From: Giardia intestinalis
Lineage: Eukaryota
Length of the DNA: 64,000 nucleotides
Direction: 5' to 3' (one strand)
Assembly: GCA_000002435.2 (NCBI GenBank)
Contig: CM018789.1
Shown: one piece after another, positions 1 through 64,000 of the stretch
Position numbering within the stretch: the stretch's first letter is position 1
Layout: every line of letters starts with the position of its first letter
The notes under the pieces: generated by a model
What the model was told of the DNA's origin: nothing
Database searches by the model: none
The model's input: the letters and a program-made list of their open reading frames with translations, nothing else
Program-made: the position numbers and the translations under genes

Positions 1-843
1 AGAGGAGGACGATCCTCTCAAAAGCTCTTGTATAGCTAAGTCTAGTGACGTGCACTTGTGTAAATACACATGTTCTAATGCAGTGGCTAGTGTCCGAACA
101 TCGCCACTCACCGCTGTCAGCGCAGTAGCAATAAAGCTCCGCATGCTCATCCCGGCTTGTATCTTGAACCTTTTCTGAAAGGCAATAGCAACCTTGTCCG
201 CTGCGGGCATTGCTAGATGTACAACGGCAGAAAGCTCCCGAAATTGTCGTACATTACGCGCATATGCGTCGGTTGCTAGCAAAATGACGGGATGCTGTCT
301 TCTGATGAACTTGGAGAGTTGGCCTGTTTTAACCTTTTTATCATAAGAAAGCAATCTTCGAAATAAATTATTTTGATACTGTTGAGTACTAAAGCAATCT
401 ATATTATCAAGAATTAAGATGTGCCTGGGCATTGAGGGCTCCTTCCCTGCTGCCCGCATGAGCAATGGGTTAAGCGACGAACTCTGAACCCCGAAGATAG
501 ACTCATACAGGCGTGGATCCTCCTCGTCGATGCAGTCAACAAGTAAGGGATCATACCCAAAGGCCCGAGAAACATACTTTGCTAAACTAGTCTTTCCCAC
601 TCCTGTGGGCCCATATATAAGCAGACACCGTCTGTACGGAAGGCCATTCTGAAGTGTCCGAAAGTGGTCAGACCAATAGCGCTGACCTTTTGAAAAGATT
701 GCCGGGCCTTGTGTCAAACGTTGTCCACCTGTACTTTTGGAAAAATAGAGCTCCCATAAATGCATCCATCCATAGATAAGCTCTAGCGAGTCATCATCCA
801 TCACAAGGTCTGTGTAGCTCTCTAGGAGCACAGTGGAAGTCAT
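1..843 (-). CDS. Partial CDS (N-terminal 281 codons; 3' end beyond window start): RFC/Rad17-like AAA+ clamp-loader subunit
   Basis: Absent from the ORF track because it runs off the window edge. The reverse complement from ATG (plus-strand 'cat' 841-843) is stop-free to position 1. It contains Walker A 'IYGPTGVGKTSLAKYV', a Walker-B-like 'HILILDNID' and a sensor-2-like 'GDVRTLATALEHV' (cf. RFC 'GDMRxxLNxLQ'). Family-level call only (Rad17/RFC1/Ctf18 not distinguishable). Confidence 0.55.
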   Translation of the reverse strand, partial: MTSTVLLESYTDLVMDDDSLELIYGWMHLWELYFSKSTGGQRLTQGPAIFSKGQRYWSDHFRTLQNGLPYRRCLLIYGPTGVGKTSLAKYVSRAFGYDPLLVDCIDEEDPRLYESIFGVQSSSLNPLLMRAAGKEPSMPRHILILDNIDCFSTQQYQNNLFRRLLSYDKKVKTGQLSKFIRRQHPVILLATDAYARNVRQFRELSAVVHLAMPAADKVAIAFQKRFKIQAGMSMRSFIATALTAVSGDVRTLATALEHVYLHKCTSLDLAIQELLRGSSSS

Positions 844-869
844 TCTATTTATTATTAAAAAGCATCTCA
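844..869. promoter_or_regulatory. 26-bp AT-rich divergent intergenic region (putative bidirectional initiator/promoter)
   Basis: Sequence 'tctatttattattaaaaagcatctca' lies between a minus-strand ATG (843) and a plus-strand ATG (870). Giardia promoters are short AT-rich elements immediately 5' of the ATG (established knowledge). Confidence 0.4.
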
Positions 870-2093
870 ATGTCAGCAGAGCCCGCTGATTATCCGCACA
901 ACATTGGGGTCTCTGAGCGAGTTTTTCAAGAGTACATAGATTGCACAAAAAAGAACGACGCTCTAAAGTTTATAACGATCACCAATCAGGCGAATTTACC
1001 TCTGTCCAAGTACAAAAAGCACTCCTTAGATGAATACATGGCCATGGAAGAGACACAATTAACAATCTCGTACTTCTGCCATAGAAGCTTAGTCGAGGGC
1101 GCGCAGATCACTGTTGACGAAATCAACCTGGAAGGGGAGGCGTCATCATACCTTTGCTTCCGGAACAGTCGAACAAGCATGGAGATATATTTTCCCATTA
1201 TATCAACTAGTACTCTTACTGTGATTTTATTGCAGAAGCTCACTGTCTATGGATTGGGGTCGCAGCTCGAGCAAGCGATTAAGCAACATGTTAATGATAG
1301 AATTATCAGCAAACTATACAGTTACTTTTGCATGGGGCAAAACGATTCTCTAAACGCTCCCAAGAAATATGGGTCTATCTGCAACTTCTTTTTCAATATC
1401 GTTAGGCAGTGTTTGCGAATAAATCCTGTTGGTCCGTGTCTATACTGTGGATCTCCAATCTATGGACTCCCTGGTCGCGTTTCAGCTGCAACCGGAGACA
1501 TTCATTCGGATATTGCAATTGCCGTCAACCTGAACTTTCCCTTAGAACTGTTCGGCTCGGACACGTTGGAGAAGTATTACCCATCGCTTGAGAGCTCGTT
1601 GCCGAGTCGCCTGTACGCATTCACGGAGATAGGAGACTCTGGGGCATACACCCTCCCATTCTATACTCATCCCACCTTGGTTTTGTGCGATAACTTTGTG
1701 GATTTGATGAATGTGGTTTACGCTGAACAAGGAGATTTTGTTCCTGTCGTGAAGTCCAAGTATAACACTTTCACGGACGATGATGCTGCCATGGACCTTG
1801 TAACCTATGAATTAACTAAGACCAAATCCGGGCTTTCCGTGGAATTAAAGGGAGAACAGACCAATATTCCCCGTCCTAGTCACAGCACTTCGCTGTTTTA
1901 CCCTTACCACAATGCATGTGCTGACACCATCAGAGCCGTCCACGATAGGATTAATAAGGATGCAGTTTTGGGAGAAAACACAGAGGAGCTGAAAGAGCGG
2001 GTGAACTCAATGAATACTTATTATACCAAAGTTATCAGGGAGGTACGAGATAAGCTTAAGGTGTTTGCAGCGCAAAATCGCACTGGAGCATAG
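870..2093 (+). CDS. Hypothetical protein, 407 aa; possible Pol-beta-like nucleotidyltransferase motif
   Basis: ATG start with AT-rich upstream, TAG stop at 2091-2093. Segment 'CGSPIYGLPGRVSAATGDIHSDIAIAV' loosely fits the NTase signature hG[GS]x(n)D[hx]D. Otherwise no recognisable domain. Confidence 0.55.
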   Translation: MSAEPADYPHNIGVSERVFQEYIDCTKKNDALKFITITNQANLPLSKYKKHSLDEYMAMEETQLTISYFCHRSLVEGAQITVDEINLEGEASSYLCFRNSRTSMEIYFPIISTSTLTVILLQKLTVYGLGSQLEQAIKQHVNDRIISKLYSYFCMGQNDSLNAPKKYGSICNFFFNIVRQCLRINPVGPCLYCGSPIYGLPGRVSAATGDIHSDIAIAVNLNFPLELFGSDTLEKYYPSLESSLPSRLYAFTEIGDSGAYTLPFYTHPTLVLCDNFVDLMNVVYAEQGDFVPVVKSKYNTFTDDDAAMDLVTYELTKTKSGLSVELKGEQTNIPRPSHSTSLFYPYHNACADTIRAVHDRINKDAVLGENTEELKERVNSMNTYYTKVIREVRDKLKVFAAQNRTGA

Positions 2094-2148
2094 GCCACAG
2101 CACCTTTCTATTCCTTGCTTATTTTATTTATGCATTACCGAGGCTGTT

Positions 2149-3153
2149 TTATTCACTGTGTATGGCCGCGACTTTCTGCTTGTGCTCTGTAACTTTTTTA
2201 AAGAAGAGCATTCGATTCAGGGCAGTAGTCCCGCCACATGGTGCGTTAGAGACTAGACTAATTCCTTCCATGAGCCTATCGTCAGTGAGTGGTGTAGTCG
2301 TTGCTAGTGGTATAACGTATAGCTTGGATCGTCTAATTGGCTCCCCTAGATCAAGAATTGACGAGATGATATCGGGAAATGGATGGATAACTGATCGGTA
2401 TTTCCAAGTATTGCTCACACTGACACATGCAGCCTTCTTATTAGAGAGGCGTGACTCGTTAAACAGCTGGAGATTCAATGCTGGCTTCAAGACTACTCGG
2501 CCGTTTGTTGGAGAGCACTCCGGGAAGAAGAGAACAGATGCATCTTCTCCTAGTTTTTCTAGTCTGCTGAGAATACGCTTGAAGCTATCAATTGTGGCTG
2601 CCGATGAAAAGTCTATGGAACTGACGTTAGGTGGTTCTTTGACATTTCTGCAACGCTGATCATAGATGCATAGAAGAATAAATGCCTTGACCGGTGTCTC
2701 AATCCTATGAGTCAGGCCTCCTCTGTCTTCTGATGTATACCAGGGAACATGCACGTACGTTGGAGAGAGATGATAAATGTATATGAGTAGGTCTGTCGGG
2801 GTAGTAAGATTACCAAACAACAAAGAATACTTTTCTGCAAAGACCTGTTGGGCACGGTTAGTCTTTGTGGACTTGAATGCTGGCACACGATAGAAGCCGT
2901 TCAGGATAAGCAGCAGTCGAGCAAAGTACGTGTTTATACACCTCATCCTTACAATGACAGCTGATAGGTACCACAGGAAAAGAACTTGAACAGTAAGAGG
3001 AGCTCTTACTGTAATCAAAAGGGGCGCCAGAAGGTAAGCTCTAAGGAAGGCCCAGGATCTCTCAAGCATCCCCCAATCAGAGGTTGCAGGGACACGCTCG
3101 TCAAATGGACATCTCCCCGTGATCTGATCGGCCAGCCCGTGGTATTTTTCCAT
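2149..3153 (-). CDS. Hypothetical membrane protein, 334 aa; lysophospholipid-acyltransferase (LPLAT/AGPAT)-like motifs
   Basis: ATG = rev-comp of 3151-3153, AT-rich 5' context. N-terminal hydrophobic segment 'LLAPLLITV...VLFLWYLSAVIV'. 'VLFFPECSPTNGR' resembles acyltransferase motif III 'FPEGTR', and 'LLCIYDQRCRN' resembles motif II 'FIDRxN'. Putative motif I reads 'NLTTPTD' (N-x5-D but lacks the catalytic His). Confidence 0.5.
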   Translation of the reverse strand: MEKYHGLADQITGRCPFDERVPATSDWGMLERSWAFLRAYLLAPLLITVRAPLTVQVLFLWYLSAVIVRMRCINTYFARLLLILNGFYRVPAFKSTKTNRAQQVFAEKYSLLFGNLTTPTDLLIYIYHLSPTYVHVPWYTSEDRGGLTHRIETPVKAFILLCIYDQRCRNVKEPPNVSSIDFSSAATIDSFKRILSRLEKLGEDASVLFFPECSPTNGRVVLKPALNLQLFNESRLSNKKAACVSVSNTWKYRSVIHPFPDIISSILDLGEPIRRSKLYVIPLATTTPLTDDRLMEGISLVSNAPCGGTTALNRMLFFKKVTEHKQKVAAIHSE

Positions 3154-3165
3154 TTAATTAAAGCA
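3154..3165. promoter_or_regulatory. 12-bp divergent intergenic spacer between head-to-head ATGs
   Basis: Sequence 'ttaattaaagca' lies between the minus ATG (3153) and the plus ATG (3166). Confidence 0.35.
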
Positions 3166-3618
3166 ATGTCTTTGTACAGTAGCCGGTTTAGCATTGCGTC
3201 CTTCGACCCCGAGTGCGTCAAATACTACGACAATATAGGAAGGGTGCTACTAGAGTCCACTGATGACCCTGATGTTTTTCTGACCCTCGATTACAATCTC
3301 GAGCTTTATCCCAAGTTGAACAAAAACGCGCGGTCACTGGAGGTGCAGATACTCTCCAGTATCTCATATCAGGACTTCAATGTTAGTGCAGACTCTCCTA
3401 ACTATGACCCAAAACTCTCCGAGATCCTTCACGACGCCTACCCAGACTTAGATTATGCTATGCACGGCACTGTATTTGAGTTTCGCGCCGTTGGCGATAA
3501 AGTCGACATGTTCATATCTTTTGGGGGGCTCATCGCCAAGCTCCAGGCGCCAGCATTCAGGCTTGAGCGCTTCAAGTTCGGCATGAAGCTCTATCTATTG
3601 TGCTGCAATACTATGTGA
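3166..3618 (+). CDS. Hypothetical protein, 150 aa (track ORF 2986..3618 trimmed to first ATG)
   Basis: The track ORF starts with TTG at 2986 and overlaps the upstream minus-strand gene. The first in-frame ATG (codon 61, 'MSLYSSRF...') sits 12 bp from the divergent gene's ATG in AT-rich context. No domain recognised. Confidence 0.4.
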   Translation: MSLYSSRFSIASFDPECVKYYDNIGRVLLESTDDPDVFLTLDYNLELYPKLNKNARSLEVQILSSISYQDFNVSADSPNYDPKLSEILHDAYPDLDYAMHGTVFEFRAVGDKVDMFISFGGLIAKLQAPAFRLERFKFGMKLYLLCCNTM

Positions 3619-3664
3619 ACTGAGAGTCTAACTGATTTACTTTCACTGGAATACGTATCGATGC

Positions 3665-6600
3665 CTATGCAGAGGGAATGATGGTGGAGATCGTGCGAAC
3701 TACTGCCTCCTTCTTCTCAGGGGTTACGATAGATGAGCAGTGAGTTGCGTAGTACATGGCTGTACGATTGTTGCTATCACGGAGCTCTGCCTCCAGAGAA
3801 ACAAGACACATCACAGCGTCCAAGGATCCATTGTAGCAGGCGTGCATGAGCGCGGAGCACTGATTGCCGATTGAAATGCCAGTCTTATCCTGGAGACCTC
3901 CCTCAAGAGGCATGAGAAGCCGCACCACTTCAGGTTTGTTGCTGCGTGCGGCGTACATAAGGGCGGTCATTCCATTGTTTGACCTGAGCCTGCTCTCACG
4001 TTTCTTGAGCATATTAACAAAGCAGGTATTGCCTTTGTATGCCGCGTACATAAGCGCAGTCTTGCCATCCTTGTCCTGCAAACCAGATTGAACCTGGAAC
4101 AACGACCAGCCAAGCAGATAGTCGTCGGCTATGATGGCGTCCATTAACTCTGTCCGTCGTCCTCCTGCTGTGCTGAAGCTAGAGACGTCTGCACCCTCTA
4201 GCTTAGTCAGTAACTGCGCCACCTTAAAGTCTTCCCGTTTGAGGGCCAGGTGCAGGGCCAGTTTGCCATCTTTGCGCCGTAAGCCTCCTTCCAATGGAGC
4301 AAGAAGCCTAATCATGTCTTGGTTTCCTTTATTAACTGCCAACATAAGGGCTGTCGTGCCGTCCTTTAGCTGAGCTTTGGCGTATTGCAGAGCACGATGA
4401 GCAGCGTCAATATTATTGACTAGAACGGCCTGCATTAAGGGCGTGTGCTCTGTAGCCTTGCGTTGCGGTGATTGTGTACCATCGATAATTGTACTGGGCT
4501 TACTAAACCTAGGGCTGCTGCTGGGTCCACCGACAAGGTTAGTCTGGTTCTTGATCGTACTTGAACTGCGGCCGGGACCGGTTTGTGACTGGGGCTGTTG
4601 GGCCTGTTCTCTCGTCAATAGCATGACAGCATCCTGTAGCTGGTTCATCTGTCTCTGAAGATGGTCCAACTTAGCAGAAGAAGCCCCCCTGTCTCCAACA
4701 TATGGAGAAATAATAGAGGGAGAGTCGTGTCGCAGCTGCTGATCATTGACTCGGCCAGAGAAGGGACTTGACTGCTCTAACCTTACTTCAACCCTATCCG
4801 CATCTGTCTCCAACTTATGAATCTTTCCTTTTAAGTCCGTTATGTGGCGTCTGAGTGTCTCTATGTCGCTGAAAGCATCTAGAATAGCATGGTATGTGAG
4901 ATCGGTCATTGTTTCCCCGTCACAAACAGCACTCCGCTTCTCTAAAAGTGATACTAATCTTATATTCTCAGACTGGACCTCATCAATCAGGGCCTTTTGA
5001 TCGTCATTTGCCTTCTTAAGGACACCAAGCTCGTGCCTTAGTTCACCCTGATCATTAAGATCGGCTAACAATTGGTCAACCCTGCCAGTTAAAGATGTGC
5101 ACTCGTTATTCAGATCCTCGATTAACTTGTCCTTCTTATGGTGCTCTTCAGCACCTTTAAGAACTTCAGAAAGCTGTTGTAGAAGGTCCTCCCTTTCATT
5201 TCTTAGAAGCACAAGCGCACCTTTGGATTTGTCCAACTCATCCGAAAGAAGCTTGTTCTCGTTGTTGAGCTGCTTGACTTTGTCTGTGTTACGTTGGTTC
5301 TGAGAAGCGAGCTCTGCACAATTGGGACAGTTCCCGGCGTAATCATACGGGTGATCTTCCCAGCCGTCGTCCCCTCGTTGCTTCTGCTTCCCCCGAGCCT
5401 GTGACGGTGATGATTGCTTTGTTGCTTCAAGAATATCGTTCTGCTGCTTTATGCGCGCTTGCAGCACCTGAATTAAAGACTGGTCGTTTTTCTGGACTTG
5501 TTCTGCATGGTCTCTATAAGAGTCGAATTCCTGTTGTAAGCGGTTCAAGTCTGTATCACTAGATAGAGCAGCTGGTTGTTTTGTAGGTGAAGAGTGTCTA
5601 GGGAAGCGTTGGTGCCTGAGTGTATTTTGCAGAGAAACGATGGCTTCATCCTTCTGTTGAATACGGTTGTTTAGCTCTTGTAATTCGCCTCGTAATTGTT
5701 GAATAATTCGCGAAGCTTCGATATTAGCGCTTAGAGCATCATAGTCATTAGCAACAGACATCCCGGCGTGGGATTTGGCCGCATTTTCCTGTGCCTCAGA
5801 AAGAGATGCGCGCAAGAGAGATATTTCGCGAACCAAGCGGGCTATTTCTTCATCTTTTTCGATCATGCGCCCTGCAATATTCCGACTTTCTGCAGCAAAA
5901 GCCTGTACTTGGTCTGAAAGAGACTGGGCGAGATTATTTTCAACAGCCCCGACAAAGTCCATGTGCTTCTGAAAACGCTCCTGGGCTAAGGTGTATTCTG
6001 CCAACAATGCGTCATAGTCGGCCCTAGGGACAACATCTGCTAAATATTCGTCTGATTCCTGTTCCATAGGATAGAGAGTCTTAGGCGGAAGGATTGCAGT
6101 GGGAATTTGAACTGGCTGCCCATAAGGAGCATATCCATCAGCAGAAAAGTTGATGTCTTGCTGCGCGCTTCGTGATCTCAGAGGAGACGCAGTTCTGCTG
6201 GTCTGCGCACTACGCACCTCATCGAGCTCGGCGTATAACTGGCTTATCTCTTGATCCTTTTCTTCTAAAAGCTTTTGCGTGCGGTGCTGCCCAGAGACGA
6301 ACAAGTTGATCTGATTGCTTACAGTGTCTGCCAAATTGCGCTCCACGGTCTTCGTGAAATTGACGTGATTCTTGAACTTGTTCTGAGTATCTGCTAGAGT
6401 CGTCTCCAGCTCGTGTATCCTCTGCATCAAAGTGTCTATCTGTTTATTTTTCTGGTCCATGAGCTGATGAAGCTTAGCAGTATCAGAGCTGAACGGCCCC
6501 ACAGGTATCTCAGAAATCGTGCTTATTGTGCTCTCCTCCAACTTCATGTGTTGCCCTGGTCCAGAAGTGGCGGTACTGGAAGTAGAGGTAGGGCCAGTCG

Positions 6601-7957
6601 CCCTCTGCGCTAAGGCTGAATGCTGGGCCTCGGTCCGATCTGTCTTCTCCTGAAGCAAGAGTTGCAAGGAAGCAATTATGTTATCCGGTTGGTAGGCGTC
6701 TTCCCTTCCGTGATAGTGAAACGCAATAATCCCTTTGATATTATCTAGCAGCGCTTCTAAGCGCCTTATATTGTGAGTTTTCTCATCCAGTTTTTCTAAT
6801 AGCTTCAAGTTCTCTGCTCTGTAGGTCTTTATCTCCTCAGCAGACGGGGATACATCCATGTTCGGGGAGACACTCCGCAAATCATCAAAGACCCTAGTGT
6901 CACAAGGAGAAATAAGGGGAGCATAGACCTTTGTGAACTCGCAAAGAGAATAATAAAGTAGTTTGGACTCTCTACTTGCGATGTCAAGTTGGTACTTCTT
7001 TAGCGACCGAAAGATGTGAGATAACACTTGAGATTCTGCGTACAAGGATTCATAGGTCAACGAAGCGGCTCGAACATCTGCAGTGTGTAACAGCAAAGAT
7101 TGAAGACGCTGTATCTCATCGTCTCGGTCTTGCAAAAGTCGTTCCCAGTGGTTGGAAGTCCTTGGCCTAAATTCGGTCTTAGGCGAAGATGAAGCTGACA
7201 TTACATTTAGGCTTACTTCGGGAGCAACTGTTGTGCTATATCTGTCGTATCCATCGGTTGATTCCTTCCGACTTCCTGAGGGAAGGTAGTTGCCACGAAA
7301 GTCAGGCTTACTTGATGATATGGGAATAGGCTCAGATTCTATAGATAGTACAGGGGGAGAGCCTTGGAGGGTAGGAGGTCCAGGACTGTTGAGCTCTGCC
7401 TTCTTGTCACAGCGTACCTCACGCAGAAGGTCGACAAGATCGAACTTCTCGCTCTCTTGCGCAAGAGCACTAAGTCGATTGCGTTCATCATCATCTAGTG
7501 GATTGCTCGATAGCAGAATGTGCAGAATTTCCGCATTGCCAATGGCAATGGCAAAGTCAAAGACAGAATGTCCGTCCGCGTCTTTTCTAAGAGGATATGC
7601 GCCGCTTAGATACTCAACCACATCTTTAGCCTCGTAGCTCACGGCAATCATAAAGACATCCTGGTCATTGGCGCCGATAACATTCTTCTCGAGTGGACCC
7701 AGATATGCGCAAATGGGCAGATGGTCCTGCATGGCTGCGAGCATCATGGCTGTGTGGCCTTCTGAATTTAGCATCCCAGACTCCTTTGGGGCGAGCAGCT
7801 CAACAATCTCTAAACTTCCGCGCTTTGCAGCCAGCATAAGGCCTGTTGTCCCAGTTGAATCAGTCCGCCGAGCACAGCCCTCCATTAGTTTCTTTACTGC
7901 AGGGACGTTCCGTGCAGAAATGGCCTGAATCCAGTCATCAGGCGCATCACTACTCAT
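3665..7957 (-). CDS. Ankyrin-repeat / coiled-coil protein, 1430 aa (Giardia 'protein 21.1'-like architecture)
   Basis: ATG at 7955-7957 (rev-comp). N-terminal ankyrin repeats ('GTTGLMLAAKRGSLEIVELL', 'GHTAMMLAA'), a ~800-aa heptad-rich central region, and C-terminal ankyrin repeats ('GTTALMLAVNKGNQDMIRLL', 'GKTALMYAAYKGN', 'GMTALMYAA'). Confidence 0.85.
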   Translation of the reverse strand: MSSDAPDDWIQAISARNVPAVKKLMEGCARRTDSTGTTGLMLAAKRGSLEIVELLAPKESGMLNSEGHTAMMLAAMQDHLPICAYLGPLEKNVIGANDQDVFMIAVSYEAKDVVEYLSGAYPLRKDADGHSVFDFAIAIGNAEILHILLSSNPLDDDERNRLSALAQESEKFDLVDLLREVRCDKKAELNSPGPPTLQGSPPVLSIESEPIPISSSKPDFRGNYLPSGSRKESTDGYDRYSTTVAPEVSLNVMSASSSPKTEFRPRTSNHWERLLQDRDDEIQRLQSLLLHTADVRAASLTYESLYAESQVLSHIFRSLKKYQLDIASRESKLLYYSLCEFTKVYAPLISPCDTRVFDDLRSVSPNMDVSPSAEEIKTYRAENLKLLEKLDEKTHNIRRLEALLDNIKGIIAFHYHGREDAYQPDNIIASLQLLLQEKTDRTEAQHSALAQRATGPTSTSSTATSGPGQHMKLEESTISTISEIPVGPFSSDTAKLHQLMDQKNKQIDTLMQRIHELETTLADTQNKFKNHVNFTKTVERNLADTVSNQINLFVSGQHRTQKLLEEKDQEISQLYAELDEVRSAQTSRTASPLRSRSAQQDINFSADGYAPYGQPVQIPTAILPPKTLYPMEQESDEYLADVVPRADYDALLAEYTLAQERFQKHMDFVGAVENNLAQSLSDQVQAFAAESRNIAGRMIEKDEEIARLVREISLLRASLSEAQENAAKSHAGMSVANDYDALSANIEASRIIQQLRGELQELNNRIQQKDEAIVSLQNTLRHQRFPRHSSPTKQPAALSSDTDLNRLQQEFDSYRDHAEQVQKNDQSLIQVLQARIKQQNDILEATKQSSPSQARGKQKQRGDDGWEDHPYDYAGNCPNCAELASQNQRNTDKVKQLNNENKLLSDELDKSKGALVLLRNEREDLLQQLSEVLKGAEEHHKKDKLIEDLNNECTSLTGRVDQLLADLNDQGELRHELGVLKKANDDQKALIDEVQSENIRLVSLLEKRSAVCDGETMTDLTYHAILDAFSDIETLRRHITDLKGKIHKLETDADRVEVRLEQSSPFSGRVNDQQLRHDSPSIISPYVGDRGASSAKLDHLQRQMNQLQDAVMLLTREQAQQPQSQTGPGRSSSTIKNQTNLVGGPSSSPRFSKPSTIIDGTQSPQRKATEHTPLMQAVLVNNIDAAHRALQYAKAQLKDGTTALMLAVNKGNQDMIRLLAPLEGGLRRKDGKLALHLALKREDFKVAQLLTKLEGADVSSFSTAGGRRTELMDAIIADDYLLGWSLFQVQSGLQDKDGKTALMYAAYKGNTCFVNMLKKRESRLRSNNGMTALMYAARSNKPEVVRLLMPLEGGLQDKTGISIGNQCSALMHACYNGSLDAVMCLVSLEAELRDSNNRTAMYYATHCSSIVTPEKKEAVVRTISTIIPSA

Positions 7958-7966
7958 GCAGAGAAT

Positions 7967-8563
7967 TTATTCAATTCTGGGTGTGAATATCTTGAACGGT
8001 ATGTCCTGTTCGTAGAGCCTAGCAAGGAGCTCATTCGTGGATGTGTCTTGTGAAGGAGAAACCTTGTAGCTACAAAGCTCGATTGGCCGGGTCGTGCCGT
8101 GGGGTAGAATGAACAGGCTGTAGTGACATTTCAAGAACAAGTCGTCCGGATCATGTCCAAGGGACCGCACAATTTTATTATGCAGGTCCCTAAGATGGTA
8201 GTTCCGTGTCAGATAAAGACCCCTGTGTGGTGGAGGATAAGGGGACAGCTCGGAAATCAATCTTTGTAGCATTGAAGCCACGGGTAAATAATTGCACAAG
8301 GCCGTAAGAAGCCCAAAGGGAACGTGCGTATATGGGTGCACCGGCTGAATGTTGGTTATGAGTTCAGGAAAGGTGGCGTCTCCGTTGTAGATGTTACTTG
8401 TCGGTCTAATAGGATAGAAAAACAGAAGAATGGGATACTGCTCTACATGTTCTGGGGCAAGCTGTGCGGCCGAAATCTGCATCCAGGAGCAGCTGACGCC
8501 AATACGTTCAGATGCCCGGTTCAGATATTCCACAGATGGAGGAACCGGCAGCCAATCTTCCAT
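7967..8563 (-). CDS. Hypothetical protein, 198 aa
   Basis: ATG (rev-comp 8561-8563) with A-rich 5' context. Its stop at 7967 lies only 10 bp from the ATG of the downstream ankyrin gene on the same strand. No domain recognised. Confidence 0.55.
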   Translation of the reverse strand: MEDWLPVPPSVEYLNRASERIGVSCSWMQISAAQLAPEHVEQYPILLFFYPIRPTSNIYNGDATFPELITNIQPVHPYTHVPFGLLTALCNYLPVASMLQRLISELSPYPPPHRGLYLTRNYHLRDLHNKIVRSLGHDPDDLFLKCHYSLFILPHGTTRPIELCSYKVSPSQDTSTNELLARLYEQDIPFKIFTPRIE

Positions 8564-8636
8564 TTTTAATGCATGGACCAGAAAAACGTTTACTTCTACC
8601 CATTAGGGCAATGGTAGCTATGTATGAAGACAGGCG

Positions 8637-9548
8637 CTAGTCAAGATATACAGCATAGATTTCATCCTCTATCCTGCACTCATTGACTCCGCGGACAATC
8701 CGGAAGTACCCGTTTTCGCCCCAATCGGGGCCCCAGGAGTTCTTTATAATCCAGTAGTCCGTCCCGTCATCAGTGGTCCCGTAGCCAACTATTTCCAAAG
8801 CATGGAACCCAAGATTGATGGTTCCATAGGTGTGTTTATAGACACCGCTTTCATAGTACGACAGGTCAGCGTACACGACGATCATGGTCTGCAGCGGTCC
8901 GCCAGCGACGAGCATTCCCATTATGGCCGGAACACTCTTGCTCACCTGTCCATATCCATGTGCCTTGTAGAGCTGTATCGGAGATCCGTCGTCACAGACC
9001 GCAGGGCACGGAGACGCTACGGTGTGACCATAGTCAACGTACTTAACGCATTCAGCTGTGGTTGCTCCTGTGAAAGTTAGAAAGCTCCATGTCGGTTGAA
9101 AATCGCCTCCATCACAGCCAAAGTTCTCTAGTGAGCAGGATATGAGGTGTTGCTGCGAGTAGGAGACGGCCTCCTTATCGATGCCCATCGCACAGCGCCT
9201 GTCCCCGAACACTCCTATAGCTGAGAATGCCCAACATCCCCCGCAACTTCCTTGGTCCAGCGCTGGTTTCACGCACTGAGGGTACTCATCACGGAAGTCG
9301 AACTGAGGCGGAATAGGATCTACGAGTTCCTGGACTTCTGTTATCGAAATTGGTGGTAGAGAGCCAGATCTTGCTCTAAGACGGTCGGGACGGATCAGCA
9401 TGCTACGAAATTCATCTTCTGTGACGTTTTCAAACCTTTTTGGCATCCCTGCTTTCCATGGAGGATTGAGAGCCTGAATCCGCCTTAGCTCGGCGCGGCT
9501 CACCAGGGGCTTTGCACAAACTACAGCCAAGAGCAAAGATAAAGCCAT
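8637..9548 (-). CDS. Cathepsin B-like cysteine protease (papain family C1), 303 aa
   Basis: Signal-peptide-like N-terminus. Active-site Cys block 'QGSCGGCWAFSA', His block 'HALEIVGYG' and Asn block 'WIIKNSWGPDWGENGYF'. Collinear with Giardia CP2/CP3-type cathepsin B ('LNPPWKAGMPKRFE', 'DFRDEYPQC'). Confidence 0.9.
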   Translation of the reverse strand: MALSLLLAVVCAKPLVSRAELRRIQALNPPWKAGMPKRFENVTEDEFRSMLIRPDRLRARSGSLPPISITEVQELVDPIPPQFDFRDEYPQCVKPALDQGSCGGCWAFSAIGVFGDRRCAMGIDKEAVSYSQQHLISCSLENFGCDGGDFQPTWSFLTFTGATTAECVKYVDYGHTVASPCPAVCDDGSPIQLYKAHGYGQVSKSVPAIMGMLVAGGPLQTMIVVYADLSYYESGVYKHTYGTINLGFHALEIVGYGTTDDGTDYWIIKNSWGPDWGENGYFRIVRGVNECRIEDEIYAVYLD

Positions 9549-9970
9549 ATATATTTGATTCGTAATTACATGACTCGTGTATTATGAGAAGGGCACATTA
9601 ATTGGTCAGTTCATAGCAAGGGACTGCACCAGCTTGCTATCACTGTGGTGAATGAACTTCAAAAAATCACTTTGGTTGGACTGTTTAAACTATGTACCAC
9701 ACGTAGACGATAAACTTACGAGAAAGCTATGCTGCTGCGCCACGTGTGGTACCCAGCCTAGTACCCCGGGGGACGGTGCCCGGGTGCGCCCATCGCCGCC
9801 TGGCCACGGACTGCTCCAGCCACTACAGAGCCAGGCAAGCCAGGCATCTGGCCCTGCTGAGAGCGCGCTCGGCTGTCTCTGCAGGCCTCAGTGGAAGGGA
9901 CACGGGTGCCCGCTGCTTGTCGGCATTCCGGTGCCACCCCGGGGAGCTGCCACAAGGATCGTCTTGACGC

Positions 9971-9985
9971 GTTTACTATCTAAGT
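9971..9985 (-). terminator. VSP-type extended polyadenylation signal (ACTTAGATAGTAAAC)
   Basis: Minus-strand sequence 13 nt downstream of the VSP stop matches the conserved Giardia VSP 3' motif ACTYAGRTAGTRAAY, which contains the general poly(A) signal AGTRAAY. Confidence 0.75.
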
Positions 9986-9997
9986 ACACAGCTAAGT

Positions 9998-12900
9998 CTA
10001 CGCCTTCCCGCGGCAGAGGAACCACCAACACAAGAAGCCAACAAGACCACCTACAACGATGACAGCAGCCACTGCGATACCTGCGATGGCGCCTGTAGAA
10101 AGGCCGCTACTCTTGTTTGTGTTGGGAATCACGCACGCGTCGCCCTGGAGCTGGTAGCCATTACCATCGTCGCACTTGCAGGCCTTCGCCGAGCCGGCAG
10201 CCGGGTCTATTACCTCTTCCGGGGCAGTGCAGGCGGCCTTGCAGCTCTTCTTGTTGGCCGCGACGTATTGCGCTTTATCCTTGCATGTAAGACAGGTTTC
10301 CCCGCCGCTCAAGTCGCACGTCTCGCACCCGGCCCCTTCCAGCGTCGGGCACGCGTTGGCCTGTCCCTTGACGCACGCGTCGCCCTGGAGCTGGTAGCCA
10401 TTACCATCGTCGCACTTGCAGGCCTTCGCCGAGCCGGCAGCCGGGTCTATTACCTCTTCCGGGGCAGTGCAGGCGGCCTTGCAGCTCTTCTTGTTGGCCG
10501 CGACGTATTGCGCTTTATCCTTGCATGTAAGACAGGTTTCCCCGCCGCTCAAGTCGCACGTCTCGCACCCGGCCCCTTCCAGCGTCGGGCACGCGTTGGC
10601 CTGTCCCTTGACGCACGCGTCGCCCTGGAGCTGGTAGCCATTACCATCGTCGCACTTGCAGGCCTTCGCCGAGCCGGCAGCCGGGTCTATTACCTCTTCC
10701 GGGGCAGTGCAGGCGGCCTTGCAGCTCTTCTTGTTGGCCGCGACGTATTGCGCTTTATCCTTGCATGTAAGACAGGTTTCCCCGCCGCTCAAGTCGCACG
10801 TCTCGCACCCGGCCCCTTCCAGCGTCGGGCACGCGTTGGCCTGTCCCTTGACGCACGCGTCGCCCTGGAGCTGGTAGCCATTACCATCGTCGCACTTGCA
10901 GGCCTTCGCCGAGCCGGCAGCCGGGTCTATTACCTCTTCCGGGGCAGTGCAGGCGGCCTTGCAGCTCTTCTTGTTGGCCGCGACGTATTGCGCTTTATCC
11001 TTGCATGTAAGACAGGTTTCCCCGCCGCTCAAGTCGCACGTCTCGCACCCGGCCCCTTCCAGCGTCGGGCACGCGTTGGCCTGTCCCTTGACGCACGCGT
11101 CGCCCTGGAGCTGGTAGCCATTACCATCGTCGCACTTGCAGGCCTTCGCCGAGCCGGCAGCCGGGTCTATTACCTCTTCCGGGGCAGTGCAGGCGGCCTT
11201 GCAGCTCTTCTTGTTGGCCGCGACGTATTGCGCTTTATCCTTGCATGTAAGACAGGTTTCCCCGCCGCTCAAGTCGCACGTCTCGCACCCGGCCCCTTCC
11301 AGCGTCGGGCACGCGTTGGCCTGTCCCTTGACGCACGCGTCGCCCTGGAGCTGGTAGCCATTACCATCGTCGCACTTGCAGGCCTTCGCCGAGCCGGCAG
11401 CCGGGTCTATTACCTCTTCCGGGGCAGTGCAGGCGGCCTTGCAGCTCTTCTTGTTGGCCGCGACGTATTGCGCTTTATCCTTGCATGTAAGACAGGTTTC
11501 CCCGCCGCTCAAGTCGCACGTCTCGCACCCGGCCCCTTCCAGCGTCGGGCACGCGTTGGCCTGTCCCTTGACGCACGCGTCGCCCTGGAGCTGGTAGCCA
11601 TTACCATCGTCGCACTTGCAGGCCTTCGCCGAGCCGGCAGCCGGGTCTATTACCTCTTCCGGGGCAGTGCAGGCGGCCTTGCAGCTCTTCTTGTTGGCCG
11701 CGACGTATTGCGCTTTATCCTTGCATGTAAGACAGGTTTCCCCGCCGCTCAAGTCGCACGTCTCGCACCCGGCCCCTTCCAGCGTCGGGCACGCGTTGGC
11801 CTGTCCCTTGACGCACGCGTCGCCCTGGAGCTGGTAGCCATTACCATCGTCGCACTTGCAGGCCTTCGCCGAGCCGGCAGCCGGGTCTATTACCTCTTCC
11901 GGGGCAGTGCAGGCGGCCTTGCAGCTCTTCTTGTTGGCCGCGACGTATTGCGCTTTATCCTTGCATGTAAGACAGGTTTCCCCGCCGCTCAAGTCGCACG
12001 TCTCGCACCCGGCCCCTTCCAGCGTCGGGCACGCGTTGGCCTGTCCCTTGACGCACGCGTCGCCCTGGAGCTGGTAGCCATTACCATCGTCGCACTTGCA
12101 GGCCTTCGCCGAGCCGGCAGCCGGGTCTATTACCTCTTCCGGGGCAGTGCAGGCGGCCTTGCAGCTCTTCTTGTTGGCCGCGACGTATTGCGCTTTATCC
12201 TTGCATGTAAGACAGGTTTCCCCGCCGCTCAAGTCGCACGTCTCGCACCCGGCCCCTTCCAGCGTCGGGCACGCGTTGGCCTGTCCCTTGACGCACGCGT
12301 CGCCCTGGAGCTGGTAGCCATTACCATCGTCGCACTTGCAGGCCTTCGCCGAGCCGGCAGCCGGGTCTATTACCTCTTCCGGGGCAGTGCAGGCGGCCTT
12401 GCAGCTCTTCTTGTTGGCCGCGACGTATTGCGCTTTATCCTTGCATGTAAGACAGGTTTCCCCGCCGCTCAAGTCGCACGTCTCGCACCCGGCCCCTTCC
12501 AGCGTCGGGCACGCGTTGGCCTGTCCCTTGACGCACGCGTCGCCCTGGAGCTGGTAGCCATTACCATCGTCGCACTTGCAGGCCTTCGCCGAGCCGGCAG
12601 CCGGGTCTATTACCTCTTCCGGGGCAGTGCAGGCGGCCTTGCAGCTCTTCTTGTTGGCCGCGACGTATTGCGCTTTATCCTTGCATGTAAGACAGGTTTC
12701 CCCGCCGCTCAAGTCGCACGTCTCGCACCCGGCCCCTTCCAGCGTCGGGCACGCGTTGGCCTGTCCCTTGACGCACGCGTCGCCCTGGAGCTGGTAGCCA
12801 TTACCATCGTCGCACTTGCAGGCCTTCGCCGAGCCGGCAGCCGGGTCTATTACCTCTTCCGGGGCAGTGCAGGCGGCCTTGCAGCTCTTCTTGTTGGCCG

Positions 12901-15847
12901 CGACGTATTGCGCTTTATCCTTGCATGTAAGACAGGTTTCCCCGCCGCTCAAGTCGCACGTCTCGCACCCGGCCCCTTCCAGCGTCGGGCACGCGTTGGC
13001 CTGTCCCTTGACGCACGCGTCGCCCTGGAGCTGGTAGCCATTACCATCGTCGCACTTGCAGGCCTTCGCCGAGCCGGCAGCCGGGTCTATTACCTCTTCC
13101 GGGGCAGTGCAGGCGGCCTTGCAGCTCTTCTTGTTGGCCGCGACGTATTGCGCTTTATCCTTGCATGTAAGACAGGTTTCCCCGCCGCTCAAGTCGCACG
13201 TCTCGCACCCGGCCCCTTCCAGCGTCGGGCACGCGTTGGCCTGTCCCTTGACGCACGCGTCGCCCTGGAGCTGGTAGCCATTACCATCGTCGCACTTGCA
13301 GGCCTTCGCCGAGCCGGCAGCCGGGTCTATTACCTCTTCCGGGGCAGTGCAGGCGGCCTTGCAGCTCTTCTTGTTGGCCGCGACGTATTGCGCTTTATCC
13401 TTGCATGTAAGACAGGTTTCCCCGCCGCTCAAGTCGCACGTCTCGCACCCGGCCCCTTCCAGCGTCGGGCACGCGTTGGCCTGTCCCTTGACGCACGCGT
13501 CGCCCTGGAGCTGGTAGCCATTACCATCGTCGCACTTGCAGGCCTTCGCCGAGCCGGCAGCCGGGTCTATTACCTCTTCCGGGGCAGTGCAGGCGGCCTT
13601 GCAGCTCTTCTTGTTGGCCGCGACGTATTGCGCTTTATCCTTGCATGTAAGACAGGTTTCCCCGCCGCTCAAGTCGCACGTCTCGCACCCGGCCCCTTCC
13701 AGCGTCGGGCACGCGTTGGCCTGTCCCTTGACGCACGCGTCGCCCTGGAGCTGGTAGCCATTACCATCGTCGCACTTGCAGGCCTTCGCCGAGCCGGCAG
13801 CCGGGTCTATTACCTCTTCCGGGGCAGTGCAGGCGGCCTTGCAGCTCTTCTTGTTGGCCGCGACGTATTGCGCTTTATCCTTGCATGTAAGACAGGTTTC
13901 CCCGCCGCTCAAGTCGCACGTCTCGCACCCGGCCCCTTCCAGCGTCGGGCACGCGTTGGCCTGTCCCTTGACGCACGCGTCGCCCTGGAGCTGGTAGCCA
14001 TTACCATCGTCGCACTTGCAGGCCTTCGCCGAGCCGGCAGCCGGGTCTATTACCTCTTCCGGGGCAGTGCAGGCGGCCTTGCAGCTCTTCTTGTTGGCCG
14101 CGACGTATTGCGCTTTATCCTTGCATGTAAGACAGGTTTCCCCGCCGCTCAAGTCGCACGTCTCGCACCCGGCCCCTTCCAGCGTCGGGCACGCGTTGGC
14201 CTGTCCCTTGACGCACGCGTCGCCCTGGAGCTGGTAGCCATTACCATCGTCGCACTTGCAGGCCTTCGCCGAGCCGGCAGCCGGGTCTATTACCTCTTCC
14301 GGGGCAGTGCAGGCGGCCTTGCAGCTCTTCTTGTTGGCCGCGACGTATTGCGCTTTATCCTTGCATGTAAGACAGGTTTCCCCGCCGCTCAAGTCGCACG
14401 TCTCGCACCCGGCCCCTTCCAGCGTCGGGCACGCGTTGGCCTGTCCCTTGACGCACGCGTCGCCCTGGAGCTGGTAGCCATTACCATCGTCGCACTTGCA
14501 GGCCTTCGCCGAGCCGGCAGCCGGGTCTATTACCTCTTCCGGGGCAGTGCAGGCGGCCTTGCAGCTCTTCTTGTTGGCCGCGACGTATTGCGCTTTATCC
14601 TTGCATGTAAGACAGGTTTCCCCGCCGCCGTCCGCCCCCCCCCCCCGGCCCGGCCTGTCCTGACAGGTCGCCACGGTCCTTCCATCGGCACCACCCGCCG
14701 GCCGGCACCTCTTCCCAGGGCCGGCTCCGGGCCGCGACGTATGCGCCGCTGTGCGCCCCCGCTCAGTCCACGCTTGGACGCACGCGTCGCCCTGGAGCTG
14801 GTAGCCATTACCATCGTCGCACTTGCAGGCCTTCGCCGAGCCGGCAGCCGGGTCTATTACCTCTTCCGGGGCAGTGCAGGCGGCCTTGCAGCTCTTCTTG
14901 TTGGCCGCGACGTATTGCGCTTTATCCTTGCATGTAAGACAGGTTTCCCCGCCGCTCAAGTCGCACGTCTCGCACCCGGCCCCTTCCAGCGTCGGGCACG
15001 CGTTGGCCTGTCCCTTGACGCACGCGTCGCCCTGGAGCTGGTAGCCATTACCATCGTCGCACTTGCAGGCCTTCGCCGAGCCGGCAGCCGGGTCTATTAC
15101 CTCTTCCGGGGCAGTGCAGGCGGCCTTGCAGCTCTTCTTGTTGGCCGCGACGTATTGCGCTTTATCCTTGCATGTAAGACAGGTTTCCCCGCCGCTCAAG
15201 TCGCACGTCTCGCACCCGGCCCCTTCCAGCGTCGGGCACGCGTTGGCCTGTCCCTTGACGCACGCGTCGCCCTGGAGCTGGTAGCCATTACCATCGTCGC
15301 ACTTGCAGGCCTTCGCCGAGCCGGCAGCCGGGTCTATTACCTCTTCCGGGGCAGTGCAGGCGGCCTTGCAGCTCTTCTTGTTGGCCGCGACGTATTGCGC
15401 TTTATCCTTGCATGTAAGACAGGTTTCCCCGCCGCTCAAGTCGCACGTCTCGCACCCGGCCCCTTCCAGCGTCGGGCACGCGTTGGCCTGTCCCTTGACG
15501 CACGCGTCGCCCTGGAGCTGGTAGCCATTACCATCGTCGCACTTGCAGGCCTTCGCCGAGCCGGCAGCCGGGTCTATTACCTCTTCCGGGGCAGTGCAGG
15601 CGGCCTTGCAGCTCTTCTTGTTGGCCGCGACGTATTGCGCTTTATCCTTGCATGTAAGACAGGTTTCCCCGCCGCTCAAGTCGCACGTCTCGCACCCGGC
15701 CCCTTCCAGCGTCGGGCACGCGTTGGCCTGTCCCTTGACGCACGCGTCGCCCTGGAGCTGGTAGCCATTACCATCGTCGCACTGCGCGGTCTTCTCGTTG
15801 TGCTTTGCCAGCACTGTTACACAAACTAGGAGAAATCCTACCAACAT
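9998..15847 (-). CDS. vsp: Variant-specific surface protein (VSP) with ~23 tandem 80-aa cysteine-rich repeats, ~1949 aa
   Basis: C-terminus '...[31 protein letters not shown]' (TM helix plus invariant CRGKA tail). Body rich in CXXC (CETC, CLTC). Signal peptide '[14 protein letters not shown]'. The track ORF begins at GTG 15868; first ATG is 7 codons in (15847). VSP poly(A) motif follows the stop. Confidence 0.92.
10131..15783. repeat. 240-bp tandem repeat array (~23 units) inside the VSP coding region
   Basis: Identical 73-aa antisense ORFs recur every 240 bp from 10176 to 14256 and 14823 to 15543, so units appear 100% identical. Unit encodes '[80 protein letters not shown]'. Confidence 0.95.
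14629..14776. repeat. Aberrant repeat unit: ~148-bp GC-rich segment with a poly-C tract replacing 61 bp of the canonical unit (net +87 bp, in frame)
   Basis: After 'ggtttccccgccgc' the unit diverges into 'cgtccgcccccccccccggcccggcctgtcctgacagg...' and rejoins at 'gacgcacgcgtcgccctggag'. It encodes the G/R/A-rich '[52 protein letters not shown]' and lacks the Cys pattern. Confidence 0.8.
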
Positions 15848-16059
15848 TAGCCGGAGTACACGTGCCACTGCTCTTCTGTCAGACTTGTGTGTTGCCGCGA
15901 GCAGTGAGAGACAGCCGCTCTCGCTCTTCCTGATCAGTTAGACTGGAGAAGGACGAGATGATAGCATGCCCATCGAAGGCCAGCTGATAGTGCGGTTCCC
16001 CCTGGCTTCAATAGAAACAGGACCAGTGAGGGCCAGGCTCAGATCGCACCTCTCTTGTG

Positions 16060-16136
16060 GAATGATCGTTCGGGGTGCACTCTTGTACATTGCTGTCAGT
16101 ATGTTTGTCGGCTTCCTTTGCAGAGGTAAGGTGTAG
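16060..16136 (+). pseudogene. VSP C-terminal relic (TM + 'CRGKV*' tail fragment)
   Basis: Plus-strand frame reads '...VRGALLYIAVSMFVGFLCRGKV*' ending at TAG 16134-16136, followed by 'atttaaatagcaaac', a degenerate VSP poly(A) motif. The open frame upstream (from 15942) has no CXXC content, so only the tail survives. Confidence 0.6.
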
Positions 16137-19100
16137 ATTTAAATAGCAAACGCGTCCCTTGTACAACCTGCTCTCCCCATCAGGCACGGACTCCGAGATC
16201 TCTGTGCATGCGGGACCAAGAAATCCTAAGTGAGCAGCGATGCTCCTCCTGCTCCAGTAGCCCAGCCGCTAGCAGCTCCTCTCCAGGCTCCTTTGCTCCC
16301 TGGCCACAGCCTTCTGTGCTCTCTTGCAGTCCCTAGAGGAGATACCGGGTCCGTGGAAGTGCGGACCAACAGAGGTAAGCCCATGAGACGCTCTCGCCTG
16401 GTGTGTGCATAGCTCTGATCTTGTGTACTAAATGCTACTAAGGCTCCCCATCGCATAACAAGGTGCCAGGTGGGGTTCGGAAGGCAGCCAGCCCTCCCAG
16501 ATCTGGACAGGAGGGAAGCACTGCCCAAAGCGTGCTGCCTCCTGAGTTGATAGGCCGGGACTCCTGTTACCCCAGATCATCATAGTGCTACCGCTGTTCA
16601 CTATGGAGGCACTCTGACCCACAGTGCCTGAGGTTGTTGGTGCAGGCGGCAAAGGGCTCTTCATAGTGGGCTACCATCAGTGGAAGGAACGGGAGCCTGG
16701 GTGTCTTGTCCTTCTGCCAGTGGTTGGCCGGGCTCATGATCAGCACCCTTTGCTGTGGGTACTGGGGTGGCGGAAGTTCCCACTTGCTGACAAGGAGCCG
16801 GGCGATGCTCGCTTGTCATCGTCAACCCGGACTGGGCTGGTCCTGGGCAGATAGACAGTGAGTACGGGGATCCCGTCCCCCGTCGTAAACCACGCCACAC
16901 GGAGAGGGTGTGGTAGCTCGATGCATTTTCCTACGTTACACGACGCAAAGAAGAACGGCCTTTTGATGCGTAGCTCTGGAAGCCTGCAGAGCCCAACCGA
17001 GGGGACTACATCCTGGTGTTGACTTCTGATACGGTTCGGTAGAGGCCAGCTCGATGCTCGCAAGCTTGTGGGAAGCACCAGGGCCGGCACATGCACCTGG
17101 ACAGCAACGCAGGCACACATCTCGGATGCAACTCCGCTGAGGATCTTGCGAGGGGTCGGCTTGGGTCAGTGGTGGAAGGACTTTGCGCAAGCGCTCCATG
17201 CATCAGGGGCCCCTCGAGACCACAAAAGCTCGGCGGCGCTGGCGCACATGTGGACGCGAGACGGTGGGAAAGAGCTGCGTGGTGACTTATAGATGGAAAG
17301 GCTGGGCGCGCATAACAATACGCCCAGGAGAGCTATGCACAGCGCAGTGGCCCGGCTGGCTCCTCTTGTAATACGGAGCATCGGCTGCGGGCATGTGCTC
17401 TTGAAGAGTGGGGGCATCCAGATGAGTAGTGCAGACGTGAGTGAATTGACGGCGCTCAGAGTATGCATCGGGTGGACAAGTAGGGGACAAGAGCTTATGG
17501 CACCACCTGGTCGACGGATGGCTCAAGATGTGTAAGGTACAGCAATCATTCGACCAAAGGTGATGATTGCCCGACAGATGCCAGAGCAGCTGTGTAGATT
17601 GGGCCCTGGTGGTGGTTTGCCACAGGAGGACGCAGGCAGTATGTTTGGATAATAGATACGCTGACTGCCACCGGTTTGCACAATACACCTCTACAATCGA
17701 TCATCTCACCGTGTGTGAGGAGGAGATGAGGCTCCTCGACTTCAGAAAAAGTGGACCTTCAGTAAACTCTGCTCTGCTGCAAATGCATAAAATCAAAAAC
17801 CAGCCTCCAACTCATCTGCAAGTTCTACGGCCTTTCCACGCTTAGGAGCCGAGGAGGCACTACAGGTGTCCCTGCTGTAATCCGGGCTAATGGCTAGTCT
17901 CTGTAGCCCCAGCCCTACCCCGCCAGCCCGCCGGGCACATCTACACTTTCTGTGCGAACCGACTCTCTAGGAACCGTCATGCACAGATAGTCTTCCGAGT
18001 ACTTAGAAGACACCATCCTCTGCTGAGGCGTGTCATCAAGGGCCAAGCACTAAGGCGAGGATGGCCAGAGACAGACCCCTCGCAGTTCTGTTCAACATTA
18101 GCAGCGAGCATGCAAACGAGTGTGCGGTCTTGACGTGCACTGTGATCCAGGTGCCCGGCAGACTGGGCCCATAGCAGCTGGTGCGCAGGCCCCGTCGCTA
18201 GCCTGTGCACAAGCCGTGGTCCACCTCGAAGGACAGCGGAGGATTCTGCGACCCCTTCTGGGTGTACAGCCGTCACTATGGAGCGCGGCGAACAGGCATC
18301 TGCACAGAGGTCGCGGGCTCGCTTAGAGGCGTGTAGACAGCCGACGCCCCGCCTTGTTGCAATGAGAGCTCTGAGATCAGGCAGCCGCTCCACCCATCGG
18401 CCATCATGTGAATATACATGCACCGTCCGAGAAGACCACTACAGTGCCTAGACGACACTATAAGCGTATGCGCCCCCCGCTATAATAAACAAGTGGCAGA
18501 CAGACCAGCAGCGGAAGCAGCAGGGGTATGCCGAGCCGGTGTAGGGCGCATGGTTAGAACCACAGCTCTCTGGGACAATGACAGTACACTGCTCGAACAC
18601 CCCGTTGCATCCGTCCGTGCTATTCGTAGGCTGCAGCGCCTGGCAGGCCCGCAACTAGCACAGCGCGCCCCCAAGCCGCGCACCCAGCATGCAGGGCCAG
18701 GACGGCTGACCCTGTGCGAAGAGGCGCCCTCCCAGGAAGACGACAGTCGCCATCGCTGCCCAAGTTTTTTAGCATTCAAACGCGGGCCCGATGGTCACGC
18801 TGGCTTCCCTGGCTTTTGCACTGCCTGTCGAGCCTGGCTTCTGACCGGCCTGGGATGGCTGACGGGAGCGTGCAGGTCGGCGCCCTGGTTGCCGGGCCCA
18901 GCCTTCCATCCGCACTTGATGCTGAGCGATAACCCGAGCGGCGCAGGTGGTCTTCTTCGCTCTACATGCAGTGAGCTGCCTGGACGGATGCACGACCGGC
19001 CGTCTGCCTCTGCTCTGCTTCTGGCCACCAGGAGGCGCTGGCTCGAGTGCGTGCCACGGGGCGCTGCCCGCGATGACAGGGGCAGCGCATCACTTCTCGG

Positions 19101-19838
19101 GCCTTCCGGTCCATCAGCAGGTGATCCTCAGAGCGCACTTGGAGCCCGGACAGACACACCAGCACGGACCCAGCCACCTTGCGATGCCGCGATCTACCAC
19201 GGACACTGCAGCCTCCGCAATCATCCACTCTGCCTGTCTTTTGCTTAAGAAAAGAGACACTGTATTTAGCAGCCCCCGTGACTTACCGCAACGGGCCAGT
19301 TTCCCAGCATCTTGCCGGATGCCTCCCTTGCACCGCACTGCCCTATTCTTCCCTGCGACAGAAAGAGCTCTGGGGCCCTGGCCCAGACGGAGCCCATTCC
19401 CATAACCTTGCTGCACTCCCCGTCAGGCCCGTCATCACAGAGCACACGCGCACAGGGTCATCCACGCTGCATCACCCTGGGCCTCGTCACCGAGGTAGCC
19501 CCAGCTGGCAGGCCAGACGCCTATGGGCTCACAAGCCCCGCCTCCTGCATGCTCTAGAGACGGCCGGTGCCCTGTCCCGTCGCCTGGCGCGCCGTCGGGT
19601 TCCATCAAGCGCGGCTGAAGAGGCCCGGGCCATAACACTGCCGAAGCCACTGCATTGTCACCAGCAATCAGGTGCACCTCATTTCTCAGGAAATCTTTCT
19701 CTGCCCTAAAAAACGTCTGCTGCCCGATAATTCTGGTAATTACTACGATTGCTTCTGAGACCAAAACGACCTGTGTGTACAGCCGAAGGCATCTAATAGA
19801 GAAAGAATCCCCTAATAAATTAAATTTACCCTGAATTT
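16137..19838. other. ~3.7 kb GC-rich region without credible coding potential (gene desert / degenerate sequence)
   Basis: Only short overlapping ORFs (60-276 aa) in all six frames, with R/A/P/G-rich low-complexity translations. Base composition is visibly GC-richer than flanking genes. No start context or domain is recognisable. Confidence 0.6.
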
Positions 19839-21167
19839 ATGATTGATGTTTTTGTAGATGTTCTTGGCAAACTAGCTGCAGACGGAATCTACAACAAAGC
19901 CATCGATCCAGCTATTGCATTTTCAACGTTCTATACCATATTAACAGATCAACAATTAGTCGGGAACATCCTTTCTCTTTATTTCCACAAACACCCCCAG
20001 CACCCCACAAAAACAGCCATTTTCTGTCTTTGTGAAGAACTATTCGGTGAGAAGGTCGCCACCAACCTAGTTAAAAGCTGGCCTATAGCGTCTTCTAAGG
20101 TCGCGGACCTGGCTGAGCGTCTTCACGCCAGGATCTGTGTAGGCAATACACCTATTTTAAACACAAACACACAGCCAAATGCACGGCAAGGAGCACTCCT
20201 CTGGCGCACTGACGAGTCTCCTACCTTGAGCCATCTTAAACGGCAGCTTGATGAATTGTTAGAATGTTGTAACAGCCCCAAAGATGCTGCACAACAGGTC
20301 TCCTTTCAATCAATCTTGCCAGTAATCAAAGACATGGCAGAGACAATTGCTAGACTATCCACGGAATGGCATGAACAGAGTAGAGCCGCTCTAACGGAAA
20401 AAGACGCTCAAATCAAAGACCTGAAGCATCGCATCTGCGAGTTGGAGGCAGGCCTATCGGACATGTGCGTTAAGATAGAAGTCTATATGGGACAGATGGA
20501 GGCATATTCTCATGAAATGGCCGCCAAGAATGAGCAAATTCTCATCCTGCATCAACAGCTAAAGGAGGTACGGACCGAGTCTAGTGATCGCGAGCTAAAT
20601 GCACTGAAGGAGCTACTGAACGAGAAGGATTGTCTGATAACAAACATTCGCGCAGATCTAACGGAATCCACGACCACTGCTGATCGCCTGGCGCACGAGT
20701 GTATACACCTGAATCAAAGAAGCGAGGAATTATCTCTTTACAAATCTCTGGTTGCTAATACAATAGATGCCTTGAAAACCCTATCAGAAAGAGATGCAGA
20801 ACTATCATACTCACCTCCGGCGGACGATACCTATCTGAGGCTTCCGGAATACGTTGCGTTTGTTATAGATGTAATCCGGACAAAAGCCCACTGGCTTGTG
20901 ACAGAAGAACCTGGCCAGAGTCTCCCCCTTCCATCGCAAGATACAAGCCCGTTGCTTCACTCCGTTCGTGGGGGATCAGTGGCGCCCTCGGTAGTTGAGT
21001 CTACAACAGCGGCAAATAATTCTTCTCTAGCACCAGATAGCAGCCACCTCAACCCACCCTATTCCTACCGTTCAGCTAGCAATTCCAGCAGCAGTATACT
21101 AGGAAGATTGGCAATGATTGGAAGAGATAAGGATGACGTCAGATCTCATCCACGAGGAGCTCAATAG
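19839..21167 (+). CDS. Hypothetical coiled-coil protein, 442 aa
   Basis: ATG with strongly AT-rich 5' context ('cctaataaattaaatttaccctgaatttATG'). Central heptad-rich region ('KDAQIKDLKHRICELEAGL', 'NEQILILHQQLKEVR'). Confidence 0.65.
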   Translation: MIDVFVDVLGKLAADGIYNKAIDPAIAFSTFYTILTDQQLVGNILSLYFHKHPQHPTKTAIFCLCEELFGEKVATNLVKSWPIASSKVADLAERLHARICVGNTPILNTNTQPNARQGALLWRTDESPTLSHLKRQLDELLECCNSPKDAAQQVSFQSILPVIKDMAETIARLSTEWHEQSRAALTEKDAQIKDLKHRICELEAGLSDMCVKIEVYMGQMEAYSHEMAAKNEQILILHQQLKEVRTESSDRELNALKELLNEKDCLITNIRADLTESTTTADRLAHECIHLNQRSEELSLYKSLVANTIDALKTLSERDAELSYSPPADDTYLRLPEYVAFVIDVIRTKAHWLVTEEPGQSLPLPSQDTSPLLHSVRGGSVAPSVVESTTAANNSSLAPDSSHLNPPYSYRSASNSSSSILGRLAMIGRDKDDVRSHPRGAQ

Positions 21168-24100
21168 TACAAGCAGACCTAGGAAGCAATCTACGAGTGT
21201 CATCTATATTGCAGTCCCTGCTTTTCACAATAATAACCAAATCCTCTAGAGTTGATGGGCATCCAAGCTTATTAAACTGCCCAACCGTCATAAACTTCAC
21301 GGGAATACGCGCCATAACTTGGGAAACGAACGGCTTCATTGTTGTCACTAAATAACTCAGGTTCCTCTTCGCTTCCGAGGCGAACTTCAACGCTATCTTA
21401 GACGGCTTTTTATCAGCATAATCCTTCTCTGTCGTTTCCTTTATAAGTTCTAAGTATTTCCACGTTCCACCGACCAAGCGGCCTGTAGATGTTTGCTTCC
21501 TCTCACTCACATCTGCCTTAATGATCTTCTCATTCAGTTTCTCAAGAAGGACTTTACCGAAGTTCGGATCTATAAGGGACAGAATAACATGGAAAACTTT
21601 GATAAGAAAATGCTCTTTAGGTCCAATTCCATCGAAGACATCTGTTATACAGGCCAAGTTAGCCCCTAGTTGCTCACACATTCGCAAAATCTCATATGAT
21701 AATTCGCTATAGTGAACCACAAAGAAATTTGGACTGTCTGCCAATATCCATAAGGATGGTGGGACAGAGTCTGGCACCGAGGACGCTTCACATCCGGCCA
21801 TACACTCGTCGAAGGCCGCTCTCAGTGGAGCAGTCAGAGTAAGCTTATTGAAGATATCTTTACCAGGCCTGAAAATACTCTTCATGGCGCATTGACAAAT
21901 TATCTTTGAAAGATCTGCAATCCCATGTTCTTGGAGGCGGATTCGTAGATAGCGTTCCTCTGAATAGATCGAGCACACGGACCTGTTCATCTCCAGGCCC
22001 TTCAATTCAGACTCACTGTAGACCTTGCTGCCAGAAGAGACAAAGGAAATGGATGCTCCGCTGCCAGATGGAGCATTAGAAATAAAGAAGTGTCCACTGG
22101 ACTGGAGCATAGAGATAATATCTTTGTTACTTGAGCACAGCCTGTCTAAAATAGCATTTCTAAACTGGAAGAGATCCAGACCCTTGTCTTCTTGGGCAAG
22201 GTGAACAAGACGCTTGAAGAATATATTGTGAAAGTCAGTGAGAGGGGCCACCAACTGCCTCGTATCTTTGAGGTTATTTTGCACCTTATCTCTCCCATGA
22301 TAAATTGCCTCTTGAATTCTACAAAATTTGCACTTATCCAAGTTATAGTAAGATCTGCCGTTGCAGACCATTTCTAAAGAGCCTGTATCGGGAACAAAGT
22401 CGCCGAACAAGGAATGTGAGGCTGCATGTTCAACTGAAGAGGCAAAGACGGTCACTTCGTTGATTCTAGAAGAGAGCAAATCTGAGTCTTCGTCAGTCAT
22501 GAGTGCTATTAGCGCAGAGTCTGTCAAGTAAAAAACAGAATGGGCATCGGTGAAGATGAGGGATCCGTCCTTCTCTCTTGTAAAGAGAAGCGCCAGCCCA
22601 TACCTGCTTGGTGAGCAAATGCCCTGCAGCTTTGCCAAATCCAGTGGTGACTGTATAAGAGCTGAAGCTACGGAATCTGTGTGCAGATCCCCGACCTGAA
22701 GAAGGAATATCCCCGTAGAGATACAAGAGACTTTAGCAATACGTTTCAACGATGATCTGATGTCCGGTATCATTAGATAGTTGCGAATGGCCTGAGTAAT
22801 ATACCATTCTGGACTATTTCTATAAACGCCTCCTATGTAGCTGCGTTTAATCATTGAGTTTCTTGTCTTCAGTGCCGAATGGGCCGGAAGCCTGTACGCC
22901 TCCATCACTGATGCCATATCCTTATACGTCTGAGAGGAGTATGAACATATATCCTGAAGCGTGCGATATAAGATATCGTACTTGCTCTCAAATAAGGTAG
23001 TTTGCTTGGAATATTCGCTTTCAGGCCACAGTGCGTCGACACTCGCCGGATTCTCCTCTAAGAACTTCCGAAATATCTCAGTAAGGAGGCTGGCTTTCTC
23101 AGTGACCACTTCAAGGACGGTTTGATCCACCGACGTGTCAGCTTTCGCCTTGGCAGCACTCTTAGCACTCTCAGGAGGATCAGACTGAAAACAAGCATCC
23201 ACAGGACACGCTGTGAACATTAAAGTAGCCTCCTTCGGAGCCTTCTGAGATACAATATTGGTAGTAAATTGCAAGTTCTGGACGGGCTGCTCTAGCAACT
23301 GCGTAGTGACAGATATGTGGCGTTCAGTGCGGCGATAATACATAGCGTCTATCTCTGTGATGGTTGATAAGAAGAAAGATGACACGACCGAGTGAATATA
23401 ATCTGTCTTGCTCTTATCCTTCACGGAAATGATATCGTCCAACGTTTTACGTAAGAGTGTCATAAAATCCTCCGTTTCTGTTTGCAGACCAAACGCATTG
23501 CATACTATCTGCAGCACATCATCGTGGTTAAGAAACATATATGTCTCTCGGTATATCTCATGATCTTCTGGGCCAACAGAGGGAATATAGACTGAGGTTG
23601 CCCGTAGAAGGAACACAACATACTCAAGACCGGTGAGAAAGAGATACATGACATCCGAATGCATGTAGTAATAGTGTTCCGAAAACATGTCAATAGGAGA
23701 CCTAACAGAGCCAGCGTTACACCCATTTGCAATGGCCAGAGAAAGAGATCGATAGACCGGGTCACTAAGCGTTAAGTTGTGCATGCCGAGAGCCGCCAAA
23801 AACCCTGCCTCAATCCTGGTATGTTGAACAGTCAAGTTAACGAACTTGGAGAAAAAGTCCATGAAGTATTGCTCGTCCCCTTCCAGAAGTTTAGATGCCA
23901 ATTCCTGAGCAGAACTGGAAAGCACAAGCTCATCATCTGTATCGCCCATGGGCTCCAAATCCACATCGTCAATGCTGTCAATTTGGCCATGGAAGAACAC
24001 CGTCATAAAGCAAAGGTCCAACAACTTTTGGCTTGTAGCCATTATTGTTTGACAGTACTTTCTTGTAATATCCGTATAAATTGTCGAATACGAATTGGGA

Positions 24101-25254
24101 TCTTGTCTCCATCCATAGAGCGATGCATACTCGTGGAAAAGAGACGGGAACTCCATTAGATACTCAATGATTGCTATGATAATGCTTCGGCTGACATCTA
24201 TATCCCTCCTATCTAGGACAGCAACTACCTTTTCAATCAAATCGAATACGAGGCAGCCAAACGTCTTGTTGGAGGTATTCCGCCGTCTATGCATCCCATC
24301 CACAGCAGAACACTGATAGGAATAGGGCTCAAACGTAAAGCTACTCTTGTACTTCAAGAAGAGGTCACTTAGACCACTGCTGAGGATCAGGCTAGGAACC
24401 ATAATGGGTTCTAGTCCAGCAGACTCTGTGATATCAGAAATATTAATAAAGGGATACTCCTTCTTCCCATTATTATTATCACAAACGAAGAACAAGGGAA
24501 AGTCTGTCACGGGTTTGGCCGTCATGCTGTACCTAGTCACTGCCAGAATAGGAAAAAGTATAATGGAAAGAAGCTCAATACTGACAAGCTGGTGGAATTT
24601 CTGTGGTCCGATGGTAGCCGGATTATCATCTAACTCCCTCAAACTCATGTTAGTTCCTTTATCTTCATTCTGTTGGAGGATCCTTTCACGCAGAGTATTA
24701 GTCAGAATTGGGCCGCTAAGGTTATTGTCTACCATCCAGCGAGCCATATAGTAGTAGATGGATCTCAAAACTGTTCTGTCTCCCATCACATCAAAGAGTA
24801 GAACGGAAGCCTCTGTAATGCCTATGTATGTGGCTGGCATAATAGGGCAACCAGAATTAGTAACTCCCTGACCCTTAGGGTTGAGTTTCCCGGGCTCCTT
24901 ATCATCTAGGTTGAATGTCGGGATGCCACACTCTGCAAAGTACATCTTTTGAAGAAGCCCTTGTCCCTCAAGAAGATGTTGCTCTCCCTTAGAGGACTGG
25001 TCATAGTCACAGAAGATGTCGAGGATGTAAAGAAGATTTAAAACCATATCCATATTATAGGACGGGGGAGAAAGCAGGAGCTGAAGCATCATAATTATGG
25101 TGCAGTACTGGTCTTGGTTCTCAGGAGAAACCGGTCCTTGCGGCACGGAATTACAAAGGTTGACTAACTCCGAAAACCAAGTACTGCGCATTTTAAATCG
25201 TGTAATGAAAGGCTCAGTTTTTATGGATCCAATTTTACTTGGCAGGAGCCACAT
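21139..25254 (-). CDS. Large hypothetical protein, 1371 aa (alpha-helical, no domain recognised)
   Basis: Uninterrupted 4.1-kb ORF, ATG = rev-comp 25252-25254. Its 3' end overlaps the convergent upstream gene by 29 bp. Function unknown. Confidence 0.7.
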   Translation of the reverse strand: MWLLPSKIGSIKTEPFITRFKMRSTWFSELVNLCNSVPQGPVSPENQDQYCTIIMMLQLLLSPPSYNMDMVLNLLYILDIFCDYDQSSKGEQHLLEGQGLLQKMYFAECGIPTFNLDDKEPGKLNPKGQGVTNSGCPIMPATYIGITEASVLLFDVMGDRTVLRSIYYYMARWMVDNNLSGPILTNTLRERILQQNEDKGTNMSLRELDDNPATIGPQKFHQLVSIELLSIILFPILAVTRYSMTAKPVTDFPLFFVCDNNNGKKEYPFINISDITESAGLEPIMVPSLILSSGLSDLFLKYKSSFTFEPYSYQCSAVDGMHRRRNTSNKTFGCLVFDLIEKVVAVLDRRDIDVSRSIIIAIIEYLMEFPSLFHEYASLYGWRQDPNSYSTIYTDITRKYCQTIMATSQKLLDLCFMTVFFHGQIDSIDDVDLEPMGDTDDELVLSSSAQELASKLLEGDEQYFMDFFSKFVNLTVQHTRIEAGFLAALGMHNLTLSDPVYRSLSLAIANGCNAGSVRSPIDMFSEHYYYMHSDVMYLFLTGLEYVVFLLRATSVYIPSVGPEDHEIYRETYMFLNHDDVLQIVCNAFGLQTETEDFMTLLRKTLDDIISVKDKSKTDYIHSVVSSFFLSTITEIDAMYYRRTERHISVTTQLLEQPVQNLQFTTNIVSQKAPKEATLMFTACPVDACFQSDPPESAKSAAKAKADTSVDQTVLEVVTEKASLLTEIFRKFLEENPASVDALWPESEYSKQTTLFESKYDILYRTLQDICSYSSQTYKDMASVMEAYRLPAHSALKTRNSMIKRSYIGGVYRNSPEWYITQAIRNYLMIPDIRSSLKRIAKVSCISTGIFLLQVGDLHTDSVASALIQSPLDLAKLQGICSPSRYGLALLFTREKDGSLIFTDAHSVFYLTDSALIALMTDEDSDLLSSRINEVTVFASSVEHAASHSLFGDFVPDTGSLEMVCNGRSYYNLDKCKFCRIQEAIYHGRDKVQNNLKDTRQLVAPLTDFHNIFFKRLVHLAQEDKGLDLFQFRNAILDRLCSSNKDIISMLQSSGHFFISNAPSGSGASISFVSSGSKVYSESELKGLEMNRSVCSIYSEERYLRIRLQEHGIADLSKIICQCAMKSIFRPGKDIFNKLTLTAPLRAAFDECMAGCEASSVPDSVPPSLWILADSPNFFVVHYSELSYEILRMCEQLGANLACITDVFDGIGPKEHFLIKVFHVILSLIDPNFGKVLLEKLNEKIIKADVSERKQTSTGRLVGGTWKYLELIKETTEKDYADKKPSKIALKFASEAKRNLSYLVTTMKPFVSQVMARIPVKFMTVGQFNKLGCPSTLEDLVIIVKSRDCNIDDTRRLLPRSACTIELLVDEI

Positions 25255-25328
25255 TGCTTCTTAGGAATGCGTATCCCGGGTCTTTTACTTTCTACTCATT
25301 GCTGCCAGCCCCAAATATAAACTAAAAG

Positions 25329-26171
25329 ATGCTGTCTTTCTGGGTTTATCTTCTTTTGCTTTTTACAACCGTTCTGCTAGCGCGGATCTCTAGGCTAGCT
25401 AGTGAACGCAAATCCGCGCGTAGATCTCTGCTAACCGGTGATAGTGGGCTCTGCGTGATAACTGGGGGAGGCTCTGGCCTTGGCGAGGCCTTAGCACATG
25501 AGTATGCTGCTCTGGGGCATCCGCTGCTTCTGATAGGAAGAAAGCATGAAAATCTAGAGCGTGCTAAGCATGCACTAATTGAGAAGTTCGGAGAAAAGGC
25601 CTCCGTTACCGTTCTTGCCGCAGATCTAGAGGTAGAGTCAGAGTGCATAAAGGTGGTGGAGTATCTTCGCGACAAGAGCGTCTTCCACCTTGTTAATAAC
25701 GCTGGTGTCGGGCAGGTATCTGCCGATATAAGCGTAAGTGATGCCCGCTCTATCGCATCGATCAATTTGACTGCCCCTGCTGTGCTTTCTGCTGGCATCC
25801 ATGCAGGTCGTTACATATTCATTTCCTCTCCACAGGGCTTGCTTCCGATGCCGAACAGATGTGTGTACGCTGCATCAAAGGCTGGAATACACAACCTCGC
25901 CGAATCCATGCGGCTCGACGGAATGAATGTAACGACTGCTTACCCTGGCTGGATTGCAACCAGACTCCGGATGAACGCTCGTGGCAACGGCCTTCCCAAT
26001 CCTCAAGCACGGACTGCCCGCTCTGCAGAAGACGTAGCCAAGGAAATCGTCTCTGCCGCTCTGTCAGGCAAGCGCGCGTGCTGCTTGGATGCAAAGACAC
26101 GGATAGTGGCTATCCTTTACTCGGTATGGCCAGAAGCAGCAGAGTTCCTAATAAAGTGTGCTCTTAAGTAA
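25329..26171 (+). CDS. Short-chain dehydrogenase/reductase (SDR) family oxidoreductase, 280 aa
   Basis: N-terminal TM, Rossmann motif 'VITGGGSGLGEA', 'NNAGV' and catalytic 'YAASKAG' (YxxxK). AT-rich 5' context 'ccaaatataaactaaaagATG'. Confidence 0.85.
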   Translation: MLSFWVYLLLLFTTVLLARISRLASERKSARRSLLTGDSGLCVITGGGSGLGEALAHEYAALGHPLLLIGRKHENLERAKHALIEKFGEKASVTVLAADLEVESECIKVVEYLRDKSVFHLVNNAGVGQVSADISVSDARSIASINLTAPAVLSAGIHAGRYIFISSPQGLLPMPNRCVYAASKAGIHNLAESMRLDGMNVTTAYPGWIATRLRMNARGNGLPNPQARTARSAEDVAKEIVSAALSGKRACCLDAKTRIVAILYSVWPEAAEFLIKCALK

Positions 26172-26218
26172 AGCTAAAGTAAGTATAACTCCCCGGTATT
26201 TATGGCTCTAAAAATTGA

Positions 26219-28075
26219 ATGGAGGAAGAGCGCGAGTCTAGCATCTCACTCACTCCGGAGACGCGCAACAACGTCGAGGCATGTCACTATTACCTTCAAC
26301 AGATGTACCGCCGCCTGCAGCCACGACTTATTCAAGTGTTTGGCACAAGTGTCTCCATTGTTAACGAACATCTCAACGAGCTCAGAAAACTTCCAGCAGG
26401 TGCCCAACAGTCTGACTTGTGTATCCTATGCTCTAATCACAAGTGTGAGCTCATTGAAACAGGTGGTGACTGGATACAATGTGATCTTTGTAAGGAGTGG
26501 CTCCATCAACAGTGTGATGGTATCTACAACGCATTGCTAGCTGAAAAGATTCACTACACTTGCCCACGGTGTAGGGTAATCTTTTGTAGGCCACATCCAG
26601 GTATTCAGTATCCACAACTCCTACATGACCCTGCAGCACTACAGGTAACAGAAGTAGTGCTTGACAACAAAAGGAAGTTATCTCGAGACAAGAAGATGAT
26701 AGCTGGTAAGAAGTCGTCCTCTCGACGCCGGACAAAAGGCGAAGACAGCGAATCATCGGCCGAGAACGTTAAGGCCAGCACCATAGACGTTCCTCCTGTT
26801 GAGGAGATACATGTAGCCAGAAAAACAGACACGTTTGTATTTCAGATACCTGTCGCCGAGTATTATCCTCGTACGCAGCGAGACGGTCAGACCGGTGGGC
26901 GGCGCTCAAAACAAGGAAAAGAGACCAGCATGACGCCACAGGTAATAGATAGCTATGTCAATGCTGCATTCAACTCCTTGAGGATAGGCAACTCTACCCC
27001 ATACACTACTGTGCAGGATTTGTATCTTGCTGCGCAAGTAGCCGATCCGGATCTACCCTCCCTCCCCCTCGGTAAGCTCAAGAATACTCTCATAAGTGAC
27101 ACTGTGCATCCTGGCAACTTTGCGTCCCTTTTTCTAAACTGCTTCTATGAACTCACAAAGTCGGGACGTGCCGTTGTCCAGAGCCCAGACAGTACAAGGA
27201 GCGAAAACTCCAGACGGGAGGAACTGATCACCGGTCTTCTCGAGACCCTCCTCCCTGCAAATCAGATCTTTTACACGACCCTCTTCCCCATCCTCCCCAT
27301 GGACCACGACCTACGCATTAATGTAGCCATTTCCATCTTCGACAACTTACTACTAAGCCTAGAGCGGCAGAGGTTTCGTTATCTTCGGATGCTTATTCCA
27401 GTTGCGTTAAATTGTCTTCTTGTGTTCTACAAGACCACACTGCTTCCCGGTGAGGGTGAGCCAAAGTGGTCTTTTCCTGCAGACACAGATGCCATCATTG
27501 AAAGGGTTGTCGAAAGATTACAGCAGTGTGACCTGACAGACGTTGAGCTGTCGTTATCAAGCTACCTACCCTGGGAGAAACTGCTGTGTGAGCCGAATGA
27601 AATTGACATAAATAGTAATGAGGTACCAGATTTGCTGACCAAGCGTCAATGGTACGACTTGAAAATGAGGGGAGTATTGCCATTCAAGAACGTGGGAATT
27701 GTTCGTGCAGCTCTCCTGCATGCGATAGTCAACGCAAACTTAGGGATAATAGTTCTCGATAAGGCATTTGGACGTGAAGTGACGGATCACCTTATCCGTT
27801 TCGGCGTGAGCAGTGGCAGGGCTATGATTGTGTCTTACGCATCCAACTCTTCTTTTGATGCCATGCTGGAGACTGGCTGCGTATATGAAACCACAAGCTT
27901 TCGGCCTGCAAGCAATCTGGCCACCATTCAGGACGCACTCAAGGATGACGAGAGCATCATGGACTGGGATGTTCTAGAAACCCCAACGTCTGTAGTCTGG
28001 GCTCTCTCTTTTATTGGAGACGAGCTTCAAAGGTTAGAGGACGCCAAGGTAATTGAGCCATCAACCTTTGTCTGA
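26219..28075 (+). CDS. PHD-finger protein, 618 aa
   Basis: C4HC3 signature 'CILCSNHKCELIETGGDWIQCDLCKEWLHQQCDGI...HYTCPRC' near the N-terminus. The remainder has no recognised domain. Confidence 0.75.
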   Translation: MEEERESSISLTPETRNNVEACHYYLQQMYRRLQPRLIQVFGTSVSIVNEHLNELRKLPAGAQQSDLCILCSNHKCELIETGGDWIQCDLCKEWLHQQCDGIYNALLAEKIHYTCPRCRVIFCRPHPGIQYPQLLHDPAALQVTEVVLDNKRKLSRDKKMIAGKKSSSRRRTKGEDSESSAENVKASTIDVPPVEEIHVARKTDTFVFQIPVAEYYPRTQRDGQTGGRRSKQGKETSMTPQVIDSYVNAAFNSLRIGNSTPYTTVQDLYLAAQVADPDLPSLPLGKLKNTLISDTVHPGNFASLFLNCFYELTKSGRAVVQSPDSTRSENSRREELITGLLETLLPANQIFYTTLFPILPMDHDLRINVAISIFDNLLLSLERQRFRYLRMLIPVALNCLLVFYKTTLLPGEGEPKWSFPADTDAIIERVVERLQQCDLTDVELSLSSYLPWEKLLCEPNEIDINSNEVPDLLTKRQWYDLKMRGVLPFKNVGIVRAALLHAIVNANLGIIVLDKAFGREVTDHLIRFGVSSGRAMIVSYASNSSFDAMLETGCVYETTSFRPASNLATIQDALKDDESIMDWDVLETPTSVVWALSFIGDELQRLEDAKVIEPSTFV

Positions 28076-28090
28076 ATAGAATAAATTCCA

Positions 28091-28408
28091 ATGCTACGTG
28101 TACTGAGCGAGAATCGCTTTCCTTTGTCGTTGGTTGCCGGCGTGGTAGCGGGGTTTTATTCGTATTTACGGAAAGACCCTAGAGTCATTGTGACTAGTCC
28201 TCCAAGGAGCTGGAAGGGGGAGATTAGCTCTCCTCTAAGTTCCCATGAAGCCAGGCTGGTCCTAAACACATCACGTTTTAGTACCGATGCAGAGGTCACC
28301 AAAAACTATCGTTCACTTTTGGCCAAGGCGCACCCAGACCGTGGAGGGTCTAAGTACATAGCAGCCATTATAGGGGAGGCGCACGAGAAGCTCAGGAACA
28401 GATGCTAG
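28091..28408 (+). CDS. PAM18: Pam18/Tim14 (DNAJC19-type J-domain subunit of the mitosomal presequence-translocase motor), 105 aa
   Basis: N-terminal TM 'LVAGVVAGFYSY' followed by a J-domain ending in 'LAKAHPDRGGSKYIAAIIGEAHEKL' (cf. Pam18 '[24 protein letters not shown]'), including the HPD motif. Confidence 0.8.
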   Translation: MLRVLSENRFPLSLVAGVVAGFYSYLRKDPRVIVTSPPRSWKGEISSPLSSHEARLVLNTSRFSTDAEVTKNYRSLLAKAHPDRGGSKYIAAIIGEAHEKLRNRC

Positions 28409-28859
28409 ACCTCAGGGTATCGAACACACGTACGCGTTTTCTACGAGGATGGGATGGCACAGCATCCTCGGAAGGCCTAGACATGTCCACGTGTTGTGTC
28501 GTAGATGCGCAATGCGAGTCAGGCTCTATGTGTGGTTCGGGCAACCTTTGTACATCCGTTTGGGACTTCTCTTCAGAGGTCTTTGGCACGTGCATGTACG
28601 GCCCTTTTCTAGCTACTTGGACTCGAAGGTACGTTCCATTCCAGTAGCATTTATTGTACGCTAGGACCTTGGCCAATTGGTCCTCGTCACAGACACAGTC
28701 CAAAAAAGCAAATACAGGAGCCTTCTCTATGTCATTGAAGACCCTGACGTGCTTTCTGTTTAGTTCCACGCTTTTGATCTGTACCCGCCGACTAAATAGC
28801 TCCCGCAGGCTTTCCTCTGTTGTGTTCTTTGAAAGTCCACCCACGTACACGACCACCAT
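28392..28859 (-). CDS. RRM-domain RNA-binding protein, 155 aa
   Basis: RNP2-like 'VYVGGLSKNTTEESLRELF' at the N-terminus. Its 3' end overlaps the convergent PAM18 gene by 17 bp. Confidence 0.6.
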   Translation of the reverse strand: MVVVYVGGLSKNTTEESLRELFSRRVQIKSVELNRKHVRVFNDIEKAPVFAFLDCVCDEDQLAKVLAYNKCYWNGTYLRVQVARKGPYMHVPKTSEEKSQTDVQRLPEPHIEPDSHCASTTQHVDMSRPSEDAVPSHPRRKRVRVFDTLRSSICS

Positions 28860-28961
28860 TCACTCCCCACTGTAAACCACCGCTACAAGGGGCCTAATCG
28901 CTATAACTTTTAAATTGTAAAAGTATGGTTTTAAGGATTTGTGGCAAGAATAATAAGAACC

Positions 28962-30533
28962 ATGGATGGTCAAGCCAAGAGGGAGCAGAGGATCCGGACA
29001 GAAGCAGAGGCTACCTTAGCGGAGCATCTAGCGAGACTGGATGCATCACCAGATTCATTGGAAAGTGTCATGGAGCAGCTGGAAGACCTGGAGCGAGGGG
29101 CCAGGCTGACGTCCGACGCTGTAGCAACTCCAATTTACGCAGCTGGGCTTCTTCAAGCTCTTCTGGAGGTGGGAAAGGTCGAGGACGCTATCAACCTCTT
29201 TGGGAACCTGATCAGACGGCGCTCCCAGACCAACGAGGCCATCGTCCGATGTGGGACCGTGTTGGAGGAGTACCTACAAAAGAACTACGACGACCAATCT
29301 GACTATTCTACGCTAGAGCCATTACTACAAAAGTTTACTGGGATCATCGGGCATTTGATTGTTGTTGAGGCCATAAATGTGAGACAATCGATCAGGTTAC
29401 TTCGCATGTACCGTAGAGCAGGAGAGCGTAACGGTGCGCTAAAGATAGCTGAGACTCTGTCAGCGGATGTCGCCGCTACTCTTGCATACATTGAGAGAAT
29501 AGAGTACACCCTTGAGCAGCTAGATGTTGCTCTTTACTTTAGAGAGCTTGTACTGGCCGAGATAATTGTGAATCGCATTAAGGAAAAGACACTGAAGGCT
29601 ACAACAGCAGCGGTGTACCGTAAAGGTGATTTGGACCTGGGAGTTCGTCTTAGTCTTGCTCAGCGACGATACTACATAGCGAGATACCTTATTGCACTCG
29701 GAGACAAGCGAATGGATGCACTCTGCGAGGCGGCATGGGCAGCTGCATCAACGTATCTAGCGGTGCTAGACAGACCCGAGTTAAACAAGGATTCCCAGCT
29801 CTCAAATGATGACCTCATGAAATGCTCTACACTCCTTTCGACTGCCGCTATTGCAGGTCTTCTTGCTGGGTTCTCTAAGGTCTCCGGTGTCGTGAAGCAA
29901 ATGAGGGCTTCGACCCTCTATGCCGAGAATATCTTTTACTGCACGCGGGCTCACAGGTGTGTTTCCTCCCTCATACATCCATTTGCAAAGTCTATCTTCA
30001 GGTCTCCCCTGCATCCCTGGCAGAAGATTGAGGAAGACTTTAAGGAAGGCCGGGTCTGTCCTGCCACGGCATATATTCCGCTTCCTCAAGACCTAGCCTA
30101 TGATGCTAGTAATCTAAAGCAGGACACCTACACAGCAAAGATAGAGTTATTTTCGCCATCATTGTTTTCCAGTGTCTACGAAAGCGTTTGTTCTGATTAT
30201 GAGGCTATGACAGATACCGAAATAGAACTCACATGGGGGCTATGCAAGTCCTCTTACATAGAGGAGTTTGTGGCTCAGATAATGCGCTTTTATAACAACA
30301 CAACGATTGATAACCTTGCACAATTGGTTGGCTGCGATCCCATAGACGTTGAGCTTGCTCTGGTTAACTATGATGGGTACTTGGCCATTGACCGTCCACA
30401 GAGGACCATCCAAATGAGCAAGCCCCTTTCTAACAACGAACAGCTCTCCCAATGGCTTGAACATACCCGCAAAGCTGTCATAAACATAGCGAAGATCTCA
30501 CAGCTGCTTGAGATGGACATTCGTCTCAGTTAA
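28962..30533 (+). CDS. PCI-domain protein, 523 aa (probable proteasome-lid/CSN/eIF3-type subunit)
   Basis: The track ORF starts with GTG 28941; first ATG is at codon 8 in AT-rich context ('gcaagaataataagaaccATG'). The C-terminal winged-helix-like segment 'TIDNLAQLVGCDPIDVELALVNYDGYLAIDRPQRTI' after a long helical region fits a PCI domain. Confidence 0.55.
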   Translation: MDGQAKREQRIRTEAEATLAEHLARLDASPDSLESVMEQLEDLERGARLTSDAVATPIYAAGLLQALLEVGKVEDAINLFGNLIRRRSQTNEAIVRCGTVLEEYLQKNYDDQSDYSTLEPLLQKFTGIIGHLIVVEAINVRQSIRLLRMYRRAGERNGALKIAETLSADVAATLAYIERIEYTLEQLDVALYFRELVLAEIIVNRIKEKTLKATTAAVYRKGDLDLGVRLSLAQRRYYIARYLIALGDKRMDALCEAAWAAASTYLAVLDRPELNKDSQLSNDDLMKCSTLLSTAAIAGLLAGFSKVSGVVKQMRASTLYAENIFYCTRAHRCVSSLIHPFAKSIFRSPLHPWQKIEEDFKEGRVCPATAYIPLPQDLAYDASNLKQDTYTAKIELFSPSLFSSVYESVCSDYEAMTDTEIELTWGLCKSSYIEEFVAQIMRFYNNTTIDNLAQLVGCDPIDVELALVNYDGYLAIDRPQRTIQMSKPLSNNEQLSQWLEHTRKAVINIAKISQLLEMDIRLS

Positions 30534-30581
30534 CCTTTAATTATAAATTGGTCAACAAAATAATTATAAAGACGATTGTAA

Positions 30582-31475
30582 ATGATACTAACTATTTTAG
30601 CTGTTGATCTTATTAAAATAATGAGGGTCCCCAGATCTCTGTGTGAAGGCCTTGTGGAGGCCATTCCCAAGCGATGCTCCTGGAGAAGATACACGGGGGA
30701 GGATCTCTCCGAACACCAAAAAGAAAGCTTGAAGGCTTACAGTGCCGACCTGAACAGGGTATTTAAACATGCACGACTTCAGATCCTTGAAGGGGAAATG
30801 GCAAAGACGGCCATGACGAGTCCGATAGGGATAGGGGTGATCCGCGGAATCGTTTTCTGCTCTGCTGTAATTGTAAACAAGGACAGCCCGCGACCAGAGG
30901 CCGACATAGAGGCCGGCATGATAGGCCAGCTGTTCATCTTAAAGGCTATTTCACTGGATCTACAGAATGTGTGGATTGGCGCCGTCAACATATTTGGACA
31001 GAGCAAGGTGCTTAAGAAGAACGGACTGATCAACTCTGAGACCGAAAGCGTCGTAGCATTCCTCCCTGTAGGCCACGCCGTGAATCCTGAGTACGGCCAG
31101 ACGCGACGACCTCCATTAGAGAAGTTTCTGGTTTGTCCACCCTCCATACAGAACACCCCTGATGTCCAGACAGTGGCTAACGCCGTTCTTCGTTCGCCAA
31201 GTGCCCTAAATCGCATGCCCTATAAGTTGATTGTCAGGCCGACTGAGGGCATGAACGTTGGAGGACCATCTATCGCCAGCATTCACTTGACGGTGTCCAG
31301 TCCAACGGTGTCTGGAAACTACTTGTCACATTGGTTGGACGCGGGAATCGGAGCAGTGCACGCTCTTTTGGCTCTCCAAACATTAGATATTTGTGCAGAC
31401 AAGGATGCCATAGAAATATCGCATCTGCTTGGAGAGGAGAATGCTATAATCTTGAGGCTACAAGCACATAATTAA
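30582..31475 (+). CDS. Nitroreductase-fold family protein, 297 aa
   Basis: 'CSWRRYTGEDLS' (RRSxRxF-type N-terminal motif), 'AGMIGQLFILKAISLDLQNVWIG' and 'SVVAFLPVGHAVNP' (cf. NfsB 'SLVVVPVGHHSVED'). Confidence 0.55.
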   Translation: MILTILAVDLIKIMRVPRSLCEGLVEAIPKRCSWRRYTGEDLSEHQKESLKAYSADLNRVFKHARLQILEGEMAKTAMTSPIGIGVIRGIVFCSAVIVNKDSPRPEADIEAGMIGQLFILKAISLDLQNVWIGAVNIFGQSKVLKKNGLINSETESVVAFLPVGHAVNPEYGQTRRPPLEKFLVCPPSIQNTPDVQTVANAVLRSPSALNRMPYKLIVRPTEGMNVGGPSIASIHLTVSSPTVSGNYLSHWLDAGIGAVHALLALQTLDICADKDAIEISHLLGEENAIILRLQAHN

Positions 31476-31513
31476 CAGTGAATAGAACTGAGCTTTTTTA
31501 AAATTTGTCAGAC

Positions 31514-32410
31514 ATGGCTGAATCAAATTCTGACCTGCAGGGCGAAGTAGAGCGCCTAACGCGAGAGCTTGCAGCAAAAGATGAGAAAATCCACGAGCTA
31601 GAGCTTACTATTAGTAAGACAGAACCAGATAGAACGTGTGACGCTAGTGATAAATCAGCTTTATGCATCAGCAGAAACCAAGAAGGTGAATATGACGATA
31701 TCCTTGTATCCTCAGATCGGGCTAATTTTTCATCTACTGCGCTAGATGTCGACTCTTCAGCGAAGGGGGAGGCCTGCCTGTCTTCCCAATCCTCTGCTCA
31801 AATACAGAGGATGAAGAAACGCATGATAATGTCAACTGCGAATATAGAGGTCCCAGAAGAGGATTTGCAGCAGTTGCGCAGCATCTGTAAGGACCTCATC
31901 TACAGTAGGATTCAGGGTATGTCGGTGATCTCTCAGGCCTGTGTGCTTTTAGAAGAGTACAAGCAGCTTCTTGCTGCACACATGGTCCACGAAGCAACCA
32001 AGCCCGATGACCACTTGACCAAGTTGAATAGCATACTGGCTTACCAGCAGGCAAGGGTACAGCGGTGTAATGCCCTTCTTATGGACATTGAGCACAGTAT
32101 GGATTCTCTTTGCGAGTCAAAAAGCATGCACTTATCATACCTTGCTCACGGACCTCAGACTCCCCAGTCGCTACCGAGTTCTCACAACAGTTGGAAGCAG
32201 CGAGGGCACTGCAACTATGATTTGGAACATAGTAAAGATCGCAATGTGCGATTTAAAATATCACAACAGTCCAATGTTCCTTCACCAACTGATAATAGGT
32301 GCAAAGAGGTCAAGATAGGATCGGTTTACTTTGCCCTTCCGACCCTGTTTGTCTTAGCAAGCATTTTATTAGTGTTACTTATTTATCTAGTCTCATTCGT
32401 GATCCGTTGA
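31514..32410 (+). CDS. Hypothetical coiled-coil protein with C-terminal transmembrane anchor, 298 aa
   Basis: The track ORF starts at TTG 31505; first ATG is 3 codons later in AT-rich context. Heptads 'EVERLTRELAAKDEKIHELELTI', C-terminal 'VYFALPTLFVLASILLVLLIYLVSFVIR' (tail-anchor-like). Confidence 0.55.
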   Translation: MAESNSDLQGEVERLTRELAAKDEKIHELELTISKTEPDRTCDASDKSALCISRNQEGEYDDILVSSDRANFSSTALDVDSSAKGEACLSSQSSAQIQRMKKRMIMSTANIEVPEEDLQQLRSICKDLIYSRIQGMSVISQACVLLEEYKQLLAAHMVHEATKPDDHLTKLNSILAYQQARVQRCNALLMDIEHSMDSLCESKSMHLSYLAHGPQTPQSLPSSHNSWKQRGHCNYDLEHSKDRNVRFKISQQSNVPSPTDNRCKEVKIGSVYFALPTLFVLASILLVLLIYLVSFVIR

Positions 32411-33541
32411 TTGCATCGGGTCTACTCCCAAATAAATAGCTCCTGAAGACACGGACATTTGCTTTCCCCTTTTCCTTGATCTTTTTTTTGTGCGGCATTG
32501 CTCCAAGAGGAGCCCAGGACGAATAGCGCTTCTAAAACGGGCTGGCCTATCTACCCCGGGGGGCTCAAACCTAATCCCGTTCCCAATTGGTGTTATTTTC
32601 GTTGGAGTGAATAACGCAAGCTTCCACTCGGCGCCAAACACTTGCTGCATGTTGAATCTTCTGCCATAGTCATATGGTCTCTGGAATCCTTTGCTAGTAA
32701 TACCATAGAATGTGCGATAGTCTTGATTCAATTGTCTCTCCACCATTGTCTCATTGGTCAACACAGATGATATAGAGCTACTGAACATGGCAGCAGTCAA
32801 AATACATGAGATCAAAATAAATATAAAGCCTATCGGACACAGTACTATAGCGTACATCTGGATATCATTGTCAAAGAAAAATATTCTTACAAACGCATGT
32901 ATAAACATAGAGAATGACATAATAGAACATATAAAACCAAACATCAGGAACCGAATGAAGTAGCCGAAGTTGTGAAACCCTACACAGGAGCCTATCCAGG
33001 GACAGTGGTGGTCACGTTTCAAAACACACCCCCTGCAAATTTTGCAGTGGTAGGCACGTTCTGTTCGGACCCTATTACATGTTTCACAGTAGCCTTTGTC
33101 TAGCACTTCATCTTCAGACGCTTCATGGCTGCATGTCTCTTTCTCGACATTCAACGCCTTTGGGGCATAGCCCGGAGAGGTGAAGATTGCTTTAAAGTAG
33201 GACGACCCGTAGCAAAAGACGCCATAGAAGAAAACCAACAAGAAAACAGCACGGGTATATGTCCATCCAAAGTGCAATGTGCAGACAATTGGGCACGAGA
33301 AGGTGACAGTCGTAAGAAGAAGATTGAAAGACATTGCAGATGCATGCTCACAAAAGGCTCCACCTTCGCTACGAATGCGCTTCCCCTCCTTCTTCCGTTG
33401 TTCAATTTTCGCTATTCGCACAGCCTGCTTTCCTGCTTCTACCATCTCATAGTATTCTACAACACTTACAGGCTGGGCCTCCTCGGTGCTAACAGGCTCT
33501 ACCCCGTGTGTCTCGAGACTATTTCCATCGGGGACTTTCAT
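32393..33541 (-). CDS. DHHC-type palmitoyltransferase (zDHHC-CRD), 382 aa
   Basis: 'CETCNRVRTERAYHCKICRGCVLKRDHHCPWIGSCVGFHNFGYF' (DHHC-CRD) flanked by multiple TM helices. Its 3' end overlaps the convergent upstream gene by 18 bp. Confidence 0.9.
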   Translation of the reverse strand: MKVPDGNSLETHGVEPVSTEEAQPVSVVEYYEMVEAGKQAVRIAKIEQRKKEGKRIRSEGGAFCEHASAMSFNLLLTTVTFSCPIVCTLHFGWTYTRAVFLLVFFYGVFCYGSSYFKAIFTSPGYAPKALNVEKETCSHEASEDEVLDKGYCETCNRVRTERAYHCKICRGCVLKRDHHCPWIGSCVGFHNFGYFIRFLMFGFICSIMSFSMFIHAFVRIFFFDNDIQMYAIVLCPIGFIFILISCILTAAMFSSSISSVLTNETMVERQLNQDYRTFYGITSKGFQRPYDYGRRFNMQQVFGAEWKLALFTPTKITPIGNGIRFEPPGVDRPARFRSAIRPGLLLEQCRTKKRSRKRGKQMSVSSGAIYLGVDPMQSTDHE

Positions 33542-34035
33542 TATTTTAATTGCATTAGATGAATTGCGAAAAGTGATTGATAAACATCTTATAGGCTTTA
33601 ATCATTAGACGTTTGATTTTTGATAGACATATGTTTACAGTAAAGTTAATCTGGAGTTGACCTGGAGTTGGCCCGGAGTAATGACTGATGCTCTGTAGAC
33701 TCCTCGGAACGTAGAGGCCACTGAGTGAGGCCATTGAATATCTCTTAGGATTTGACAATCTTCGAACTTTCCTACTAGAAGCTTTTCTACTGGAGTTTAT
33801 GCCAATGGTACAAATAGAAGTCGGCATATAGACATGATGCAATTTTCCAGTGTAGGTGTCAAAGTAATGCAGAAAGATATCACGGCAGCAGATGGTAATA
33901 TGGTATAGAAGCTTGGAGGTCTAAACGTTCAAAGGTTGTCAGGCAGGAGGTGGAACCAAAGGGCACACAGACCAGTCTATGACGCTTAGAAGGAGGCCCA
34001 GAAACGTGTTCTATTTATACTCCAGCATTAGAGCA

Positions 34036-34650
34036 CTAATACTGGTAGTTTGGTACATCGTAGTAATCATAGCATAACTGAGGAACAACAGGAAGGCGGC
34101 AGGGAACGGCAACAGGTTCTCTGTAAGTGGTAGTAGACCGGATAAAGAGGTTATCTTGCCTCTGGACAGGAGCGTCTGCTAATCTGTTCTTGAGAATAGC
34201 CGCACTCGTGTATATGATGCCCGATGATGCTGGCCGAGGAGCCATGGTGGATGGCATCTGCGGCACCTGGTAAGGGGTAGCCGACGCAGACCTCTGTGAG
34301 AAAATGGGTTGACTATGCTGTGCATAAGGCAGCGGGTACTGAGGATAGAATTGAGCTGCACCAGAAGTTGGCCTTTTAGGCCTGAAAGCTACGTTAGATT
34401 CTTTGTGCTCAGAGGCTCGGGAAAACTGGTGACTATGATCTTGTTGGTAGTCTACAGGCAATCTAGCCCCGGGAGCATATAGAGGAGGCGGCGGATGAGG
34501 GTGCAGAGTGGCGGCTTCCTTCTGTGTGTTTACAGCCGTCCGGCGGGCGATAGAAAGCTCGTCCAATCCCAGATACAGCTTGGCATCATACTTGGATAGG
34601 TCATCAGTAAACGACTCTAAGTCATTTAAGTAAATTCCCGAAGGGTCCAT
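34036..34650 (-). CDS. Hypothetical proline-rich protein, 204 aa
   Basis: ATG (rev-comp 34648-34650) overlaps the divergent PIG-A ATG by 2 nt (CATG). Contains 'PHPPPPLYAPGARLPVDYQQ', 'FYPQYPLPYAQHSQP'. No domain recognised. Confidence 0.5.
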   Translation of the reverse strand: MDPSGIYLNDLESFTDDLSKYDAKLYLGLDELSIARRTAVNTQKEAATLHPHPPPPLYAPGARLPVDYQQDHSHQFSRASEHKESNVAFRPKRPTSGAAQFYPQYPLPYAQHSQPIFSQRSASATPYQVPQMPSTMAPRPASSGIIYTSAAILKNRLADAPVQRQDNLFIRSTTTYREPVAVPCRLPVVPQLCYDYYDVPNYQY

Positions 34651-36013
34651 GAAAGTCTTGATTATTTCGGATTTTACCTATCCTCAGATAGGAGGTGTCG
34701 AAAAGCACATTCATGACTTGGGAGAAGCACTGGCAAAACACGGCTGCGAGGTGCACATAGCCACAGGAATAAAGCTGTCTGCCCCAATCTCGACACCGCA
34801 GATTACATACCACACCATCCCCGTCTATGGTCTTTCTTGTGGTGTCTCGCTTCCGTGCTACAGCCTAGAAATCCTCTGGCTCAGCAAGCTTCATCGAGAG
34901 CATAGTTTTACTATCGTTCACTGCCACCAAAGCTACTCAGTATTAGCATTAACAGGTCTACTGTGGGCACGTGCTGTGGGACTCCCTGCCATTCTCACCG
35001 AGCACTCTATGGCTCGAGGAGATGTATTCTATGAGATGCTGCTTTCTCCCATCAGACAGTGCTCCCTTGCATTGGCCCATCGGGTGATATGCGTGTCCCG
35101 TGAGTGCGAAGATAACCTGCGGTTGCTCCGCCACATATCCTTCCAGAACCCTGTAGACATAATTCCTAACATAGTTCCTGATAGAACGAGATTGCTATTG
35201 CCAAAGGATATGTTATTTAGTTGCGAGAAGTTCCGGCATTGGCCTCCAAAGCGTCTGAGAATAGCGTTTGTACAACGCCTTGTACAGCGCAAAGGAGCGG
35301 ACCTTATTGGACCCCTGCTCGGGTTGTTAGCAGCAAGTGGCATGGAGGCTGATGTATATGTAGTCGGATCTGGTCCAATGAGTGCACAAGTGAAGAAACT
35401 CCCAATGTATCAAAAGGACATACGACTCCTCGTTCTCGGGCCCCTGCCGAATGAAGAAGTTAGATGCCTTCTATCCACTTGTCACATAGGAGTTATACCA
35501 TCGTACCTTGAGGCTTTCTCGATGGTGCTAGTCGAATCCCTCCAAGAGGCGTGCATACCTGTAGCAAGCTGGGTTGGGGGCACTGATTCTGTATACAAGA
35601 GCATCTCTCCGTGGCTAGCTTCACGTTGCCTTTGCAGCCCCTCCGTACAAGAGCTCTATCAGCGCATCACCAATCTCCAGCATATCCCGCGGAACGCTCT
35701 TCTACAAGAGCTGACGACTGCCTCTGAGATTGCCCGCACGAAGTATACACCAGAAAGTGTCTCAAAGAGGGTATATGGTGTCTATGAAGAAGTTCGCTCC
35801 CAGTCACACCCAACCTGGGTAAGCGGCATTTTGGATATATGTAGGGCGAAAGTGGACTACTTCATATTTAAAGTCTGGTTCCTCGTTGTATTTACCTCAG
35901 TCGCCATCTTTCACAAAGTATACTCAATAACTCAAAGACTTTGGTGCCATGGCAAACAGAGTCAAAACTCAGTTTTGCGTATTCAGGTTGTCCAAGTTCA
36001 TTCTATTGACTGA
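34649..36013 (+). CDS. PIGA: PIG-A/GPI3 homologue: phosphatidylinositol N-acetylglucosaminyltransferase catalytic subunit (GT4), 454 aa
   Basis: 'MKVLIISDFTYPQIGGVEKHIHDLGEALAKHGCEVHIATG' (cf. PIG-A '[35 protein letters not shown]'), GT4 'EAFSMVLVESLQEACIPVAS' region, and C-terminal TM 'VWFLVVFTSVAIF'. Confidence 0.88.
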   Translation: MKVLIISDFTYPQIGGVEKHIHDLGEALAKHGCEVHIATGIKLSAPISTPQITYHTIPVYGLSCGVSLPCYSLEILWLSKLHREHSFTIVHCHQSYSVLALTGLLWARAVGLPAILTEHSMARGDVFYEMLLSPIRQCSLALAHRVICVSRECEDNLRLLRHISFQNPVDIIPNIVPDRTRLLLPKDMLFSCEKFRHWPPKRLRIAFVQRLVQRKGADLIGPLLGLLAASGMEADVYVVGSGPMSAQVKKLPMYQKDIRLLVLGPLPNEEVRCLLSTCHIGVIPSYLEAFSMVLVESLQEACIPVASWVGGTDSVYKSISPWLASRCLCSPSVQELYQRITNLQHIPRNALLQELTTASEIARTKYTPESVSKRVYGVYEEVRSQSHPTWVSGILDICRAKVDYFIFKVWFLVVFTSVAIFHKVYSITQRLWCHGKQSQNSVLRIQVVQVHSID

Positions 36014-36083
36014 GTGTCTAGGTTCCAAAATTAAAAAACGCTATAGGCCAAAATTCAAAAATTCCCTTGAATTTTAAAATATT

Positions 36084-37772
36084 ATGAGTACAGCGCAGCA
36101 GGGCTCTGCGGCCCCCCAGCCAGTATCCATCGTAGAGTCCATTGTAGTCGATGAGAACGGTAAAAAGAAGAAGATCATTCGGAAGGTATATGCAAAAAAG
36201 CCAGGGGCGGAAACATCGGGGACTCAGCAGGTTAGTGTGCCGGGATCCAAGGGCGACCCGCTCTCTCACTCCATGATTGCCAATGCGACGGAGGAAGACA
36301 TCGCTCGTATTGCCCAGTCTCTTATAGATCGCCTGGATGCTCCCAGTGCGCCTGGGACGCCGAATCGCACCACCATGCAGCCCCCGCGCACCTCAACATC
36401 GAGGTCTGGCTCCAGGCAAAATAATAGAATGACATCAATGATGGCCGATCGCCAAGAGAACTCTTTCATGCGCAGCCAGGCGGATGCGTCGGGGTTCTAT
36501 GAGGAGCCAGTGGTCATGGCTCAAACATCGAGGAAGTCTCCATCTCCGCCCCCGGTGCCTGCGAAGTCCCCCAGTGGGGTGGGAGGGTCGACTCCTTCTA
36601 GGTCTCCACGCGGGTCCCAGGTTTCTCAGTTCGGAGGAAAGTCTCCCACTTCCCATCGCTCCCCTGCGGCTAGTCACCGAGACGCTTCTGTCCGCAACCA
36701 ATCCTTCCGTGATCAATCTGTCCGTATGAATGAGAGCATGACCAGGGATCGCCTCGACGAAAGCACAAGGGGGTCTGTCTCTGGGAGACCGAGATCCCGC
36801 GGTGACATGTCCATGAGAACCAAGCAGAGGTCGACGTCTGCCACACCCAACCTTGGCGGGCAGAGCACTATGCGCTCCACTTCTCGTGGTGGTGCTGTGG
36901 GTGCTCCTCAAACTCCTGGGCGCAGTCGCTACGATGACAGCGAGATGTTCACTACGATGACAGCGAACGACCAGGACATGGTCAATCGTCTACGAATACA
37001 GCTTATGAATGAGCGCAAGATGACTGAGAAGTACAAGAAGGACTTGGACCTCTTGACTAACCGTGAAGAATTGGAGAACATGCGCTATCAGATAAATGAA
37101 CTGAGGAAGCAGCTCAAGGAGAAGGACCACGAGCTTTCTTTACTTAAAAAGACCAGCGCCAGCAAGGAGCGCGCCTTCAAACAGGCCTTCGATGCAGACG
37201 CAAACGGACAGACCTCCATTGATCGCTTGAGAAACGAGCTCCAAGGGGCCGAAACGCTGATTACCGGGCTCAGGCGTGAAAAGCAGGCTCTGCAGGAAAA
37301 GAATGATGAGATGGAGCGCCGAGAACGTCGCCTTTTGAAGGTCCTGCCGACCGTGTACTATCGCATCACCGGTCAGCAAAATGGCAACTCAGAGGACCCT
37401 GCCACGCTTATTGAGTTGGTTTACAATCAATTTAATTCGATGGCTATCGATTTGCGCGACTCCCTGCTGGCACGCGACAAGCTTCACCAGAAGGTAGACT
37501 CATTGACCAGTGAGCTGCAGCGATGTGGGAAGGACCTAGAAGTTGCTGTTAAGTCTATTGAAAATAGCAGAAGGCGCAGCGATGGGGAGGTTTCGAAGTA
37601 CAAAGAAACGATATACGACCTTGAGAATCGCATCATGGGCTTCGCTAAGGAGTACGAGAACCTGCTGAAACAGTATAAGTCAAACGTATCCAGTGGTGAC
37701 GCTGTCCTCAATGCTCTCAATACAGGGGACTTCTCTATGATGAACTCCCAGACGGGCGCATATAACTCATAA
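36084..37772 (+). CDS. Hypothetical protein with Ser/Arg-rich disordered N-half and C-terminal coiled coil, 562 aa
   Basis: ATG in AT-rich context ('gaattttaaaatattATG'). Residues 80-280 are S/R/P-rich. C-terminal heptads 'EELENMRYQINELRKQLKEKDHELSLLKK'. Confidence 0.7.
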   Translation: MSTAQQGSAAPQPVSIVESIVVDENGKKKKIIRKVYAKKPGAETSGTQQVSVPGSKGDPLSHSMIANATEEDIARIAQSLIDRLDAPSAPGTPNRTTMQPPRTSTSRSGSRQNNRMTSMMADRQENSFMRSQADASGFYEEPVVMAQTSRKSPSPPPVPAKSPSGVGGSTPSRSPRGSQVSQFGGKSPTSHRSPAASHRDASVRNQSFRDQSVRMNESMTRDRLDESTRGSVSGRPRSRGDMSMRTKQRSTSATPNLGGQSTMRSTSRGGAVGAPQTPGRSRYDDSEMFTTMTANDQDMVNRLRIQLMNERKMTEKYKKDLDLLTNREELENMRYQINELRKQLKEKDHELSLLKKTSASKERAFKQAFDADANGQTSIDRLRNELQGAETLITGLRREKQALQEKNDEMERRERRLLKVLPTVYYRITGQQNGNSEDPATLIELVYNQFNSMAIDLRDSLLARDKLHQKVDSLTSELQRCGKDLEVAVKSIENSRRRSDGEVSKYKETIYDLENRIMGFAKEYENLLKQYKSNVSSGDAVLNALNTGDFSMMNSQTGAYNS

Positions 37773-37852
37773 GGGACAACCAGTTGGTTGCTGCGCTGTG
37801 TGTATTACCGTGTAAACAGCCTTTGGGGGTGAGTGGCGTACCGCCGGACACG

Positions 37853-40408
37853 TCATAGCATCTTCTCTGTTAGAATTCGATGTAGCTCGGCGGATAGCTC
37901 ATCGGGTAGGGCTACTGGAGATGAAAGCAGTTCGAGCAGCAAGACATGGAATTCGGCAGAAAGGCCGGATGTCACAAGAGCCTGAACAATATCAATGCAG
38001 CTATAACAGGTGCTTATCAGAGCGCGGCGGAAAACTCTAAGTGCAGAAGCATCTTCATGCTCCTTTGCAAAGAGAGAAGTATGATCAAGCTTTGTCTCCA
38101 TTAGAGACTGCCGTAGAAATGTGGAAATGGCACCGCAGAGTTGACCATCAAAACGTCCATTGTAAATTGCTGCTCGCAGTAACAGCAAGCTATTGTTAAT
38201 TATATATGATCTAGATGCCAATCTATTAGCAAATTTTTGGAGCTTAGTTTTCCATTTCAGCCCAGCAAAGGACCGTGCCTGGTTCGGGTCGTCCACGTGC
38301 CTTGCAGTGAGACCTGACCGTAAGGACAGTTCTTCTTCTATAAGCAAGCTGAGAGCTGTTAGGACAAACGGGTGTACCATACTGTTTGAAAACAAAGCTA
38401 ATGAAATGCAATGGAAGAGAATGGGCCGTGATGAGCAAAACGTAATAACGATACCGTTGTTGATCATATAGTAGTGTCTATGTAGCAATGAACCCAATAG
38501 CACCATAAGCAACCCAATGGATCTTTGGGTGGGCTCGACCAGAAAGTTATTTGTGATAGACTCCAAGTTTCCAAGGTGCTGACTAGAAAGTGTAAAGTAA
38601 ATATTATCCGGAGAGAGATTGGGATTGGTGCCCAAGTTCAACCGCGGAAGGACAGTAGAAAATATGTAGGTAGAGCATGTCAAAATATTGCAATATATTC
38701 GAGTGTCAATAGCCGAGATTGTCATCCGCAAGGATAAAGATTGTACCGGGTGTTGGCAACCAGTTCTAATAAAGCTGGCAACAAAAGAATCGATCTCATC
38801 AGACAAGATGGAGTACAATAGAAAAAGGCACGCTGGAGAATCGAGGATCAGAGTCTCTCCCACGCCAGTCAGACAGTTATCACATAGAAACAAGTTGTAT
38901 AGTTCTGTGATATGTAACTCGAGTAGCTCTACCAATGCCAGCTTGGTTTTGCCCTGCCATTCGGCACAGTCACTGTACTGGACATCAAGCAGAGAACAGA
39001 TCAACTGCGACGCTATATGCGTATGCTTCCTGATGGCCAGGTCCAGCAAGTGTTGATCAACAAGTGGCGCATGCATCTTGAGATTGCCTAGGAGGTGCTG
39101 CTGATTAAGTAAGTTTGTGCCTGGAGGAAATGCGTGATAATATGCTATTCGGATGGGATCTGATATGAACTTATCTTTAAGTGTCAGGCGTGACTCTGAT
39201 GACTCTTCTATGGCCAAATCATTGGGGGTAAGACGCCACGATGAGCTTAAGATAATATCAAGACCGCGTCTTCGGAGCATGCAGAGCTCCTCCTTCTGGT
39301 ACACTCGCTGGCCTTTGATGGAGCTTGTGTCTGTCATTGGGACTGCGTGCTCGTTGTAAGTGGGAATTCTAGACTGTCCAAAGTTATAGCATGACAGTGA
39401 CGTGATTTGATGAAGATGGTATCCCGTTCTGTTATAGTTTGTGACAGGTGCAGAGGCCGTAGGGTTTGGCACTGCCACACTAACGCAGGTGTGTATGTCG
39501 GGTAGAATATTACAAGCGTAAGAGGCGCCCTTGAGAATAGCAGGGTCTTCATCCCTGAGAGCTGCCAGGGCGGACAAAGGTCTGTTCCCCGACTGGCTAT
39601 CTTGTTCCTCTTCCTTCTCCGGTACAGCTGCTTCATGTAGGTCTGCTGCTATCTCTTCTACATTCAATTTAATATCCGGTTCCTTAAGAGGTCCCACTGA
39701 CTCTTTTCCCTTTTTAGTCTTCGCAAGCTTGGCCTGTCGTCGTTTTTGTGCCACTCTTGGGTCTTCCTCCTCTTCGCGGTCTTCTTGCTCCTCTTGCTCT
39801 TCCTGCTCCTCGATTGGGGATGGTACATCTGCAGTGTTGTCTACCTCATCGAGAAAGTCAAGTGATGCTAGCGAGCGGTCAACTCCAATGTATGGACGAA
39901 GAAATGCGCCTTGCCAAGCAGCGTAGACGAGATAAATGATACGGTTAGACACTGTGTGCGACTTGCTGAGATATACTTGCTCATAGATAAGAACGTATCG
40001 TATGTAGGTGTCTATAAAGGCATTAATGAAACTGGAATTAGTTAAAAGCTCCACATTGTCCCATTTCAGAATGGTAAACAGGTCGGCAAGATTCTTCCGA
40101 GGAGTGACTGGTAGGACGCAAACGTGCTCTAAAACACCTTTAAGTGCGTCATCGTTGAACAGAACGCTGAAGATACCCCCAAGTTGAACTGCAGCATGGA
40201 AGATGGCATAAATGTCGGCGTAATTACCGCCAAGAATGGGCCAATCACTGGTATAAACACCAAGTAAGCTGAAGTTCAGACGAAATAGGTCAGAATAGAA
40301 CTTGGCCTTAGCAGCAGACTGGTCACCGCCTAAACTTTCAGACGCTATTTTCCAAACTGTGGAGGATGCACATCTGTGGCCTTGGAGACTTGTAAAAAGT
40401 TGTTGCAT
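37853..40408 (-). CDS. Hypothetical protein, 851 aa; possible N-terminal ARID/BRIGHT-like domain and acidic E/Q tract
   Basis: N-terminal 'FYSDLFRLNFSLLG...PILGGNYADIYAIFHAAVQLGGIFSV' resembles the ARID helix pattern ('LDLYxLYxxVxxxGGxxxV'). It also has 'EEQEEQEEQEDREEEEDPR'. ATG is 7 bp from the divergent neighbour's ATG. Confidence 0.65.
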   Translation of the reverse strand: MQQLFTSLQGHRCASSTVWKIASESLGGDQSAAKAKFYSDLFRLNFSLLGVYTSDWPILGGNYADIYAIFHAAVQLGGIFSVLFNDDALKGVLEHVCVLPVTPRKNLADLFTILKWDNVELLTNSSFINAFIDTYIRYVLIYEQVYLSKSHTVSNRIIYLVYAAWQGAFLRPYIGVDRSLASLDFLDEVDNTADVPSPIEEQEEQEEQEDREEEEDPRVAQKRRQAKLAKTKKGKESVGPLKEPDIKLNVEEIAADLHEAAVPEKEEEQDSQSGNRPLSALAALRDEDPAILKGASYACNILPDIHTCVSVAVPNPTASAPVTNYNRTGYHLHQITSLSCYNFGQSRIPTYNEHAVPMTDTSSIKGQRVYQKEELCMLRRRGLDIILSSSWRLTPNDLAIEESSESRLTLKDKFISDPIRIAYYHAFPPGTNLLNQQHLLGNLKMHAPLVDQHLLDLAIRKHTHIASQLICSLLDVQYSDCAEWQGKTKLALVELLELHITELYNLFLCDNCLTGVGETLILDSPACLFLLYSILSDEIDSFVASFIRTGCQHPVQSLSLRMTISAIDTRIYCNILTCSTYIFSTVLPRLNLGTNPNLSPDNIYFTLSSQHLGNLESITNNFLVEPTQRSIGLLMVLLGSLLHRHYYMINNGIVITFCSSRPILFHCISLALFSNSMVHPFVLTALSLLIEEELSLRSGLTARHVDDPNQARSFAGLKWKTKLQKFANRLASRSYIINNSLLLLRAAIYNGRFDGQLCGAISTFLRQSLMETKLDHTSLFAKEHEDASALRVFRRALISTCYSCIDIVQALVTSGLSAEFHVLLLELLSSPVALPDELSAELHRILTEKML

Positions 40409-40415
40409 TTTTTAG
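40409..40415. promoter_or_regulatory. 7-bp spacer ('tttttag') between head-to-head ATGs
   Basis: Minus ATG ends at 40408 and plus ATG begins at 40416. Any initiator elements must lie inside the partner coding sequences. Confidence 0.35.
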
Positions 40416-41498
40416 ATGGCGCAGAACTTCAAATGCATCGATCTCTGCCTTCTACTGCACAATATACTAAAGATTGAAGATATTGAATTGGCAGTTGAGG
40501 TCACAAATCGCTCTGTACAGCGTTCATTCTCTTTAAGGGATGCAGCGACTGTCTGGCTCAACTGCCTGCAGAACCCTTCATATGCGAGATATCTTTTGGT
40601 ATCCATTCTTCAGGAGCTTGAGAAAGGAACCTTACAAGCATCAACACTCCCATCTGAGTTTGTAATGAGACGGTTATGGACTCTGCCCCAAATTCTTCTC
40701 TACCTTTATAGTCAGTTCCATATAGTGACCGCACAGCAAAATGCACCAAACTTCTTGCACTGCCTGCCGGAGTTTTCCTCTCACGAGAATATCTCTGACC
40801 GGTGTCTACTCATGATCAAGCAATACTTCAAGCGTAACATGGCCCAGTTAGGCGGGAGTGAGTGGCTTACCCTGGAGCAGCTTACCCACCCGTCTCTAAC
40901 TGGAAAAGAGGCACTTCATTCACAGCAGAGTGTGATGTTTTCCAACCAGGTCAATATCGTGTTAGTAGACTCAATAGGTTCTCGTGACGCAAAGCCGACA
41001 GATCCTAGGTCACCGCTTATATCTGCAGCCATGGAGTCACGTCTTGCAAAGCACAATACACTCCAATCTTTGTTTGACGAAGCATCCATAGAATTGGATC
41101 TTTTGAAGTGTTTCAGGCCCTCGCTCTCCGACCCAGGAACGGTTGTTATAATCAGCTGCGCAGGAACCGCCATTTTTTCCCCTAAAAAGGGAGATTCTTC
41201 ACTTGTGATTGGCACCTCCAAGAGCGCGAATATTTCCTTGCGCACAGTTTGTCCAACTGCGGCCCTGCAGCACCTTATTCTCACCTTTGACGCCGATAAG
41301 TGTTCATCTTTAATATCCAACATTGGCTATGAGCAATCTGTCTTCTATATGATCTATAAACCCGGGTTCAAATCCACCGCGGTTGACCTTAGACCTGGTG
41401 GCAAGCTGTTTTTCAATCTCACGCACAATTATGAGTCCAGACCTGTTATGGTTGCTGTTTACATTTATGGTTTTCCTCTCCTTATGTATGTCTTTTAA
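40416..41498 (+). CDS. Hypothetical protein, 360 aa
   Basis: ATG 'ATGGCGCAGAAC', TAA stop. No domain recognised. Confidence 0.6.
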   Translation: MAQNFKCIDLCLLLHNILKIEDIELAVEVTNRSVQRSFSLRDAATVWLNCLQNPSYARYLLVSILQELEKGTLQASTLPSEFVMRRLWTLPQILLYLYSQFHIVTAQQNAPNFLHCLPEFSSHENISDRCLLMIKQYFKRNMAQLGGSEWLTLEQLTHPSLTGKEALHSQQSVMFSNQVNIVLVDSIGSRDAKPTDPRSPLISAAMESRLAKHNTLQSLFDEASIELDLLKCFRPSLSDPGTVVIISCAGTAIFSPKKGDSSLVIGTSKSANISLRTVCPTAALQHLILTFDADKCSSLISNIGYEQSVFYMIYKPGFKSTAVDLRPGGKLFFNLTHNYESRPVMVAVYIYGFPLLMYVF

Positions 41499-41514
41499 TG
41501 CACAACACCCTCAC

Positions 41515-43029
41515 CTAGCTATACTGGGGAGCCCGCAAGTCTCTTCTGTTAACGTCCACGGTTATTCCTGCTCGATTGAGGATATTGACGGCCTCTGCTA
41601 TCTGGCTCTGCATCTTCTCCAGTTTCTCCTTCTTCGCACTTAGCTCTAAATCAGCAATATGGTCGGCTGTTTCTTTCGGTATGGTGTAGTCTATGGAGTT
41701 GGAGCGCGATCGTCTCGTAGACTCAGGTGTCTGGCTCGCTCCAGAGACACCAGAGTGATACCTTTTGATAAGGTCTCCGACAGACATTAGAGCAGGCTCT
41801 TGTGGGCTCTGTGAAAATGAAACACTAGATGCCGAATCACGTGGCCGATGCTCCACGGTTCTCACTCCGCCCAGATCAGAGTGTGAGAAGCTTCCTCTAG
41901 TGTCTTCAGGTACGTAGCTTTCATCGTACAGCTGCTGATAGCGAACACTTCCTGGGCTTTGGGCAGCCGACCAATGACCGTCCTGGTTCCGTACTTTGCT
42001 CCGTGATGTGGACTGTACGCTCGACAAGGCATAGTCTGATGGGACATCGCTTTCGCGGAGAGACGGACATTTGGGTGGCTTGAGGCTCTGGTAGGGGCGT
42101 AAACTCTCGCTGTACGGCTGAGATTCCTGGATCATGCTGACAGGGTCGTAGGGAGCAAAACTTTCATTTGAACGCAGCCTATCATCCATCGGCCGCAAAG
42201 ACTCGTCATAACAACTAAACCTAGTACTGCCGGGTCCATCGTTGTATGAGCGCTCGTACTCTCTATAGGTATCCTGCATTCTCTCTGAGAAGGAATGCCT
42301 GGGTGAGAGTACCGTGTTCCGTGGACGTGCAGGGCCCTTCGAGTTCGCGTATCCTGAAGAGCTAGCTCCTGCACTCATGGACCTTCCAAGGGTTGATTTC
42401 CCCATGCCCTTATCCATGCGGCTGCTGGTAAGATTGCTCGCATTTTGAGATTTGTTTAGCGGAGCACCATAAGACTTAGTCACAGAGAAGGTTCGCGAAT
42501 TCTGAAGCATGTCCTTCAGTTTGGAGTTATTTTTCTCGGCTACCGTGCGCAGCTTCTCCGCAGCTACAGCCTTGTACTCTGCATTCTTGACGGCCCGGGT
42601 AGTGTTCCGGAGCTCAGTCTTGTGCTCTTCACGTTCAGTGCTCAATGTTTTTTGTAGAGTGCGGATTTCTTCTTTCAATTGTGCGTTTTCGTTTTCCCGA
42701 GCAGTTACTTGTGCAGAAAGAGCCTCGTACTTATTTTTCAGTGAAATGAAATCCTGTCTAATACGGACGTCGTTGCTCTCTGCCATGTCAATGACTTTAA
42801 TGAATGCATCCGCGATATCGTAGTAGTTACGTTCTGTTGGGTTGATAAAGTTGATGGTGTACATGACTCCCAGCGTGCGGAGACGCCTGGTTATATTTCG
42901 AGCTGCAGAGGCCAGCTGCGAGTCGATAACATCGGTGGTTAGGCGCCTGGACACAGAGTACCTATCCGAAGAGACAACTTCATAGAGGCCATCCTCTCGT
43001 GGCTCTTCATACATGCTAAACTTGCTCAT
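41515..43029 (-). CDS. Hypothetical coiled-coil / Ser-rich protein, ~504 aa
   Basis: The track ORF starts at GTG (43038); first ATG is codon 4 ('MSKFSMYEEPRED...'). Heptads 'ALSAQVTARENENAQLKEEIRTLQKTLSTEREEHKTELR' followed by an S-rich C-half. Confidence 0.65.
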   Translation of the reverse strand: MSKFSMYEEPREDGLYEVVSSDRYSVSRRLTTDVIDSQLASAARNITRRLRTLGVMYTINFINPTERNYYDIADAFIKVIDMAESNDVRIRQDFISLKNKYEALSAQVTARENENAQLKEEIRTLQKTLSTEREEHKTELRNTTRAVKNAEYKAVAAEKLRTVAEKNNSKLKDMLQNSRTFSVTKSYGAPLNKSQNASNLTSSRMDKGMGKSTLGRSMSAGASSSGYANSKGPARPRNTVLSPRHSFSERMQDTYREYERSYNDGPGSTRFSCYDESLRPMDDRLRSNESFAPYDPVSMIQESQPYSESLRPYQSLKPPKCPSLRESDVPSDYALSSVQSTSRSKVRNQDGHWSAAQSPGSVRYQQLYDESYVPEDTRGSFSHSDLGGVRTVEHRPRDSASSVSFSQSPQEPALMSVGDLIKRYHSGVSGASQTPESTRRSRSNSIDYTIPKETADHIADLELSAKKEKLEKMQSQIAEAVNILNRAGITVDVNRRDLRAPQYS

Positions 43030-43119
43030 TTGCCGCACAGGCTCAGGTTTTGGCTTTAATCTTGATGCGTATGAATCCTACCTTTAAAACTTAAATACTT
43101 TTGCCACAGTCGCTGAAAA

Positions 43120-43440
43120 ATGGCAGAGACGGCGGATCAGAACGTAGCCCAAAGGCTTGCGTCTGCAGAGAAGAAGGTGGACGATCTGACAGAGATAGTG
43201 AAACACGCGTCGTCGGAGAAGGATAAAGCACTCATGCACGAGGTCTTGACCTTCTTGAGGGAGCACCATGCACATTTGATAGAAGCCAATGCAAGGATTG
43301 TGGCAGCAGAGGCACGGGCCTCTGAACTGGAAGCGCGGAATAAGGGACTAGAAGAAGCCTTAGAGAAGCGCGACTACCAGATCGAGCACCTGTCCCGAAA
43401 TATGGCTAGTGTTCTAGACAAAAAGGTTTACAGATGTTAA
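43120..43440 (+). CDS. Small coiled-coil protein, 106 aa
   Basis: ATG after 'cgctgaaaaATG'. 'ASELEARNKGLEEALEKRDYQIEHLSRN'. Confidence 0.5.
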   Translation: MAETADQNVAQRLASAEKKVDDLTEIVKHASSEKDKALMHEVLTFLREHHAHLIEANARIVAAEARASELEARNKGLEEALEKRDYQIEHLSRNMASVLDKKVYRC

Positions 43441-43712
43441 TACACAGGCCTGTAATCACCAGAACAAAGGAGTAGACGGTTTTCTCTGTCGCTAAGCATG
43501 GCTATATCTCCTTCTTAGACTGCCAGCCTGTAAACTCTTAAATTGACTTTGTGGACCGAGGCATACACCGATGCGTGGACGCGCTGGAGCCGCTCTTACT
43601 GACACGTGACAGGATGGCTGTCACATGGTAGCAGGACACTTCTACATCAAGTGAGCCCAGCAATCCTCTGCACATGTGTACCTGAAAAGATATTTGTATG
43701 AAATCTCACAAA

Positions 43713-44888
43713 TTAAAAATCACTTCCAACAGTACTAAAGCTACTCTCGTCCTCTACATCCTCTCCTCTATGATGCTTATAGTGGACAGGGTACTTCGTA
43801 AGTCCTATGGCGTTTCCATATTTAGCAAGCTGCTTCCCGGGCTCTGTTTGGGTCTTCACCTCAATGAATTCTATATAGTTGCTATGCTGCGCCATGTATT
43901 CTTGGATTTGCTTGCGTATAGTCAGGTCTCTCCCCTGAGAAATCACCGTACTAACGAGTACAGTGCTCAGAGCTGTCGGGTTGGTCTTCAAAATTTCCAG
44001 GACATCGTGGACAGTATAGTGTGCCAAATCCTCGTTCTTCGCGAAGTTTATCCTGAAATCCTCAATAACCTCTGATGCTCGACGCCACCGACAATCGCCT
44101 ATGACGCTGGCAACCTCCTTGTTTGTCATAGCCTCCAGAATCGCCTTGTGAAGAGTCGGCTGGCTTGTCTGAATGACCACATGATGAATCAACTTGAAGG
44201 GCTCTTTACCACCTAACTCATCTCTGTAATACTGTGCAAACTTCGCCGTCACTTCTTGGAGCCCACAGATCAAAAGGAGCTTGATGGTTCCCTTAACGAT
44301 CTCTGTTTTAAGAGCAGTGCATATGGCTTTAAAGAATGATGCGAATGCCGTTGTTACCTTAGACTCATTGTATCTGGTCTTTTTAGGAATAGTGCATGTG
44401 ATGGAAGGACACGGTACAACCATCAGCTCATTGACGAAGCCTATCTTCGCTGTTCCGTCACGGAGAATGAGGAGAGCCAGGGTATCACATCCCCGCACCG
44501 CATTGCAAGATTCTTCGAGGTCTTTGAGCTGCTGATTGGTCCAGTGCTCCTTGATGATAGCCACTGCCTTATTGATTTGCAACCATAATGAATGTGAGGA
44601 GCCTCGCATGATATCCTCTACCTCTGTTACCACCGTTCCGCGCACATGGAGGGTTTCAGCCCCATCGTAGTCTATTTCTTGAACCGCTATGGTAAGTGTA
44701 AGAGCCTTCCTCACCGTTGTCGTCCCTGCGTCTCCTTTCTCTCTGATGATCTTTCGGGTTGTGTGGCATGAGACCCGATCTCCACGACGAATGAGTTCCG
44801 AAAGAAGGTAAAGGTCTACCTCCTCTGTCGGGCACACCTTAATATATCCCCCACTGTTCTGGTCGAGATCCCTTTTAATGATTTTCAT
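43713..44888 (-). CDS. DOM34: Pelota/Dom34 (eRF1-like mRNA surveillance factor), 391 aa
   Basis: 'MKIIKRDLDQNSGGYIKVCPTEEVDLYLLSELIRRGDRVSCHTTRKI' is collinear with Pelota 'MKLVKKDIEKDNAGQVTLVPEEPEDMWHTYNLVQVGDSLRASTIRKV'. eRF1-like central and C-terminal domains follow. Confidence 0.9.
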   Translation of the reverse strand: MKIIKRDLDQNSGGYIKVCPTEEVDLYLLSELIRRGDRVSCHTTRKIIREKGDAGTTTVRKALTLTIAVQEIDYDGAETLHVRGTVVTEVEDIMRGSSHSLWLQINKAVAIIKEHWTNQQLKDLEESCNAVRGCDTLALLILRDGTAKIGFVNELMVVPCPSITCTIPKKTRYNESKVTTAFASFFKAICTALKTEIVKGTIKLLLICGLQEVTAKFAQYYRDELGGKEPFKLIHHVVIQTSQPTLHKAILEAMTNKEVASVIGDCRWRRASEVIEDFRINFAKNEDLAHYTVHDVLEILKTNPTALSTVLVSTVISQGRDLTIRKQIQEYMAQHSNYIEFIEVKTQTEPGKQLAKYGNAIGLTKYPVHYKHHRGEDVEDESSFSTVGSDF

Positions 44889-45030
44889 TGTGTGCTATCG
44901 ACGACAGGTTTGTCTACAGGAACCAACCCCGAGGTTTAAAATTTGCAGGAGAGCCAGCTGCCATTTAAAGTAGAAATTCATTTAAATTTTGTGTCATAAG
45001 CAAGGTAAAAAGCGTAGGGCGTATCGCAGG

Positions 45031-48000
45031 ATGATAAGTCTTTGCCTAGCCGCCGGAAGCCTGCTTCTGGCCAGCTCCATCCTTGTGAGGCTCTGTTCGC
45101 ATTCCTTTATAGTCAATGTACACAATCTCAGCACTATGATCCTCGGCCTTTTTTCTCTACTGTTTCTAACGGGCTTCTTGTTTCTCTCTACAGATATTCA
45201 TATTTATCTAGGAATTTCGGTTATAACAGCAGGTCGTGCAACGTCCATCTTAGCCTGTCTTCATCTCTTATCCTTTTGGTGCCTTATTATTGTAACCTTT
45301 CAGACCCGCCTTTACTTCTTGTTGCTAAGCAGCACCCTTAAGCTTCTTCCCATTGTAACGCTTTTTGGTCTGATGACTCCCATTCTCTTACTTTCCGTTG
45401 GAGTTGTTTCGGTCTTAGACAGCATGTTCAGATTTATGTGGGTGCCTTTCTTTCTGATCTTGTGCATTGAGACCGCTAATTACTTTCTGTTCAAGTATCC
45501 TGATAGGATCATGTGGGCCATTATGCAGAGAATTGTCAGAACAACATCGTTGCAGACCTCTTCTGAGAGGCTATCTGTCGTTGCTTTACTACTGCCACCA
45601 GAGGCGGGTAAGGAATGTTTATTAGAGTCTGGCTCAGAGTCCGGCATTCAGAGATCTGCAGCAGGAGGGTTATCTGGCTTAAATACCCGGCCTACACACG
45701 TAAAGCTGAAGAAGACCATCGTGGATGGCCTGCCTGACTATTCGCCAGTTGCAGCAGATTGCGAGCCCACATATCAAAGCGTGTGGAAGCAACTAAATGA
45801 GAGTATTAATCTGAACGCTCCAACTACACGATCTTCCTTTGCTGCCATTATCTCTACTATCAAAAAGCATCGCTTTGCAGAAGCTCCACCTATAAATTTC
45901 TTTCCGCATATAGAGCCCACTATGTTCTACTTGGTGACTGTTTCTCTACTCTTTATCACTGCATTGGGTTTGAATGTATGCTATAAGTATTTGCTGCGTG
46001 GAAAGCTAATGGAGATACTCCCTCAGCTTATCCATTTCACCCACAAGAGCACTGAGTCCGAATACATGAGCTCGAGCGCTTCCATATACGCGACCTTCTT
46101 AGAGTTCATCAATAATTATAATATATTTCCTGCTATGCATGCCATTCTTATTCTGCAGATGATTTTTATAGTGCCTCTCTGCAATGGAAATACGGTAGAT
46201 GTGATGATGGTATTCACAAACCCCGTCATCTTTCAGGTCTTTGCACGCTGGCTTGAATCAAATCGATTTGGTGCACCGCTAGCCTTCTTAATAGATTGTT
46301 ATTTTTATCGCCAACGGCCCAGCTATGAGAGAATGATTGTCAACAAAATCTATGTTAAGTGGATTGATATGCTCGCAAACGGCATGCTTCCGTGTACTGG
46401 GATAGCTCTTTCAGAGGTAGAATTCCTTGTATCAAGAGTGATGTCCGCAGGACTGAACAAGCACTACTTCAATGATATGACCTCTTGCGATAACATGCTC
46501 TCAATACTCGATAGTTTCGGTACCACCTCTTCGGAGAAGCTACTGAGCAAGATCCGCGGGAAGCGAGGCCCCACTGGAGTAAGCTCAGCCTTCTGCTCCA
46601 CTAATACCTCAAATTATCACCTTAACAGATCTCTAAGTACAGACTTCGTGATTAATATGGATGTCTTCACTGCGATTGAGATAGAGCTCAGCATCATTGT
46701 CTATATATGTGCAATAAAGTTTGTATATTCTCTCGCTCCAATCTACTTTAGGACACTGGCATACCTCTCTACACTAGAGAATCATGCTACTATGCCGTGT
46801 GTTTTGTTTCGACTGGACAACATGGAACGTCAGGGACTCATGAAGGGTGTCTTCTCCAATCACATAACTGTTTCTGACCCTTTTCTCCCCAAGGGTGGCG
46901 AAAAGGCTCTCAGCAAAGGCGTTTCCAGTAAGAGCTATTGTAACATTTATTTGAAGATGCTGTTCAAATCGTTGTGCAACTATGCCGAAGCCGACCTGCG
47001 TTTAGAGCTAACTTTATTAGCGGTCCTGAACAAGTGTAGTCCAAACATCTTGTTTTCTGCAGTGACACCCAGAACGATTGCCAAGCTGTCTGAAGCACAT
47101 AAGAAGAGTCTGCTTCTGGATCAACTCACATTATTATCGAACATATCTGCATATAACATGAATTTAGATCCAAGGCAAAAGTTGGGTTCTACGCTACTTG
47201 CATCACAGAATTTAATTCTCAAGAATTTATCCCACACTAGAGCACGCAGGAACTCTCTCATCGGTCCTAAGATTCTATCATCAGGGAAGAGGGGCGCAGC
47301 CTCGGAAGCAGGCGAGGGCACCAAGGACAAGTCTCATATACCTGATAGCACCCTTTTTTCATACTTTGATTCATCAGAAGAGAAGCTTGTTACCCTCCTC
47401 AAAGAAATACTCCGGACGCGGAGGCTCGACACCGCCATGCAGTCCCGAATACTCACCGTCTGTCAGCTCTTGGATCCAGACTTGCATGTCAGCTCCGCTA
47501 TCCTGCAAGACAGCAAAGACCCATCTGCCAAGTCGGAGGACTGGGGAAAGCTTCTTAACGACATTAAAGGCATGAAATTGATGAATTTGACCGTAGATGA
47601 CAAGTCTGAGATTAGCGAGCAGCTGAGGACCCTGGACGAAGGAAGGTATGAGATAGAAAGACCGCAGAGCACACGGACTGTGTTGTCTTACAGCTCTTCT
47701 ACAAACATCTCTAAGCAATCTGTAGAGAATATGTTGCAGCTCTATTCCAAGCGATACCCAGAACATATACGGATGCCTGATGTTTCTCAGCGTGAATTTC
47801 GCGTGAATAACACATATTATAGACTCGACCAATCTGGAGAACTTGTACTTACTCTTCAGCAGCGCATTCTCCAGGCTGTGTTAAACATAGCGGTCATACG
47901 CACCTTGGAATATTTTGAAACTGGCGATGAGAGTGCCATGACATTGACCGTCACCTCAGAATTGGCAGAGAAATATGGAGTGGATTGTTCAAATATCAAG

Positions 48001-49146
48001 TTGGCGATAGAGTACAATTTGGACAAGATTTCCAAGTATATCTGCCAGAACATTGAGTCGTCTTCTTTCGATGTCAGTGCCATGAATACATATACACGCA
48101 CTTATGGACTGACGGCCGTTGGCTACATCCTTGCAAAGCTCCTGGGCATAACCACTTATTTTTCGATCCACGACAACGTGCTTTTGGCTGTTCTTATCGA
48201 GCTGGAGTCCTCTTATACAAGCACGCTGTATCACAACAAGCTTCATGCAGCAGACGTGGCCCAGATGTCCATGTACATGCTCAGTACCGTGTACTGTTCT
48301 CTCATCAGCGAATCCCCCAAGCATCCATTTTTATGTGTGTATAAAGCCATGCGGCAATACAAGGAGAGTGACTATTCTAGGCTCATAACAGAACAGCCCA
48401 GGCAGGCCCTTATCCGACCAGTTGATTTCTTGGCACTCCTATTTGGGTCTCTGTGCCATGATCTTGGCCACACAGGGATCGACAATCTCTTCTGTATTAA
48501 TACGGAGAATGCCTTAGCCCTCCTCTACAACGACGAGGCGCCCTTAGAGCATGCCCATGCAACGCTGTCATGGCACATCATCACACAGATGGCAGTCTAT
48601 TTCAAGCACTTCACACCATGTCAGTACCGCGAATTTAGAGCACTGTTTTTAGAAATTATTTTAGCAACCGATATGTCTACTCACTTCAATTTTCTCCGCC
48701 GCTTAGAAAGCCTCGACGAGGATTTAATTATTAAAATACTTGAGCACCACAATGATTCGGAGATTGCTTTGCTCAGATGGTACATTCTGAAAGTGTGTAT
48801 CAAGTTTGGAGATCTGTCCAATCCATGCAGGCCAATAGAAATAAGCACACGGTATGCAGTGGCCCTGATGAACGAGTTCTGGTCACTGGGTGACCTTATG
48901 CTAGAGTGTGGTCTGGAGCCAGACAAGATCAAGACCCGTCCACAGAAAGGTGAAGAGTCACTTATCATTGCCAACTCGCAAATTGGATTTACGCAGAGCA
49001 TCGTGAAGGGCTTCTGGACCGTTGTGGAGCGGTTTTGGAAAGCCTTGGCAGGTGTAGAGTTTAGCGACTTACAAGCGAATCTAAATGCAACCGTCGAGCA
49101 CTGGCAAAATGTGCGCTCAGAGATTGAGCTGGACAAGAAGGAGTAG
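45031..49146 (+). CDS. PDE: Membrane-bound class I 3',5'-cyclic-nucleotide phosphodiesterase (GlPDE-type), 1371 aa
   Basis: The track ORF starts at TTG 44989; first ATG is codon 15 (45031). Five or six N-terminal TM helices. C-terminal catalytic domain with 'YHNKLHAADVAQ', 'LCHDLGHTGIDNLF' (HD-x2-H-x3-N signature), 'ATDMSTHF', 'KFGDLSNPCRP'. Confidence 0.92.
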   Translation: MISLCLAAGSLLLASSILVRLCSHSFIVNVHNLSTMILGLFSLLFLTGFLFLSTDIHIYLGISVITAGRATSILACLHLLSFWCLIIVTFQTRLYFLLLSSTLKLLPIVTLFGLMTPILLLSVGVVSVLDSMFRFMWVPFFLILCIETANYFLFKYPDRIMWAIMQRIVRTTSLQTSSERLSVVALLLPPEAGKECLLESGSESGIQRSAAGGLSGLNTRPTHVKLKKTIVDGLPDYSPVAADCEPTYQSVWKQLNESINLNAPTTRSSFAAIISTIKKHRFAEAPPINFFPHIEPTMFYLVTVSLLFITALGLNVCYKYLLRGKLMEILPQLIHFTHKSTESEYMSSSASIYATFLEFINNYNIFPAMHAILILQMIFIVPLCNGNTVDVMMVFTNPVIFQVFARWLESNRFGAPLAFLIDCYFYRQRPSYERMIVNKIYVKWIDMLANGMLPCTGIALSEVEFLVSRVMSAGLNKHYFNDMTSCDNMLSILDSFGTTSSEKLLSKIRGKRGPTGVSSAFCSTNTSNYHLNRSLSTDFVINMDVFTAIEIELSIIVYICAIKFVYSLAPIYFRTLAYLSTLENHATMPCVLFRLDNMERQGLMKGVFSNHITVSDPFLPKGGEKALSKGVSSKSYCNIYLKMLFKSLCNYAEADLRLELTLLAVLNKCSPNILFSAVTPRTIAKLSEAHKKSLLLDQLTLLSNISAYNMNLDPRQKLGSTLLASQNLILKNLSHTRARRNSLIGPKILSSGKRGAASEAGEGTKDKSHIPDSTLFSYFDSSEEKLVTLLKEILRTRRLDTAMQSRILTVCQLLDPDLHVSSAILQDSKDPSAKSEDWGKLLNDIKGMKLMNLTVDDKSEISEQLRTLDEGRYEIERPQSTRTVLSYSSSTNISKQSVENMLQLYSKRYPEHIRMPDVSQREFRVNNTYYRLDQSGELVLTLQQRILQAVLNIAVIRTLEYFETGDESAMTLTVTSELAEKYGVDCSNIKLAIEYNLDKISKYICQNIESSSFDVSAMNTYTRTYGLTAVGYILAKLLGITTYFSIHDNVLLAVLIELESSYTSTLYHNKLHAADVAQMSMYMLSTVYCSLISESPKHPFLCVYKAMRQYKESDYSRLITEQPRQALIRPVDFLALLFGSLCHDLGHTGIDNLFCINTENALALLYNDEAPLEHAHATLSWHIITQMAVYFKHFTPCQYREFRALFLEIILATDMSTHFNFLRRLESLDEDLIIKILEHHNDSEIALLRWYILKVCIKFGDLSNPCRPIEISTRYAVALMNEFWSLGDLMLECGLEPDKIKTRPQKGEESLIIANSQIGFTQSIVKGFWTVVERFWKALAGVEFSDLQANLNATVEHWQNVRSEIELDKKE

Positions 49147-49184
49147 CTTGTGTGCCTGGCTATGGTGTAGCTGCGGTGGTAGTC

Positions 49185-49191
49185 AGTAAAC
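49185..49191 (+). terminator. Putative poly(A) signal AGTAAAC
   Basis: Matches the Giardia AGTRAAY consensus 39 nt after the PDE stop. Somewhat distal, hence low confidence. Confidence 0.3.
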
Positions 49192-49225
49192 CCCTGTTGT
49201 AGTATTCTCCGGAACAAAAAATCGA

Positions 49226-52000
49226 ATGGCGGACTCATCCTCTCAGTGGTTCGACGCCGTCCATAACAGAGACTACGAGCTTATTCGGGACCTGATCGGT
49301 CATTGTGCCTGTACTAGAAACATACACGGTCAGACAGCCTTGATGGTGGCAGCCATTGCAGACGATGAAAAGATAGTGAATCTTCTTCTCCCTCACGAGG
49401 CAGGCCAGCTGGACCCACAGAACCGTACTGCACTAATGCTTGCTACGCTAGCAAGTAGTCCGGGATCGGCACAGCTCTTAGCACAGAAGGAGAAAGGTAT
49501 CCTCTTGCCAGACGGCCGAAATGCCATGATGATGGCGGCAGGCTACGGGGCGCATGCCGTGGTGTTAGCATTATTACCATTCTTTAGTTATGAAACAGAC
49601 AGAGAAGGCAACACAGCTCTTGACCATGCAGCCATCGGGGGGCATCTCGAGGTAGTGAAAATTCTCGTCCAGCACCTAGACTTCTCTGTAAAAGACATTT
49701 CTAGAGCCCGCAAACATGCTTCCAAGAATTCATTCACTCATGTGGAAGACTTTCTTACATTAGCTCTTGATGAAAGGTACGGAGCCAAGAACACAGTAAC
49801 CACCATGACCCCGTACACACCAGGCCGCAGCCAAAGCCTTAACCGTGGTTTCTCATCAGAATATCGAAGCACTCAAAGCCATTCTCATCAAGCATCTAGT
49901 TCCTATCGCTCTCCTCTCACCACCTTTAACAAAGTGAATGCACCGTGCTTCAACACAGCTGATGTATCCTCGACTTATTCTCTTCAGGAGCTTATTCAGG
50001 AACGTGAAGATCAAATCATTCGACAAAACGAGCTGATTGATCAGTTAACCTCAAAGATTAGTCAGAAAGACGCAGAGATCGCACATTGGCAAGATATTAT
50101 GTCAAAAGTTAATGCCTCTGCTGCCCAGTACGAGCTCGAGGAGGAAGAAGCTGCAACGTGCAATCCGGAGGAGGACGTTAATGTTCTTAAGGCTACCATA
50201 GAAGTGAAGAACACAAATATTCAGAGATTACAGAGTAAGTTAGATGAGGAAGCATTTCAACACAGACTTATGAGAGCTGAGCACGTGGAGCTCCAGGATA
50301 AGCACGAGCGCCTTATTATGCGAATACGAAAGCTACAAGATGAACTCTTTCAGCGAGATTCCAGTGGTATCAATATAGGTAATGTCTTGTATTTGCAAGA
50401 AAAGATAGATCAACTCGAGAGCGAGCTTGCTGATGCAAGGTTTATTTTGGGAAACATAGTCGACGAAAACAAGTTTTTGGCGGAAGACGCCCATTTGCAG
50501 GGAAATGAGACCGTAGAAGATATTTTGAGACTGGAAGTGAAGCTCTTGAAGCATAAGTACATTCAGCAGCACCTTAAGCATGGAGCTGCCATCAAAAAGG
50601 TACAAGACATGTGTGAGAGGCTGCATGGAAAGTTTAACGAGAAAGAACGAGAAGTACAAAAAGAGAGGACTGCACTACGTAACGAAAAGATGTCTAACGA
50701 CCGCACCATGCTGTTAAATGAAATTGATGAAAAGGATGCAAAGATCAGGAGACTTGAGGCATCTCTTGCAACGGCACGCCAGTGCTCATCATCGATGGCG
50801 GATACCCTCTCAAGTGGTGGGGATCTAAGCACCCTCCTGGCAGAAATAGATCGTCTTAAGCAGACCATAACGGCAAAGGATGAGCAGATGCTTTCTTTGT
50901 TGAAGCAACTAGAGGATAGAAACAATCTCCAAATAGTCACAGAGGTATTTGATATTGATAAGAATCAACAAGATGAAGTTCTTATTACGCAATTAAAGGA
51001 AGACCTAAACAGTGCACGGGCCACTATAGCGCAGTTACGAGCGGATGCTCATAAGAATAAGGTGCACAATAGTAGTATGCAGCTAACCGAGACAACTCGT
51101 CATATTGCGTACACTCCAAAGCAGTCTTCATCTCCTCAGTATTCTCCGGTCCGTCTGGCACAACAGGAGTCCAAAGGAATCTCACCTCAAAGATCGGGCA
51201 AAACTCACCAAGAACTGATGGCACTATTAGTCGAAAAAGACCAAAGAATCGCTGAACTGCAGAAGGAGCTTGAAGATCGCACGATCGAACTTACTAGCGA
51301 AAGAGAAAATACATATGTACAGGCAACTACTATAGCTCGAAAGCTCTCTGATGCCACAGACAGTCCCAAGGACACGATACAAGTTTCTCACTCGGACCTT
51401 ATTAGTTTCAAGAACCTTATATATACTCAGCAGCAACAGCTATCAACCAAGGAAGCTGAAATTGTGACACTTAAGAACGCTAACCGACGTCTTCTCAATG
51501 AGCTTTCTCATGAACGTGCAGAAGCTCTGTCGCGCATAAAGACGAAAGTCTCCGCTCTTGAATTCGAAAACAGAGACTTGCAACATGATGTATCTTTAGC
51601 TCGAGACACAGCAAGCAGTTGCATGCGTGAGCTGCAGAGAAACACTAAGCAGCCGTCATCCATCAATCCGGACTATGCGCTATCTCCTAGTCTGCCGTTT
51701 CATCTGACAAGTCCTACTCAGATGATGAGCCATTTGAAGGAGGACAGTGCACCTGCTGAAAGTGTGAAAAGCATGACTCCCTATGCACCGGTCTCCATGC
51801 CAACGGGCCTCACAGCATCAGAAGTACCAATATGCTCTGACGATGCGCCATCATATGGAACACCTGGCTCTGATGACATCTTGGGTATGTCGCGCTGGTC
51901 AAGTGATTCATTACCCGTTCATACCACAAAGCCAGCAAATGCTCTAGGAGTTATTACAACGACAGCAGGAATTAACGGGGGCTCGAGCGGAAAGATGTAA
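49226..52000 (+). CDS. Ankyrin-repeat / coiled-coil protein, 924 aa ('protein 21.1'-like)
   Basis: N-terminal ankyrin repeats ('GQTALMVAAIADDEKIVNLL', 'NRTALMLATLAS', 'GNTALDHAAIGGHLEVVKILV') followed by ~500 aa of heptad-rich sequence. Confidence 0.85.
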   Translation: MADSSSQWFDAVHNRDYELIRDLIGHCACTRNIHGQTALMVAAIADDEKIVNLLLPHEAGQLDPQNRTALMLATLASSPGSAQLLAQKEKGILLPDGRNAMMMAAGYGAHAVVLALLPFFSYETDREGNTALDHAAIGGHLEVVKILVQHLDFSVKDISRARKHASKNSFTHVEDFLTLALDERYGAKNTVTTMTPYTPGRSQSLNRGFSSEYRSTQSHSHQASSSYRSPLTTFNKVNAPCFNTADVSSTYSLQELIQEREDQIIRQNELIDQLTSKISQKDAEIAHWQDIMSKVNASAAQYELEEEEAATCNPEEDVNVLKATIEVKNTNIQRLQSKLDEEAFQHRLMRAEHVELQDKHERLIMRIRKLQDELFQRDSSGINIGNVLYLQEKIDQLESELADARFILGNIVDENKFLAEDAHLQGNETVEDILRLEVKLLKHKYIQQHLKHGAAIKKVQDMCERLHGKFNEKEREVQKERTALRNEKMSNDRTMLLNEIDEKDAKIRRLEASLATARQCSSSMADTLSSGGDLSTLLAEIDRLKQTITAKDEQMLSLLKQLEDRNNLQIVTEVFDIDKNQQDEVLITQLKEDLNSARATIAQLRADAHKNKVHNSSMQLTETTRHIAYTPKQSSSPQYSPVRLAQQESKGISPQRSGKTHQELMALLVEKDQRIAELQKELEDRTIELTSERENTYVQATTIARKLSDATDSPKDTIQVSHSDLISFKNLIYTQQQQLSTKEAEIVTLKNANRRLLNELSHERAEALSRIKTKVSALEFENRDLQHDVSLARDTASSCMRELQRNTKQPSSINPDYALSPSLPFHLTSPTQMMSHLKEDSAPAESVKSMTPYAPVSMPTGLTASEVPICSDDAPSYGTPGSDDILGMSRWSSDSLPVHTTKPANALGVITTTAGINGGSSGKM

Positions 52001-52033
52001 ACATCTCCGGGCATTTACACGAATTAGAATGGC

Positions 52034-54121
52034 TCAGTATCTGCGACTGGAGCCAGGTCGTTTGGCATCACCCGTTAACATGGCAATTCGCTTGGAGTCG
52101 GAGCGGAGCCGATATGCGAGGTTGTTCAATGATATGTCGTCGTAATCTCCTGAATACTCATACTCGCTGTTACTGGATCTTCTAAACCGGTCACCATAAT
52201 CTCTGCCTCGGCTACTAGTGCGTATGCTGCGATCCAGGCGCGTGCTCCTCATAAGCCCACTACTTGTTAGAAGAGGATCACGGCGCGTTTCATCTGCCCT
52301 CTTGTTCTGCTGATTGATCTGGCCCTCGAGCTGTGAAAGTCTCCTTTCAAAGGCATCTTTTCCAGACGAAAGTTCCTGGACAACAGCTCTGAGCCGCTCA
52401 TTCTCTCTCTCAACCGACGAAGTCCCGTGCAAGTAGCTTGCTGAGTGCCCACGGCCTCCTCCGCCAAAGCTCTTGTCAAATGTTTCGCTGAAACGCCTGT
52501 CTTGGCTTGTCTTTTCCTTCTGGATCTTTGTAGATGAAGCTTCCACTGCCTTTCGGGCAAAGTCATAACACTTATCACGCATCAGATGATAGAAGCTGGA
52601 GAGGAGCTCCAGTGCGTCTCTGCCGGTGGGATTGCATGTAAGATTGCTATCCTCCACTGCATATTCTCGTATACGTTGCTCAATGGAACGTAGCATCGTC
52701 CGCAATTTATCACATTTTACCATTAGACTCTTGTGCTTCTCTTCCAGCTCTCTAAAGTCTGTGACTGATAGGCTTGACGCCCGCGTAAGCTCAGAAATCT
52801 GTGCTCTGAGCTCCATAATTGTCGATTCTCGTTGCTTTAAAGCAAGCTTTAGCTCATTTATCTTAGTAGTTGCAGAGAGCGTCGGCGTACTAGGCTGAGG
52901 CTGACAATAGCTGTTATCGGTAACATGTCCTCCTCGTCTCTGATGCAGAGAAGATCGGAGGTCGTTAGATTTTTGTGACATGGCCCTCGGGCGGCTACCG
53001 GGCCTGGGTGCCTTGGCATTATCTGGAGTTCGAATGTAAGTCCGCCCAGGTGTAGCTGACTGAAGAGCAGCAGGAGACGACTTTTCAGTTGTAGTAATAG
53101 AGGACTGAGAGAAGTCGGGCCTCGAAGATGCCAATTTGCTTTTCAGAACATCGCATTCACGAGAAAGATCACTAAGCTTTCCTTTGTATACACTTACTTC
53201 GTCGCTGAGATTATTCACAAGAACCTGGTAGCGGCGATTCTCTTCCCTTGTCTCTGTAAGGACACGAATATGTGCATTTGCATCTCCGACATACCTTCCT
53301 CTCTCCTCCTGCTGTTCATTGTATGCTTTAAGAACAGATGTTATCCTCTGGATGTTATCTTGAAGCTGCGCTATGCGCTTGTCATCGGTTGTTGTCAAGG
53401 GACCTTGCGCTGCTCCCGAGTAGGATGCGGAAGGCGATGACAGCTCATCGATTGTAAGCTCCTCTATTTCCTCATAATAACCATCGGTTTCGTTGACAAT
53501 GCTACGGGTCTTATCTTTGGAATCGGCAAATGTGACCGTTTGGCGCTGCTTCGTAGCTTTCTTGGACGTATCACACTTAAGCAGCAGATCAGCTATCTCA
53601 GAAGACATGGCCTGAACAGCATTCTTCAATTCGCGCTGCTGTGCATAGATGTCTGCCTCGACGACTTCCAGCGCCTCAAGCAAAGCATCCTTGCGCTGCT
53701 GGCATGAATCAAAGGCAGCGAGGGTGTGATACACGTTCTCTTGGGAAGTTTCGTCCGGGCTGCGGCCGGTCTGGGTTTTCCTCAGAATTCTTTGATTTAG
53801 AAGAGAAACTGCATCTTCGAACAGCTCTTCCCGTGCGAAAACGTCATCAATCGTAATGCTCTTCTCGCCTGGCATAAGAGTGCGCAGAAGCGTGGGCAGT
53901 ACGGCAGCCCCAGTGACATCTATATTATAAAGGTGACGAAGAAGGTTAGACATCAGCACTGAAGACGAGAGATATACCTTGAGGAGTGAGCGACTCGTGG
54001 TAGAGGCCCTTGGCTTTAAGTCCGTCTCTATCCATGACAGGAGACGCTGCTCCGAATTCATGGCTTTTTTGAATTTTGCTTCCAGTCCTGCTACACACGA
54101 CAGATGCGCCACACAGGACAT
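52034..54121 (-). CDS. Hypothetical coiled-coil protein, 695 aa (alternative start 54061 gives 675 aa)
   Basis: Long heptad regions ('ELKLALKQRESTIMELRAQISELTRA'). A second in-frame ATG ('MNSEQRLL', rev-comp 54059-54061) is preceded by a very A-rich 'gcaaaattcaaaaaagcc' and may be the true start. Confidence 0.65.
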   Translation of the reverse strand: MSCVAHLSCVAGLEAKFKKAMNSEQRLLSWIETDLKPRASTTSRSLLKVYLSSSVLMSNLLRHLYNIDVTGAAVLPTLLRTLMPGEKSITIDDVFAREELFEDAVSLLNQRILRKTQTGRSPDETSQENVYHTLAAFDSCQQRKDALLEALEVVEADIYAQQRELKNAVQAMSSEIADLLLKCDTSKKATKQRQTVTFADSKDKTRSIVNETDGYYEEIEELTIDELSSPSASYSGAAQGPLTTTDDKRIAQLQDNIQRITSVLKAYNEQQEERGRYVGDANAHIRVLTETREENRRYQVLVNNLSDEVSVYKGKLSDLSRECDVLKSKLASSRPDFSQSSITTTEKSSPAALQSATPGRTYIRTPDNAKAPRPGSRPRAMSQKSNDLRSSLHQRRGGHVTDNSYCQPQPSTPTLSATTKINELKLALKQRESTIMELRAQISELTRASSLSVTDFRELEEKHKSLMVKCDKLRTMLRSIEQRIREYAVEDSNLTCNPTGRDALELLSSFYHLMRDKCYDFARKAVEASSTKIQKEKTSQDRRFSETFDKSFGGGGRGHSASYLHGTSSVERENERLRAVVQELSSGKDAFERRLSQLEGQINQQNKRADETRRDPLLTSSGLMRSTRLDRSIRTSSRGRDYGDRFRRSSNSEYEYSGDYDDISLNNLAYRLRSDSKRIAMLTGDAKRPGSSRRY

Positions 54122-54135
54122 GGACAGGAGGCCCC

Positions 54136-54142
54136 ATTTACT
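54136..54142 (-). terminator. Poly(A) signal AGTAAAT for the RPS9 gene
   Basis: Minus-strand AGTAAAT begins 10 nt downstream of the RPS9 stop codon and matches AGTRAAY. Confidence 0.5.
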
Positions 54143-54151
54143 TGTATCTCT

Positions 54152-54721
54152 TTACTCGTTATCCCCGCTACTCTGCCTCCTTGCAGCTGCACGCTTTGTT
54201 CTGCCCGGCTTGCCGTTTGGTGCAAGGCTCGACGTGTCAGCTATCGCAACGCGGCTCGTGTTAGAAATGCGAACCATGTAAGACGGTATGTTGACTATCT
54301 GTCCCCCGACGCTGATGTGGCGGGCCTTGATCATGTTCCTCGCGTGGTGGACGGACTTTGCGAGCTTGCTCTCTACGATGACTGACTGAAGACGGCGCTT
54401 AAAGATATCTTCAATCCTCAAACCGAGAACATAGTCCAACTGGTCCTTTTCCTCATCGAGGATCCCGAGCATGTGCAGGCGACGAAGAAGAGCAGCGCCC
54501 TCGAACCTGCGCTTGATATCGTTCTCGTCAAGCGTGAGGAGGTTACGAGCCGTTCTGCGGATCTTCGCAAGCATGTACCTCGCGCGATAGATCTCGCGCT
54601 TGCACTTGAGGCCGTACTCCCCGCAGAGTTTGAGTTCGGCGTCCAAGCGAGGCTTCGTGAAGGGCTTCTTTGGGGTGCTGTATGTCTTTGACGAGTTCCT
54701 ATGGCGGCTAATGCGGGGCAT
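54152..54721 (-). CDS. RPS9: 40S ribosomal protein S9 (uS4), 189 aa
   Basis: Near full-length identity pattern with eukaryotic RPS9: 'MPRISRHRNSSKTYSTPKKPFTKPRLDAELKLCGEYGLKCKREIYRARYMLAKIRRTARNLLTLDE...'. Confidence 0.95.
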   Translation of the reverse strand: MPRISRHRNSSKTYSTPKKPFTKPRLDAELKLCGEYGLKCKREIYRARYMLAKIRRTARNLLTLDENDIKRRFEGAALLRRLHMLGILDEEKDQLDYVLGLRIEDIFKRRLQSVIVESKLAKSVHHARNMIKARHISVGGQIVNIPSYMVRISNTSRVAIADTSSLAPNGKPGRTKRAAARRQSSGDNE

Positions 54722-54813
54722 GGAATCGTCAGGGGAGAATTGGCGAAAGCCAAATTGAATTTAAAATAATTCAATGTTTATAATTCCATTTATAATTTTA
54801 CACTCTGTTTATA

Positions 54814-56823
54814 TTATGCACAGAAAACCCACGAGCTCGTATCAAGCTTCCTGGCTATATCTAAAACCTTGTCTGGACAAAGTGGCTCAAGACCCTTGAG
54901 CCCCTTCAGGGACTTGCTAAGATAGCACATGATATTTTTGATGCTCTGTTCTTTGAAGTTATGCCTTTTAAGATAATATTTGCACAACCTGCCACACGTC
55001 TCCCGAAGCGTGGCTAACCGTGCATCAGTCTTACTTTCCTTTTGATGAAGCATCTTCTGAACTATGAAATTCCCATAAGAATCGTCCATGAGATTGGGGA
55101 AATTTGGGTTCATGAATAAGGACATGGAAAAATCTATTCTTTCTTTGACAGTGCAACACTCTAGAAACTTCTCAATGACGTGTGAGCCGAACTTGTGCGT
55201 ACAGAACAGTATAGCGTTTCTAGTTAGCTGCTCAACAACTTCCTTCCGAATACTGCTGTGGATTAACCTTTTATTTTTTATAAGCCCCTGAATACAGAAA
55301 TTTGCCCACTGGTTATTGCATAGAAACACAAATTTTTCCAGCAAAACACTGCGGATGTTGATTAGCTCACCTTCGTCTATCAGTAAAGGAAAAAGCTTCT
55401 GGTAAATTCTGCAGCCACACATCTGGTCACTAAGGGCCAGGAAATCGGATGGATCCTTGAGGATGATGGCGGAAATCCTGTTGGCAGTCTCCCTGTGCCT
55501 TTCCGAAACGAACGCTTTGCTCTCGAGTATGGATATGACCTTCTGTACAACGTGGTTTGCTTGTCGATGATAGCAATACGCCATGCAATCTGGTTCTATG
55601 TAACTGCAGAAGTACAAAAATTGTTCATCTGGCAAGTCATCTAAGAGAGACTGTAGTAGCCAGATAGAGTGTTGGTTGTTCATTAGGAGCTTAGCACGAC
55701 TGAATAGTGCATTCAGTAGATTAAAGTACAGATCTTCATTGCCAACTTTCTTCACAAAATCTACTATCAATAATGAGCCTTTTGGGGACTTTGCAAGGTT
55801 TAGAAGATTTTCAATGATTATGTTATATAAATTAATATAAAAGTCTTCAAAATGAACGAGATCTGTGGCGTTAAGAGTAGCCTGTAGCTTTTCTAATGCT
55901 GTGTTGCTAACAGAAGCGTTAGAGTCTAACAACTCTAGCACATATGAAGATAGCCCAGATGGTGATAGAACAGATAAATTAGTAATGCTTACATTAGGGC
56001 TCGAACAAAAGCGAATGGTCCTTTGCTCTCCAAAAGACAGCGCCTTGTTGGCTTGAGTCCGAAGAGGAATAACGGGTGGATACATAGAGTGGCTGTGGTT
56101 CTCTTTTGGAGGAAGGACTGGCAAGGAGAAGGACAGGAGCGGGGGAAGTGCATCAAGTGGGGCTAAATCCTGCTGCAGGCATGCATGTGGCAGCTGGAAA
56201 GACTGAGAGTGAGAAATAGAAGCATTTTTGTGCTTGCAATCTGATGATCTATTAGATGGACTGCTGAGTATAGGGCTTTGTTCTTGGTTTCGGTTTTGGT
56301 TAGTGGTATGATTGGAATCAGGCAAAAGCAGTGAGGGAAAATACTGTTGATATGGAAGTGGAACGGACAAGCCTTTGCCAGATGTAGAACACTCAAAAAC
56401 TGGGTAGGCGATTGGAGGAGGCAGAGCAGAACCGCTGACACACGGCTCTAGGGTCGAGAAAGGGGATGTTGGAGTTGTGGGTAAATCGCCAGTGTCTTCA
56501 TAGCCCAGTGGTGACAGGCCAGGTACGGTTAGAGGACAATAAGCCATGGGATGTCCTACAGCTTGTAAATTTGGGTAGAGAAAGGAAGCCTGGAGTGTTG
56601 CTGGAAATGAGTAGGATGTCGGGTCAGCTCCAGGAAACATATCCGTATTGAACCGCTCGAAGAGCTCGTCTTCTTGCAGATCTGTGTATTCATTACTAGT
56701 AACACTCTCCGGCACACTCTCTTCATGGTGTGCGTTAGGCTCTACGCTACAACTTTCACTGGGGCCCGACTGGTGCATACTGCGTCGGAAAGCTGTGCTG
56801 TCGGCATCGTCCATATGCCTCAT
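54814..56823 (-). CDS. Pumilio-family (PUF) RNA-binding protein, 669 aa
   Basis: C-terminal Pumilio repeats with characteristic motifs 'ANHVVQKVI', 'QWANFCIQGLI', 'KFGSHVIEKFLE', 'SYGNFIVQKMLH'. N-half is S/P-rich low complexity. Confidence 0.88.
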   Translation of the reverse strand: MRHMDDADSTAFRRSMHQSGPSESCSVEPNAHHEESVPESVTSNEYTDLQEDELFERFNTDMFPGADPTSYSFPATLQASFLYPNLQAVGHPMAYCPLTVPGLSPLGYEDTGDLPTTPTSPFSTLEPCVSGSALPPPIAYPVFECSTSGKGLSVPLPYQQYFPSLLLPDSNHTTNQNRNQEQSPILSSPSNRSSDCKHKNASISHSQSFQLPHACLQQDLAPLDALPPLLSFSLPVLPPKENHSHSMYPPVIPLRTQANKALSFGEQRTIRFCSSPNVSITNLSVLSPSGLSSYVLELLDSNASVSNTALEKLQATLNATDLVHFEDFYINLYNIIIENLLNLAKSPKGSLLIVDFVKKVGNEDLYFNLLNALFSRAKLLMNNQHSIWLLQSLLDDLPDEQFLYFCSYIEPDCMAYCYHRQANHVVQKVISILESKAFVSERHRETANRISAIILKDPSDFLALSDQMCGCRIYQKLFPLLIDEGELINIRSVLLEKFVFLCNNQWANFCIQGLIKNKRLIHSSIRKEVVEQLTRNAILFCTHKFGSHVIEKFLECCTVKERIDFSMSLFMNPNFPNLMDDSYGNFIVQKMLHQKESKTDARLATLRETCGRLCKYYLKRHNFKEQSIKNIMCYLSKSLKGLKGLEPLCPDKVLDIARKLDTSSWVFCA

Positions 56824-57218
56824 AAAGGTGGTCCGACGACAGTACTTTTCAACAATGACTTATCATTTTTTGACTGAATCAGAAGTACTCTAGTTTGAAA
56901 GTGAGTATGTGAACTACGGACTTTGAACTGTGCTATCATCGATTCACTAAGGAAAACACGGGTGAGGTTGCTGTAATGGTCCGTGAATCTTAGAGGAGAT
57001 TCTACAGAGCAAGACCTTCAACCTCAACCTATTTAGTAGCAGACATAGCAAAATGGTACTCTTCCATCGCCACTTTGGACGATAGGGTACATTTAAATCA
57101 AGGCATAGCAAGTTGTAAAACAAAAAGGTCTGGCCCAATCTTTAGCTGGTGGTCAGTACTGCTGTAACCGTTAGTTGAAGAGAACTCCAGTCTGACTCTG
57201 GCAGAAAGCAGAATTTAA

Positions 57219-58106
57219 ATGTGTGCAATGGTTTTTCTAACAGCAAATGACTCCCGTACACGGTACACTGTGATGAAAACATTGCCAGACTCTGTTACTG
57301 TCTATACCGCCGATACACGGAAAAACGTTCTTCGACTAAATAAGTATGGAGGAGTGGAATTGACAACCTTTAATAACGTTGTAACAGCGATGGATACTAT
57401 AACATCCGATAGTGTCGTTACACTAGGATGCCACAACGGTTCACTAATTATATGGGACACACGCTCTAAGGCTCACTCTATCGTCGAAGGTCACAAGGCG
57501 GCGGTGACTGTTCTCTGCAAGCATCCAGTGTATGAAGTAATCTCTGGCTCTGATGATGGGCTTATCGCAATCTGGGATATGCGCAGCTTTCGCGTGCCCG
57601 TCACGACCCTTTCTCACAGCCACGCGGTGACGTCGCTGCACGTCGCCGACAGCGCGCTGGTTTCCACCAGCATCGACGGGTCTGTGAAGGTCTGGGATCT
57701 GATAAGGAACGCCCTTCTTCACACACACGCCCAGCTGGCCCCCTCGTATCCCATTTTCGACTCCGCGCTCACCTGCAAGCAAGTGCTCTACACCGTCGGA
57801 ACCGACGGGCTCAACCTCTTGGCCATGAGAGGCAGCCTGCAGCCGCTGAGGGTGCAGAGGGTTGAACAGTTGAACAGCCAGCTGTGTCACCAACCCCCGT
57901 TTACACGATTACTCAACGCCCGTTCTGCCCTCTTTCTTGCAAACCACTACACGATCATGAAGGTATCTGATCAGTTAGAGATTGTAGACCAGTATTGTAG
58001 AAGCACAATGCCCATCTCTGAAACAGAGCCGCCTCCCATTGTACAGCTGTATAGCGACCACCTTCTGTACTCCTTGGATGATAAGATAATGGTCAGGCAG
58101 ATATAG
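57219..58106 (+). CDS. WD40-repeat protein, 295 aa
   Basis: 'GCHNGSLIIWDTRS', 'GSDDGLIAIWDMRS', 'TSIDGSVKVWDL' (WD repeats). AT-rich 5' context 'cagaatttaaATG'. Confidence 0.75.
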   Translation: MCAMVFLTANDSRTRYTVMKTLPDSVTVYTADTRKNVLRLNKYGGVELTTFNNVVTAMDTITSDSVVTLGCHNGSLIIWDTRSKAHSIVEGHKAAVTVLCKHPVYEVISGSDDGLIAIWDMRSFRVPVTTLSHSHAVTSLHVADSALVSTSIDGSVKVWDLIRNALLHTHAQLAPSYPIFDSALTCKQVLYTVGTDGLNLLAMRGSLQPLRVQRVEQLNSQLCHQPPFTRLLNARSALFLANHYTIMKVSDQLEIVDQYCRSTMPISETEPPPIVQLYSDHLLYSLDDKIMVRQI

Positions 58107-58124
58107 GCCCGCGGACTCTCTGCT

Positions 58125-59543
58125 TTACTTCGACTGGAGGCTTGCTTGAAACGTTCGAGCGTCATGTAATTGTTGGACAGTACTCTTCCGAACAATCTTG
58201 TCCTGCCATCGACTAGCTGACTCGTTTCTAGAATCAATTGGAAGATTGTCGAGTACCGTGCCTCGTCGAAGGAGGTCTTTGCGAGAGTATTCCAAGATGT
58301 CTAGCTGGCTGACATCAGCATCATTCTCCGTGCTATTAAGAATGACATTTTCTGCGTTTGACGTAGCCAGTTGCTGTACTGCAACCTTTTTAAGACTAGG
58401 TTCAGAGGACAGTATGAGCTCTGACAGGGTACATGCATCTGGCTTCTCAGCAGAATTCTTCTTATCGCCGTGCTCACTTGCATGACTGGATTTGTTTGCG
58501 ACTAGCTTTTCGAAGAACCAAACTTCTCTGCCCCCGGAATCAAGAATGCAATTAGTTGCTTTCTTATAGCATAAAAGCCACTCCGAAAAGAGTCTGTGAT
58601 CATCCAGAACAGCATAGGCCTCCTCACATAGCCTTCTGATCATCGGGATGAGTGGGCACTTGGTCTCGATAATAGAGACATTCTTTTCGGCAAGACTTCT
58701 CCACTTGTTACTCAAGTTGTGGAATCGAGGGGTTTCTCGCACGGTGTCATGAACCCAATGGATAAGCTCTTCAAACACATAGACGCTTGGGGTGAAAGGG
58801 TGAATAAGAAGTCGGTGCATGGCCTCTGCTCGTAGGTAATTCCCTACTCCGTTGAACAATTCCTGAGACAAAAGAAGCCGGCATATGGGTTGTGAAAATA
58901 TCGACTTGGGTGGCACAATGAAAGACCCGTCAAGACCTATAGGAATATGTGACAGTTTGGACAGTATCTTGGACACATAGTCTAGGTACTGTGCCACAGG
59001 ATCAGGGGACCGTGCATGGTCGAAGTCTCCTACTCGCCAGTACATGGTCTCTGGCCGTGGCGAGCATACTGCTAACACAGCATCAGATGCCTCAAACAAG
59101 AGATGTGCGTTAGACTTCAAAGCTTCCTCTGGGGTTAAGAAGGTGTTGATACAGCCTGCTAATCCCAGGCCAATCACGATACTGGTTGGTATGGTAAGCG
59201 CCACAGCGTGATCTGAGTGTTCCCAGGGGCGGCTTAAAGCGGTTGTTTTGCACAAATCATAGGGTGTCTCTGAGGTGTCAGATGTATTTCTTTTCAGACG
59301 CACAAAAATACTCTTTGCCTCATTCCTAGGTGGATCAGCTGCCCGAGCCAGGTCAACTCGGAGCTGCTTGCCTCGAGATTCGCACCTTATGGTAAATGCT
59401 ACTTTTATGGAATCATCAAGGAACAAAGGTGGGAGGGCCTTATACACACACGCCCTCGAAGTAGAGACGTTAGTAAAGAGAGTGTGCTCTGCCTCAAACG
59501 TTATGCGTTCTGCGAAGGCTCGAACCTCAGGATGCTCTGGCAT
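58125..59543 (-). CDS. Fpg/Nei-family (NEIL-like) DNA glycosylase/AP-lyase, ~472 aa
   Basis: The track ORF starts at TTG; the first ATG yields 'MPEHPEVRAFAERI', i.e. the Fpg/Nei N-terminal catalytic signature (Pro2, Glu3, Glu6; cf. 'MPELPEVE', NEIL1 'MPEGPEL'). H2TH motif 'LLSQELFNGVGNYLRAEAMHRLLIHPFTP' (cf. Nei '[21 protein letters not shown]'). No C-terminal CxxC zinc finger was seen (NEIL1-like 'zincless'). Confidence 0.85.
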   Translation of the reverse strand: MPEHPEVRAFAERITFEAEHTLFTNVSTSRACVYKALPPLFLDDSIKVAFTIRCESRGKQLRVDLARAADPPRNEAKSIFVRLKRNTSDTSETPYDLCKTTALSRPWEHSDHAVALTIPTSIVIGLGLAGCINTFLTPEEALKSNAHLLFEASDAVLAVCSPRPETMYWRVGDFDHARSPDPVAQYLDYVSKILSKLSHIPIGLDGSFIVPPKSIFSQPICRLLLSQELFNGVGNYLRAEAMHRLLIHPFTPSVYVFEELIHWVHDTVRETPRFHNLSNKWRSLAEKNVSIIETKCPLIPMIRRLCEEAYAVLDDHRLFSEWLLCYKKATNCILDSGGREVWFFEKLVANKSSHASEHGDKKNSAEKPDACTLSELILSSEPSLKKVAVQQLATSNAENVILNSTENDADVSQLDILEYSRKDLLRRGTVLDNLPIDSRNESASRWQDKIVRKSTVQQLHDARTFQASLQSK

Positions 59544-59547
59544 AAAA
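59544..59547. promoter_or_regulatory. 4-bp spacer ('aaaa') between divergent ATGs of the glycosylase and SprT genes
   Basis: Sequence reads CAT-AAAA-ATG. Both genes must use initiator elements that overlap the partner ORF. Confidence 0.4.
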
Positions 59548-60072
59548 ATGGATAGCAACCCCCTCCTGGACTTTTTTGCTGCCCCACCACCTACCTCTCA
59601 GGAACTAGAAACACAACACTGGCCTTTTGGTGATGTGCACGCGCTCTTTAGGCATTTCAACGAGGCTTTTTTCGACAATTGCCTGAGAGATGTTGTGGTT
59701 CATTGGAGCAATAGGCTAACACGTTCTGCAGGTCTATGCAAATACAGAGGGACGCGAACAGAAGAGCATAGTCCTATTGTAATTATCCTATCTGCACCTC
59801 TACTCCAATATCGTTCACAACACGACCTGCTCGACGTGCTGGTGCATGAGATGATCCACGCCTACCTTTTCAGACTGAAGGTGTTCGAGCGAGTGCATCA
59901 CGGGCCCGTCTGGCACGCACAAGCGCACCGAATTAACCAGGCCGCTGGACTTACAATCCGTGCCTGCCACAACTACTACCAAGAGGTAAGATACATTGCG
60001 CACCAACGGGCTCTGAAGCGGGTTCCAGTCATTGATCTTAGCAATAGCACTATTGATCTCACCGATGATTAG
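59548..60072 (+). CDS. SprT-like zinc metalloprotease domain protein (Spartan/SPRTN-like DNA-protein-crosslink protease core), 174 aa
   Basis: The track ORF begins at GTG 59275 and overlaps the glycosylase. ATG at codon 92 gives 'MDSNPLLDFF...'. The domain is collinear with human Spartan: 'VHALFRHFNEAFFDNCLRDVVVHWSNRLTRSAGLC' (cf. 'LQALFVQFNDQFFWGQLEAVEVKWSVRMTLCAGIC'), 'LLDVLVHEMIHAYLF' (HExxH), 'HGPVWHAQAHRIN' (cf. 'HGPEFCKHMHRIN'). Confidence 0.8.
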   Translation: MDSNPLLDFFAAPPPTSQELETQHWPFGDVHALFRHFNEAFFDNCLRDVVVHWSNRLTRSAGLCKYRGTRTEEHSPIVIILSAPLLQYRSQHDLLDVLVHEMIHAYLFRLKVFERVHHGPVWHAQAHRINQAAGLTIRACHNYYQEVRYIAHQRALKRVPVIDLSNSTIDLTDD

Positions 60073-63000
60073 AGGTCTTGGGCGTGACGCCAACCACGAA
60101 GCTGTGAAGGTGTGCCACAACATGAATCTTCATGCATGGTTCCACGTGACTGCCTGTATATGATAAAGGCGATTTGCAGCTCTGCCTCTAAGTGTGTTAT
60201 GCTTTCAAATAACTTATACGTCATTCTTAGCTCCAAGTCGTGAATGCATGCTTCTTGAAATAATGTAAGAGCTTATTTTGCTTGCCAATTATCCTCCTCA
60301 TTCTTAGTGAGTCTGTGCACACCGCTTCTTATATATGAATTGCTTCTACACACCAGTATCACTGGTAGATTCTAGGGTACACAACGTGTTTCTGTACATG
60401 CTGGGACATCTTTCAACATTGCAGGTGGTACATACCATCCTGCATAGCCATCAGGGAATCTATTATTAGCCTATTATTAAAGTACTGTAAGAGCAATCAT
60501 GGACGGATATTAGTACTTTTCACGTAGGCCCTTAAAGTCGCCAGCTGTATACACGCTCCTCGGGGTTGTGGCCATCCTCCCTTGGGCTTCGTGCTTTTTG
60601 TAAGCATAGAGTGAAAGCACTTGCATTGGCAAACTAGGCAAACGCCAGATATGTCATGCTATGAACACGTTGAACGACGATGAATATCTTACAGAATAGG
60701 AAGATCTGCATCCAGCTATCGGTAACATAGACTTTCATAAGACATGTGAGCCGCACAGAAATACCACTGTAAATGTACTGAAAATCCACATGAGCATCGT
60801 CACATGGAGATAGAAAGCCATCTGAATGAACACTTTTGCGGGCTGCTTTGGTGCTTTGAAGAGACGCGAATGACTTTACGTCACTGTATGTTACAAACCC
60901 AACTGACCTTTCATGCCTTCCATGATGTAGTCTAGTCAGAACGAGCTGATTGTAGTCTTCCGATATATGCTTAAGGGCGCAAGGTGTAGATCAAATAGAT
61001 TGCTTTATTGCCTTCGAGAAAAGGACGGGCCTTGCTTTGCCAATACATAGATATGTGATAATAGACCAGGCAATCAGCAGTAAATGGAATACACGGCTAA
61101 TAGCTGCAAGACGCAGTCGTAAGCCTGGTTCTGCATGGGCAGCATCCAAATAGGGCCGTTGTCATGTCGGCTCTTTGCAGACGCATTGTGTACAGCAGTT
61201 ACGAGCTGCGCAACGGAAGGTCATAGGGGGTGAGGTTGTCTACTGCACCACGCCGCATAGAGGACAAATCAAGACCGACAGCACGAGAAAAGCGACAAGA
61301 ACAGTCGCTTTGTGTGCCTACTGGCAAGGACTTCGTGACAAACCCATATGGCGCAGAGCCTGGGATTGGCCTTGTCCACGTTCATGTTAGGGAGCGTGGG
61401 CCTTCAAGAGTTAGCCAGAAGTTGCACCAATTCTCAACTGGTACATGCCTTTATCCAGTGATGTCCAACGCGATGCTTTACATCCGTGCAAGCTTTGAGA
61501 TACTAATTTCACCGACTCGTTGTGACTCAAGGCGTCCAACTCGTTATAATATTGAGGCAAGGATTGAACTGAGTAACTGATTGCTAGGGAAATTATGCCA
61601 TCACTATCACAACTAGCTTGAATCGTGAGAGAAGTTTGTACTGACAAGATTAAGCGGCCCAACCAGCACATGAGAAGAGTCTGTCCCTTATGATACTTTG
61701 ACCACCAAAGGGAAGGTAATGGATCCACGGTCATTGTTTCTGATGTAGCAAGTAGCGCCTGCAATAGATGGCTAGATCATAAATGATATTATGGTTATGG
61801 CGTGTCACGCAATTGAGCACGAGTAAGATTGCAGACTGGCCCAACCTTAACTAGAGATCCAAACAAACAGACAACCAGCAGAGTAAAGATTGTAAGAGCA
61901 ACTAAACGTCAAATCTGTAAACGGCTTAAGTTTGGTGAGTGGCATGAAAAATGGTCACTGAGCCTATCGTTTTTAGCTAATGTGGAACTTTTAATCTTGT
62001 AAGGCTAAGGTTGTTTTATCTCTTGTTGCTGACAACAAGCCCCTGCATAAGCTACGTAATAATCATCTATACTACTGCCGCGCTACTGTTCTCTGGATAA
62101 GTATCGATTGACTAAAGACAGACCCGTTGTCATAGATACATTGTGAGAAGGCTGATACTAGAAGCTTGTCTGTCGAGTTTGCATGTTCTATTTATGGAGA
62201 CTTCCGATGGCAACCTTTATGTAGAGATATGGATGGTCTAGGAAACTGAGCCATTAGCGCTTCAGTCGCCGTCTTACAAAAAACAGATTGCAAAAAGTAG
62301 ATGCGAAGTAGGATATTTGGTAGTTGCTGATTAGTGGGCATGATACCCAAGAATCCATGGAGCCGTTACCCAATTTTCCAAATTACAATAAGCAGCTTGC
62401 TTTGTTGACCCGGGACTGGTATCAAAAGATGTCTGGTAATCACAGAATGCTTTTAAAGTGATCTTGTGTGGCAAAATGCTTATGACGTGAATGAAATGAG
62501 CTGTAGGTTAAAGCAGGCAGCTTCCTATACTCATAAAATCGTCCAGCAGAGTGTCCTACAGCCTTGTACGGTTATACTTGACCATCTATTATTTCCCAGC
62601 ATAAGCACAACAAGTCCTCATTACAAAAGTGGGCGCTTTATTCTTCATTCAATACCAGATTGCATATTATGCCAGACAATTATCATGCAACGGCTGATAA
62701 AGATTTATATGACCTGGCAGGACATACGAGTGCCGTTAACATTAAGGTGCGCGTAGATAGTGCATATTTGACCCAGCAAAGATAAAGTCAACCAGAGTCA
62801 GAAAAGGGGAAAGAGAAAATGGAAGCCACCATACTCCACAGACTTCTATCATGTTTTATACGCGTGGATGCTGAATTAACCAGGTGCTCAGACGCAAGGT
62901 ATTTGCTGTAAGACACTTAGGAGCTGTAGCTTGACGCATACAGGTGACATACTATAGTTATGCTGAATAACGCGGAGGTATCGATGAGTGGACGCACAAG

Positions 63001-64000
63001 TATTGAAGGCGATGAGCCACAGGGGCTTCTATGAACTGCTCACGGTGAGTGGAAGTACCGTAGATACCTTCACTACCAGGCACGCTTAACCCAATCTAGA
63101 ATTAGTATAAAGCATAGAGTTGGACGGACCTAGGTTGCGTCTAGTAAAACGTAGGACACTTCTAAGAGCTCAACTTAAGGATGGCGAGGCGGCCCTGTAA
63201 CCCTGCATAGCTGGCCTTGCATCCAATAAAGACTAGGGGCTGAGTGGCACATATGTTCGTCATCCAGCATGGCGAATAGCCCGTGGAGCGGCAAGATCAA
63301 TCTTTCCTAGACGAGCAACACGTAGTGAGTGTTCGACCAGTACCAATGGGCAAGGGTTAATTCTCGCCATAACTGACGCCCGGACGGCAGAAGCCAATAG
63401 GAAAGACAGCTCTTACCGGAGCGGTGCTGGGGATGCTCTGCAAGTCAGAGCCAGAAGGGCCTGGTAGCCATACTGGTGCCTGCTGTCGTCGGGCAACCCT
63501 GTTAAAGAAGCAGCGGCTCCTCGAGCGGGGCAGCTTAGGGGCCCACTACGTTCTCCTATTCTGCAGCGCATATTGTCTACTGGCAGGGAGCTGATGTCTT
63601 TCGTGGTTGCATGGTCCTGCTCACACCAGAGACAGAGCCAGACGACGGAGAGTAGGAGACTGACTCCCAGTTGAGATCTGCTTATTCCAGGCCCAACCAC
63701 ACCGCAGTATGCATCCACATCGATCTACGGTAGGTGGCGGGCAGCTTGCAGGGTGGAATTGGCAGCCTGGGCGAATTAAGGGCGGCGGATGTATTGCTGC
63801 CTCATTCCATCAATAGCATGGTTGGCTTGCGAGATGGAAGCAGTGGTTGCGGCGAAGGCACGTGAGGCGTCCAGATGAAGCGGACTATACAGATCGCTTA
63901 ACAGCATTAAAAGTTGAAATGGTTACACTGCCCGCTTGCAAAGGTACATGGTTCGGCCTGCGAACACTGCGTGTTTACTGACGCAGACTGGCCTATTGGC
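60073..64000. other. ~3.9 kb terminal region without credible coding potential
   Basis: Only five short ORFs (71-117 aa) with no AT-rich start context or domains. All six frames are closed by stops within ~100 nt of position 64000, so no gene runs off the window end. Confidence 0.55.

Follow-up and report, generated by a model that had tools for sequence, protein, structure and literature searches.

GL50803_0050391, a giant VSP gene of Giardia intestinalis WB-C6 built from an amplified 10-cysteine module and interrupted by a probably artefactual patch

VSPs with in-frame ectodomain repeats of 105-516 nt in near-identical copies form a tandem-repeat subclass (PMC2996952), which counted 30 genes in the 2010 catalogue (PMC2996952) and 36 of 136 in the 2022 catalogue. 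The vspC5 (vsp90) gene of G. lamblia WB has about 25 copies of a 105-bp repeat (PMC2996952), and behind a short 5′ leader and the signal peptide its array extends to the conserved 3′ TM/CRGKA region, nearly all of the exposed protein being repeat; its copy number differs between alleles (PMC2996952). Another giant VSP with more than 20 near-identical tandem units is vspA6 (CRP170, vsp67), with about 22-25 copies of a 195-bp repeat and a length of 2259 aa in the 2010 catalogue, and its repeats are immunodominant and allele-specific in number (PMC2996952). The locus analyzed here lies in a 64-kb window from chromosome 1 of G. intestinalis WB-C6 (2020 PacBio reference), where a tandem repeat with a 240-bp unit (80 aa) fills a minus-strand ORF at 9998-15868. 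It resembles vspC5 in layout but has an 80-aa unit in place of a 35-aa unit of other sequence and cysteine pattern, and it differs from vspA6, in which a 65-aa unit is followed by about 1.3 kb of non-repeat VSP body, in lacking that body. We are confident that this gene, GL50803_0050391, is a functional VSP gene in which one 80-aa, 10-Cys module has been amplified, and that a 148-nt break in its array is most likely not biological. The gene itself is already known, being annotated, catalogued and accompanied by peptide evidence; a literature search with its accession numbers found no paper.

Identity and expression signals of the gene

The translation is an exact match to KAE8301612.1/XP_037901615.1/UniProt A0A644EZQ7, entered as 'VSP' of G. 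intestinalis WB C6, and the gene id is that of table S1 of preprint 10.1101/2022.03.07.483299. The first-pass annotation had assigned the ORF to the VSP family, and this identity was upheld by the RefSeq/GenBank entry, by Pfam PF03302 and by the sequence hallmarks collected in Table 1. Its reading of the ORF end as a TM segment and CRGKA followed by ACTTAGATAGTAAAC was confirmed by translation and sequence reading, while the GTG at 15868 is not the real start, which is instead the ATG at 15847 within the Inr TAATGTT. The PyAatgTT consensus is found in 41% of vsp genes and in 72% of those not downstream in arrays (PMC2996952), and table S1 of the preprint (10.1101/2022.03.07.483299) enters 'taatgtt' for this gene and records an identical signal peptide. 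Almost exactly the same signal peptide is common to the repeat VSPs P0064, P0173 and P0175.

Table 1. Features of the GL50803_0050391 locus (positions in the 64-kb window)
Feature	Position	Strand	Details and basis
VSP-type extended polyadenylation motif TACTTAGATAGTAAACGCGT	9967..9986	-	just after stop codon; sequence reading
CDS, VSP GL50803_0050391, 1949 aa	9998..15847	-	ATG 15847-15845, stop 10000-9998
Transmembrane helix (25 residues) and cytoplasmic CRGKA	10001..10090	-	translation; invariant columns in alignment A1
Juxtamembrane linker, 13 residues	10091..10130	-	translation; shared without change by P0050 and P0052
C-terminal repeat block, 18.74 perfect copies	10131..14628	-	TRF; reaches juxtamembrane linker; protein periodicity 408-1906
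Aberrant non-periodic 148-nt patch between repeat blocks	14629..14776	-	deletion-only derivative, ~1.26 repeat units
N-terminal repeat block, 4.19 perfect copies	14777..15783	-	TRF; protein periodicity 23-357
Signal peptide, 14 residues, hydrophobic	15806..15847	-	translation; same in preprint table S1
Candidate initiator TAatgTT around start codon	15843..15849	-	sequence GGCTAATGTTGG
5′ upstream region, ~245 nt, common to other repeat-bearing VSP genes and the DH orthologue	15848..16095	-	

The protein holds 234 Cys (12.0%), 45 CXXC, 23 CXC and 23 CXXXC, as in other VSPs, whose cysteine-rich ectodomains have about 11-12% Cys and many CXXC. A shortened version consisting of the signal peptide, two units and the tail matched Pfam PF03302 with 69.7 bits (E = 2.9e-19; gathering cut-off 31.4 bits), and the match covered the TM/CRGKA end of the profile. 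PF03302 was absent from the hmmscan result for the full 1949-aa protein, where only weak, summed DUF5874 matches appeared; the DUF5874 and PHD_5 matches of the full-length protein contained no significant stretch and were discarded as sums of weak repeated matches. In alignment A1 (67 sequences) the linker columns N175, S177 and L180-G183 were nearly invariant. The GGCY motif was not found in the protein, and it is also missing from the one-module and all-repeat relatives P0052, P0053, P0170 and P0173; since only 83% of complete VSPs carry it (PMC2996952), it is not obligatory for VSPs.

Both flanks of the gene carry family signals as well. Exactly TACTTAGATAGTAAACGCGT is given for GL50803_0050391 in table S6 of the preprint, where 323 of the 327 genome-wide matches to the extended polyadenylation motif are VSPs or pseudo-VSPs (10.1101/2022.03.07.483299). 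On the 5′ side, the in-frame translation of the upstream region aligned over its full length to the N-terminal extension of P0175, and DNA alignment with the DH isolate showed close similarity throughout this flank. No further VSP gene was found within the window.

WB contains 208 pseudo-VSPs, and an antisense frame is open across the entire array. The antisense 73-aa ORFs reported by the first-pass annotation are indeed identical and occur once per unit, but they are not the only antisense ORFs: the frame that is open throughout (10268-15829, 1853 aa) is so only because the unit has no stops in it. A silent or decaying VSP pseudogene, or this antisense ORF as the real gene, is nevertheless very improbable, given that the sense ORF is intact with Inr, signal peptide and extended PAS, that unique peptides have been reported ('Unique' in table S13 of 10.1101/2022.03.07.483299), that the sense product matches the Pfam VSP profile and dozens of VSPs, and that the antisense ORF has a TTG start and no homologue. 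VSPs are displayed at the cell surface one per cell and undergo switching, and for this gene the 'Unique' mark bears on such display only indirectly.

A 10-cysteine module repeated in tandem

The array had been described as about 23 perfectly identical, continuous units. The perfect identity was borne out by TRF, which returned 100% matches and 0% indels on the repeat blocks, whereas the continuity was not, as the array consists of two blocks split by the 148-nt patch, which the first-pass annotation had missed. The C-terminal block contains 18 exact copies at 240-bp spacing, 22 exact full-length copies stand in one register, and the total at 100% identity amounts to 22.9 unit-equivalents of 240 nt. 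No stray copy of the unit was found elsewhere in the window. The perfect identity between copies could partly stem from consensus calling on multi-mapped reads.

The catalogue comparison that the first-pass annotation had called for gave no 240-nt repeat entry in the table of the 2010 WB catalogue, while GL50803_0050391 is present in that of 2022, which was built on the 2020 assembly. The 80-aa unit, with 10 Cys and two CXXC, proved to be one version of a common 69-88-aa, 10-cysteine module that builds at least five other giant VSPs and many one-module mini-VSPs. Its 10 invariant Cys align with the units of P0169-P0172, P0049, P0054, P0056, P0059, P0065 and P0073, and the module can likewise be aligned with VSPs of 142-185 aa that have one module only. 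The giant VSPs P0169-P0172 of the WB 2020 assembly, together with P0173, are made up of homologous modules of 74-75 aa that keep the 10 invariant cysteines, and in P0170 (1983 aa, 26 x 74 aa) and P0173 the repeat runs up to the TM tail, as in GL50803_0050391. The modules of P0169-P0172 are only 28-40% identical to the present unit, whose extra length comes from residues inserted between the cysteines of CxxxC and CxC. At the protein level P0169, P0170 and P0172 are perfectly periodic and P0171 departs from periodicity only at one residue (V/A) of the first copy; on sequence reading, the units of P0173 are identical. CRP136 (120-bp unit, half of 240) and CRP65 (228-bp unit, chromosome 1) did not appear among the closest relatives of the module, and the cysteine-free repeat protein P0174, returned by the representative search, was rejected as a repeat-summing false positive.

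The mini-VSPs (XP_001706456.1, P0050; P0052, P0053 and P0064) share the type of signal peptide and an identical linker/TM/CRGKA tail with GL50803_0050391, but they carry one copy of the module where it carries about 23, and over the aligned half of the module identity reaches 76%; the 2022 catalogue gives repeat motif no. 12 for both the gene of P0050 and GL50803_0050391. The protein is in effect a 'mini-VSP' in which the one module has been multiplied about 23-fold; from the N-terminus it reads as a signal peptide, head-to-tail modules, a short linker, a single transmembrane helix and the terminal CRGKA. Unequal recombination between identical 240-bp units, or slippage during their replication, may have produced the array; the same process would hold the copies at identity and leave their number unstable. 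Recent expansion or concerted evolution, as suggested by the first-pass annotation, would fit this locus and is supported by the perfectly periodic arrays of the other giant VSPs (at the protein level) and by the DNA repeat of the DH orthologue.

The AlphaFold model of a 213-aa version (mean pLDDT 82) showed beta-hairpin modules and a TM helix at residues 189-210. Foldseek found no significant match for it (best E = 0.02, TM <= 0.34); the top but weak matches were furin-like/TNFR-type cysteine-rich repeats (R-spondin Fu1-Fu2, HER2/HER3, TNFR1), which the model resembles as a chain of small disulfide-type beta-hairpin units, and a sequence search of the PDB returned nothing meaningful, with no sequence relationship to any solved structure. 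When this is the VSP expressed, the module repeats may form a long disulfide- or metal-stabilized rod of beta-hairpins, which would confront the host with one epitope in more than 20 copies.

The 148-nt patch and the assembled copy number

The patch encodes 52 aberrant, Cys-poor residues in frame and shifts the register of the repeat. When compared with the 302 nt of repeat expected at this place, it was a perfect subsequence with 148 matches, no mismatches and no insertions (z = 9.9 against 500 dinucleotide shuffles), 154 nt being missing in 46 deletion events. Retention of bases was strand-asymmetric (C 0.66, G 0.48, A 0.33, T 0.30), GC content is 0.78 compared with 0.64 for the repeat unit, and a C12 homopolymer has been created. 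On this pattern of letters, the patch is most likely a consensus or polishing artefact rather than a biological feature: repeat sequence appears to have been stripped of about half its bases, one to a few at a time. The 2020 assembly was made by contig merging, PBJelly, repeated Quiver rounds and limited Illumina indel repair (PMC7000408), and either single-base consensus polishing by Quiver or gap filling by PBJelly could leave such a patch where draft and reads disagree in copy number or register.

If genuine, the patch would be a degenerate, Cys-poor spacer rich in Arg, Gly and Pro, with 4 modules of the ectodomain on one side and 19 on the other, and could serve for instance as a hinge or cleavage site. 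It keeps the reading frame (net 153 or 87 nt) with no stop codon, an outcome expected by chance roughly one time in three in GC-rich DNA; neither two rounds of Quiver nor correction with Illumina data removed it, and it stands unchanged in RefSeq and the 2022 catalogue. We nevertheless regard a genuine spacer as improbable: 46 deletions unaccompanied by any substitution or insertion, next to 22 other copies all at 100% identity, are unlike natural divergence; the strand-asymmetric dropout and the new homopolymer also count against it, and nothing like the patch occurs in the other giant VSP arrays (P0169-P0173). A search of the patch peptide, sense and antisense joined, against 5.8 billion proteins gave no match, the search tool seemingly listing none longer than about 1.75 times the query; short ORFs with the normal unit were likewise missing from the database, and this empty result, having no positive control, was therefore rejected as evidence.

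Since the pattern of the patch looks like a consensus or polishing artefact, the assembled copy number of about 23-24 is not secure, and the first-pass warning of copy-number uncertainty and assembly trouble was well founded. If only the patch is wrong, the true array would probably be seamless with 23.2 or 24.2 copies. The assembly may also misstate the locus more broadly: the true copy number could be well away from the assembled one, or the four genome copies could carry several alleles that differ in it, and the identity of the units could partly be a consensus effect; we hold this for a serious possibility, though for somewhat less than an even one. The patch marks disagreement between draft and reads, vspA6 and vspC5 show allelic differences in copy number and the authors of the catalogue call copy numbers approximate (PMC2996952), CRP136 has 22 copies in the 2010 catalogue and 28 in the 2020 assembly, and structural variants of WB are enriched at VSPs (PMC7048089). 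The MluI optical map is unable to size the array because each unit holds two MluI sites. Short-read (Logan) contigs carrying the flanking genes never entered the array from either flank: those approaching from cathepsin B all end 212-449 bp upstream of the cathepsin B ATG, that is, at the conserved VSP 3′ end, and those from the other side 26-278 bp upstream of GL50803_00113616. On the other hand, the 2020 assembly used 200x PacBio coverage, the P0170 array, of similar or greater length, is seamless in the same assembly, which places 5-6 kb arrays within reach of the reads, and the repeats of the DH orthologue, obtained with another technology, are also 100% identical.

The syntenic slot and significance of the locus

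The same slot holds a different VSP with a 225-bp repeat (75-aa unit) in DH and a non-repeat VSP in P15. The DH unit is nearer to a WB gene that lies on a different chromosome, and the DH orthologue has TACTTAGGTAGTAAACGCGT at the position of the extended polyadenylation motif. These observations would agree with a wider reading, which we hold only tentatively and think rather doubtful as a whole, in which the slot upstream of cathepsin B CP1 is a conserved VSP 'landing site' whose ectodomain cassettes are replaced between lineages, amplification of mini-VSPs is ongoing, and the patch reflects real copy-number heterogeneity among the four WB-C6 genome copies.

On our preferred reading, that of a functional amplified-module VSP with an artefactual break, 52 residues of the reference XP_037901615.1/GL50803_0050391 are probably spurious and its repeat number is uncertain, and proteomic databases, read mapping, antibody and epitope work, and CXXC or size counts for this gene would be affected. 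Tandem-repeat VSPs have been known for decades, and the biological gain is small; compared across WB, DH and P15, the slot illustrates neatly, on a small scale, how ectodomains turn over at a VSP locus that stays in place.

Gene identity and family membership

Five ORFs around the VSP gene match Giardia intestinalis (duodenalis) WB clone C6 proteins exactly, and the uninterrupted VSP ORF itself, read from its ATG, corresponds to KAE8301612.1/XP_037901615.1/UniProt A0A644EZQ7, named 'VSP'. Supplementary tables of a 2022 preprint (10.1101/2022.03.07.483299) give the gene as GL50803_0050391 on NC_051856.1 (chromosome 1), with 5850 nt, 1949 aa, the initiator (Inr) 'taatgtt', 234 Cys and 45 CXXC; translation probably begins with the ATG at 15847, inside TAATGTT. 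The stop codon is followed by ACTTAGCTGTGTACTTAGATAGTAAACGCGT, and the same preprint enters TACTTAGATAGTAAACGCGT for this gene as a VSP-type extended poly(A) signal, in agreement with the motif that the first-pass annotation had placed after the ORF. The VSP identity proposed there from the transmembrane (TM) segment and CRGKA tail is borne out: both are present, along with a signal peptide, the Inr and poly(A) signal and a cysteine content of 12% with 45 CXXC motifs, and a two-unit version of the protein matches Pfam PF03302 (69.7 bits; cut-off 31.4). With the full 1949-aa protein, hmmscan left PF03302 unlisted, giving summed weak matches only, and the 84 bits that it assigned to DUF5874 came with no significant stretch; the long perfect repeats distort domain annotation of this gene. 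The GGCY motif, found in 83% of VSPs (PMC2996952), is absent from the protein, and likewise from the one-module and all-repeat relatives that we read.

Features of the VSP locus (window positions)
Feature	Position	Strand	Remark
Ankyrin repeat protein 1	3668-7957	minus	exact protein match, WB clone C6
Cathepsin B CP1	8640-9548	minus	exact protein match, WB clone C6
VSP ORF (GL50803_0050391)	9998-15868	minus	
Repeat array	10131-14628		18.7 copies, Tandem Repeats Finder
Antisense frame	10268-15829	plus	1853 aa, TTG start
Non-periodic patch	14629-14776		148 nt
Repeat array	14777-15783		4.2 copies, Tandem Repeats Finder
Conserved 5' region	15848-16095	minus	~245 nt upstream of ATG
VSP to GL50803_00113616 interval	15869-19838		~4 kb
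276-aa ORF	18418-19248		
Hypothetical GL50803_00113616	19839-21164	plus	exact protein match, WB clone C6

The interval between the VSP gene and GL50803_00113616 has a raised GC content (0.57-0.59) and no convincing ORF, its 276-aa ORF matching unnamed short-contig ORFs only. WB-like short-read contigs end within it, ~26-278 bp upstream of GL50803_00113616, and its make-up agrees with a published remark on the gene-poor surroundings of VSPs.

A 2010 catalogue, for which the 2007 assembly was used, contains 30 vsp genes with repeats, their units measuring 105-516 nt, and cautions that copy numbers are approximate and allele-dependent; the 240-nt unit is not among its units (PMC2996952). In the preprint, where 36 of 136 VSPs bear repeats, GL50803_0050391 is tabulated, its printed protein sequence includes the patch, and the table of peptide-supported proteins labels it 'Unique', unique peptides having been obtained for only 29 of the 136 (10.1101/2022.03.07.483299). 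The gene had thus been annotated before, and within the tandem-repeat VSP class it is an ordinary case. Another giant VSP, CRP136 (GL50803_103142), offers a concrete example of repeat number depending on assembly: the 2010 catalogue gives it 22 copies in 1274 aa (PMC2996952), the 2020-assembly tables 28 motif copies in 1474 aa (10.1101/2022.03.07.483299).

The ten-cysteine module and its chromosomal slot

Homology searching returned about 245 Giardia proteins and identified the 240-bp (80-aa) unit as a variant of a ten-cysteine module of other Giardia VSPs. The closest relatives are small VSPs in which a 69-88-aa module occurs one to three times ahead of the shared linker and tail, among them P0049 (2 x 88 aa, 58% identity), XP_001706456.1 (a single module, 76% identity over the aligned half), P0054 of isolate GS (3 x 74 aa) and, in WB, P0065 and P0073. 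The full-protein query added four more giant WB VSPs of 1099-1983 aa and a representative search a further giant VSP, P0173; the arrays of these proteins are perfectly periodic, a unit of 74-75 aa recurring 10 to 26 times. When the units were aligned, ten invariant cysteines fell in a common register in all of them (C...GCxTC...TCxxC...CxxxC...CxC...C), the unit of GL50803_0050391 being 28-40% identical to other WB units and 61% to that of P0049. Because the small VSPs share module, linker and tail, and the aligned units share the ten cysteines, GL50803_0050391 is in effect a mini-VSP with its single module amplified. AlphaFold models the two C-terminal units and the tail with confidence (mean pLDDT 82, and near or above 90 in most ten-residue ectodomain blocks), predicting chains of short beta-hairpins and a TM helix. 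Foldseek gave no significant match to this model in the PDB, its top, weak matches being furin-like and TNFR-type cysteine-rich repeats, and no sequence-related solved structure was found for the protein.

The VSP slot beside cathepsin B CP1 keeps its syntenic position across assemblages A1, A2 and E but carries three different ectodomains. WB has about 23 copies of the 80-aa unit. Isolate DH (assemblage A2; L001, 8001-8690) has a VSP at the equivalent place within the same gene order, and its flanks align with those of WB on both sides, from the upstream region up to and including the signal peptide and from the TM region onward past the 3' end of the gene; the body consists of 2.2 perfectly identical copies, or more, of a different 225-bp unit (75 aa), the array being probably collapsed in the DH assembly. 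The DH unit is 37% identical to that of GL50803_0050391 and 65% to that of P0172, a giant VSP whose gene sits on another WB chromosome. In isolate P15 (assemblage E; L011, 6238-7977) the slot is filled by an ordinary 579-aa VSP without repeats. The slot is kept while its ectodomain is replaced, in line with the recombination between vsp genes proposed in the literature (PMC2996952). The region upstream of the ATG is conserved in the DH orthologue and, together with the signal peptide, in P0175, a repeat VSP (451 aa, 4 x 76-aa units) whose length and repeat match catalogue entry vsp3/GL50803_137740, suggesting a common 5' region in a group of repeat-bearing vsp genes.

Repeat arrays and the intervening patch

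The first-pass annotation described about 23 perfectly identical 240-bp repeats. The copies are indeed 100% identical with zero indels, and an exact-string search found 22 full units, and none outside the array within the 64-kb window; the single run of repeats did not hold, as there are two separate arrays, the spacing being constantly 240 bp bar one 567-bp step at the patch, which had been missed. The observation was real but incomplete, and its interpretation correct. The identical 73-aa antisense ORFs it reported are present, and besides them the antisense frame is open over the entire array, patch included, because the repeat is stop-free; this ORF was rejected as a gene for want of support, and could be picked up by automated gene callers.

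The patch lacks periodicity and translates in frame to 52 residues with just two cysteines. Aligned to the 302 nt of repeat expected there (the remainder of a unit followed by a complete one), it is a perfect subsequence, with 148 matches, no mismatches and no insertions, scoring 9.9 standard deviations above 500 dinucleotide-preserving shuffles. The 154 absent nucleotides are spread over 46 deletion events, mainly of 1-3 nt each, and their dropout is base-biased and strand-asymmetric (fraction kept: C 0.66, G 0.48, A 0.33, T 0.30), raising GC up to 0.78 and creating a C12 run. Natural divergence is an unlikely source, since 46 small deletions and zero substitutions stand beside 22 flawless neighbours, and the arrays of the other giant VSPs retrieved hold no comparable patch. 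Preservation of the reading frame (net 153 nt, or 87 nt if just 61 nt belong there) has a chance of about one in three.

The patch looks like a consensus failure. The window is part of the 2020 PacBio reference, which was made by merging HGAP contigs by overlap, closing gaps from raw reads with PBJelly and polishing repeatedly with Quiver, Illumina repair being limited to 85 indels genome-wide (PMC7000408). We infer that draft and reads may have conflicted over register or copy number at this site, and that single-base polishing edits would then have deleted part of a surplus repeat copy. The MluI optical map used in scaffolding is blind to array length and cannot check the patch, because each unit carries two MluI sites (ACGCGT), the array holding 46 of the 51 in the window. 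Short-read contigs of the flanking genes never entered the array from either side; on one flank they stopped where the conserved VSP 3' end lies, on the other a few hundred bases upstream of GL50803_00113616. The patch peptide had no match in a protein search run without a positive control. Should the error be confined to the patch, the array would run without a break and have 24.2 or 23.2 copies. What is new and of use here is that GL50803_0050391 very probably has a 148-nt polishing scar in its reference sequence, and the repeat number of this VSP therefore needs confirming.

Follow-up and report, generated by a model that had tools for sequence, protein, structure and literature searches.

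An aberrant stretch in the perfect repeat array of a Giardia intestinalis variant-specific surface protein gene is very probably a scar of long-read consensus polishing

Two genes for variant-specific surface proteins (VSPs) of Giardia intestinalis WB are built on tandem repeats: vspA6/CRP170, with a 195-bp unit, and vspC5, with a 105-bp unit. In both, the encoded protein starts with a short leader and ends in a conserved transmembrane-CRGKA tail, and almost all of its ectodomain consists of identical repeats, which number more than 20. The repeat copy number varies between alleles in WB vspA6 and vspC5 (PMC2996952), and structural variants within isolates have been found to be enriched at VSP loci (PMC7048089). 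With regard to assembly, the HGAP/Quiver assembly of H. pylori PMSS1 contained "imperfectly assembled copies" of the copy-number-variable cagA repeat (PMC5358919).

The gene GL50803_0050391 resembles vspA6 and vspC5 in its leader, in its array of more than 20 identical repeats, and in its tail, and its unit is 240 bp (80 amino acids) long. It is missing from the 2007 assembly, for which no TR240 vsp is listed. Allelic variation in repeat number is documented for vspA6 and vspC5, whereas for GL50803_0050391 we infer it; such variation would yield mixed reads. The array of this gene is broken by a single 148-bp stretch, which is comparable to the errors of the HGAP/Quiver class in tandem repeats. 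The method was alike (HGAP3, Quiver, and PBJelly), and here too the site is within a perfect tandem array, with a sequence that mixes two versions of different length. Unlike the H. pylori cagA case, the putative Giardia scar is internal, short, and in frame, and it passed annotation into a RefSeq protein.

The window, by which we mean the whole 64-kb stretch of DNA that was analyzed, is G. intestinalis WB-C6 sequence from the 2020 PacBio reference AACB03. The cathepsin B and ankyrin proteins adjoining the VSP gene are identical to WB-C6 entries, and no tRNAs were found in the 64 kb. The features of the locus are as follows.

9967..9986, minus strand: conserved VSP 3' motif TACTTAGATAGTAAACGCGT, with the AGTAAA polyadenylation signal inside it, read from the sequence
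9998..15847, minus strand: VSP gene GL50803_0050391 / XP_037901615.1, translated as 1949 amino acids and a stop codon
10131..14628, minus strand: canonical 240-bp (80-amino-acid) array, 18.7 copies with 100% identity, making up the 3' part as the gene is read (Tandem Repeats Finder)
14629..14776, minus strand: aberrant 148-bp stretch, judged from subsequence tests and a toy polisher to be very probably a consensus-polishing artifact
14635..14646, plus strand: C12 homopolymer in the aberrant stretch, the only homopolymer of at least 9 in the window
14777..15783, minus strand: canonical 240-bp array, 4.2 copies with 100% identity, making up the 5' part as the gene is read (Tandem Repeats Finder)

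The host gene at 9998 to 15847 is a Giardia VSP gene, which is a known kind of gene. Its product consists of a signal peptide, about 23 repeats of 80 amino acids, a transmembrane helix, and a CRGKA tail, and a C terminus in which a transmembrane helix is followed by the CRGKA pentapeptide is the ending by which VSPs are recognized. The whole protein matches the Pfam VSP family (PF03302) at 69.7 bits, against a cut-off of 31.4. Each canonical 80-amino-acid unit contains 10 cysteines, CETC and CLTC among them, and over the entire protein these two motifs occur 22 and 23 times, respectively. At the 5' end of the gene, an Inr (TAATGTT) is located at the ATG (15849 to 15843); at the 3' end, TACTTAGATAGTAAACGCGT starts 12 nt past the stop. 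The assignment of the signal peptide is taken from bioRxiv 10.1101/2022.03.07.483299, where it is tabulated. The supplement of the same work gives the same 3' motif at 15 to 34 from the stop codon, places GL50803_0050391 / XP_037901615.1 on NC_051856.1 with 5850 nt and 1949 amino acids, and contains an identical sequence, the aberrant peptide included (bioRxiv 10.1101/2022.03.07.483299).

The original prediction had described a single aberrant, GC-rich unit in an otherwise perfect array, with about 148 bp replacing 61 bp. Tandem Repeats Finder, which reported 100% matches and 0% indels for both array blocks, and a base-by-base check bear this description out and fix its boundaries: the last canonical base is 14628, the first canonical base thereafter is 14777, and the phase of the unit has moved by 61 bp. 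The 148 bp at 14629 to 14776 stand for 61 canonical bp, giving a net gain of 87 bp, or 29 codons. The G+C content of the stretch, which includes the sequence CCGCCCCCCCCCCCCGGCCCGGCCTGTCC, is 77.7%, compared with 64 to 65% for the canonical unit. The predicted poly-C homopolymer is also present, as a C12 run at 14635 to 14646; after it, the longest run of C or G in the 64-kb window is 6. The 87 extra bases are strongly biased toward C and G (C, 48; G, 25; T, 8; A, 6), and relative to 301 canonical bp, the retention of bases is 0.66 for C and 0.30 for T. There are no inverted repeats within 14500 to 14900.

Parts of the stretch had been said to look like scrambled pieces of the canonical unit. 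This reading was not borne out and was dropped, since the k-mers common to the stretch and the unit are strictly collinear and follow the order of the canonical repeat (stretch position 15 to unit offset 19, 23 to 49, 78 to 143, 101 to 187, and 130 to 236). The whole stretch is in fact a perfect subsequence of the canonical 301 bp (61 + 240), with an LCS of 148/148, and its edit distance to that sequence is therefore equal to the difference in length. Compared with the 301 bp, the stretch has at least 47 deletion blocks, 0 substitutions, and 0 insertions. When 20,000 composition-preserving shuffles were compared with the same 301 bp, the LCS averaged 134.2 ± 1.7 and reached a maximum of 142. 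Among 23,062 real 148-bp windows taken from both strands of the rest of the 64 kb, the maximum was 138, and it was 136 for those with a GC content of at least 0.68.

The relation also holds in the opposite direction, as the canonical 61 bp are fully contained as a subsequence in the stretch (LCS, 61/61). Containment of these 61 bp was seen in 0 of 20,000 shuffles of the stretch, and its frequency in random 148-nt subsequences of the 301 bp was between 0.0001 (base-specific retention) and 0.0011 (uniform retention). The two properties are found jointly in 12 of the 240 registers, which lie from -10 to +1 about the true register. Confined in this way to the true register, the two-way subsequence relation places the stretch exactly between an array of n units and one of n+1 units, as an intermediate specific to that register. 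We found no paper describing this exact two-way signature, which was derived in the present analysis.

A sequencing or assembly artifact at a G/C homopolymer had been offered as one explanation of the unit. The internal structure of the stretch strongly supports the first part of that proposal, an artifact, but not the homopolymer as its cause: the C12 homopolymer is a product of the artifact. Against a null of composition-matched random subsequences, we found no homopolymer enrichment beyond composition (adjacent identical bases, 0.347 versus 0.323 ± 0.036; p = 0.26). Cheap homopolymer "merge" moves are thus unsupported as the source of the extra bases.

Translation confirmed that the VSP frame is kept and that the CXXC pattern is lost in the aberrant unit. 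The minus-strand frame is open across the stretch, and 52 residues are altered (QAWTERGR...GGGADGGG). These residues include 8 Arg, 14 Gly, 4 Pro, 1 Trp, 1 His, and 2 Cys; Arg, Trp, and His are absent from the canonical unit. Eight of the 10 cysteines are lost, both CXXC motifs are gone, and a Pfam search of the altered peptide gave no match. The altered peptide resembles the product of GC-rich DNA translated in the wrong frame more than it does a selected linker. Of the three frames on the minus strand, two stay open through the stretch. In a model that drew deletions alone at random, with base retention as observed, 33% of outcomes were in frame, 50% had no stop inside the stretch, and 18% were both in frame and open over the whole ORF. 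The length change that had been noted as a multiple of 3 is exact, at 29 codons, but given these chance frequencies (33% in frame; 18% in frame and open), it carries little weight. The argument that the unit is in frame and hence selected was rejected because an in-frame, open ORF arises by chance at a frequency of 0.18. As a separate observation, the open, in-frame ORF and the acceptance of the gene by annotators count against an artifact.

The WB-C6 reference was built with HGAP3 and Quiver, after which contigs that overlapped were stitched, gaps were filled from PacBio reads by PBJelly, and Quiver was run for 2 more rounds (PMC7000408). Illumina pile-up correction was then limited to sites with at least 10 mapped reads and at least 50% support (PMC7000408). 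The pipeline therefore combined iterative consensus polishing of noisy long reads with a short-read correction that depends on mapping.

The behavior of such polishing was examined with a toy polisher, a toy model and not Quiver, which uses a weighted edit-distance likelihood and makes edits at least 10 nt apart in up to 40 iterations. Its input was 24 simulated PacBio-like reads anchored in 100-bp flanks. When the real stretch was polished with homogeneous long reads, the exact 301 bp were recovered in 18 iterations; with homogeneous short reads, the exact 61 bp were recovered in 13. A start from the short version with long reads likewise ended in the exact long version. With 13 to 16 long reads among the 24, all 8 runs of a first set stopped at 79 to 285 nt, each of them sandwiched both ways. 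In a second set with mixed reads, 15 of 16 runs were intermediate in length, and 14 of these 15 were sandwiched both ways. Pooled, 23 of the 24 mixed-read runs were intermediate (79 to 285 nt), and 22 of the 23 were subsequence-sandwiched as the real stretch is. In this model, then, mixed reads give such intermediates and homogeneous reads do not. Neither the C12 run nor the strong bias toward C and G among the 87 extra bases emerges from the toy polisher.

On the strength of this internal structure, the stretch is almost certainly an artifact of one kind or another, and it is very probably an HGAP/Quiver consensus artifact, formed by a compromise between n and n+1 units, and not genomic DNA. 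Evidence inside the perfect 240-bp array would have disagreed by exactly one unit at 14629 to 14776, and long-read consensus calling (HGAP/Quiver, possibly PBJelly) would have left a scar at that disagreement. The shorter version (61 bp at this site, 23.2 units in the whole array) would have been kept base for base in the consensus, and of the 240 bases in the extra unit of the longer version (301 bp, 24.2 units), 87 would have been put in. These bases would have been added in order and with no substitution, and the outcome would be neither version of the array. A polisher that works one base at a time probably settles on an intermediate when the reads mix both lengths, and under an error model in which indels are far cheaper than substitutions, such a sandwich would be the product of a consensus caller that makes single-base edits.

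Two origins of the mixture are conceivable. Cells of the culture, or the four copies of the genome, may differ in having 23.2 or 24.2 units; alternatively, the aligner may have put a one-unit gap at the site for some reads only. We give somewhat less than an even chance to the possibility that the scar, although artifactual, marks a true difference (23 versus 24 units) between cells of the clone or between the four genome copies. Illumina correction presumably could not mend the scar: true short reads fit canonical units and would not map on it, so that pile-up correction would leave it in place. The true locus would hold canonical units only, and its protein would have 1920 or 2000 amino acids, not 1949.

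Comparisons with databases and other isolates were also made. An exact look-up of the 1949-amino-acid product returned no record. The aberrant peptide had no match in a collection of 5.8 billion proteins; this absence carries no weight because the collection also lacks the canonical unit, for which the best identity was 76%. In the JGI metagenomes, a 22-mer of the canonical unit gave 0 matches, and the search hence has no power for the aberrant stretch. Short-read (Logan) contigs of WB, reached via cathepsin B, all end 213 to 450 bp past cathepsin B, before or at the 3' end of the VSP gene, and so carry no information on the array. The syntenic VSP gene of the DH isolate has a different, 225-bp unit and so is not informative on the aberrant unit of WB. 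Literature searches on GL50803_0050391 and on the 2024 comparison of Be-2 and WB-C6 found the locus mentioned nowhere.

A different artifact, involving no disagreement in unit number, would be a piece of long-read sequence, raw or at low coverage, that escaped polishing: a gap filled by PBJelly, for example, the end of a stitched contig, or a burst of deletions in one read. The pipeline did contain both stitching of contig overlaps and gap filling with raw reads by PBJelly (PMC7000408). The stretch also differs from the 301 canonical bp by deletions only, and the bias in retained bases (0.66 for C and 0.30 for T) could mean a channel-specific dropout. However, about 51% of the bases would need to be missing, and the raw-read error rate of PacBio is far below that value. 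Random dropout from the 301 bp keeps the whole 61 bp in only 1e-4 to 1e-3 of trials, and homogeneous spanning reads mend the stretch in 13 to 18 toy iterations; three Quiver rounds were run. We therefore regard an unpolished patch as unlikely. Foreign or paralogous GC-rich DNA, inserted or gene converted from another locus, would account for a GC content of 78% against 64% for the unit and for the fact that standard BLAST matches the stretch to the canonical unit over 18 nt only. Yet no donor was found in the rest of the 64-kb window or at the syntenic DH locus (best E value, 0.65 or worse), and an unrelated sequence is not expected to be a perfect, register-specific subsequence, as 0 of the 23,062 real windows were. 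Of all the explanations considered here, this one is the least probable.

Genuine degenerate repeat units carry mostly substitutions, and their protein homology is still recognizable. The stretch is like the genuine degenerate units of surface antigens in being one deviant unit with the frame kept; unlike them, it is deletion-only, with 0 substitutions, and encodes a peptide that bears no relation to the unit. Substitutions, protein similarity, and retained Cys and CXXC, the marks of a genuinely diverged unit, are all absent from it. A real degenerate unit, created by recombination, slippage, or error-prone repair and tolerated or selected because it is in frame, would agree with the 29-codon length change and the open ORF, and both recombination and changes in copy number do occur in VSP repeat arrays (PMC2996952). 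Such a unit would nevertheless need at least 47 independent microdeletions with 0 substitutions in 301 bp, next to some 5,500 bp of sister units without any change, and the exact two-way subsequence relation would have no biological rationale. The loss of 8 of 10 Cys and of both CXXC motifs from 52 residues that have no Pfam match also speaks against it, and the open, in-frame outcome arises in 18% of random cases. A real unit is consequently very improbable. The removal of about half of a unit's bases in at least 47 pieces, free of substitutions, is expected of no biological process. Less credible still is a real 148-bp unit rewritten in one event, in which repair or replication would have passed over roughly half of the template bases, in order and with no misincorporation; if true, the rewritten unit would be an in-frame, cysteine-poor linker inside a VSP.

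If the stretch is a compromise between two array lengths, as we consider very probable, the importance of the finding lies chiefly in data quality; the stretch itself holds no new biology, and the reference is worth correcting. The reference protein XP_037901615.1 / GL50803_0050391 very probably carries about 49 residues that do not exist. These residues would skew the Cys and CXXC statistics of GL50803_0050391, which have already been tabulated in a survey of the VSP family (bioRxiv 10.1101/2022.03.07.483299), and the stated repeat number of the gene is uncertain by one unit. The two-way subsequence test offers a simple, read-free way to spot polishing scars of this kind in other long-read tandem arrays. 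If the scar reflects truly mixed reads, this would suggest that the number of repeats is heterogeneous at a third VSP locus of WB, after vspA6 and vspC5.

XP_001706456.1 is a small WB VSP (148-185 aa) that carries one copy of the module, and this copy is 76% identical to the 80-aa unit encoded at window 10131-15783 (minus strand) in the giant VSP gene, GL50803_0050391. Following its module, the C-terminal stretch of the small protein, through CRGKA, is identical to that of GL50803_0050391. Single-module relatives were also found in other isolates (proteins P0003, P0004, and P0005). GL50803_0050391 looks like a mini-VSP ectodomain that has been amplified. At its other end, the leader of GL50803_0050391 is identical to that of GL50803_0041626, a repeat-bearing WB VSP of 1088 aa whose repeat, KCNTPNCRDCTNPKAENEACTGCDPAYVLSGSQCVER, is not the same as that of GL50803_0050391.

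Features considered in this part
Window 3665-7957: ankyrin repeat protein, 1430 aa
Window 10268-15829, plus strand: ORF of 1853 aa, antisense to the entire array, including the aberrant stretch
Window 15803-15847, minus strand: signal peptide of GL50803_0050391 (leader, 15 residues)
Window 39762-39811: imperfect short tandem repeat, 18-bp unit, 2.5 copies, 84% matches
L007:6001-6690 (AHGT01000036.1): VSP of isolate DH, beside cathepsin B, syntenic to window 9998-15847

The antisense ORF does not count as evidence for a gene; it is a shadow ORF that arises from the repetitive, GC-rich array sequence. The 18-bp repeat, elsewhere in the window, falls within an ORF at 37853-40408 (minus strand).

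The annotated protein of the giant gene, XP_037901615.1, was not found in a collection of 15 billion proteins. All Logan short-read contigs with an identical cathepsin B gene (L001 to L006) stop 213 to 450 bp past that gene, with ends corresponding to window 9760-9996, at or just short of the VSP stop codon. The conserved VSP 3' end or the repeat is the break point of short-read assemblies. In one of these contigs (L002:1804-6094, run SRR13990249), the ankyrin repeat protein was called as three ORFs (917, 188, and 327 aa) and the adjoining AAA protein was split as well (485 and 182 aa), which suggests frameshifts or poorer assembly quality in that run.

In DH, an assemblage A2 isolate of Giardia, the syntenic VSP gives a partial protein of 229 aa and contains 2.2 copies of a 225-bp unit, which differs from the WB repeat at the same position. 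This unit contains SSSKKVRPDKKGCIASCPPSVTTENSGVCECT and is similar to the repeat of another WB VSP, of 1921 aa, in a published table. The repeat module at the cathepsin B-adjacent VSP locus appears to have been swapped between lineages.

What the first reader, a model, noticed from the sequence alone, without database searches (positions are those of the whole stretch)
15942..16136. Vestigial VSP C-terminus ('...GALLYIAVSMFVGFLCRGKV*') in divergent orientation just upstream of the big VSP
About 200 bp from the VSP 5' end, on the opposite strand, an open frame terminates with a hydrophobic TM-like stretch plus 'CRGKV' and a TAG. A degenerate copy of the VSP poly(A) motif ('tagatttaaatagcaaac') follows. 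CRGKA is essentially invariant in functional VSPs. A tail fragment with no cysteine-rich body is best explained as a relic of an ancestral VSP truncated by recombination. Such relics mark VSP loci as recombinationally active and may serve as substrates for generating VSP diversity.
Basis: partly seen in the sequence, partly recalled or inferred. Interest (0 to 1): 0.55.

Follow-up and report, generated by a model that had tools for sequence, protein, structure and literature searches.

The report
Leftover tail of a dead VSP gene
About 240-310 bases upstream of a large Giardia surface-antigen (VSP) gene, on the opposite strand, lies a roughly 70-base leftover of another VSP gene's 3' end; such dead VSP fragments are common in this parasite, so the find is real but ordinary.

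Summary
Window 15966-16136 (+) is a 56-codon ORF ending ...VGFLCRGKV*, followed at once by a degenerate copy of the VSP poly(A) motif.

The window is Giardia intestinalis WB. The neighbouring gene is VSP GL50803_0050391.

At protein level the match is not significant: no Pfam VSP hit, and a custom VSP-tail HMM gives 7.7 bits, E=0.33.

At DNA level the homology is clear. A profile of real VSP 3' ends hits 16111-16157 at E=4e-8. Allowing the 15-nt WWFxC slippage deletion, it hits 16088-16157 at E=6e-11. The 17 nt after the stop match the published VSP-specific poly(A) signal at 14/17 positions in WB and 15/17 in isolate DH. The chance expectation for this combination is about 1.5e-5 per window.

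The ORF itself is an accident. In DH the ATG is lost, a 1-bp deletion breaks the frame, and the region diverges faster than the flanking non-coding DNA.

Nothing VSP-like is detectable upstream of 16088.

Verdict: an apparently unannotated VSP pseudogene fragment, which is a known kind of feature. How it was truncated, and any role in generating diversity, are unproven.

One curiosity: a second, unrelated VSP locus carries a similar divergent tail relic about 320 nt upstream of its start codon.

The parts
15942..16136 (+). The ATG-initiated ORF is 15966-16136 (56 aa).
   Evidence: The exact protein is absent from the 15-billion-protein collection. In DH the ATG is ACA and there is a 1-bp deletion near window 16097.
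15848..16087 (.). Spacer between the VSP start codon and the relic. It includes the N-terminal two thirds of the ORF and has no detectable VSP ancestry.
   Evidence: Local alignment of 16000-16087 to the VSP transmembrane-coding region gives P=0.6. There is one Cys and no CXXC motif. WB-DH divergence here is 15.6-17%.
16088..16136 (+). Last 15 codons plus stop of a former VSP gene: IAVSMFVGFLCRGKV*. It aligns in frame to [11 protein letters not shown][WWFLC]RGKA*, with the 15-nt WWFxC block missing.
   Evidence: nhmmer with the deletion-adjusted VSP 3' profile hits 16088-16157 at 38.5 bits, E=5.9e-11. The unadjusted profile hits 16111-16157 at 29.0 bits, E=3.9e-8.
16137..16153 (+). Degenerate VSP extended polyadenylation signal, ATTTAAATAGCAAACGC (14/17 to ACTTAGRTAGTRAAYRY). 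The hexamer AGTAAA is mutated to AGCAAA in WB and intact in DH.
   Evidence: The consensus and its near-exclusive association with VSPs and pVSPs come from bioRxiv 10.1101/2022.03.07.483299 section 1.7.
16088..16157 (+). The whole demonstrable relic (core).
   Evidence: It is 37-41 of 51 nt identical to four real VSP 3' ends, which are 41-47 of 52 identical to each other.
9998..15847 (-). Neighbouring intact VSP GL50803_0050391 (1949 aa, about 23 repeats of 80 aa). It is context, not part of the relic.
   Evidence: Its own perfect extended poly(A) signal is at 9969-9985.
16158..19838 (.). GC-rich (58-66%) stretch of 3.7 kb with no protein-coding gene, lying downstream of the relic up to GL50803_00113616. 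It is context.
   Evidence: It is 94-95% identical in DH, 65-72% identical over parts in P15, and absent from two more distant lineages.

Best explanation
Window 16088-16157 is a non-functional fragment of a VSP gene's 3' end, a VSP pseudogene relic. It holds the last 15 codons of the membrane anchor and cytoplasmic tail, the stop codon, and the VSP-family extended poly(A) signal.

Shown:
- It is homologous to VSP 3' ends at DNA level.
- The five codons WWFxC are missing. They lie between two TTCCTCTGC direct repeats, so replication slippage is a natural cause. The same deletion is seen in two other degenerate VSP fragments.
- The final Ala codon GCG has become GTG.
- The 56-codon ORF is not conserved in the A2 isolate DH.
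- The relic predates the A1/A2 split.

Inferred:
- The rest of the ancestral gene was removed by a deletion or rearrangement that left its tail 240 nt from the start of VSP GL50803_0050391.
- The most economical scenario is loss of most of one member of a head-to-head VSP pair, a known arrangement in this genome.
- The present ORF arose when unrelated upstream sequence happened to stay open into the old reading frame.
- The fragment now drifts neutrally.
For: Homology to VSP 3' ends:
- nhmmer with a profile of three real VSP 3' ends gives window 16111-16157 at E=3.9e-8 and the DH copy at E=4.8e-9.
- With the 15-nt deletion allowed, 16088-16157 gives E=5.9e-11, in frame.
- blastn to the P15 VSP end matches 36/44 nt, E=1e-5.

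Poly(A) signal and chance:
- The extended poly(A) signal matches 14/17 in WB and 15/17 in DH, where 0.10 such hits are expected per locus.
- That motif is reported to be associated with VSPs or pVSPs in 323 of 327 genome hits.
- The joint chance expectation is 1.5e-5.

Non-function:
- In DH the ATG is ACA and a 1-bp deletion shifts the frame to ...GCTPVHCCGIFVGFLCRGKV*.
- WB-DH divergence is 15.6% in the ORF's N-terminal part. In the relic it is 8 substitutions plus 1 indel in 70 nt. Neighbouring non-coding DNA shows 4.5-5.6%, and gene 113616 shows 1.0%.
- No protein is annotated between KAE8301612 and KAE8301613.

Known precedents:
- Truncated ATG-less vsp pseudogenes and variant tails such as CRGKL (PMC2996952).
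- Hundreds of pVSPs and unannotated intergenic VSP-like pieces (preprint).
- The same GFLC-RGKA deletion occurs in the DH fragment P0088 and in the L010 relic.
Against: - Protein-level evidence is weak: no Pfam VSP hit and a custom tail HMM E=0.33.
- Only about 50-70 nt are demonstrably VSP-derived.
- The deletion-adjusted profile was built after seeing the candidate, so its E-value is optimistic. The unadjusted E=3.9e-8 stands on its own.
- The relic is no closer to the adjacent VSP's tail (37/51) than to other VSP tails (up to 40/51). A local inverted-pair origin therefore has no direct support.
- In P15 only a 15-nt poly(A)-signal-like remnant is found at the syntenic place (P about 0.01).
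- A similar relic with similar geometry at a second locus is not predicted by purely random decay.
Confidence: 0.85

Rival explanations
1. The sequence is retained for an RNA-level role. Its poly(A) signal could terminate divergent (sterile) transcripts from the bidirectional VSP promoter. Alternatively, transcripts through it could carry the family-wide conserved VSP 3' sequence and feed small-RNA silencing of VSPs.
For: - A second VSP locus has a tail relic in the same divergent orientation. Its former stop is 317 nt (DH) and 320 nt (P15) from the VSP ATG, against 288 nt here.
- That second relic is conserved across assemblages A2 and E, and the poly(A) signal is still perfect (17/17) in P15.
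- At the window's own locus, P15 keeps an AGTAAAC-containing 15-mer.
- From my own knowledge of the literature, not checked here: Giardia promoters are bidirectional, and VSP expression involves small RNAs.
Against: - The hexamer is mutated in WB (AGCAAA) and in the DH copy of the second locus (TGTAAA).
- The relic evolves at least as fast as the surrounding non-coding DNA.
- No RNA structure signal was found on either strand (z = -0.94 and +0.32).
- Two other VSP loci (three VSP genes) lack such a relic.
- No expression data were available.
Confidence: 0.07
2. The relic derives not from a VSP proper but from one of the few cysteine-rich membrane protein (CRMP/HCMP) genes that carry a VSP-like tail and a VSP-like extended poly(A) signal.
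For: The preprint reports 4 CRMPs with a similar extended poly(A) signal and CRGKA-like tails, including one reading ...*FLCRGK.... The relic keeps no body by which the two families could be told apart.
Against: 323 of 327 motif hits are VSPs or pVSPs. The relic aligns in frame to the VSP anchor VGFLC...RGKA and sits next to a VSP.
Confidence: 0.05
3. The 56-aa ORF is a real gene for a small tail-anchored membrane protein with a VSP-like CRGKV cytoplasmic tail.
For: In WB there is an ATG, an uninterrupted frame, a hydrophobic stretch and 4 of 5 tail residues.
Against: - The start codon and frame are lost in DH, and there is no ORF in P15.
- Divergence is high.
- There is no Inr-type start context or signal peptide.
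- It is not annotated and is absent from the protein collections.
Confidence: 0.02
4. The resemblance to a VSP tail is chance.
For: The protein-profile score is at noise level (7.7 bits; the next chance hits score 6.9 and 6.4). The poly(A)-signal pattern with up to 3 mismatches is expected 1.8 times per window.
Against: Joint expectation is 1.5e-5. nhmmer gives E=3.9e-8. The DH copy is an even better match.
Confidence: 0.01

Closest known systems
Truncated, ATG-less vsp pseudogenes of Giardia WB (e.g. 'vsp14', 224 bp; Adam et al. 2010, PMC2996952) and the pVSP class of the 2022 cysteine-rich-family preprint (10.1101/2022.03.07.483299)
   Same: They are fragments recognised only by the conserved VSP 3' end. 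They have no signal peptide or full body, lie at VSP loci, and carry the extended poly(A) signal. Variant pentapeptides (CRGKL, CRSKA and others) are documented.
   Different: This one is much shorter (about 70 nt recognisable, against at least 224 nt). It is more degenerate: it lacks WWFxC, has Ala changed to Val, and its poly(A) signal matches 14/17. It falls below protein-level detection and appears not to be annotated.
Isolated 112-aa VSP fragment DHA2 (P0088, L016 3001-3339, AHGT01000047.1)
   Same: It has the same 15-nt deletion giving ...GFLCRGKA, an AGR arginine codon, and a degenerate extended poly(A) signal.
   Different: It keeps a 112-codon ORF with a cysteine-rich portion and passes Pfam VSP. 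It lies among housekeeping genes rather than head-to-head with a VSP.
Orphan VSP-tail relic upstream of the 127/128-aa VSP (L010 9657-9717 in DH; L017 8399-8445 in P15)
   Same: - It is divergent from a VSP gene.
- Its former stop lies 317-320 nt from the ATG, against 288 nt here.
- Only about 45-60 nt are recognisable.
- It has the same WWFxC deletion.
- It is old enough to be shared by assemblages A2 and E.
   Different: It is at an unrelated locus. The spacer and outer flank are not alignable with the window's (P about 0.24 and 0.22). It has a frameshift inside CRGKA in DH, and its poly(A) signal is perfect in P15.
Head-to-head / tail-to-tail inverted VSP pairs separated by 2-4 kb of non-coding DNA (PMC2996952)
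   Same: A VSP lies head-to-head with VSP-derived sequence, with a multi-kb stretch free of annotated proteins alongside.
   Different: Here one partner is reduced to its last 70 nt and lies only 240 nt from the intact gene's ATG. The tail is not especially similar to the neighbour's tail.

Membership tests
Functional VSP gene (Pfam PF03302; criteria of PMC2996952 and 10.1101/2022.03.07.483299) | N-terminal signal peptide and cysteine-rich body with multiple CXXC motifs | tested here: not met
   The 48 residues before the hydrophobic stretch contain one Cys and no CXXC. Only 240 nt separate the relic from the neighbouring VSP's ATG. Pfam VSP gives no hit.
Functional VSP gene (Pfam PF03302; criteria of PMC2996952 and 10.1101/2022.03.07.483299) | Conserved C-terminal region of about 38 aa with a membrane anchor of about 23-25 aa | tested here: not met
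   Only the last 15 codons align, and only after allowing a 5-codon deletion. Real 30-aa and 40-aa tails score 54 and 74 bits in Pfam, while the candidate gives no hit. The custom HMM gives E=0.33.
Functional VSP gene (Pfam PF03302; criteria of PMC2996952 and 10.1101/2022.03.07.483299) | C-terminal pentapeptide CRGKA (at least 3 of 5 residues by the 2010 criterion) | tested here: met
   CRGKV matches 4 of 5 residues and is directly followed by TAG.
Functional VSP gene (Pfam PF03302; criteria of PMC2996952 and 10.1101/2022.03.07.483299) | Extended poly(A) signal ACUUAGRUAGURAAYRY within 28 nt of the stop | tested here: inconclusive
   It is in the right place (it starts at the first nt after the stop) but degenerate: 14/17 in WB with the hexamer mutated, and 15/17 in DH with the hexamer intact. 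This is good evidence of ancestry but not an exact motif match.
Functional VSP gene (Pfam PF03302; criteria of PMC2996952 and 10.1101/2022.03.07.483299) | Initiator/Kozak-like PyAATGTT at the start codon | tested here: not met
   The ORF start context is GCATGCC. The neighbouring VSP has TAATGTT.
VSP pseudogene / fragment (pVSP) | Significant sequence similarity to VSP genes | tested here: met
   Met at DNA level: nhmmer E=3.9e-8 and 5.9e-11 and blastn E=1e-5. The preprint's own criterion, BLASTx E<1e-4 to VSP proteins, is not met. With the default settings (low-complexity filter off) the tail gives no hit at E<=1. With composition-based statistics off and word size 2, the best tail hit is E=0.07.
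VSP pseudogene / fragment (pVSP) | Lacks the features needed for a functional VSP and is not maintained as a coding sequence | tested here: met
   It has no signal peptide and no body. The ATG and frame are lost in DH. Divergence is at or above the neutral neighbours.
CRMP/HCMP (cysteine-rich membrane proteins) | CXC/CXXC-rich body with a non-CRGKA tail and, usually, an ordinary poly(A) signal | not testable with these tools
   No body remains. The tail and poly(A) signal are of the VSP type, but 4 CRMPs are reported to share these. The full WB gene set could not be searched.

The most novel reading that the evidence does not exclude
A divergently oriented VSP 3'-end relic (tail codons plus extended poly(A) signal) about 290-320 nt upstream of a VSP start codon may be a recurrent, long-lived module rather than random debris.

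It was seen at 2 of 4 independent VSP loci examined. Both copies carry the same WWFxC deletion. The second-locus relic demonstrably predates the A/E split; for the window's relic only the A1/A2 split is shown, with a possible remnant in P15. The spacers of the two loci are unalignable, which argues for independent origin or for maintenance.

The module could mark a stereotyped mechanism by which VSP loci form. It could also act at RNA level, by polyadenylating divergent promoter transcripts or by supplying RNA with the family-wide conserved 3' sequence to the VSP silencing pathway.
Probability: 0.07. Interest if true: 0.55.

Novelty: new member of a known kind. Interest (0 to 1): 0.2.

Why it matters
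It matters little by itself. It adds one very short, apparently unannotated item to the already long list of VSP pseudogene fragments in Giardia WB.

It also gives a practical lesson. Relics this small escape protein-based annotation, including Pfam and the BLASTx route used in published surveys. They are easily caught by a DNA profile spanning the last VSP codons plus the extended poly(A) signal.

If the recurrence of the same geometry at other VSP loci held genome-wide, it would bear on how VSP loci are built and possibly on how divergent transcription there is handled.

Tried and rejected
Searches that returned nothing:
- Phage DNA search, which is irrelevant for a eukaryote.
- Exact and word-based protein look-ups of the ORF.
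- Rfam on 15800-19900.
- Pfam on ten ORFs of the 4-kb stretch without annotated proteins.
- Self-repeats of that stretch within the window.

Tests for VSP or retrotransposon ancestry of 15848-19838:
- blastx and tblastx gave only a weak E=0.006-0.018 hit at 17386-17553 on the minus strand.
- There is no excess of Cys or CXXC.
- I rejected a VSP or retrotransposon origin for this region as unsupported.

Extension of the relic upstream into the full anchor ('GALLYIAV' against 'GAIAGIAV'): the DNA alignment gives P=0.6, so this stays only a possibility.

Local inverted-duplication origin: the relic is not closer to the adjacent VSP's tail than to other VSP tails.

Database limits:
- Look-ups of WB VSP fragments P0003 and P0006 failed; the new WB assembly appears not to be indexed.
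- A JGI metagenome scan with the VSP tail found no Giardia.
- The preprint's supplementary tables did not contain the relic sequence. However, their nucleotide fields are truncated and table S7 was cut when stored, so lack of annotation is not proven.

RNA hairpin or miRNA-precursor idea: folding gives z-scores at background level.

Full report
**What is in the sequence**

On the plus strand the frame is open from 15942, with an ATG at 15966 and a TAG at 16134-16136. The product is MPIEGQLIVRFPLASIETGPVRARLRSHLSCGMIVRGALLYIAVSMFVGFLCRGKV*. The large minus-strand gene next to it (9998-15847) is a VSP. It matches Pfam PF03302 at E=1e-22, has about 23 repeats of 80 aa, and ends ...[16 protein letters not shown]. 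Its start codon sits in a TAATGTT initiator. The ORF's stop lies 288 nt from that ATG, pointing away from it.

**Where the window comes from**

Exact look-ups place the window in Giardia intestinalis WB clone C6, in the current reference assembly. Cathepsin B is KAE8301611. The VSP is KAE8301612, also XP_037901615 and GL50803_0050391, on NC_051856.1. GL50803_00113616 is KAE8301613. The protein accessions are consecutive, so no protein is annotated between the VSP and 113616. A pseudogene feature cannot be excluded with these tools. The 56-aa product is not in the 15-billion-protein collection.

**Is it more than chance?**

*Protein level.* By this measure it is not.
- Pfam VSP gives 54 bits for a genuine 30-aa tail and 74 bits for a 40-aa tail. 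It gives nothing for the candidate even at E<=10.
- I built an HMM from 75 distinct VSP tails and ran it with filters off against all 1898 six-frame segments of the window. The candidate scored 7.7 bits, E=0.33. It ranked second after the real VSP (82 bits) but barely above chance hits of 6.9 and 6.4 bits.

*DNA level.* Here the picture changes.
- The real VSP reads TTCCTCTGCCGCGGGAAGGCGTAG...ACTTAGATAGTAAACGCGTC.
- The candidate reads TTCCTTTGCAGAGGTAAGGTGTAGATTTAAATAGCAAACGCGTC.
- VSP genes carry a family-specific extended poly(A) signal, ACUUAGRUAGURAAYRY, a median of 6 nt after the stop. It is reported in all 136 VSPs, and 323 of 327 genome hits are VSPs or VSP pseudogenes (bioRxiv 10.1101/2022.03.07.483299).
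- The 17 nt directly after the candidate's stop match this signal at 14/17 positions.
- CRGKx-stop is expected 0.034 times per shuffled window. Combined with the density of such poly(A)-signal matches, the joint expectation is 1.5e-5.
- An nhmmer profile of three real VSP 3' ends (WB, P15, DH) hits window 16111-16157 at 29.0 bits, E=3.9e-8.
- blastn against the P15 VSP end matches 36/44 nt, E=1e-5.

*The WWFxC deletion.* VSP tails contain two TTCCTCTGC repeats 15 nt apart. One of the 88 VSP fragments retrieved, P0088, ends ...GGLIGFLCRGKA and so lacks the intervening WWFxC. With that 15-nt block removed from the profile, the hit extends to 16088-16157 (38.5 bits, E=5.9e-11). It is ungapped and in frame: IAVSMFVGFLCRGKV* against [15 protein letters not shown]. 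That model was adjusted after seeing the candidate, so I rely mainly on the unadjusted E-value.

*Upstream limit.* Upstream of 16088 there is no DNA similarity to the VSP anchor region (P=0.6). There is also no cysteine-rich signal.

**Comparison with other isolates**

*DH, assemblage A2.* The DH contig AHGT01000036.1 (L005) is collinear with window 15820-22000 at 94.6% identity.
- The relic is present there and matches VSP 3' ends slightly better: 32.0 bits (E=4.8e-9), or 41.2 bits (E=8.4e-12) with the deletion-adjusted profile.
- Its poly(A) signal, ATTTAGACAGTAAACGC, matches 15/17 with the AGTAAA hexamer intact.
- The ORF is destroyed. ATG is ACA, and a 1-bp deletion near window 16097 changes the reading to ...GCTPVHCCGIFVGFLCRGKV*.

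*WB-DH divergence.*

| Region | Divergence |
|---|---|
| 15848-15965 | 17% |
| 15966-16087 | 15.6% |
| Relic 16088-16157 | 8 substitutions + 1 indel in 70 nt |
| 16158-16400 | 4.5% |
| 16400-19838 | 5.6% |
| Gene 113616 | 1.0% |

There is therefore no purifying selection on the ORF or the relic. WB and DH have each degraded different poly(A)-signal positions, as expected for drift.

*P15, assemblage E (L012).* The order cathepsin B, VSP, gene-free stretch, 113616 is kept. The syntenic place shows only a 15-nt TTAAATAGTAAACGC, 138 nt from the VSP ATG (P about 0.01). This is a possible last remnant.

*More distant lineages.* Two more distant lineages lack cathepsin B, the VSP and the gene-free stretch altogether (L014 and L015). 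No assemblage shows a full VSP in the relic's place.

**Interpretation**

The core at 16088-16157 is a VSP pseudogene fragment. The 56-codon ORF is a WB-specific accident in which unrelated upstream sequence stays open into the old frame.

- The missing WWFxC block fits slippage between the direct repeats.
- GCG to GTG explains Ala to Val.
- AGA for Arg is unremarkable, because the DH orthologue of the neighbouring VSP and P0088 both use AGG.

How the body was lost is not shown. Because only 240 nt separate the relic from the intact VSP's ATG, a deletion or rearrangement must have removed it. Head-to-head VSP pairs are a known arrangement (PMC2996952), which makes loss of most of one partner the simplest scenario. 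However, the relic is no closer to the neighbour's tail than to other tails (37/51 against up to 40/51).

The neighbouring VSP itself evolves very fast: its repeats are only 35-46% identical in amino acids between WB and DH. The locus is clearly dynamic. Even so, a 50-70-nt fragment at 72-80% identity is an unlikely substrate for generating diversity.

**Comparison with what is known**

Truncated, ATG-less vsp pseudogenes recognised by their conserved 3' ends have been described, as have variant tails such as CRGKL and CRSKA (PMC2996952). Hundreds of pVSPs, plus unannotated intergenic VSP-like pieces, are also on record (preprint).

This relic is a shorter, more decayed and apparently unannotated member of that class. 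It fails the tests for a functional VSP: it has no signal peptide, no body, no full anchor and no initiator. It meets the DNA-homology test for a VSP-derived fragment.

**An unexplained extra**

I scanned all fetched loci with the same DNA profile and found a second orphan tail relic.
- In DH it lies at L010 9657-9717 (E=2e-6 with the plain profile, about 1e-8 with the deletion-adjusted one). The P15 orthologue lies at L017 8399-8445 (E=4e-5).
- It is again divergent from a VSP gene. Its former stop lies 317-320 nt from the ATG, and it again lacks WWFxC.
- In P15 its coding part has decayed to FPCRKEA*, but its poly(A) signal is a perfect 17/17.
- The spacers and outer flanks of the two loci are not alignable (P about 0.24 and 0.22).
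- Two other VSP loci (L016 and L018, three genes) have no such relic.

Two loci out of four is too few to generalise. Still, the shared geometry is not predicted by random decay and deserves a genome-wide count. No RNA structure signal was found at the window's relic.

**Verdict**

The claims about recombination and diversity are unproven. This is a new member of a well-known kind, and its interest is low.

Noticed in passing
L010 9657-9717 (-), L011 1852-1912 (-), L017 8399-8445 (-): A second orphan VSP 3'-end relic at an unrelated locus. It is divergent from a 127/128-aa VSP, with its former stop 317-320 nt upstream of the ATG. It has the same WWFxC deletion and is shared by DH (A2) and P15 (E). 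The extended poly(A) signal is perfect in P15.
   Followed up: partly
window 16158-19838: A 3.7-kb GC-rich (58-66%) stretch with no annotated protein, no Pfam or Rfam hit and no repeat within the window. It is 94-95% identical in DH and 65-72% identical over parts in P15. Together with cathepsin B and the VSP, it is absent from two more distant Giardia lineages (L014, L015). Its origin is unknown.
   Followed up: partly
window 14629-14776: Inside the otherwise perfect 240-nt VSP repeat array, 61 nt of one unit are replaced by an unrelated 148-nt GC-rich segment containing a run of 12 C. The frame is kept (+87 nt). It could be a real insertion or a long-read consensus artefact.
   Followed up: partly
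window 10268-15829 (+): An 1853-codon open frame runs antisense through the whole VSP repeat array. It is a mechanical consequence of a stop-free repeat unit and is not evidence of a gene.
   Followed up: no
window ~19561 (L001-L003 ends): The three short-read (Logan) contigs fetched that carry GL50803_00113616 all stop 26-278 nt upstream of the gene, two of them at the same point 278 nt upstream; a further 20 places were listed as similar but not fetched. One 2.7-kb contig (L004) crosses that point. This suggests a branch from heterozygosity or a repeat there.
   Followed up: no
window 9969-10000 (-); L005 9550-9580: The intact VSP's 3' UTR carries a 12-nt partial duplication of the poly(A) signal (ACTTAGCTGTGT before ACTTAGATAGTAAAC) in WB and DH, but not in the P15 VSP at the same locus.
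   Followed up: no
window 15820-16150 versus L005: WB-DH divergence is 12-17% from the VSP 5' end through the relic. It drops to 2-5% right after the relic's poly(A) signal. The fast-evolving block therefore ends at about the relic's 3' edge.
   Followed up: partly
L016 3001-3339 (DH AHGT01000047.1): An isolated 112-aa VSP fragment sits between a RING/ankyrin gene and a WD40 gene, far from any other VSP in the 6.3-kb locus fetched. Its tail is GFLCRGKA and its poly(A) signal is degenerate.
   Followed up: partly

Follow-up and report, generated by a model that had tools for sequence, protein, structure and literature searches.

Introduction

What kind of DNA fills an unusually long gap between a VSP gene and its neighbour, and does anything hold it in place? 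In the 64-kb window of Giardia intestinalis WB considered here (the whole stretch of DNA that was analysed), the spacer between the coding sequence of a VSP and the 442-aa gene GL50803_00113616 (19839-21167) measures 3,990-3,991 bp and contains no credible gene, whereas the 28 remaining spacers are no longer than 674 bp, with a median length of 55 bp. This desert, which begins at 15848, lies directly upstream (5') of a VSP with tandem repeats.

The surroundings of VSPs are generally poor in genes (Xu et al. 2020, PMC7000408), and higher allelic variation has been reported in their vicinity (PMC7000408). VSP intergenic regions have a median length of 1,280 nt and a mean of 2,131 nt, compared with 79 and 392 nt genome-wide, the 2 kb upstream of VSPs have a GC content of 53.9% compared with 45.2% for all protein-coding genes, and VSP flanks contain pseudogene and TE relics (bioRxiv 10.1101/2022.03.07.483299). 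Inverted VSP pairs, moreover, are separated by 2-4 kb of non-coding DNA (PMC2996952). The desert is one case of this already known class of long, gene-poor, GC-elevated VSP flanks. For the interval itself we favor, with a probability of about 75%, the reading that it is a non-coding, neutrally evolving flank of a VSP locus rather than a gene, a structured RNA or an identifiable mobile element.

Results

A long, GC-rich gap without coding signal

The GC content of 16137-19838 is 0.587, as opposed to 0.472 for the window without the VSP and the desert, and all other 3.7-kb stretches of the window remain at or below 0.51 (mean 0.471, sd 0.014). A six-frame codon log-likelihood model, trained on the 27 genes of the window, gave negative or near-zero values throughout the interval and became positive exactly from 19839. 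The initial annotation had described a gene desert of raised GC content at this place, and both descriptions are borne out by the spacer lengths, the absence of coding signal in six frames and the base composition. The WB annotation places a single protein accession, KAE8301612, which presumably is the VSP, between cathepsin B (KAE8301611) and GL50803_00113616 (KAE8301613), and the accession numbers thus imply an interval without annotated CDS.

Neither internal or terminal repeats nor tandem arrays, poly(A) or telomere repeats were found in the desert, and G-quadruplex motifs are almost absent, with one C-strand run at 17907. A scan of the desert for bacterial promoters and terminators stayed at chance level; these are bacterial models, which are irrelevant to Giardia. 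The features of the interval and its VSP neighbor are compiled in Table 1.

Table 1. Features of the VSP locus and its upstream desert (positions of the window)
Position	Strand	Feature	Evidence
9998-15847	-	Live VSP gene	ORF and translation; tandem repeats; 3' end and polyadenylation signal
15966-16136	+	VSP TM and cytoplasmic-tail remnant, 56-codon ORF 'MPIEGQ...FVGFLCRGKV*'	Six-frame translation, tblastn, DNA alignment to three VSP 3' ends
16113-16156	+	Conserved VSP 3' end: ...FLCRGK(A/V) codons, stop, extended polyadenylation signal ATTTAAATAGCAAACGCGTC	35/44 matches to canonical VSP 3' sequence
16157-17169		Left third: GC-rich non-coding DNA, mostly unalignable to P15	blastn, global alignment
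17170-19350		Orthologous core common to assemblages A and E (L005 about 6400-8640)	Colinear, 66.7% identical
17780-17810		AT-rich island conserved between A and E (CAAATGCATAAAATCAA.AA.CAGCCTCC)	17-nt exact run; about 1 such run expected by chance
18418-19248	+	276-aa ATG ORF, judged spurious	Frame-shifting gaps against P15, fast divergence within assemblage A, no homologues
18448-18654	-	'Cys-rich' antisense ORF (68 aa, TTG start), judged spurious	P15 gap inside, no Pfam match in frame
18760-18781		AT-rich island conserved 22/22 between A and E (CCAAGTTTTTTAGCATTCAAAC)	Longest identical run in the desert
19653-19838	+	AT-rich 5' flank/promoter region of GL50803_00113616	P15 conservation rises again, 88% in the last 70 nt

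A dead VSP tail at the left edge

At the ATG of the live VSP (15845-15847) stands a TAATGTT initiator; the gene comprises about 23 perfect tandem repeats of 240 bp and has a CRGKA tail. Within the desert, a truncated VSP remnant lies head-to-head relative to this gene. Its 56 codons match VSP residues 1921-1955 in tblastn with an E value that is weak taken alone, and the diagnostic part of this pseudogene relic is the conserved 3' end, which is the sole match in the window besides the real VSP 3' end; shuffled deserts yielded 0-1 matches even at the lower threshold of 24/44. The relic ends with a stop codon at 16136 and a polyadenylation signal at 16156, at and just to the left of the coordinate at which the initial annotation had let the desert begin.

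A search for further VSP 3' ends in 15869-19838 and in the corresponding P15 gap gave no convincing candidate, but one chance-level match (24/44) at 16418-16461. The CXXC-rich extracellular domain (PF03302) had no Pfam match at E<=1 in six frames of the WB desert, and tblastn with WB and P15 VSPs against the desert beyond the tail returned chance-level matches only (E of at least 0.29), as did a panel of nine proteins of local genes (among them VSPs, ankyrins and cathepsin B) searched against the WB and P15 deserts. A decayed array of VSPs or other surface proteins, as had been suggested for this DNA, finds support only in one clear VSP 3'-end relic. In the other 3.6 kb, none of the frames resembles a VSP, a Cys-rich protein or PF03302.

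Open reading frames, mobile-element domains and RNA

The earlier statement that the interval holds no plausible ORF is correct in so far as there is no credible gene, but it overlooked the 276-aa ATG ORF, which we judge spurious. The open stretch of 278 codons is marginally unusual in length (P=0.022 in block shuffles), and the ORF stays open in several assemblage A isolates. Its codon score is about zero, it lacks conservation in P15, to which its alignment contains gaps of 70, 10, 66 and 19 nt, and its translation varies by 7-12% among assemblage A isolates, compared with about 2% for the neighboring protein. The ORF is reported by automatic gene callers only, is absent from the NCBI annotation, and has neither a Pfam match nor a homologue. 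A homology search with the eight longest open stretches of the desert (a 1,339-aa concatenate) likewise found no match; this negative result is weak, since a known exact Logan copy of the 276-aa ORF was not returned either. The antisense ORF that had been regarded as an eroded Cys-rich gene did not withstand comparison: a 70-nt P15 gap (about 18518-18588) lies inside it, and it matches no family. A protein-coding gene in the interval was rejected by the codon model, the six-frame Pfam search, tblastx against P15, and the indel and periodicity tests.

No RVT_1, Exo_endo_phos or other Pfam domain was detected at E<=1 in six frames of the desert. With neither a reverse transcriptase or endonuclease match nor repeats, the degenerate, GilD-like retroelement proposed earlier gains no support from these searches.

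According to Hudson et al. (2012, PMC3510501), Giardia ncRNA and trans-intron units carry a 12-nt 3' processing motif, with an AT-rich initiator upstream of it. This motif, HCMTTYHHTHAA, occurs 4 times in the window, where about 3 matches are expected by chance, and 0 times in 15848-19838. Rfam gave no match in the desert, either at the gathering threshold or at E<=1, and ARAGORN found no tRNA there. Folding of 102 windows of 150 nt on both strands revealed no excess structure (mean z +0.16, sd 1.1, minimum -2.7). As conservation, too, is not above neutral, the idea of unannotated non-coding RNA loci finds no footing in this interval.

Neutral drift between assemblages A and E

In P15 (assemblage E), an orthologous 5.6-kb gene-free gap with a GC content of 0.61 lies between the P15 VSP and GLP15_4316 (L005), and the adjacent live P15 VSP has a GC content of 0.49. 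The two deserts differ in length by 1.6 kb and by many indels. Of the left third, only 16647-16922 can be aligned to P15 (L005 5179-5459), weakly and at 66.6% identity. The identity of the core is to be compared with the 71.4% found at the four-fold sites of flanking genes (1,210 sites from six gene pairs). Its alignment includes 35 indels, 4 of which are multiples of three, and the mismatches are spread evenly across the three codon positions without codon periodicity; tblastx between the WB and P15 deserts gave matches in all six frames with similar scores, none of them preferred. The near-four-fold identity, the few in-frame indels and the missing periodicity together indicate that the core evolves neutrally.

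Two AT-rich islands stand out within this drifting sequence. Conservation of the island at 17780-17810 may be due to chance, the expected number of about 1 such run being our estimate from an identity of 0.68. For the run at 18760-18781, the number expected at this length is about 0.15, so that its conservation is no more than suggestive. A short minus-strand ORF that starts at the latter island is not conserved in P15. Towards GL50803_00113616, a blastn block spanning 19653-22000 reaches 84.8% identity to P15, with exact runs of 21 nt at 19785 and 23 nt at 19808.

A synteny breakpoint

The block of cathepsin B, VSP and desert is present in assemblages A and E and absent at this position in three more divergent Giardia lineages. 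In L007, a C12 peptidase gene and a 0.9-kb AT-rich spacer precede the GL50803_00113616 orthologue, and in L009 and L010 an ankyrin gene is located directly upstream of it, so that three different upstream neighbors occur among the lineages sampled. Because the block is lacking in the three divergent lineages, the desert sits at a synteny breakpoint. This position is consistent with the earlier suggestion of a structural or recombination domain tied to VSPs, whose function stays a candidate.

At L011, a second VSP locus of P15, a gene-free flank of 3.3 kb has a GC content of 0.60-0.68 and holds a short VSP transmembrane relic. This flank shows no similarity to the desert; what the two loci share is limited to the VSP gene with about 90 nt of its 5' flank.

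GC content: eroding or maintained

When changes within assemblage A were polarised with P15, the desert showed 25 S>W and 8 W>S changes (binomial p=0.0046; n=33, visible through amino-acid differences only and polarised with a distant outgroup), which amounts to a per-site bias of about 1.7. The flanks, with a GC content of 0.47, showed 46 S>W and 31 W>S changes and hence the same per-site bias. Owing to this excess of changes from GC to AT, the GC richness of the desert looks like an eroding inheritance, not an equilibrium, as far as sequence comparison can tell.

Differences between WB and P15 are commoner at A/T sites than at G/C sites, and for this reason GC-biased gene conversion was considered as a cause of the GC richness. 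Since the A/T-site excess cannot be polarised and the polarised changes within assemblage A point in the opposite direction, it was demoted to a rival.

Discussion

Our data point to an interval that has been carried along as a VSP flank and is drifting without constraint on its sequence. We suggest that a very GC-rich segment may have arrived with, or been generated by, a rearrangement of the VSP locus at the synteny breakpoint, and that this event would date back to the ancestor shared by assemblages A and E; an insertion in that ancestor, and not a loss elsewhere, assumes the usual assemblage phylogeny. VSP genes beside the segment would since have been replaced or rearranged, leaving the tail relic behind, and the segment itself would meanwhile have been losing GC through the mutation bias that also acts on its neighbors. 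Judged from its sequence, the present role of the desert is most likely passive, namely to separate the VSP, as a spacer, from the housekeeping gene GL50803_00113616.

Several other origins have to be weighed against a passive flank. The entire interval could be a graveyard of eroded VSP or Cys-rich surface-protein genes, left by repeated VSP turnover, to which both the 3'-end relic at 16113-16156 and the VSP transmembrane relic in the GC-rich flank of the second P15 VSP locus would lend themselves. We nevertheless consider this unlikely: beyond a tail of about 60-130 nt, neither a PF03302 match (WB) nor a VSP tblastn match (WB and P15) was obtained, although at about 0.2 substitutions per site in each lineage, the divergence since the A/E split, a VSP that died at about that time should remain recognisable, and the GC content of the P15 desert is far above that of the adjacent live VSP. 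An ancient, fully degraded TE remnant, GilD-like non-LTR or other, that mediated or accompanied the insertion of a VSP cassette would suit an interval at a synteny breakpoint, and retrotransposon relics have been described at breaks of synteny as well as around and between duplicated pairs of VSPs (10.1101/2022.03.07.483299; PMC3091692). The desert, however, has none of the Pfam domains of such an element, no poly(A), no tandem array and no repeats at its ends or inside, and it shows no similarity to L011, the one other VSP flank compared. RT similarity, reportedly the original mark of GilD copies, is absent here as well, and we regard a TE remnant as rather improbable. That the 276-aa ORF is an unannotated or newly arisen protein-coding gene is very improbable indeed: its marginal length and its openness within assemblage A are outweighed by the gaps, the divergence and the near-zero codon score described above.

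The spacer might, alternatively, be a functional VSP-associated domain that is kept for a sequence-independent role, as a boundary in chromatin, as the origin of antisense or double-stranded RNA that silences VSPs, or as a recombination hotspot in which biased gene conversion would keep the GC content high; a replication site would be a further candidate role of this kind. Length and GC richness are kept in A and E despite the drift of the sequence, a similar GC-rich flank exists at another VSP locus (L011), the two AT-rich islands are conserved slightly beyond expectation, and the strong variation of the 276-aa ORF translation relative to the neighboring protein agrees with the allelic variation reported near VSPs (PMC7000408). 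Against such a domain speak the missing conservation of sequence or structure, the difference in length and the many indels between A and E, and the absence of the block from this position in three other lineages. Recent polarised changes are, moreover, mostly GC>AT, and as desert and flanks share the same mutation bias, nothing is seen that would hold the GC content up. We therefore give this reading a small chance. Its more specific form, in which the spacer would exert sequence-independent VSP control, as a chromatin boundary or as an antisense/double-stranded-RNA unit that silences all but one VSP, with its size and GC content kept in A and E and the islands at 17780-17810 and 18760-18781 acting as initiators, appears quite improbable.

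By itself, the desert matters little, being one example of a genome-wide pattern in WB, in which VSP flanks are accompanied by pseudogene debris. What the comparison adds is that a VSP flank can be retained in both assemblages A and E as orthologous DNA that evolves at a neutral rate, that this desert lies at a recurrent synteny breakpoint, and that its GC richness is apparently not maintained but eroding under an ordinary AT-biased mutation spectrum, which points to an origin from a very GC-rich sequence at about the time of the A/E split. If this proves true of other VSP flanks, it could aid the dating of VSP-locus insertions and would argue against sequence-specific regulatory roles of such regions.

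GilD is said to have been described by Arkhipova and Morrison in 2001 as a 'dead' non-LTR retrotransposon family of Giardia, the copies of which were reportedly first recognised by RT similarity. GilD and the desert both are degenerate DNA in a chromosome-internal position, but the desert is without reverse transcriptase or endonuclease similarity in any frame. The left edge of the interval can be compared with published truncated VSPs of 224-902 nt and with truncated CRGKA pseudogenes, which are identified through their conserved 3' end (Adam et al. 2010, PMC2996952). Like these, the stretch at about 15966-16156 retains the TM region, the CRGK codons, the stop and the extended polyadenylation signal; in contrast to them, it reads CRGKV instead of CRGKA, is shorter, with about 60 nt well conserved, and accounts for the left edge only and not for the 3.6-kb body of the desert.

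The published VSP flanks (PMC7000408; 10.1101/2022.03.07.483299) provide the nearest counterpart. As in those regions, the desert adjoins an Inr-bearing VSP, comprises 3,991 nt with a GC content of 0.587 and no supported genes, and holds a fragment of a VSP pseudogene. It differs from them in that neither a TE relic nor similarity to the L011 flank was found, and it belongs to the long, GC-rich end of their range (published mean 2,131 nt; 53.9% GC in the 2 kb upstream). With the non-syntenic regions of variable gene families (Jerlstrom-Hultqvist et al. 2010, PMC3091692), finally, the block shares its lineage-specific occurrence; that study catalogues genes at breakpoints, whereas the lineage-specific DNA at this locus is mostly non-coding.

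Results

A GC-rich gene desert beside the VSP gene

Exact sequence matches assign the window to Giardia intestinalis WB (ATCC 50803), within a record of 1,485,438 bp. We found that the stretch between the start of the VSP surface-antigen gene (15847) and GL50803_00113616 (19839) is a gene desert, as the initial annotation had claimed for 16137-19838: the spacer spans 3,990-3,991 nt and lacks a codon signal, whereas the longest of the remaining 28 spacers of the window measures 674 nt (median 55 nt). GC is raised as well, with 0.587 for 16137-19838 versus 0.472 for the window minus VSP and desert, and exceeds 0.51 in no 3.7-kb stretch outside the desert. The R/A/P/G-rich translations described earlier are present and are the expected output of GC-rich non-coding DNA. 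Since a single protein accession number, presumably that of the VSP, lies between KAE8301611 (cathepsin B) and KAE8301613 (GL50803_00113616), we infer that the desert contains no CDS in the current reference annotation.

Features of the locus and its counterparts (window coordinates unless a region is named; L005, P15 orthologous region; L007, L009 and L010, more divergent Giardia lineages)
Feature	Coordinates	Strand	Remarks
Cathepsin B CP1, KAE8301611	8637-9548		303 aa; exact-sequence match
VSP gene	9998-15847	minus	ATG at 15845-15847, VSP initiator TAATGTT ahead of it
VSP tandem-repeat arrays	10131-14628 and 14777-15783	minus	within VSP gene
Hypothetical protein GL50803_00113616, KAE8301613	19839-21167	plus	442 aa; exact-sequence match
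1371-aa ORF, GL50803_0016930, KAE8301614	21139-25254	minus	annotated 1,350 aa
WB-P15 desert block	16647-16922 = L005 5179-5459		67%
WB-P15 desert block	17204-18513 = L005 6431-7772		68%
WB-P15 desert block	18597-18991 = L005 7786-8168		72%
Upstream neighbour, spacer	L007 9100-10000		very AT-rich
Upstream neighbour, protein 21.1-like ankyrin-repeat	L009 1-873
Upstream neighbour, protein 21.1-like ankyrin-repeat	L010 1-1079

When a codon log-likelihood model was trained on 27 window genes, these genes scored 0.05-0.22, whereas all six frames of the desert gave values near zero or negative; the score became positive precisely at 19839. The desert holds a 276-aa ATG ORF (18418-19248, plus) that the initial annotation missed. 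Its 278-codon open stretch is marginally long given the local composition (P=0.022, 1,000 block shuffles), and gaps of 70, 10, 66 and 19 nt break it in the P15 alignment. The antisense ORF at 18448-18654 (minus), previously described as compatible with an eroded Cys-rich gene, has a 70-nt P15 alignment gap inside it and does not hold up as such. Six-frame translations with masked stops matched no Pfam family at E<=1 except SMYLE_N (E=0.26, a chance match). A homology search with the eight longest open stretches of the desert (1,339 aa in total) returned no matches, a weak negative because a known exact copy of the 276-aa ORF was also missed.

Beyond the desert, the 3' ends of the convergent genes GL50803_00113616 (plus) and GL50803_0016930 (minus) share 29 nt (21139-21167). 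The latter has 1,350 aa in the reference versus 1,371 aa in the window ORF and in other isolates, which may reflect a start-codon discrepancy.

A VSP relic and the live VSP

At the left edge of the desert, plus-strand 15966-16136 translates as MPIEGQ...IAVSMFVGFLCRGKV*, and 35 of the 44 positions of 16113-16156 (TTCCTTTGCAGAGGTAAGGTGTAGATTTAAATAGCAAACGCGTC) agree with the canonical VSP 3' end and its extended polyadenylation signal. Apart from the 3' end of the live VSP, the 64-kb window has no other such site; even at the lower threshold of 24/44, shuffled deserts yielded 0-1 matches. The segment at 15966-16156 is a truncated VSP pseudogene of the kind reported by Adam et al. (PMC2996952). 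It is oriented head-to-head with the live VSP, which indicates that VSP genes were replaced or rearranged here in the past. In the P15 gap, an equivalent VSP 3'-end relic was not seen.

Within the live VSP itself, a 240-bp (80-aa) unit is tandemly repeated about 23 times with 100% identity; the copies form two arrays parted by a 148-nt interruption that includes a 12-C run at 14635. That the copies do not differ at all suggests expansion or homogenisation in the very recent past, or else a collapsed assembly. The 1,853-aa antisense ORF at 10268-15829 (plus) is an artefact of the stop-free repeats.

Orthologous desert in assemblage E and synteny in other lineages

In the assemblage E isolate P15, the GL50803_00113616 orthologue is GLP15_4316 (84% identity, contig ACVC01000034), preceded in order by an ankyrin protein, a C12 peptidase, cathepsin B, a 579-aa VSP and a 5.6-kb gap without a called gene, whose GC is 61% versus 44% for the flanking genes and 49% for the P15 VSP. 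The deserts of P15 and of the assemblage A reference WB are colinear by blastn. Flanking genes align at 83-85% nucleotide identity and the desert core (17170-19350) at 66.7% over 2,069 columns, where 4 of 35 indels are multiples of three and mismatches spread evenly over the three codon positions; tblastx gives comparable matches in all six frames. Four-fold degenerate sites (n=1,210) in six orthologue pairs from the flanks show 71.4% identity, so the desert drifts at about the neutral rate or slightly above it.

Other lineages differ upstream of the GL50803_00113616 orthologue. In L007 (orthologue 59% identical), a 0.9-kb AT-rich spacer alone separates the C12 peptidase from the orthologue, and cathepsin B, VSP and desert are all missing at this position; L009 (66%) and L010 (63%) have an ankyrin-repeat gene whose end lies 157 and 540 nt, respectively, before the orthologue. 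Counting A and E as one, three arrangements occur across the sampled lineages, and these differing neighbours mark the position as a recurrent synteny breakpoint. In the proposed synteny comparison across assemblages, the desert is orthologous and colinear between A and E, but the block of cathepsin B, VSP and desert is missing in L007, L009 and L010 and is specific to A+E among the lineages sampled. That it was gained by insertion, rather than lost elsewhere, assumes the usual assemblage phylogeny.

Probable erosion of the GC-rich segment

Between WB and P15, differences are more frequent at A/T than at G/C sites, in a comparison that cannot be polarised. Variants of the 276-aa ORF in other assemblage A isolates (automatic gene calls, P0126-P0134) share 88-93% amino-acid identity, versus 98% for the neighbouring 442-aa protein in an A-type isolate. 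This implies, if the isolates are comparable, a within-A nucleotide divergence of this stretch about 3-4 times the 1.3% seen at flank four-fold sites of the A-type isolate. We mapped 45 amino-acid differences, each explicable by a single nucleotide change, onto WB and polarised them with P15, which gave 25 changes of GC>AT versus 8 of AT>GC (binomial p=0.0046). Any parsimony errors would add to the AT>GC count, which makes this skew a conservative one. For 11 kb of flanking sequence (GC 0.47), the numbers were 46 versus 31. As the per-site AT bias of about 1.7-fold is equal in desert and flanks, no force appears to hold up desert GC. Under this bias, equilibrium GC would be about 0.38-0.47 by rough calculation. 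Taking the A-E distance as about 0.44 substitutions per site (Jukes-Cantor correction of 66.7% identity), GC of the desert would have been roughly 70% when A and E split, and the desert could not be many times older than this split, by a rough calculation from 33 polarised changes, counted only where the amino acid differs, and a calibrator that includes selected sites. Such a limited age fits the absence of the block from L007, L009 and L010.

A second P15 VSP locus and read assemblies

A second P15 VSP locus (L011, contig ACVC01000215) has a 3.3-kb gene-free 3' flank (3720-7031) with GC of 0.60-0.68, beside a VSP of 0.43-0.50, and contains a 52-nt VSP transmembrane relic (4684-4735, minus; 86.5% identity with the region coding for the VSP transmembrane segment). 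Apart from the VSP gene and about 90 nt of its 5' flank, it has nothing in common with the WB and P15 deserts. GC-rich, gene-free VSP flanks thus recur, but the two loci do not carry recent copies of a single element.

Logan short-read assemblies, whether WB-like, A-type or P15-like, all stop short of the 442-aa gene, by no more than about 280 nt, at the desert's right edge (19561 in L001/L002, 19603 in L008, 19813 in L003, and the equivalent of 19816 in L006). In the index, the 442-aa gene occurs in 69 blocks versus only 2 contigs for the 276-aa ORF. Together, these observations suggest that the desert is poorly covered or highly variable in Illumina data.

Discussion

With a probability of roughly three in four, the desert is non-coding VSP-flank DNA under neutral evolution, and it probably goes back to a GC-rich segment that inserted around the A/E ancestor and has since been eroding toward AT. 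Among the alternatives, decay of a VSP or other surface-protein array accounts for the 3'-end relic at the left edge, but no VSP domain was found by Pfam in any of the six frames. Reverse transcriptase, endonuclease, ankyrin and kinase domains were equally absent from them; without such retroelement domains, and without repeats, a GilD-like retroelement is not borne out. Tandem repeats, telomere repeats and meaningful direct or inverted repeats were all lacking in the desert, as was similarity to the remainder of the window.

Non-coding RNA loci are likewise unsupported: neither Rfam (at gathering thresholds or E<=1), which also rules out rRNA genes as the GC-rich source, nor ARAGORN (tRNAs) matched the desert, and the 12-nt 3' processing motif that marks Giardia ncRNAs and trans-introns (PMC3510501) is absent from it. 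Folding both strands in overlapping windows of 150 nt (n=102; mean z +0.16, sd 1.1, minimum -2.7) shows that RNA structure is not in excess. A structural or recombination domain linked to VSPs would fit the position at a synteny breakpoint, and a sequence-independent regulatory role may exist, at low probability. The initial interpretation is supported in part, by the VSP relic at the edge and by the tie to VSP-locus plasticity.

Neutral VSP-flank DNA agrees with what is known of such loci. VSP surroundings tend to be gene-poor with more allelic variation (Xu et al. 2020, PMC7000408), and WB-P15 synteny breaks carry VSPs (Jerlstrom-Hultqvist et al. 2010, PMC3091692). Inverted VSP pairs enclose 2-4 kb of non-coding DNA, and truncated VSP pseudogenes exist (Adam et al. 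2010, PMC2996952). A preprint on Cys-rich families (bioRxiv 10.1101/2022.03.07.483299) gives VSP intergenic regions a length of 1,280 nt (median) or 2,131 nt (mean) versus 79 and 392 nt genome-wide, and 2-kb VSP upstream regions a GC of 53.9% versus 45.2% for all protein-coding genes; it also describes untranscribed 'hypothetical genes' next to VSPs, VSP flanks that carry pseudogene and TE relics, and one VSP intergenic region resembling subtelomeric gene-free DNA. The within-A variation of the 276-aa ORF stretch agrees with the published higher variation near VSPs (PMC7000408). The long, GC-rich, gene-poor VSP flank is therefore a kind of feature already known, and the desert belongs to this class, toward its long, GC-rich extreme.
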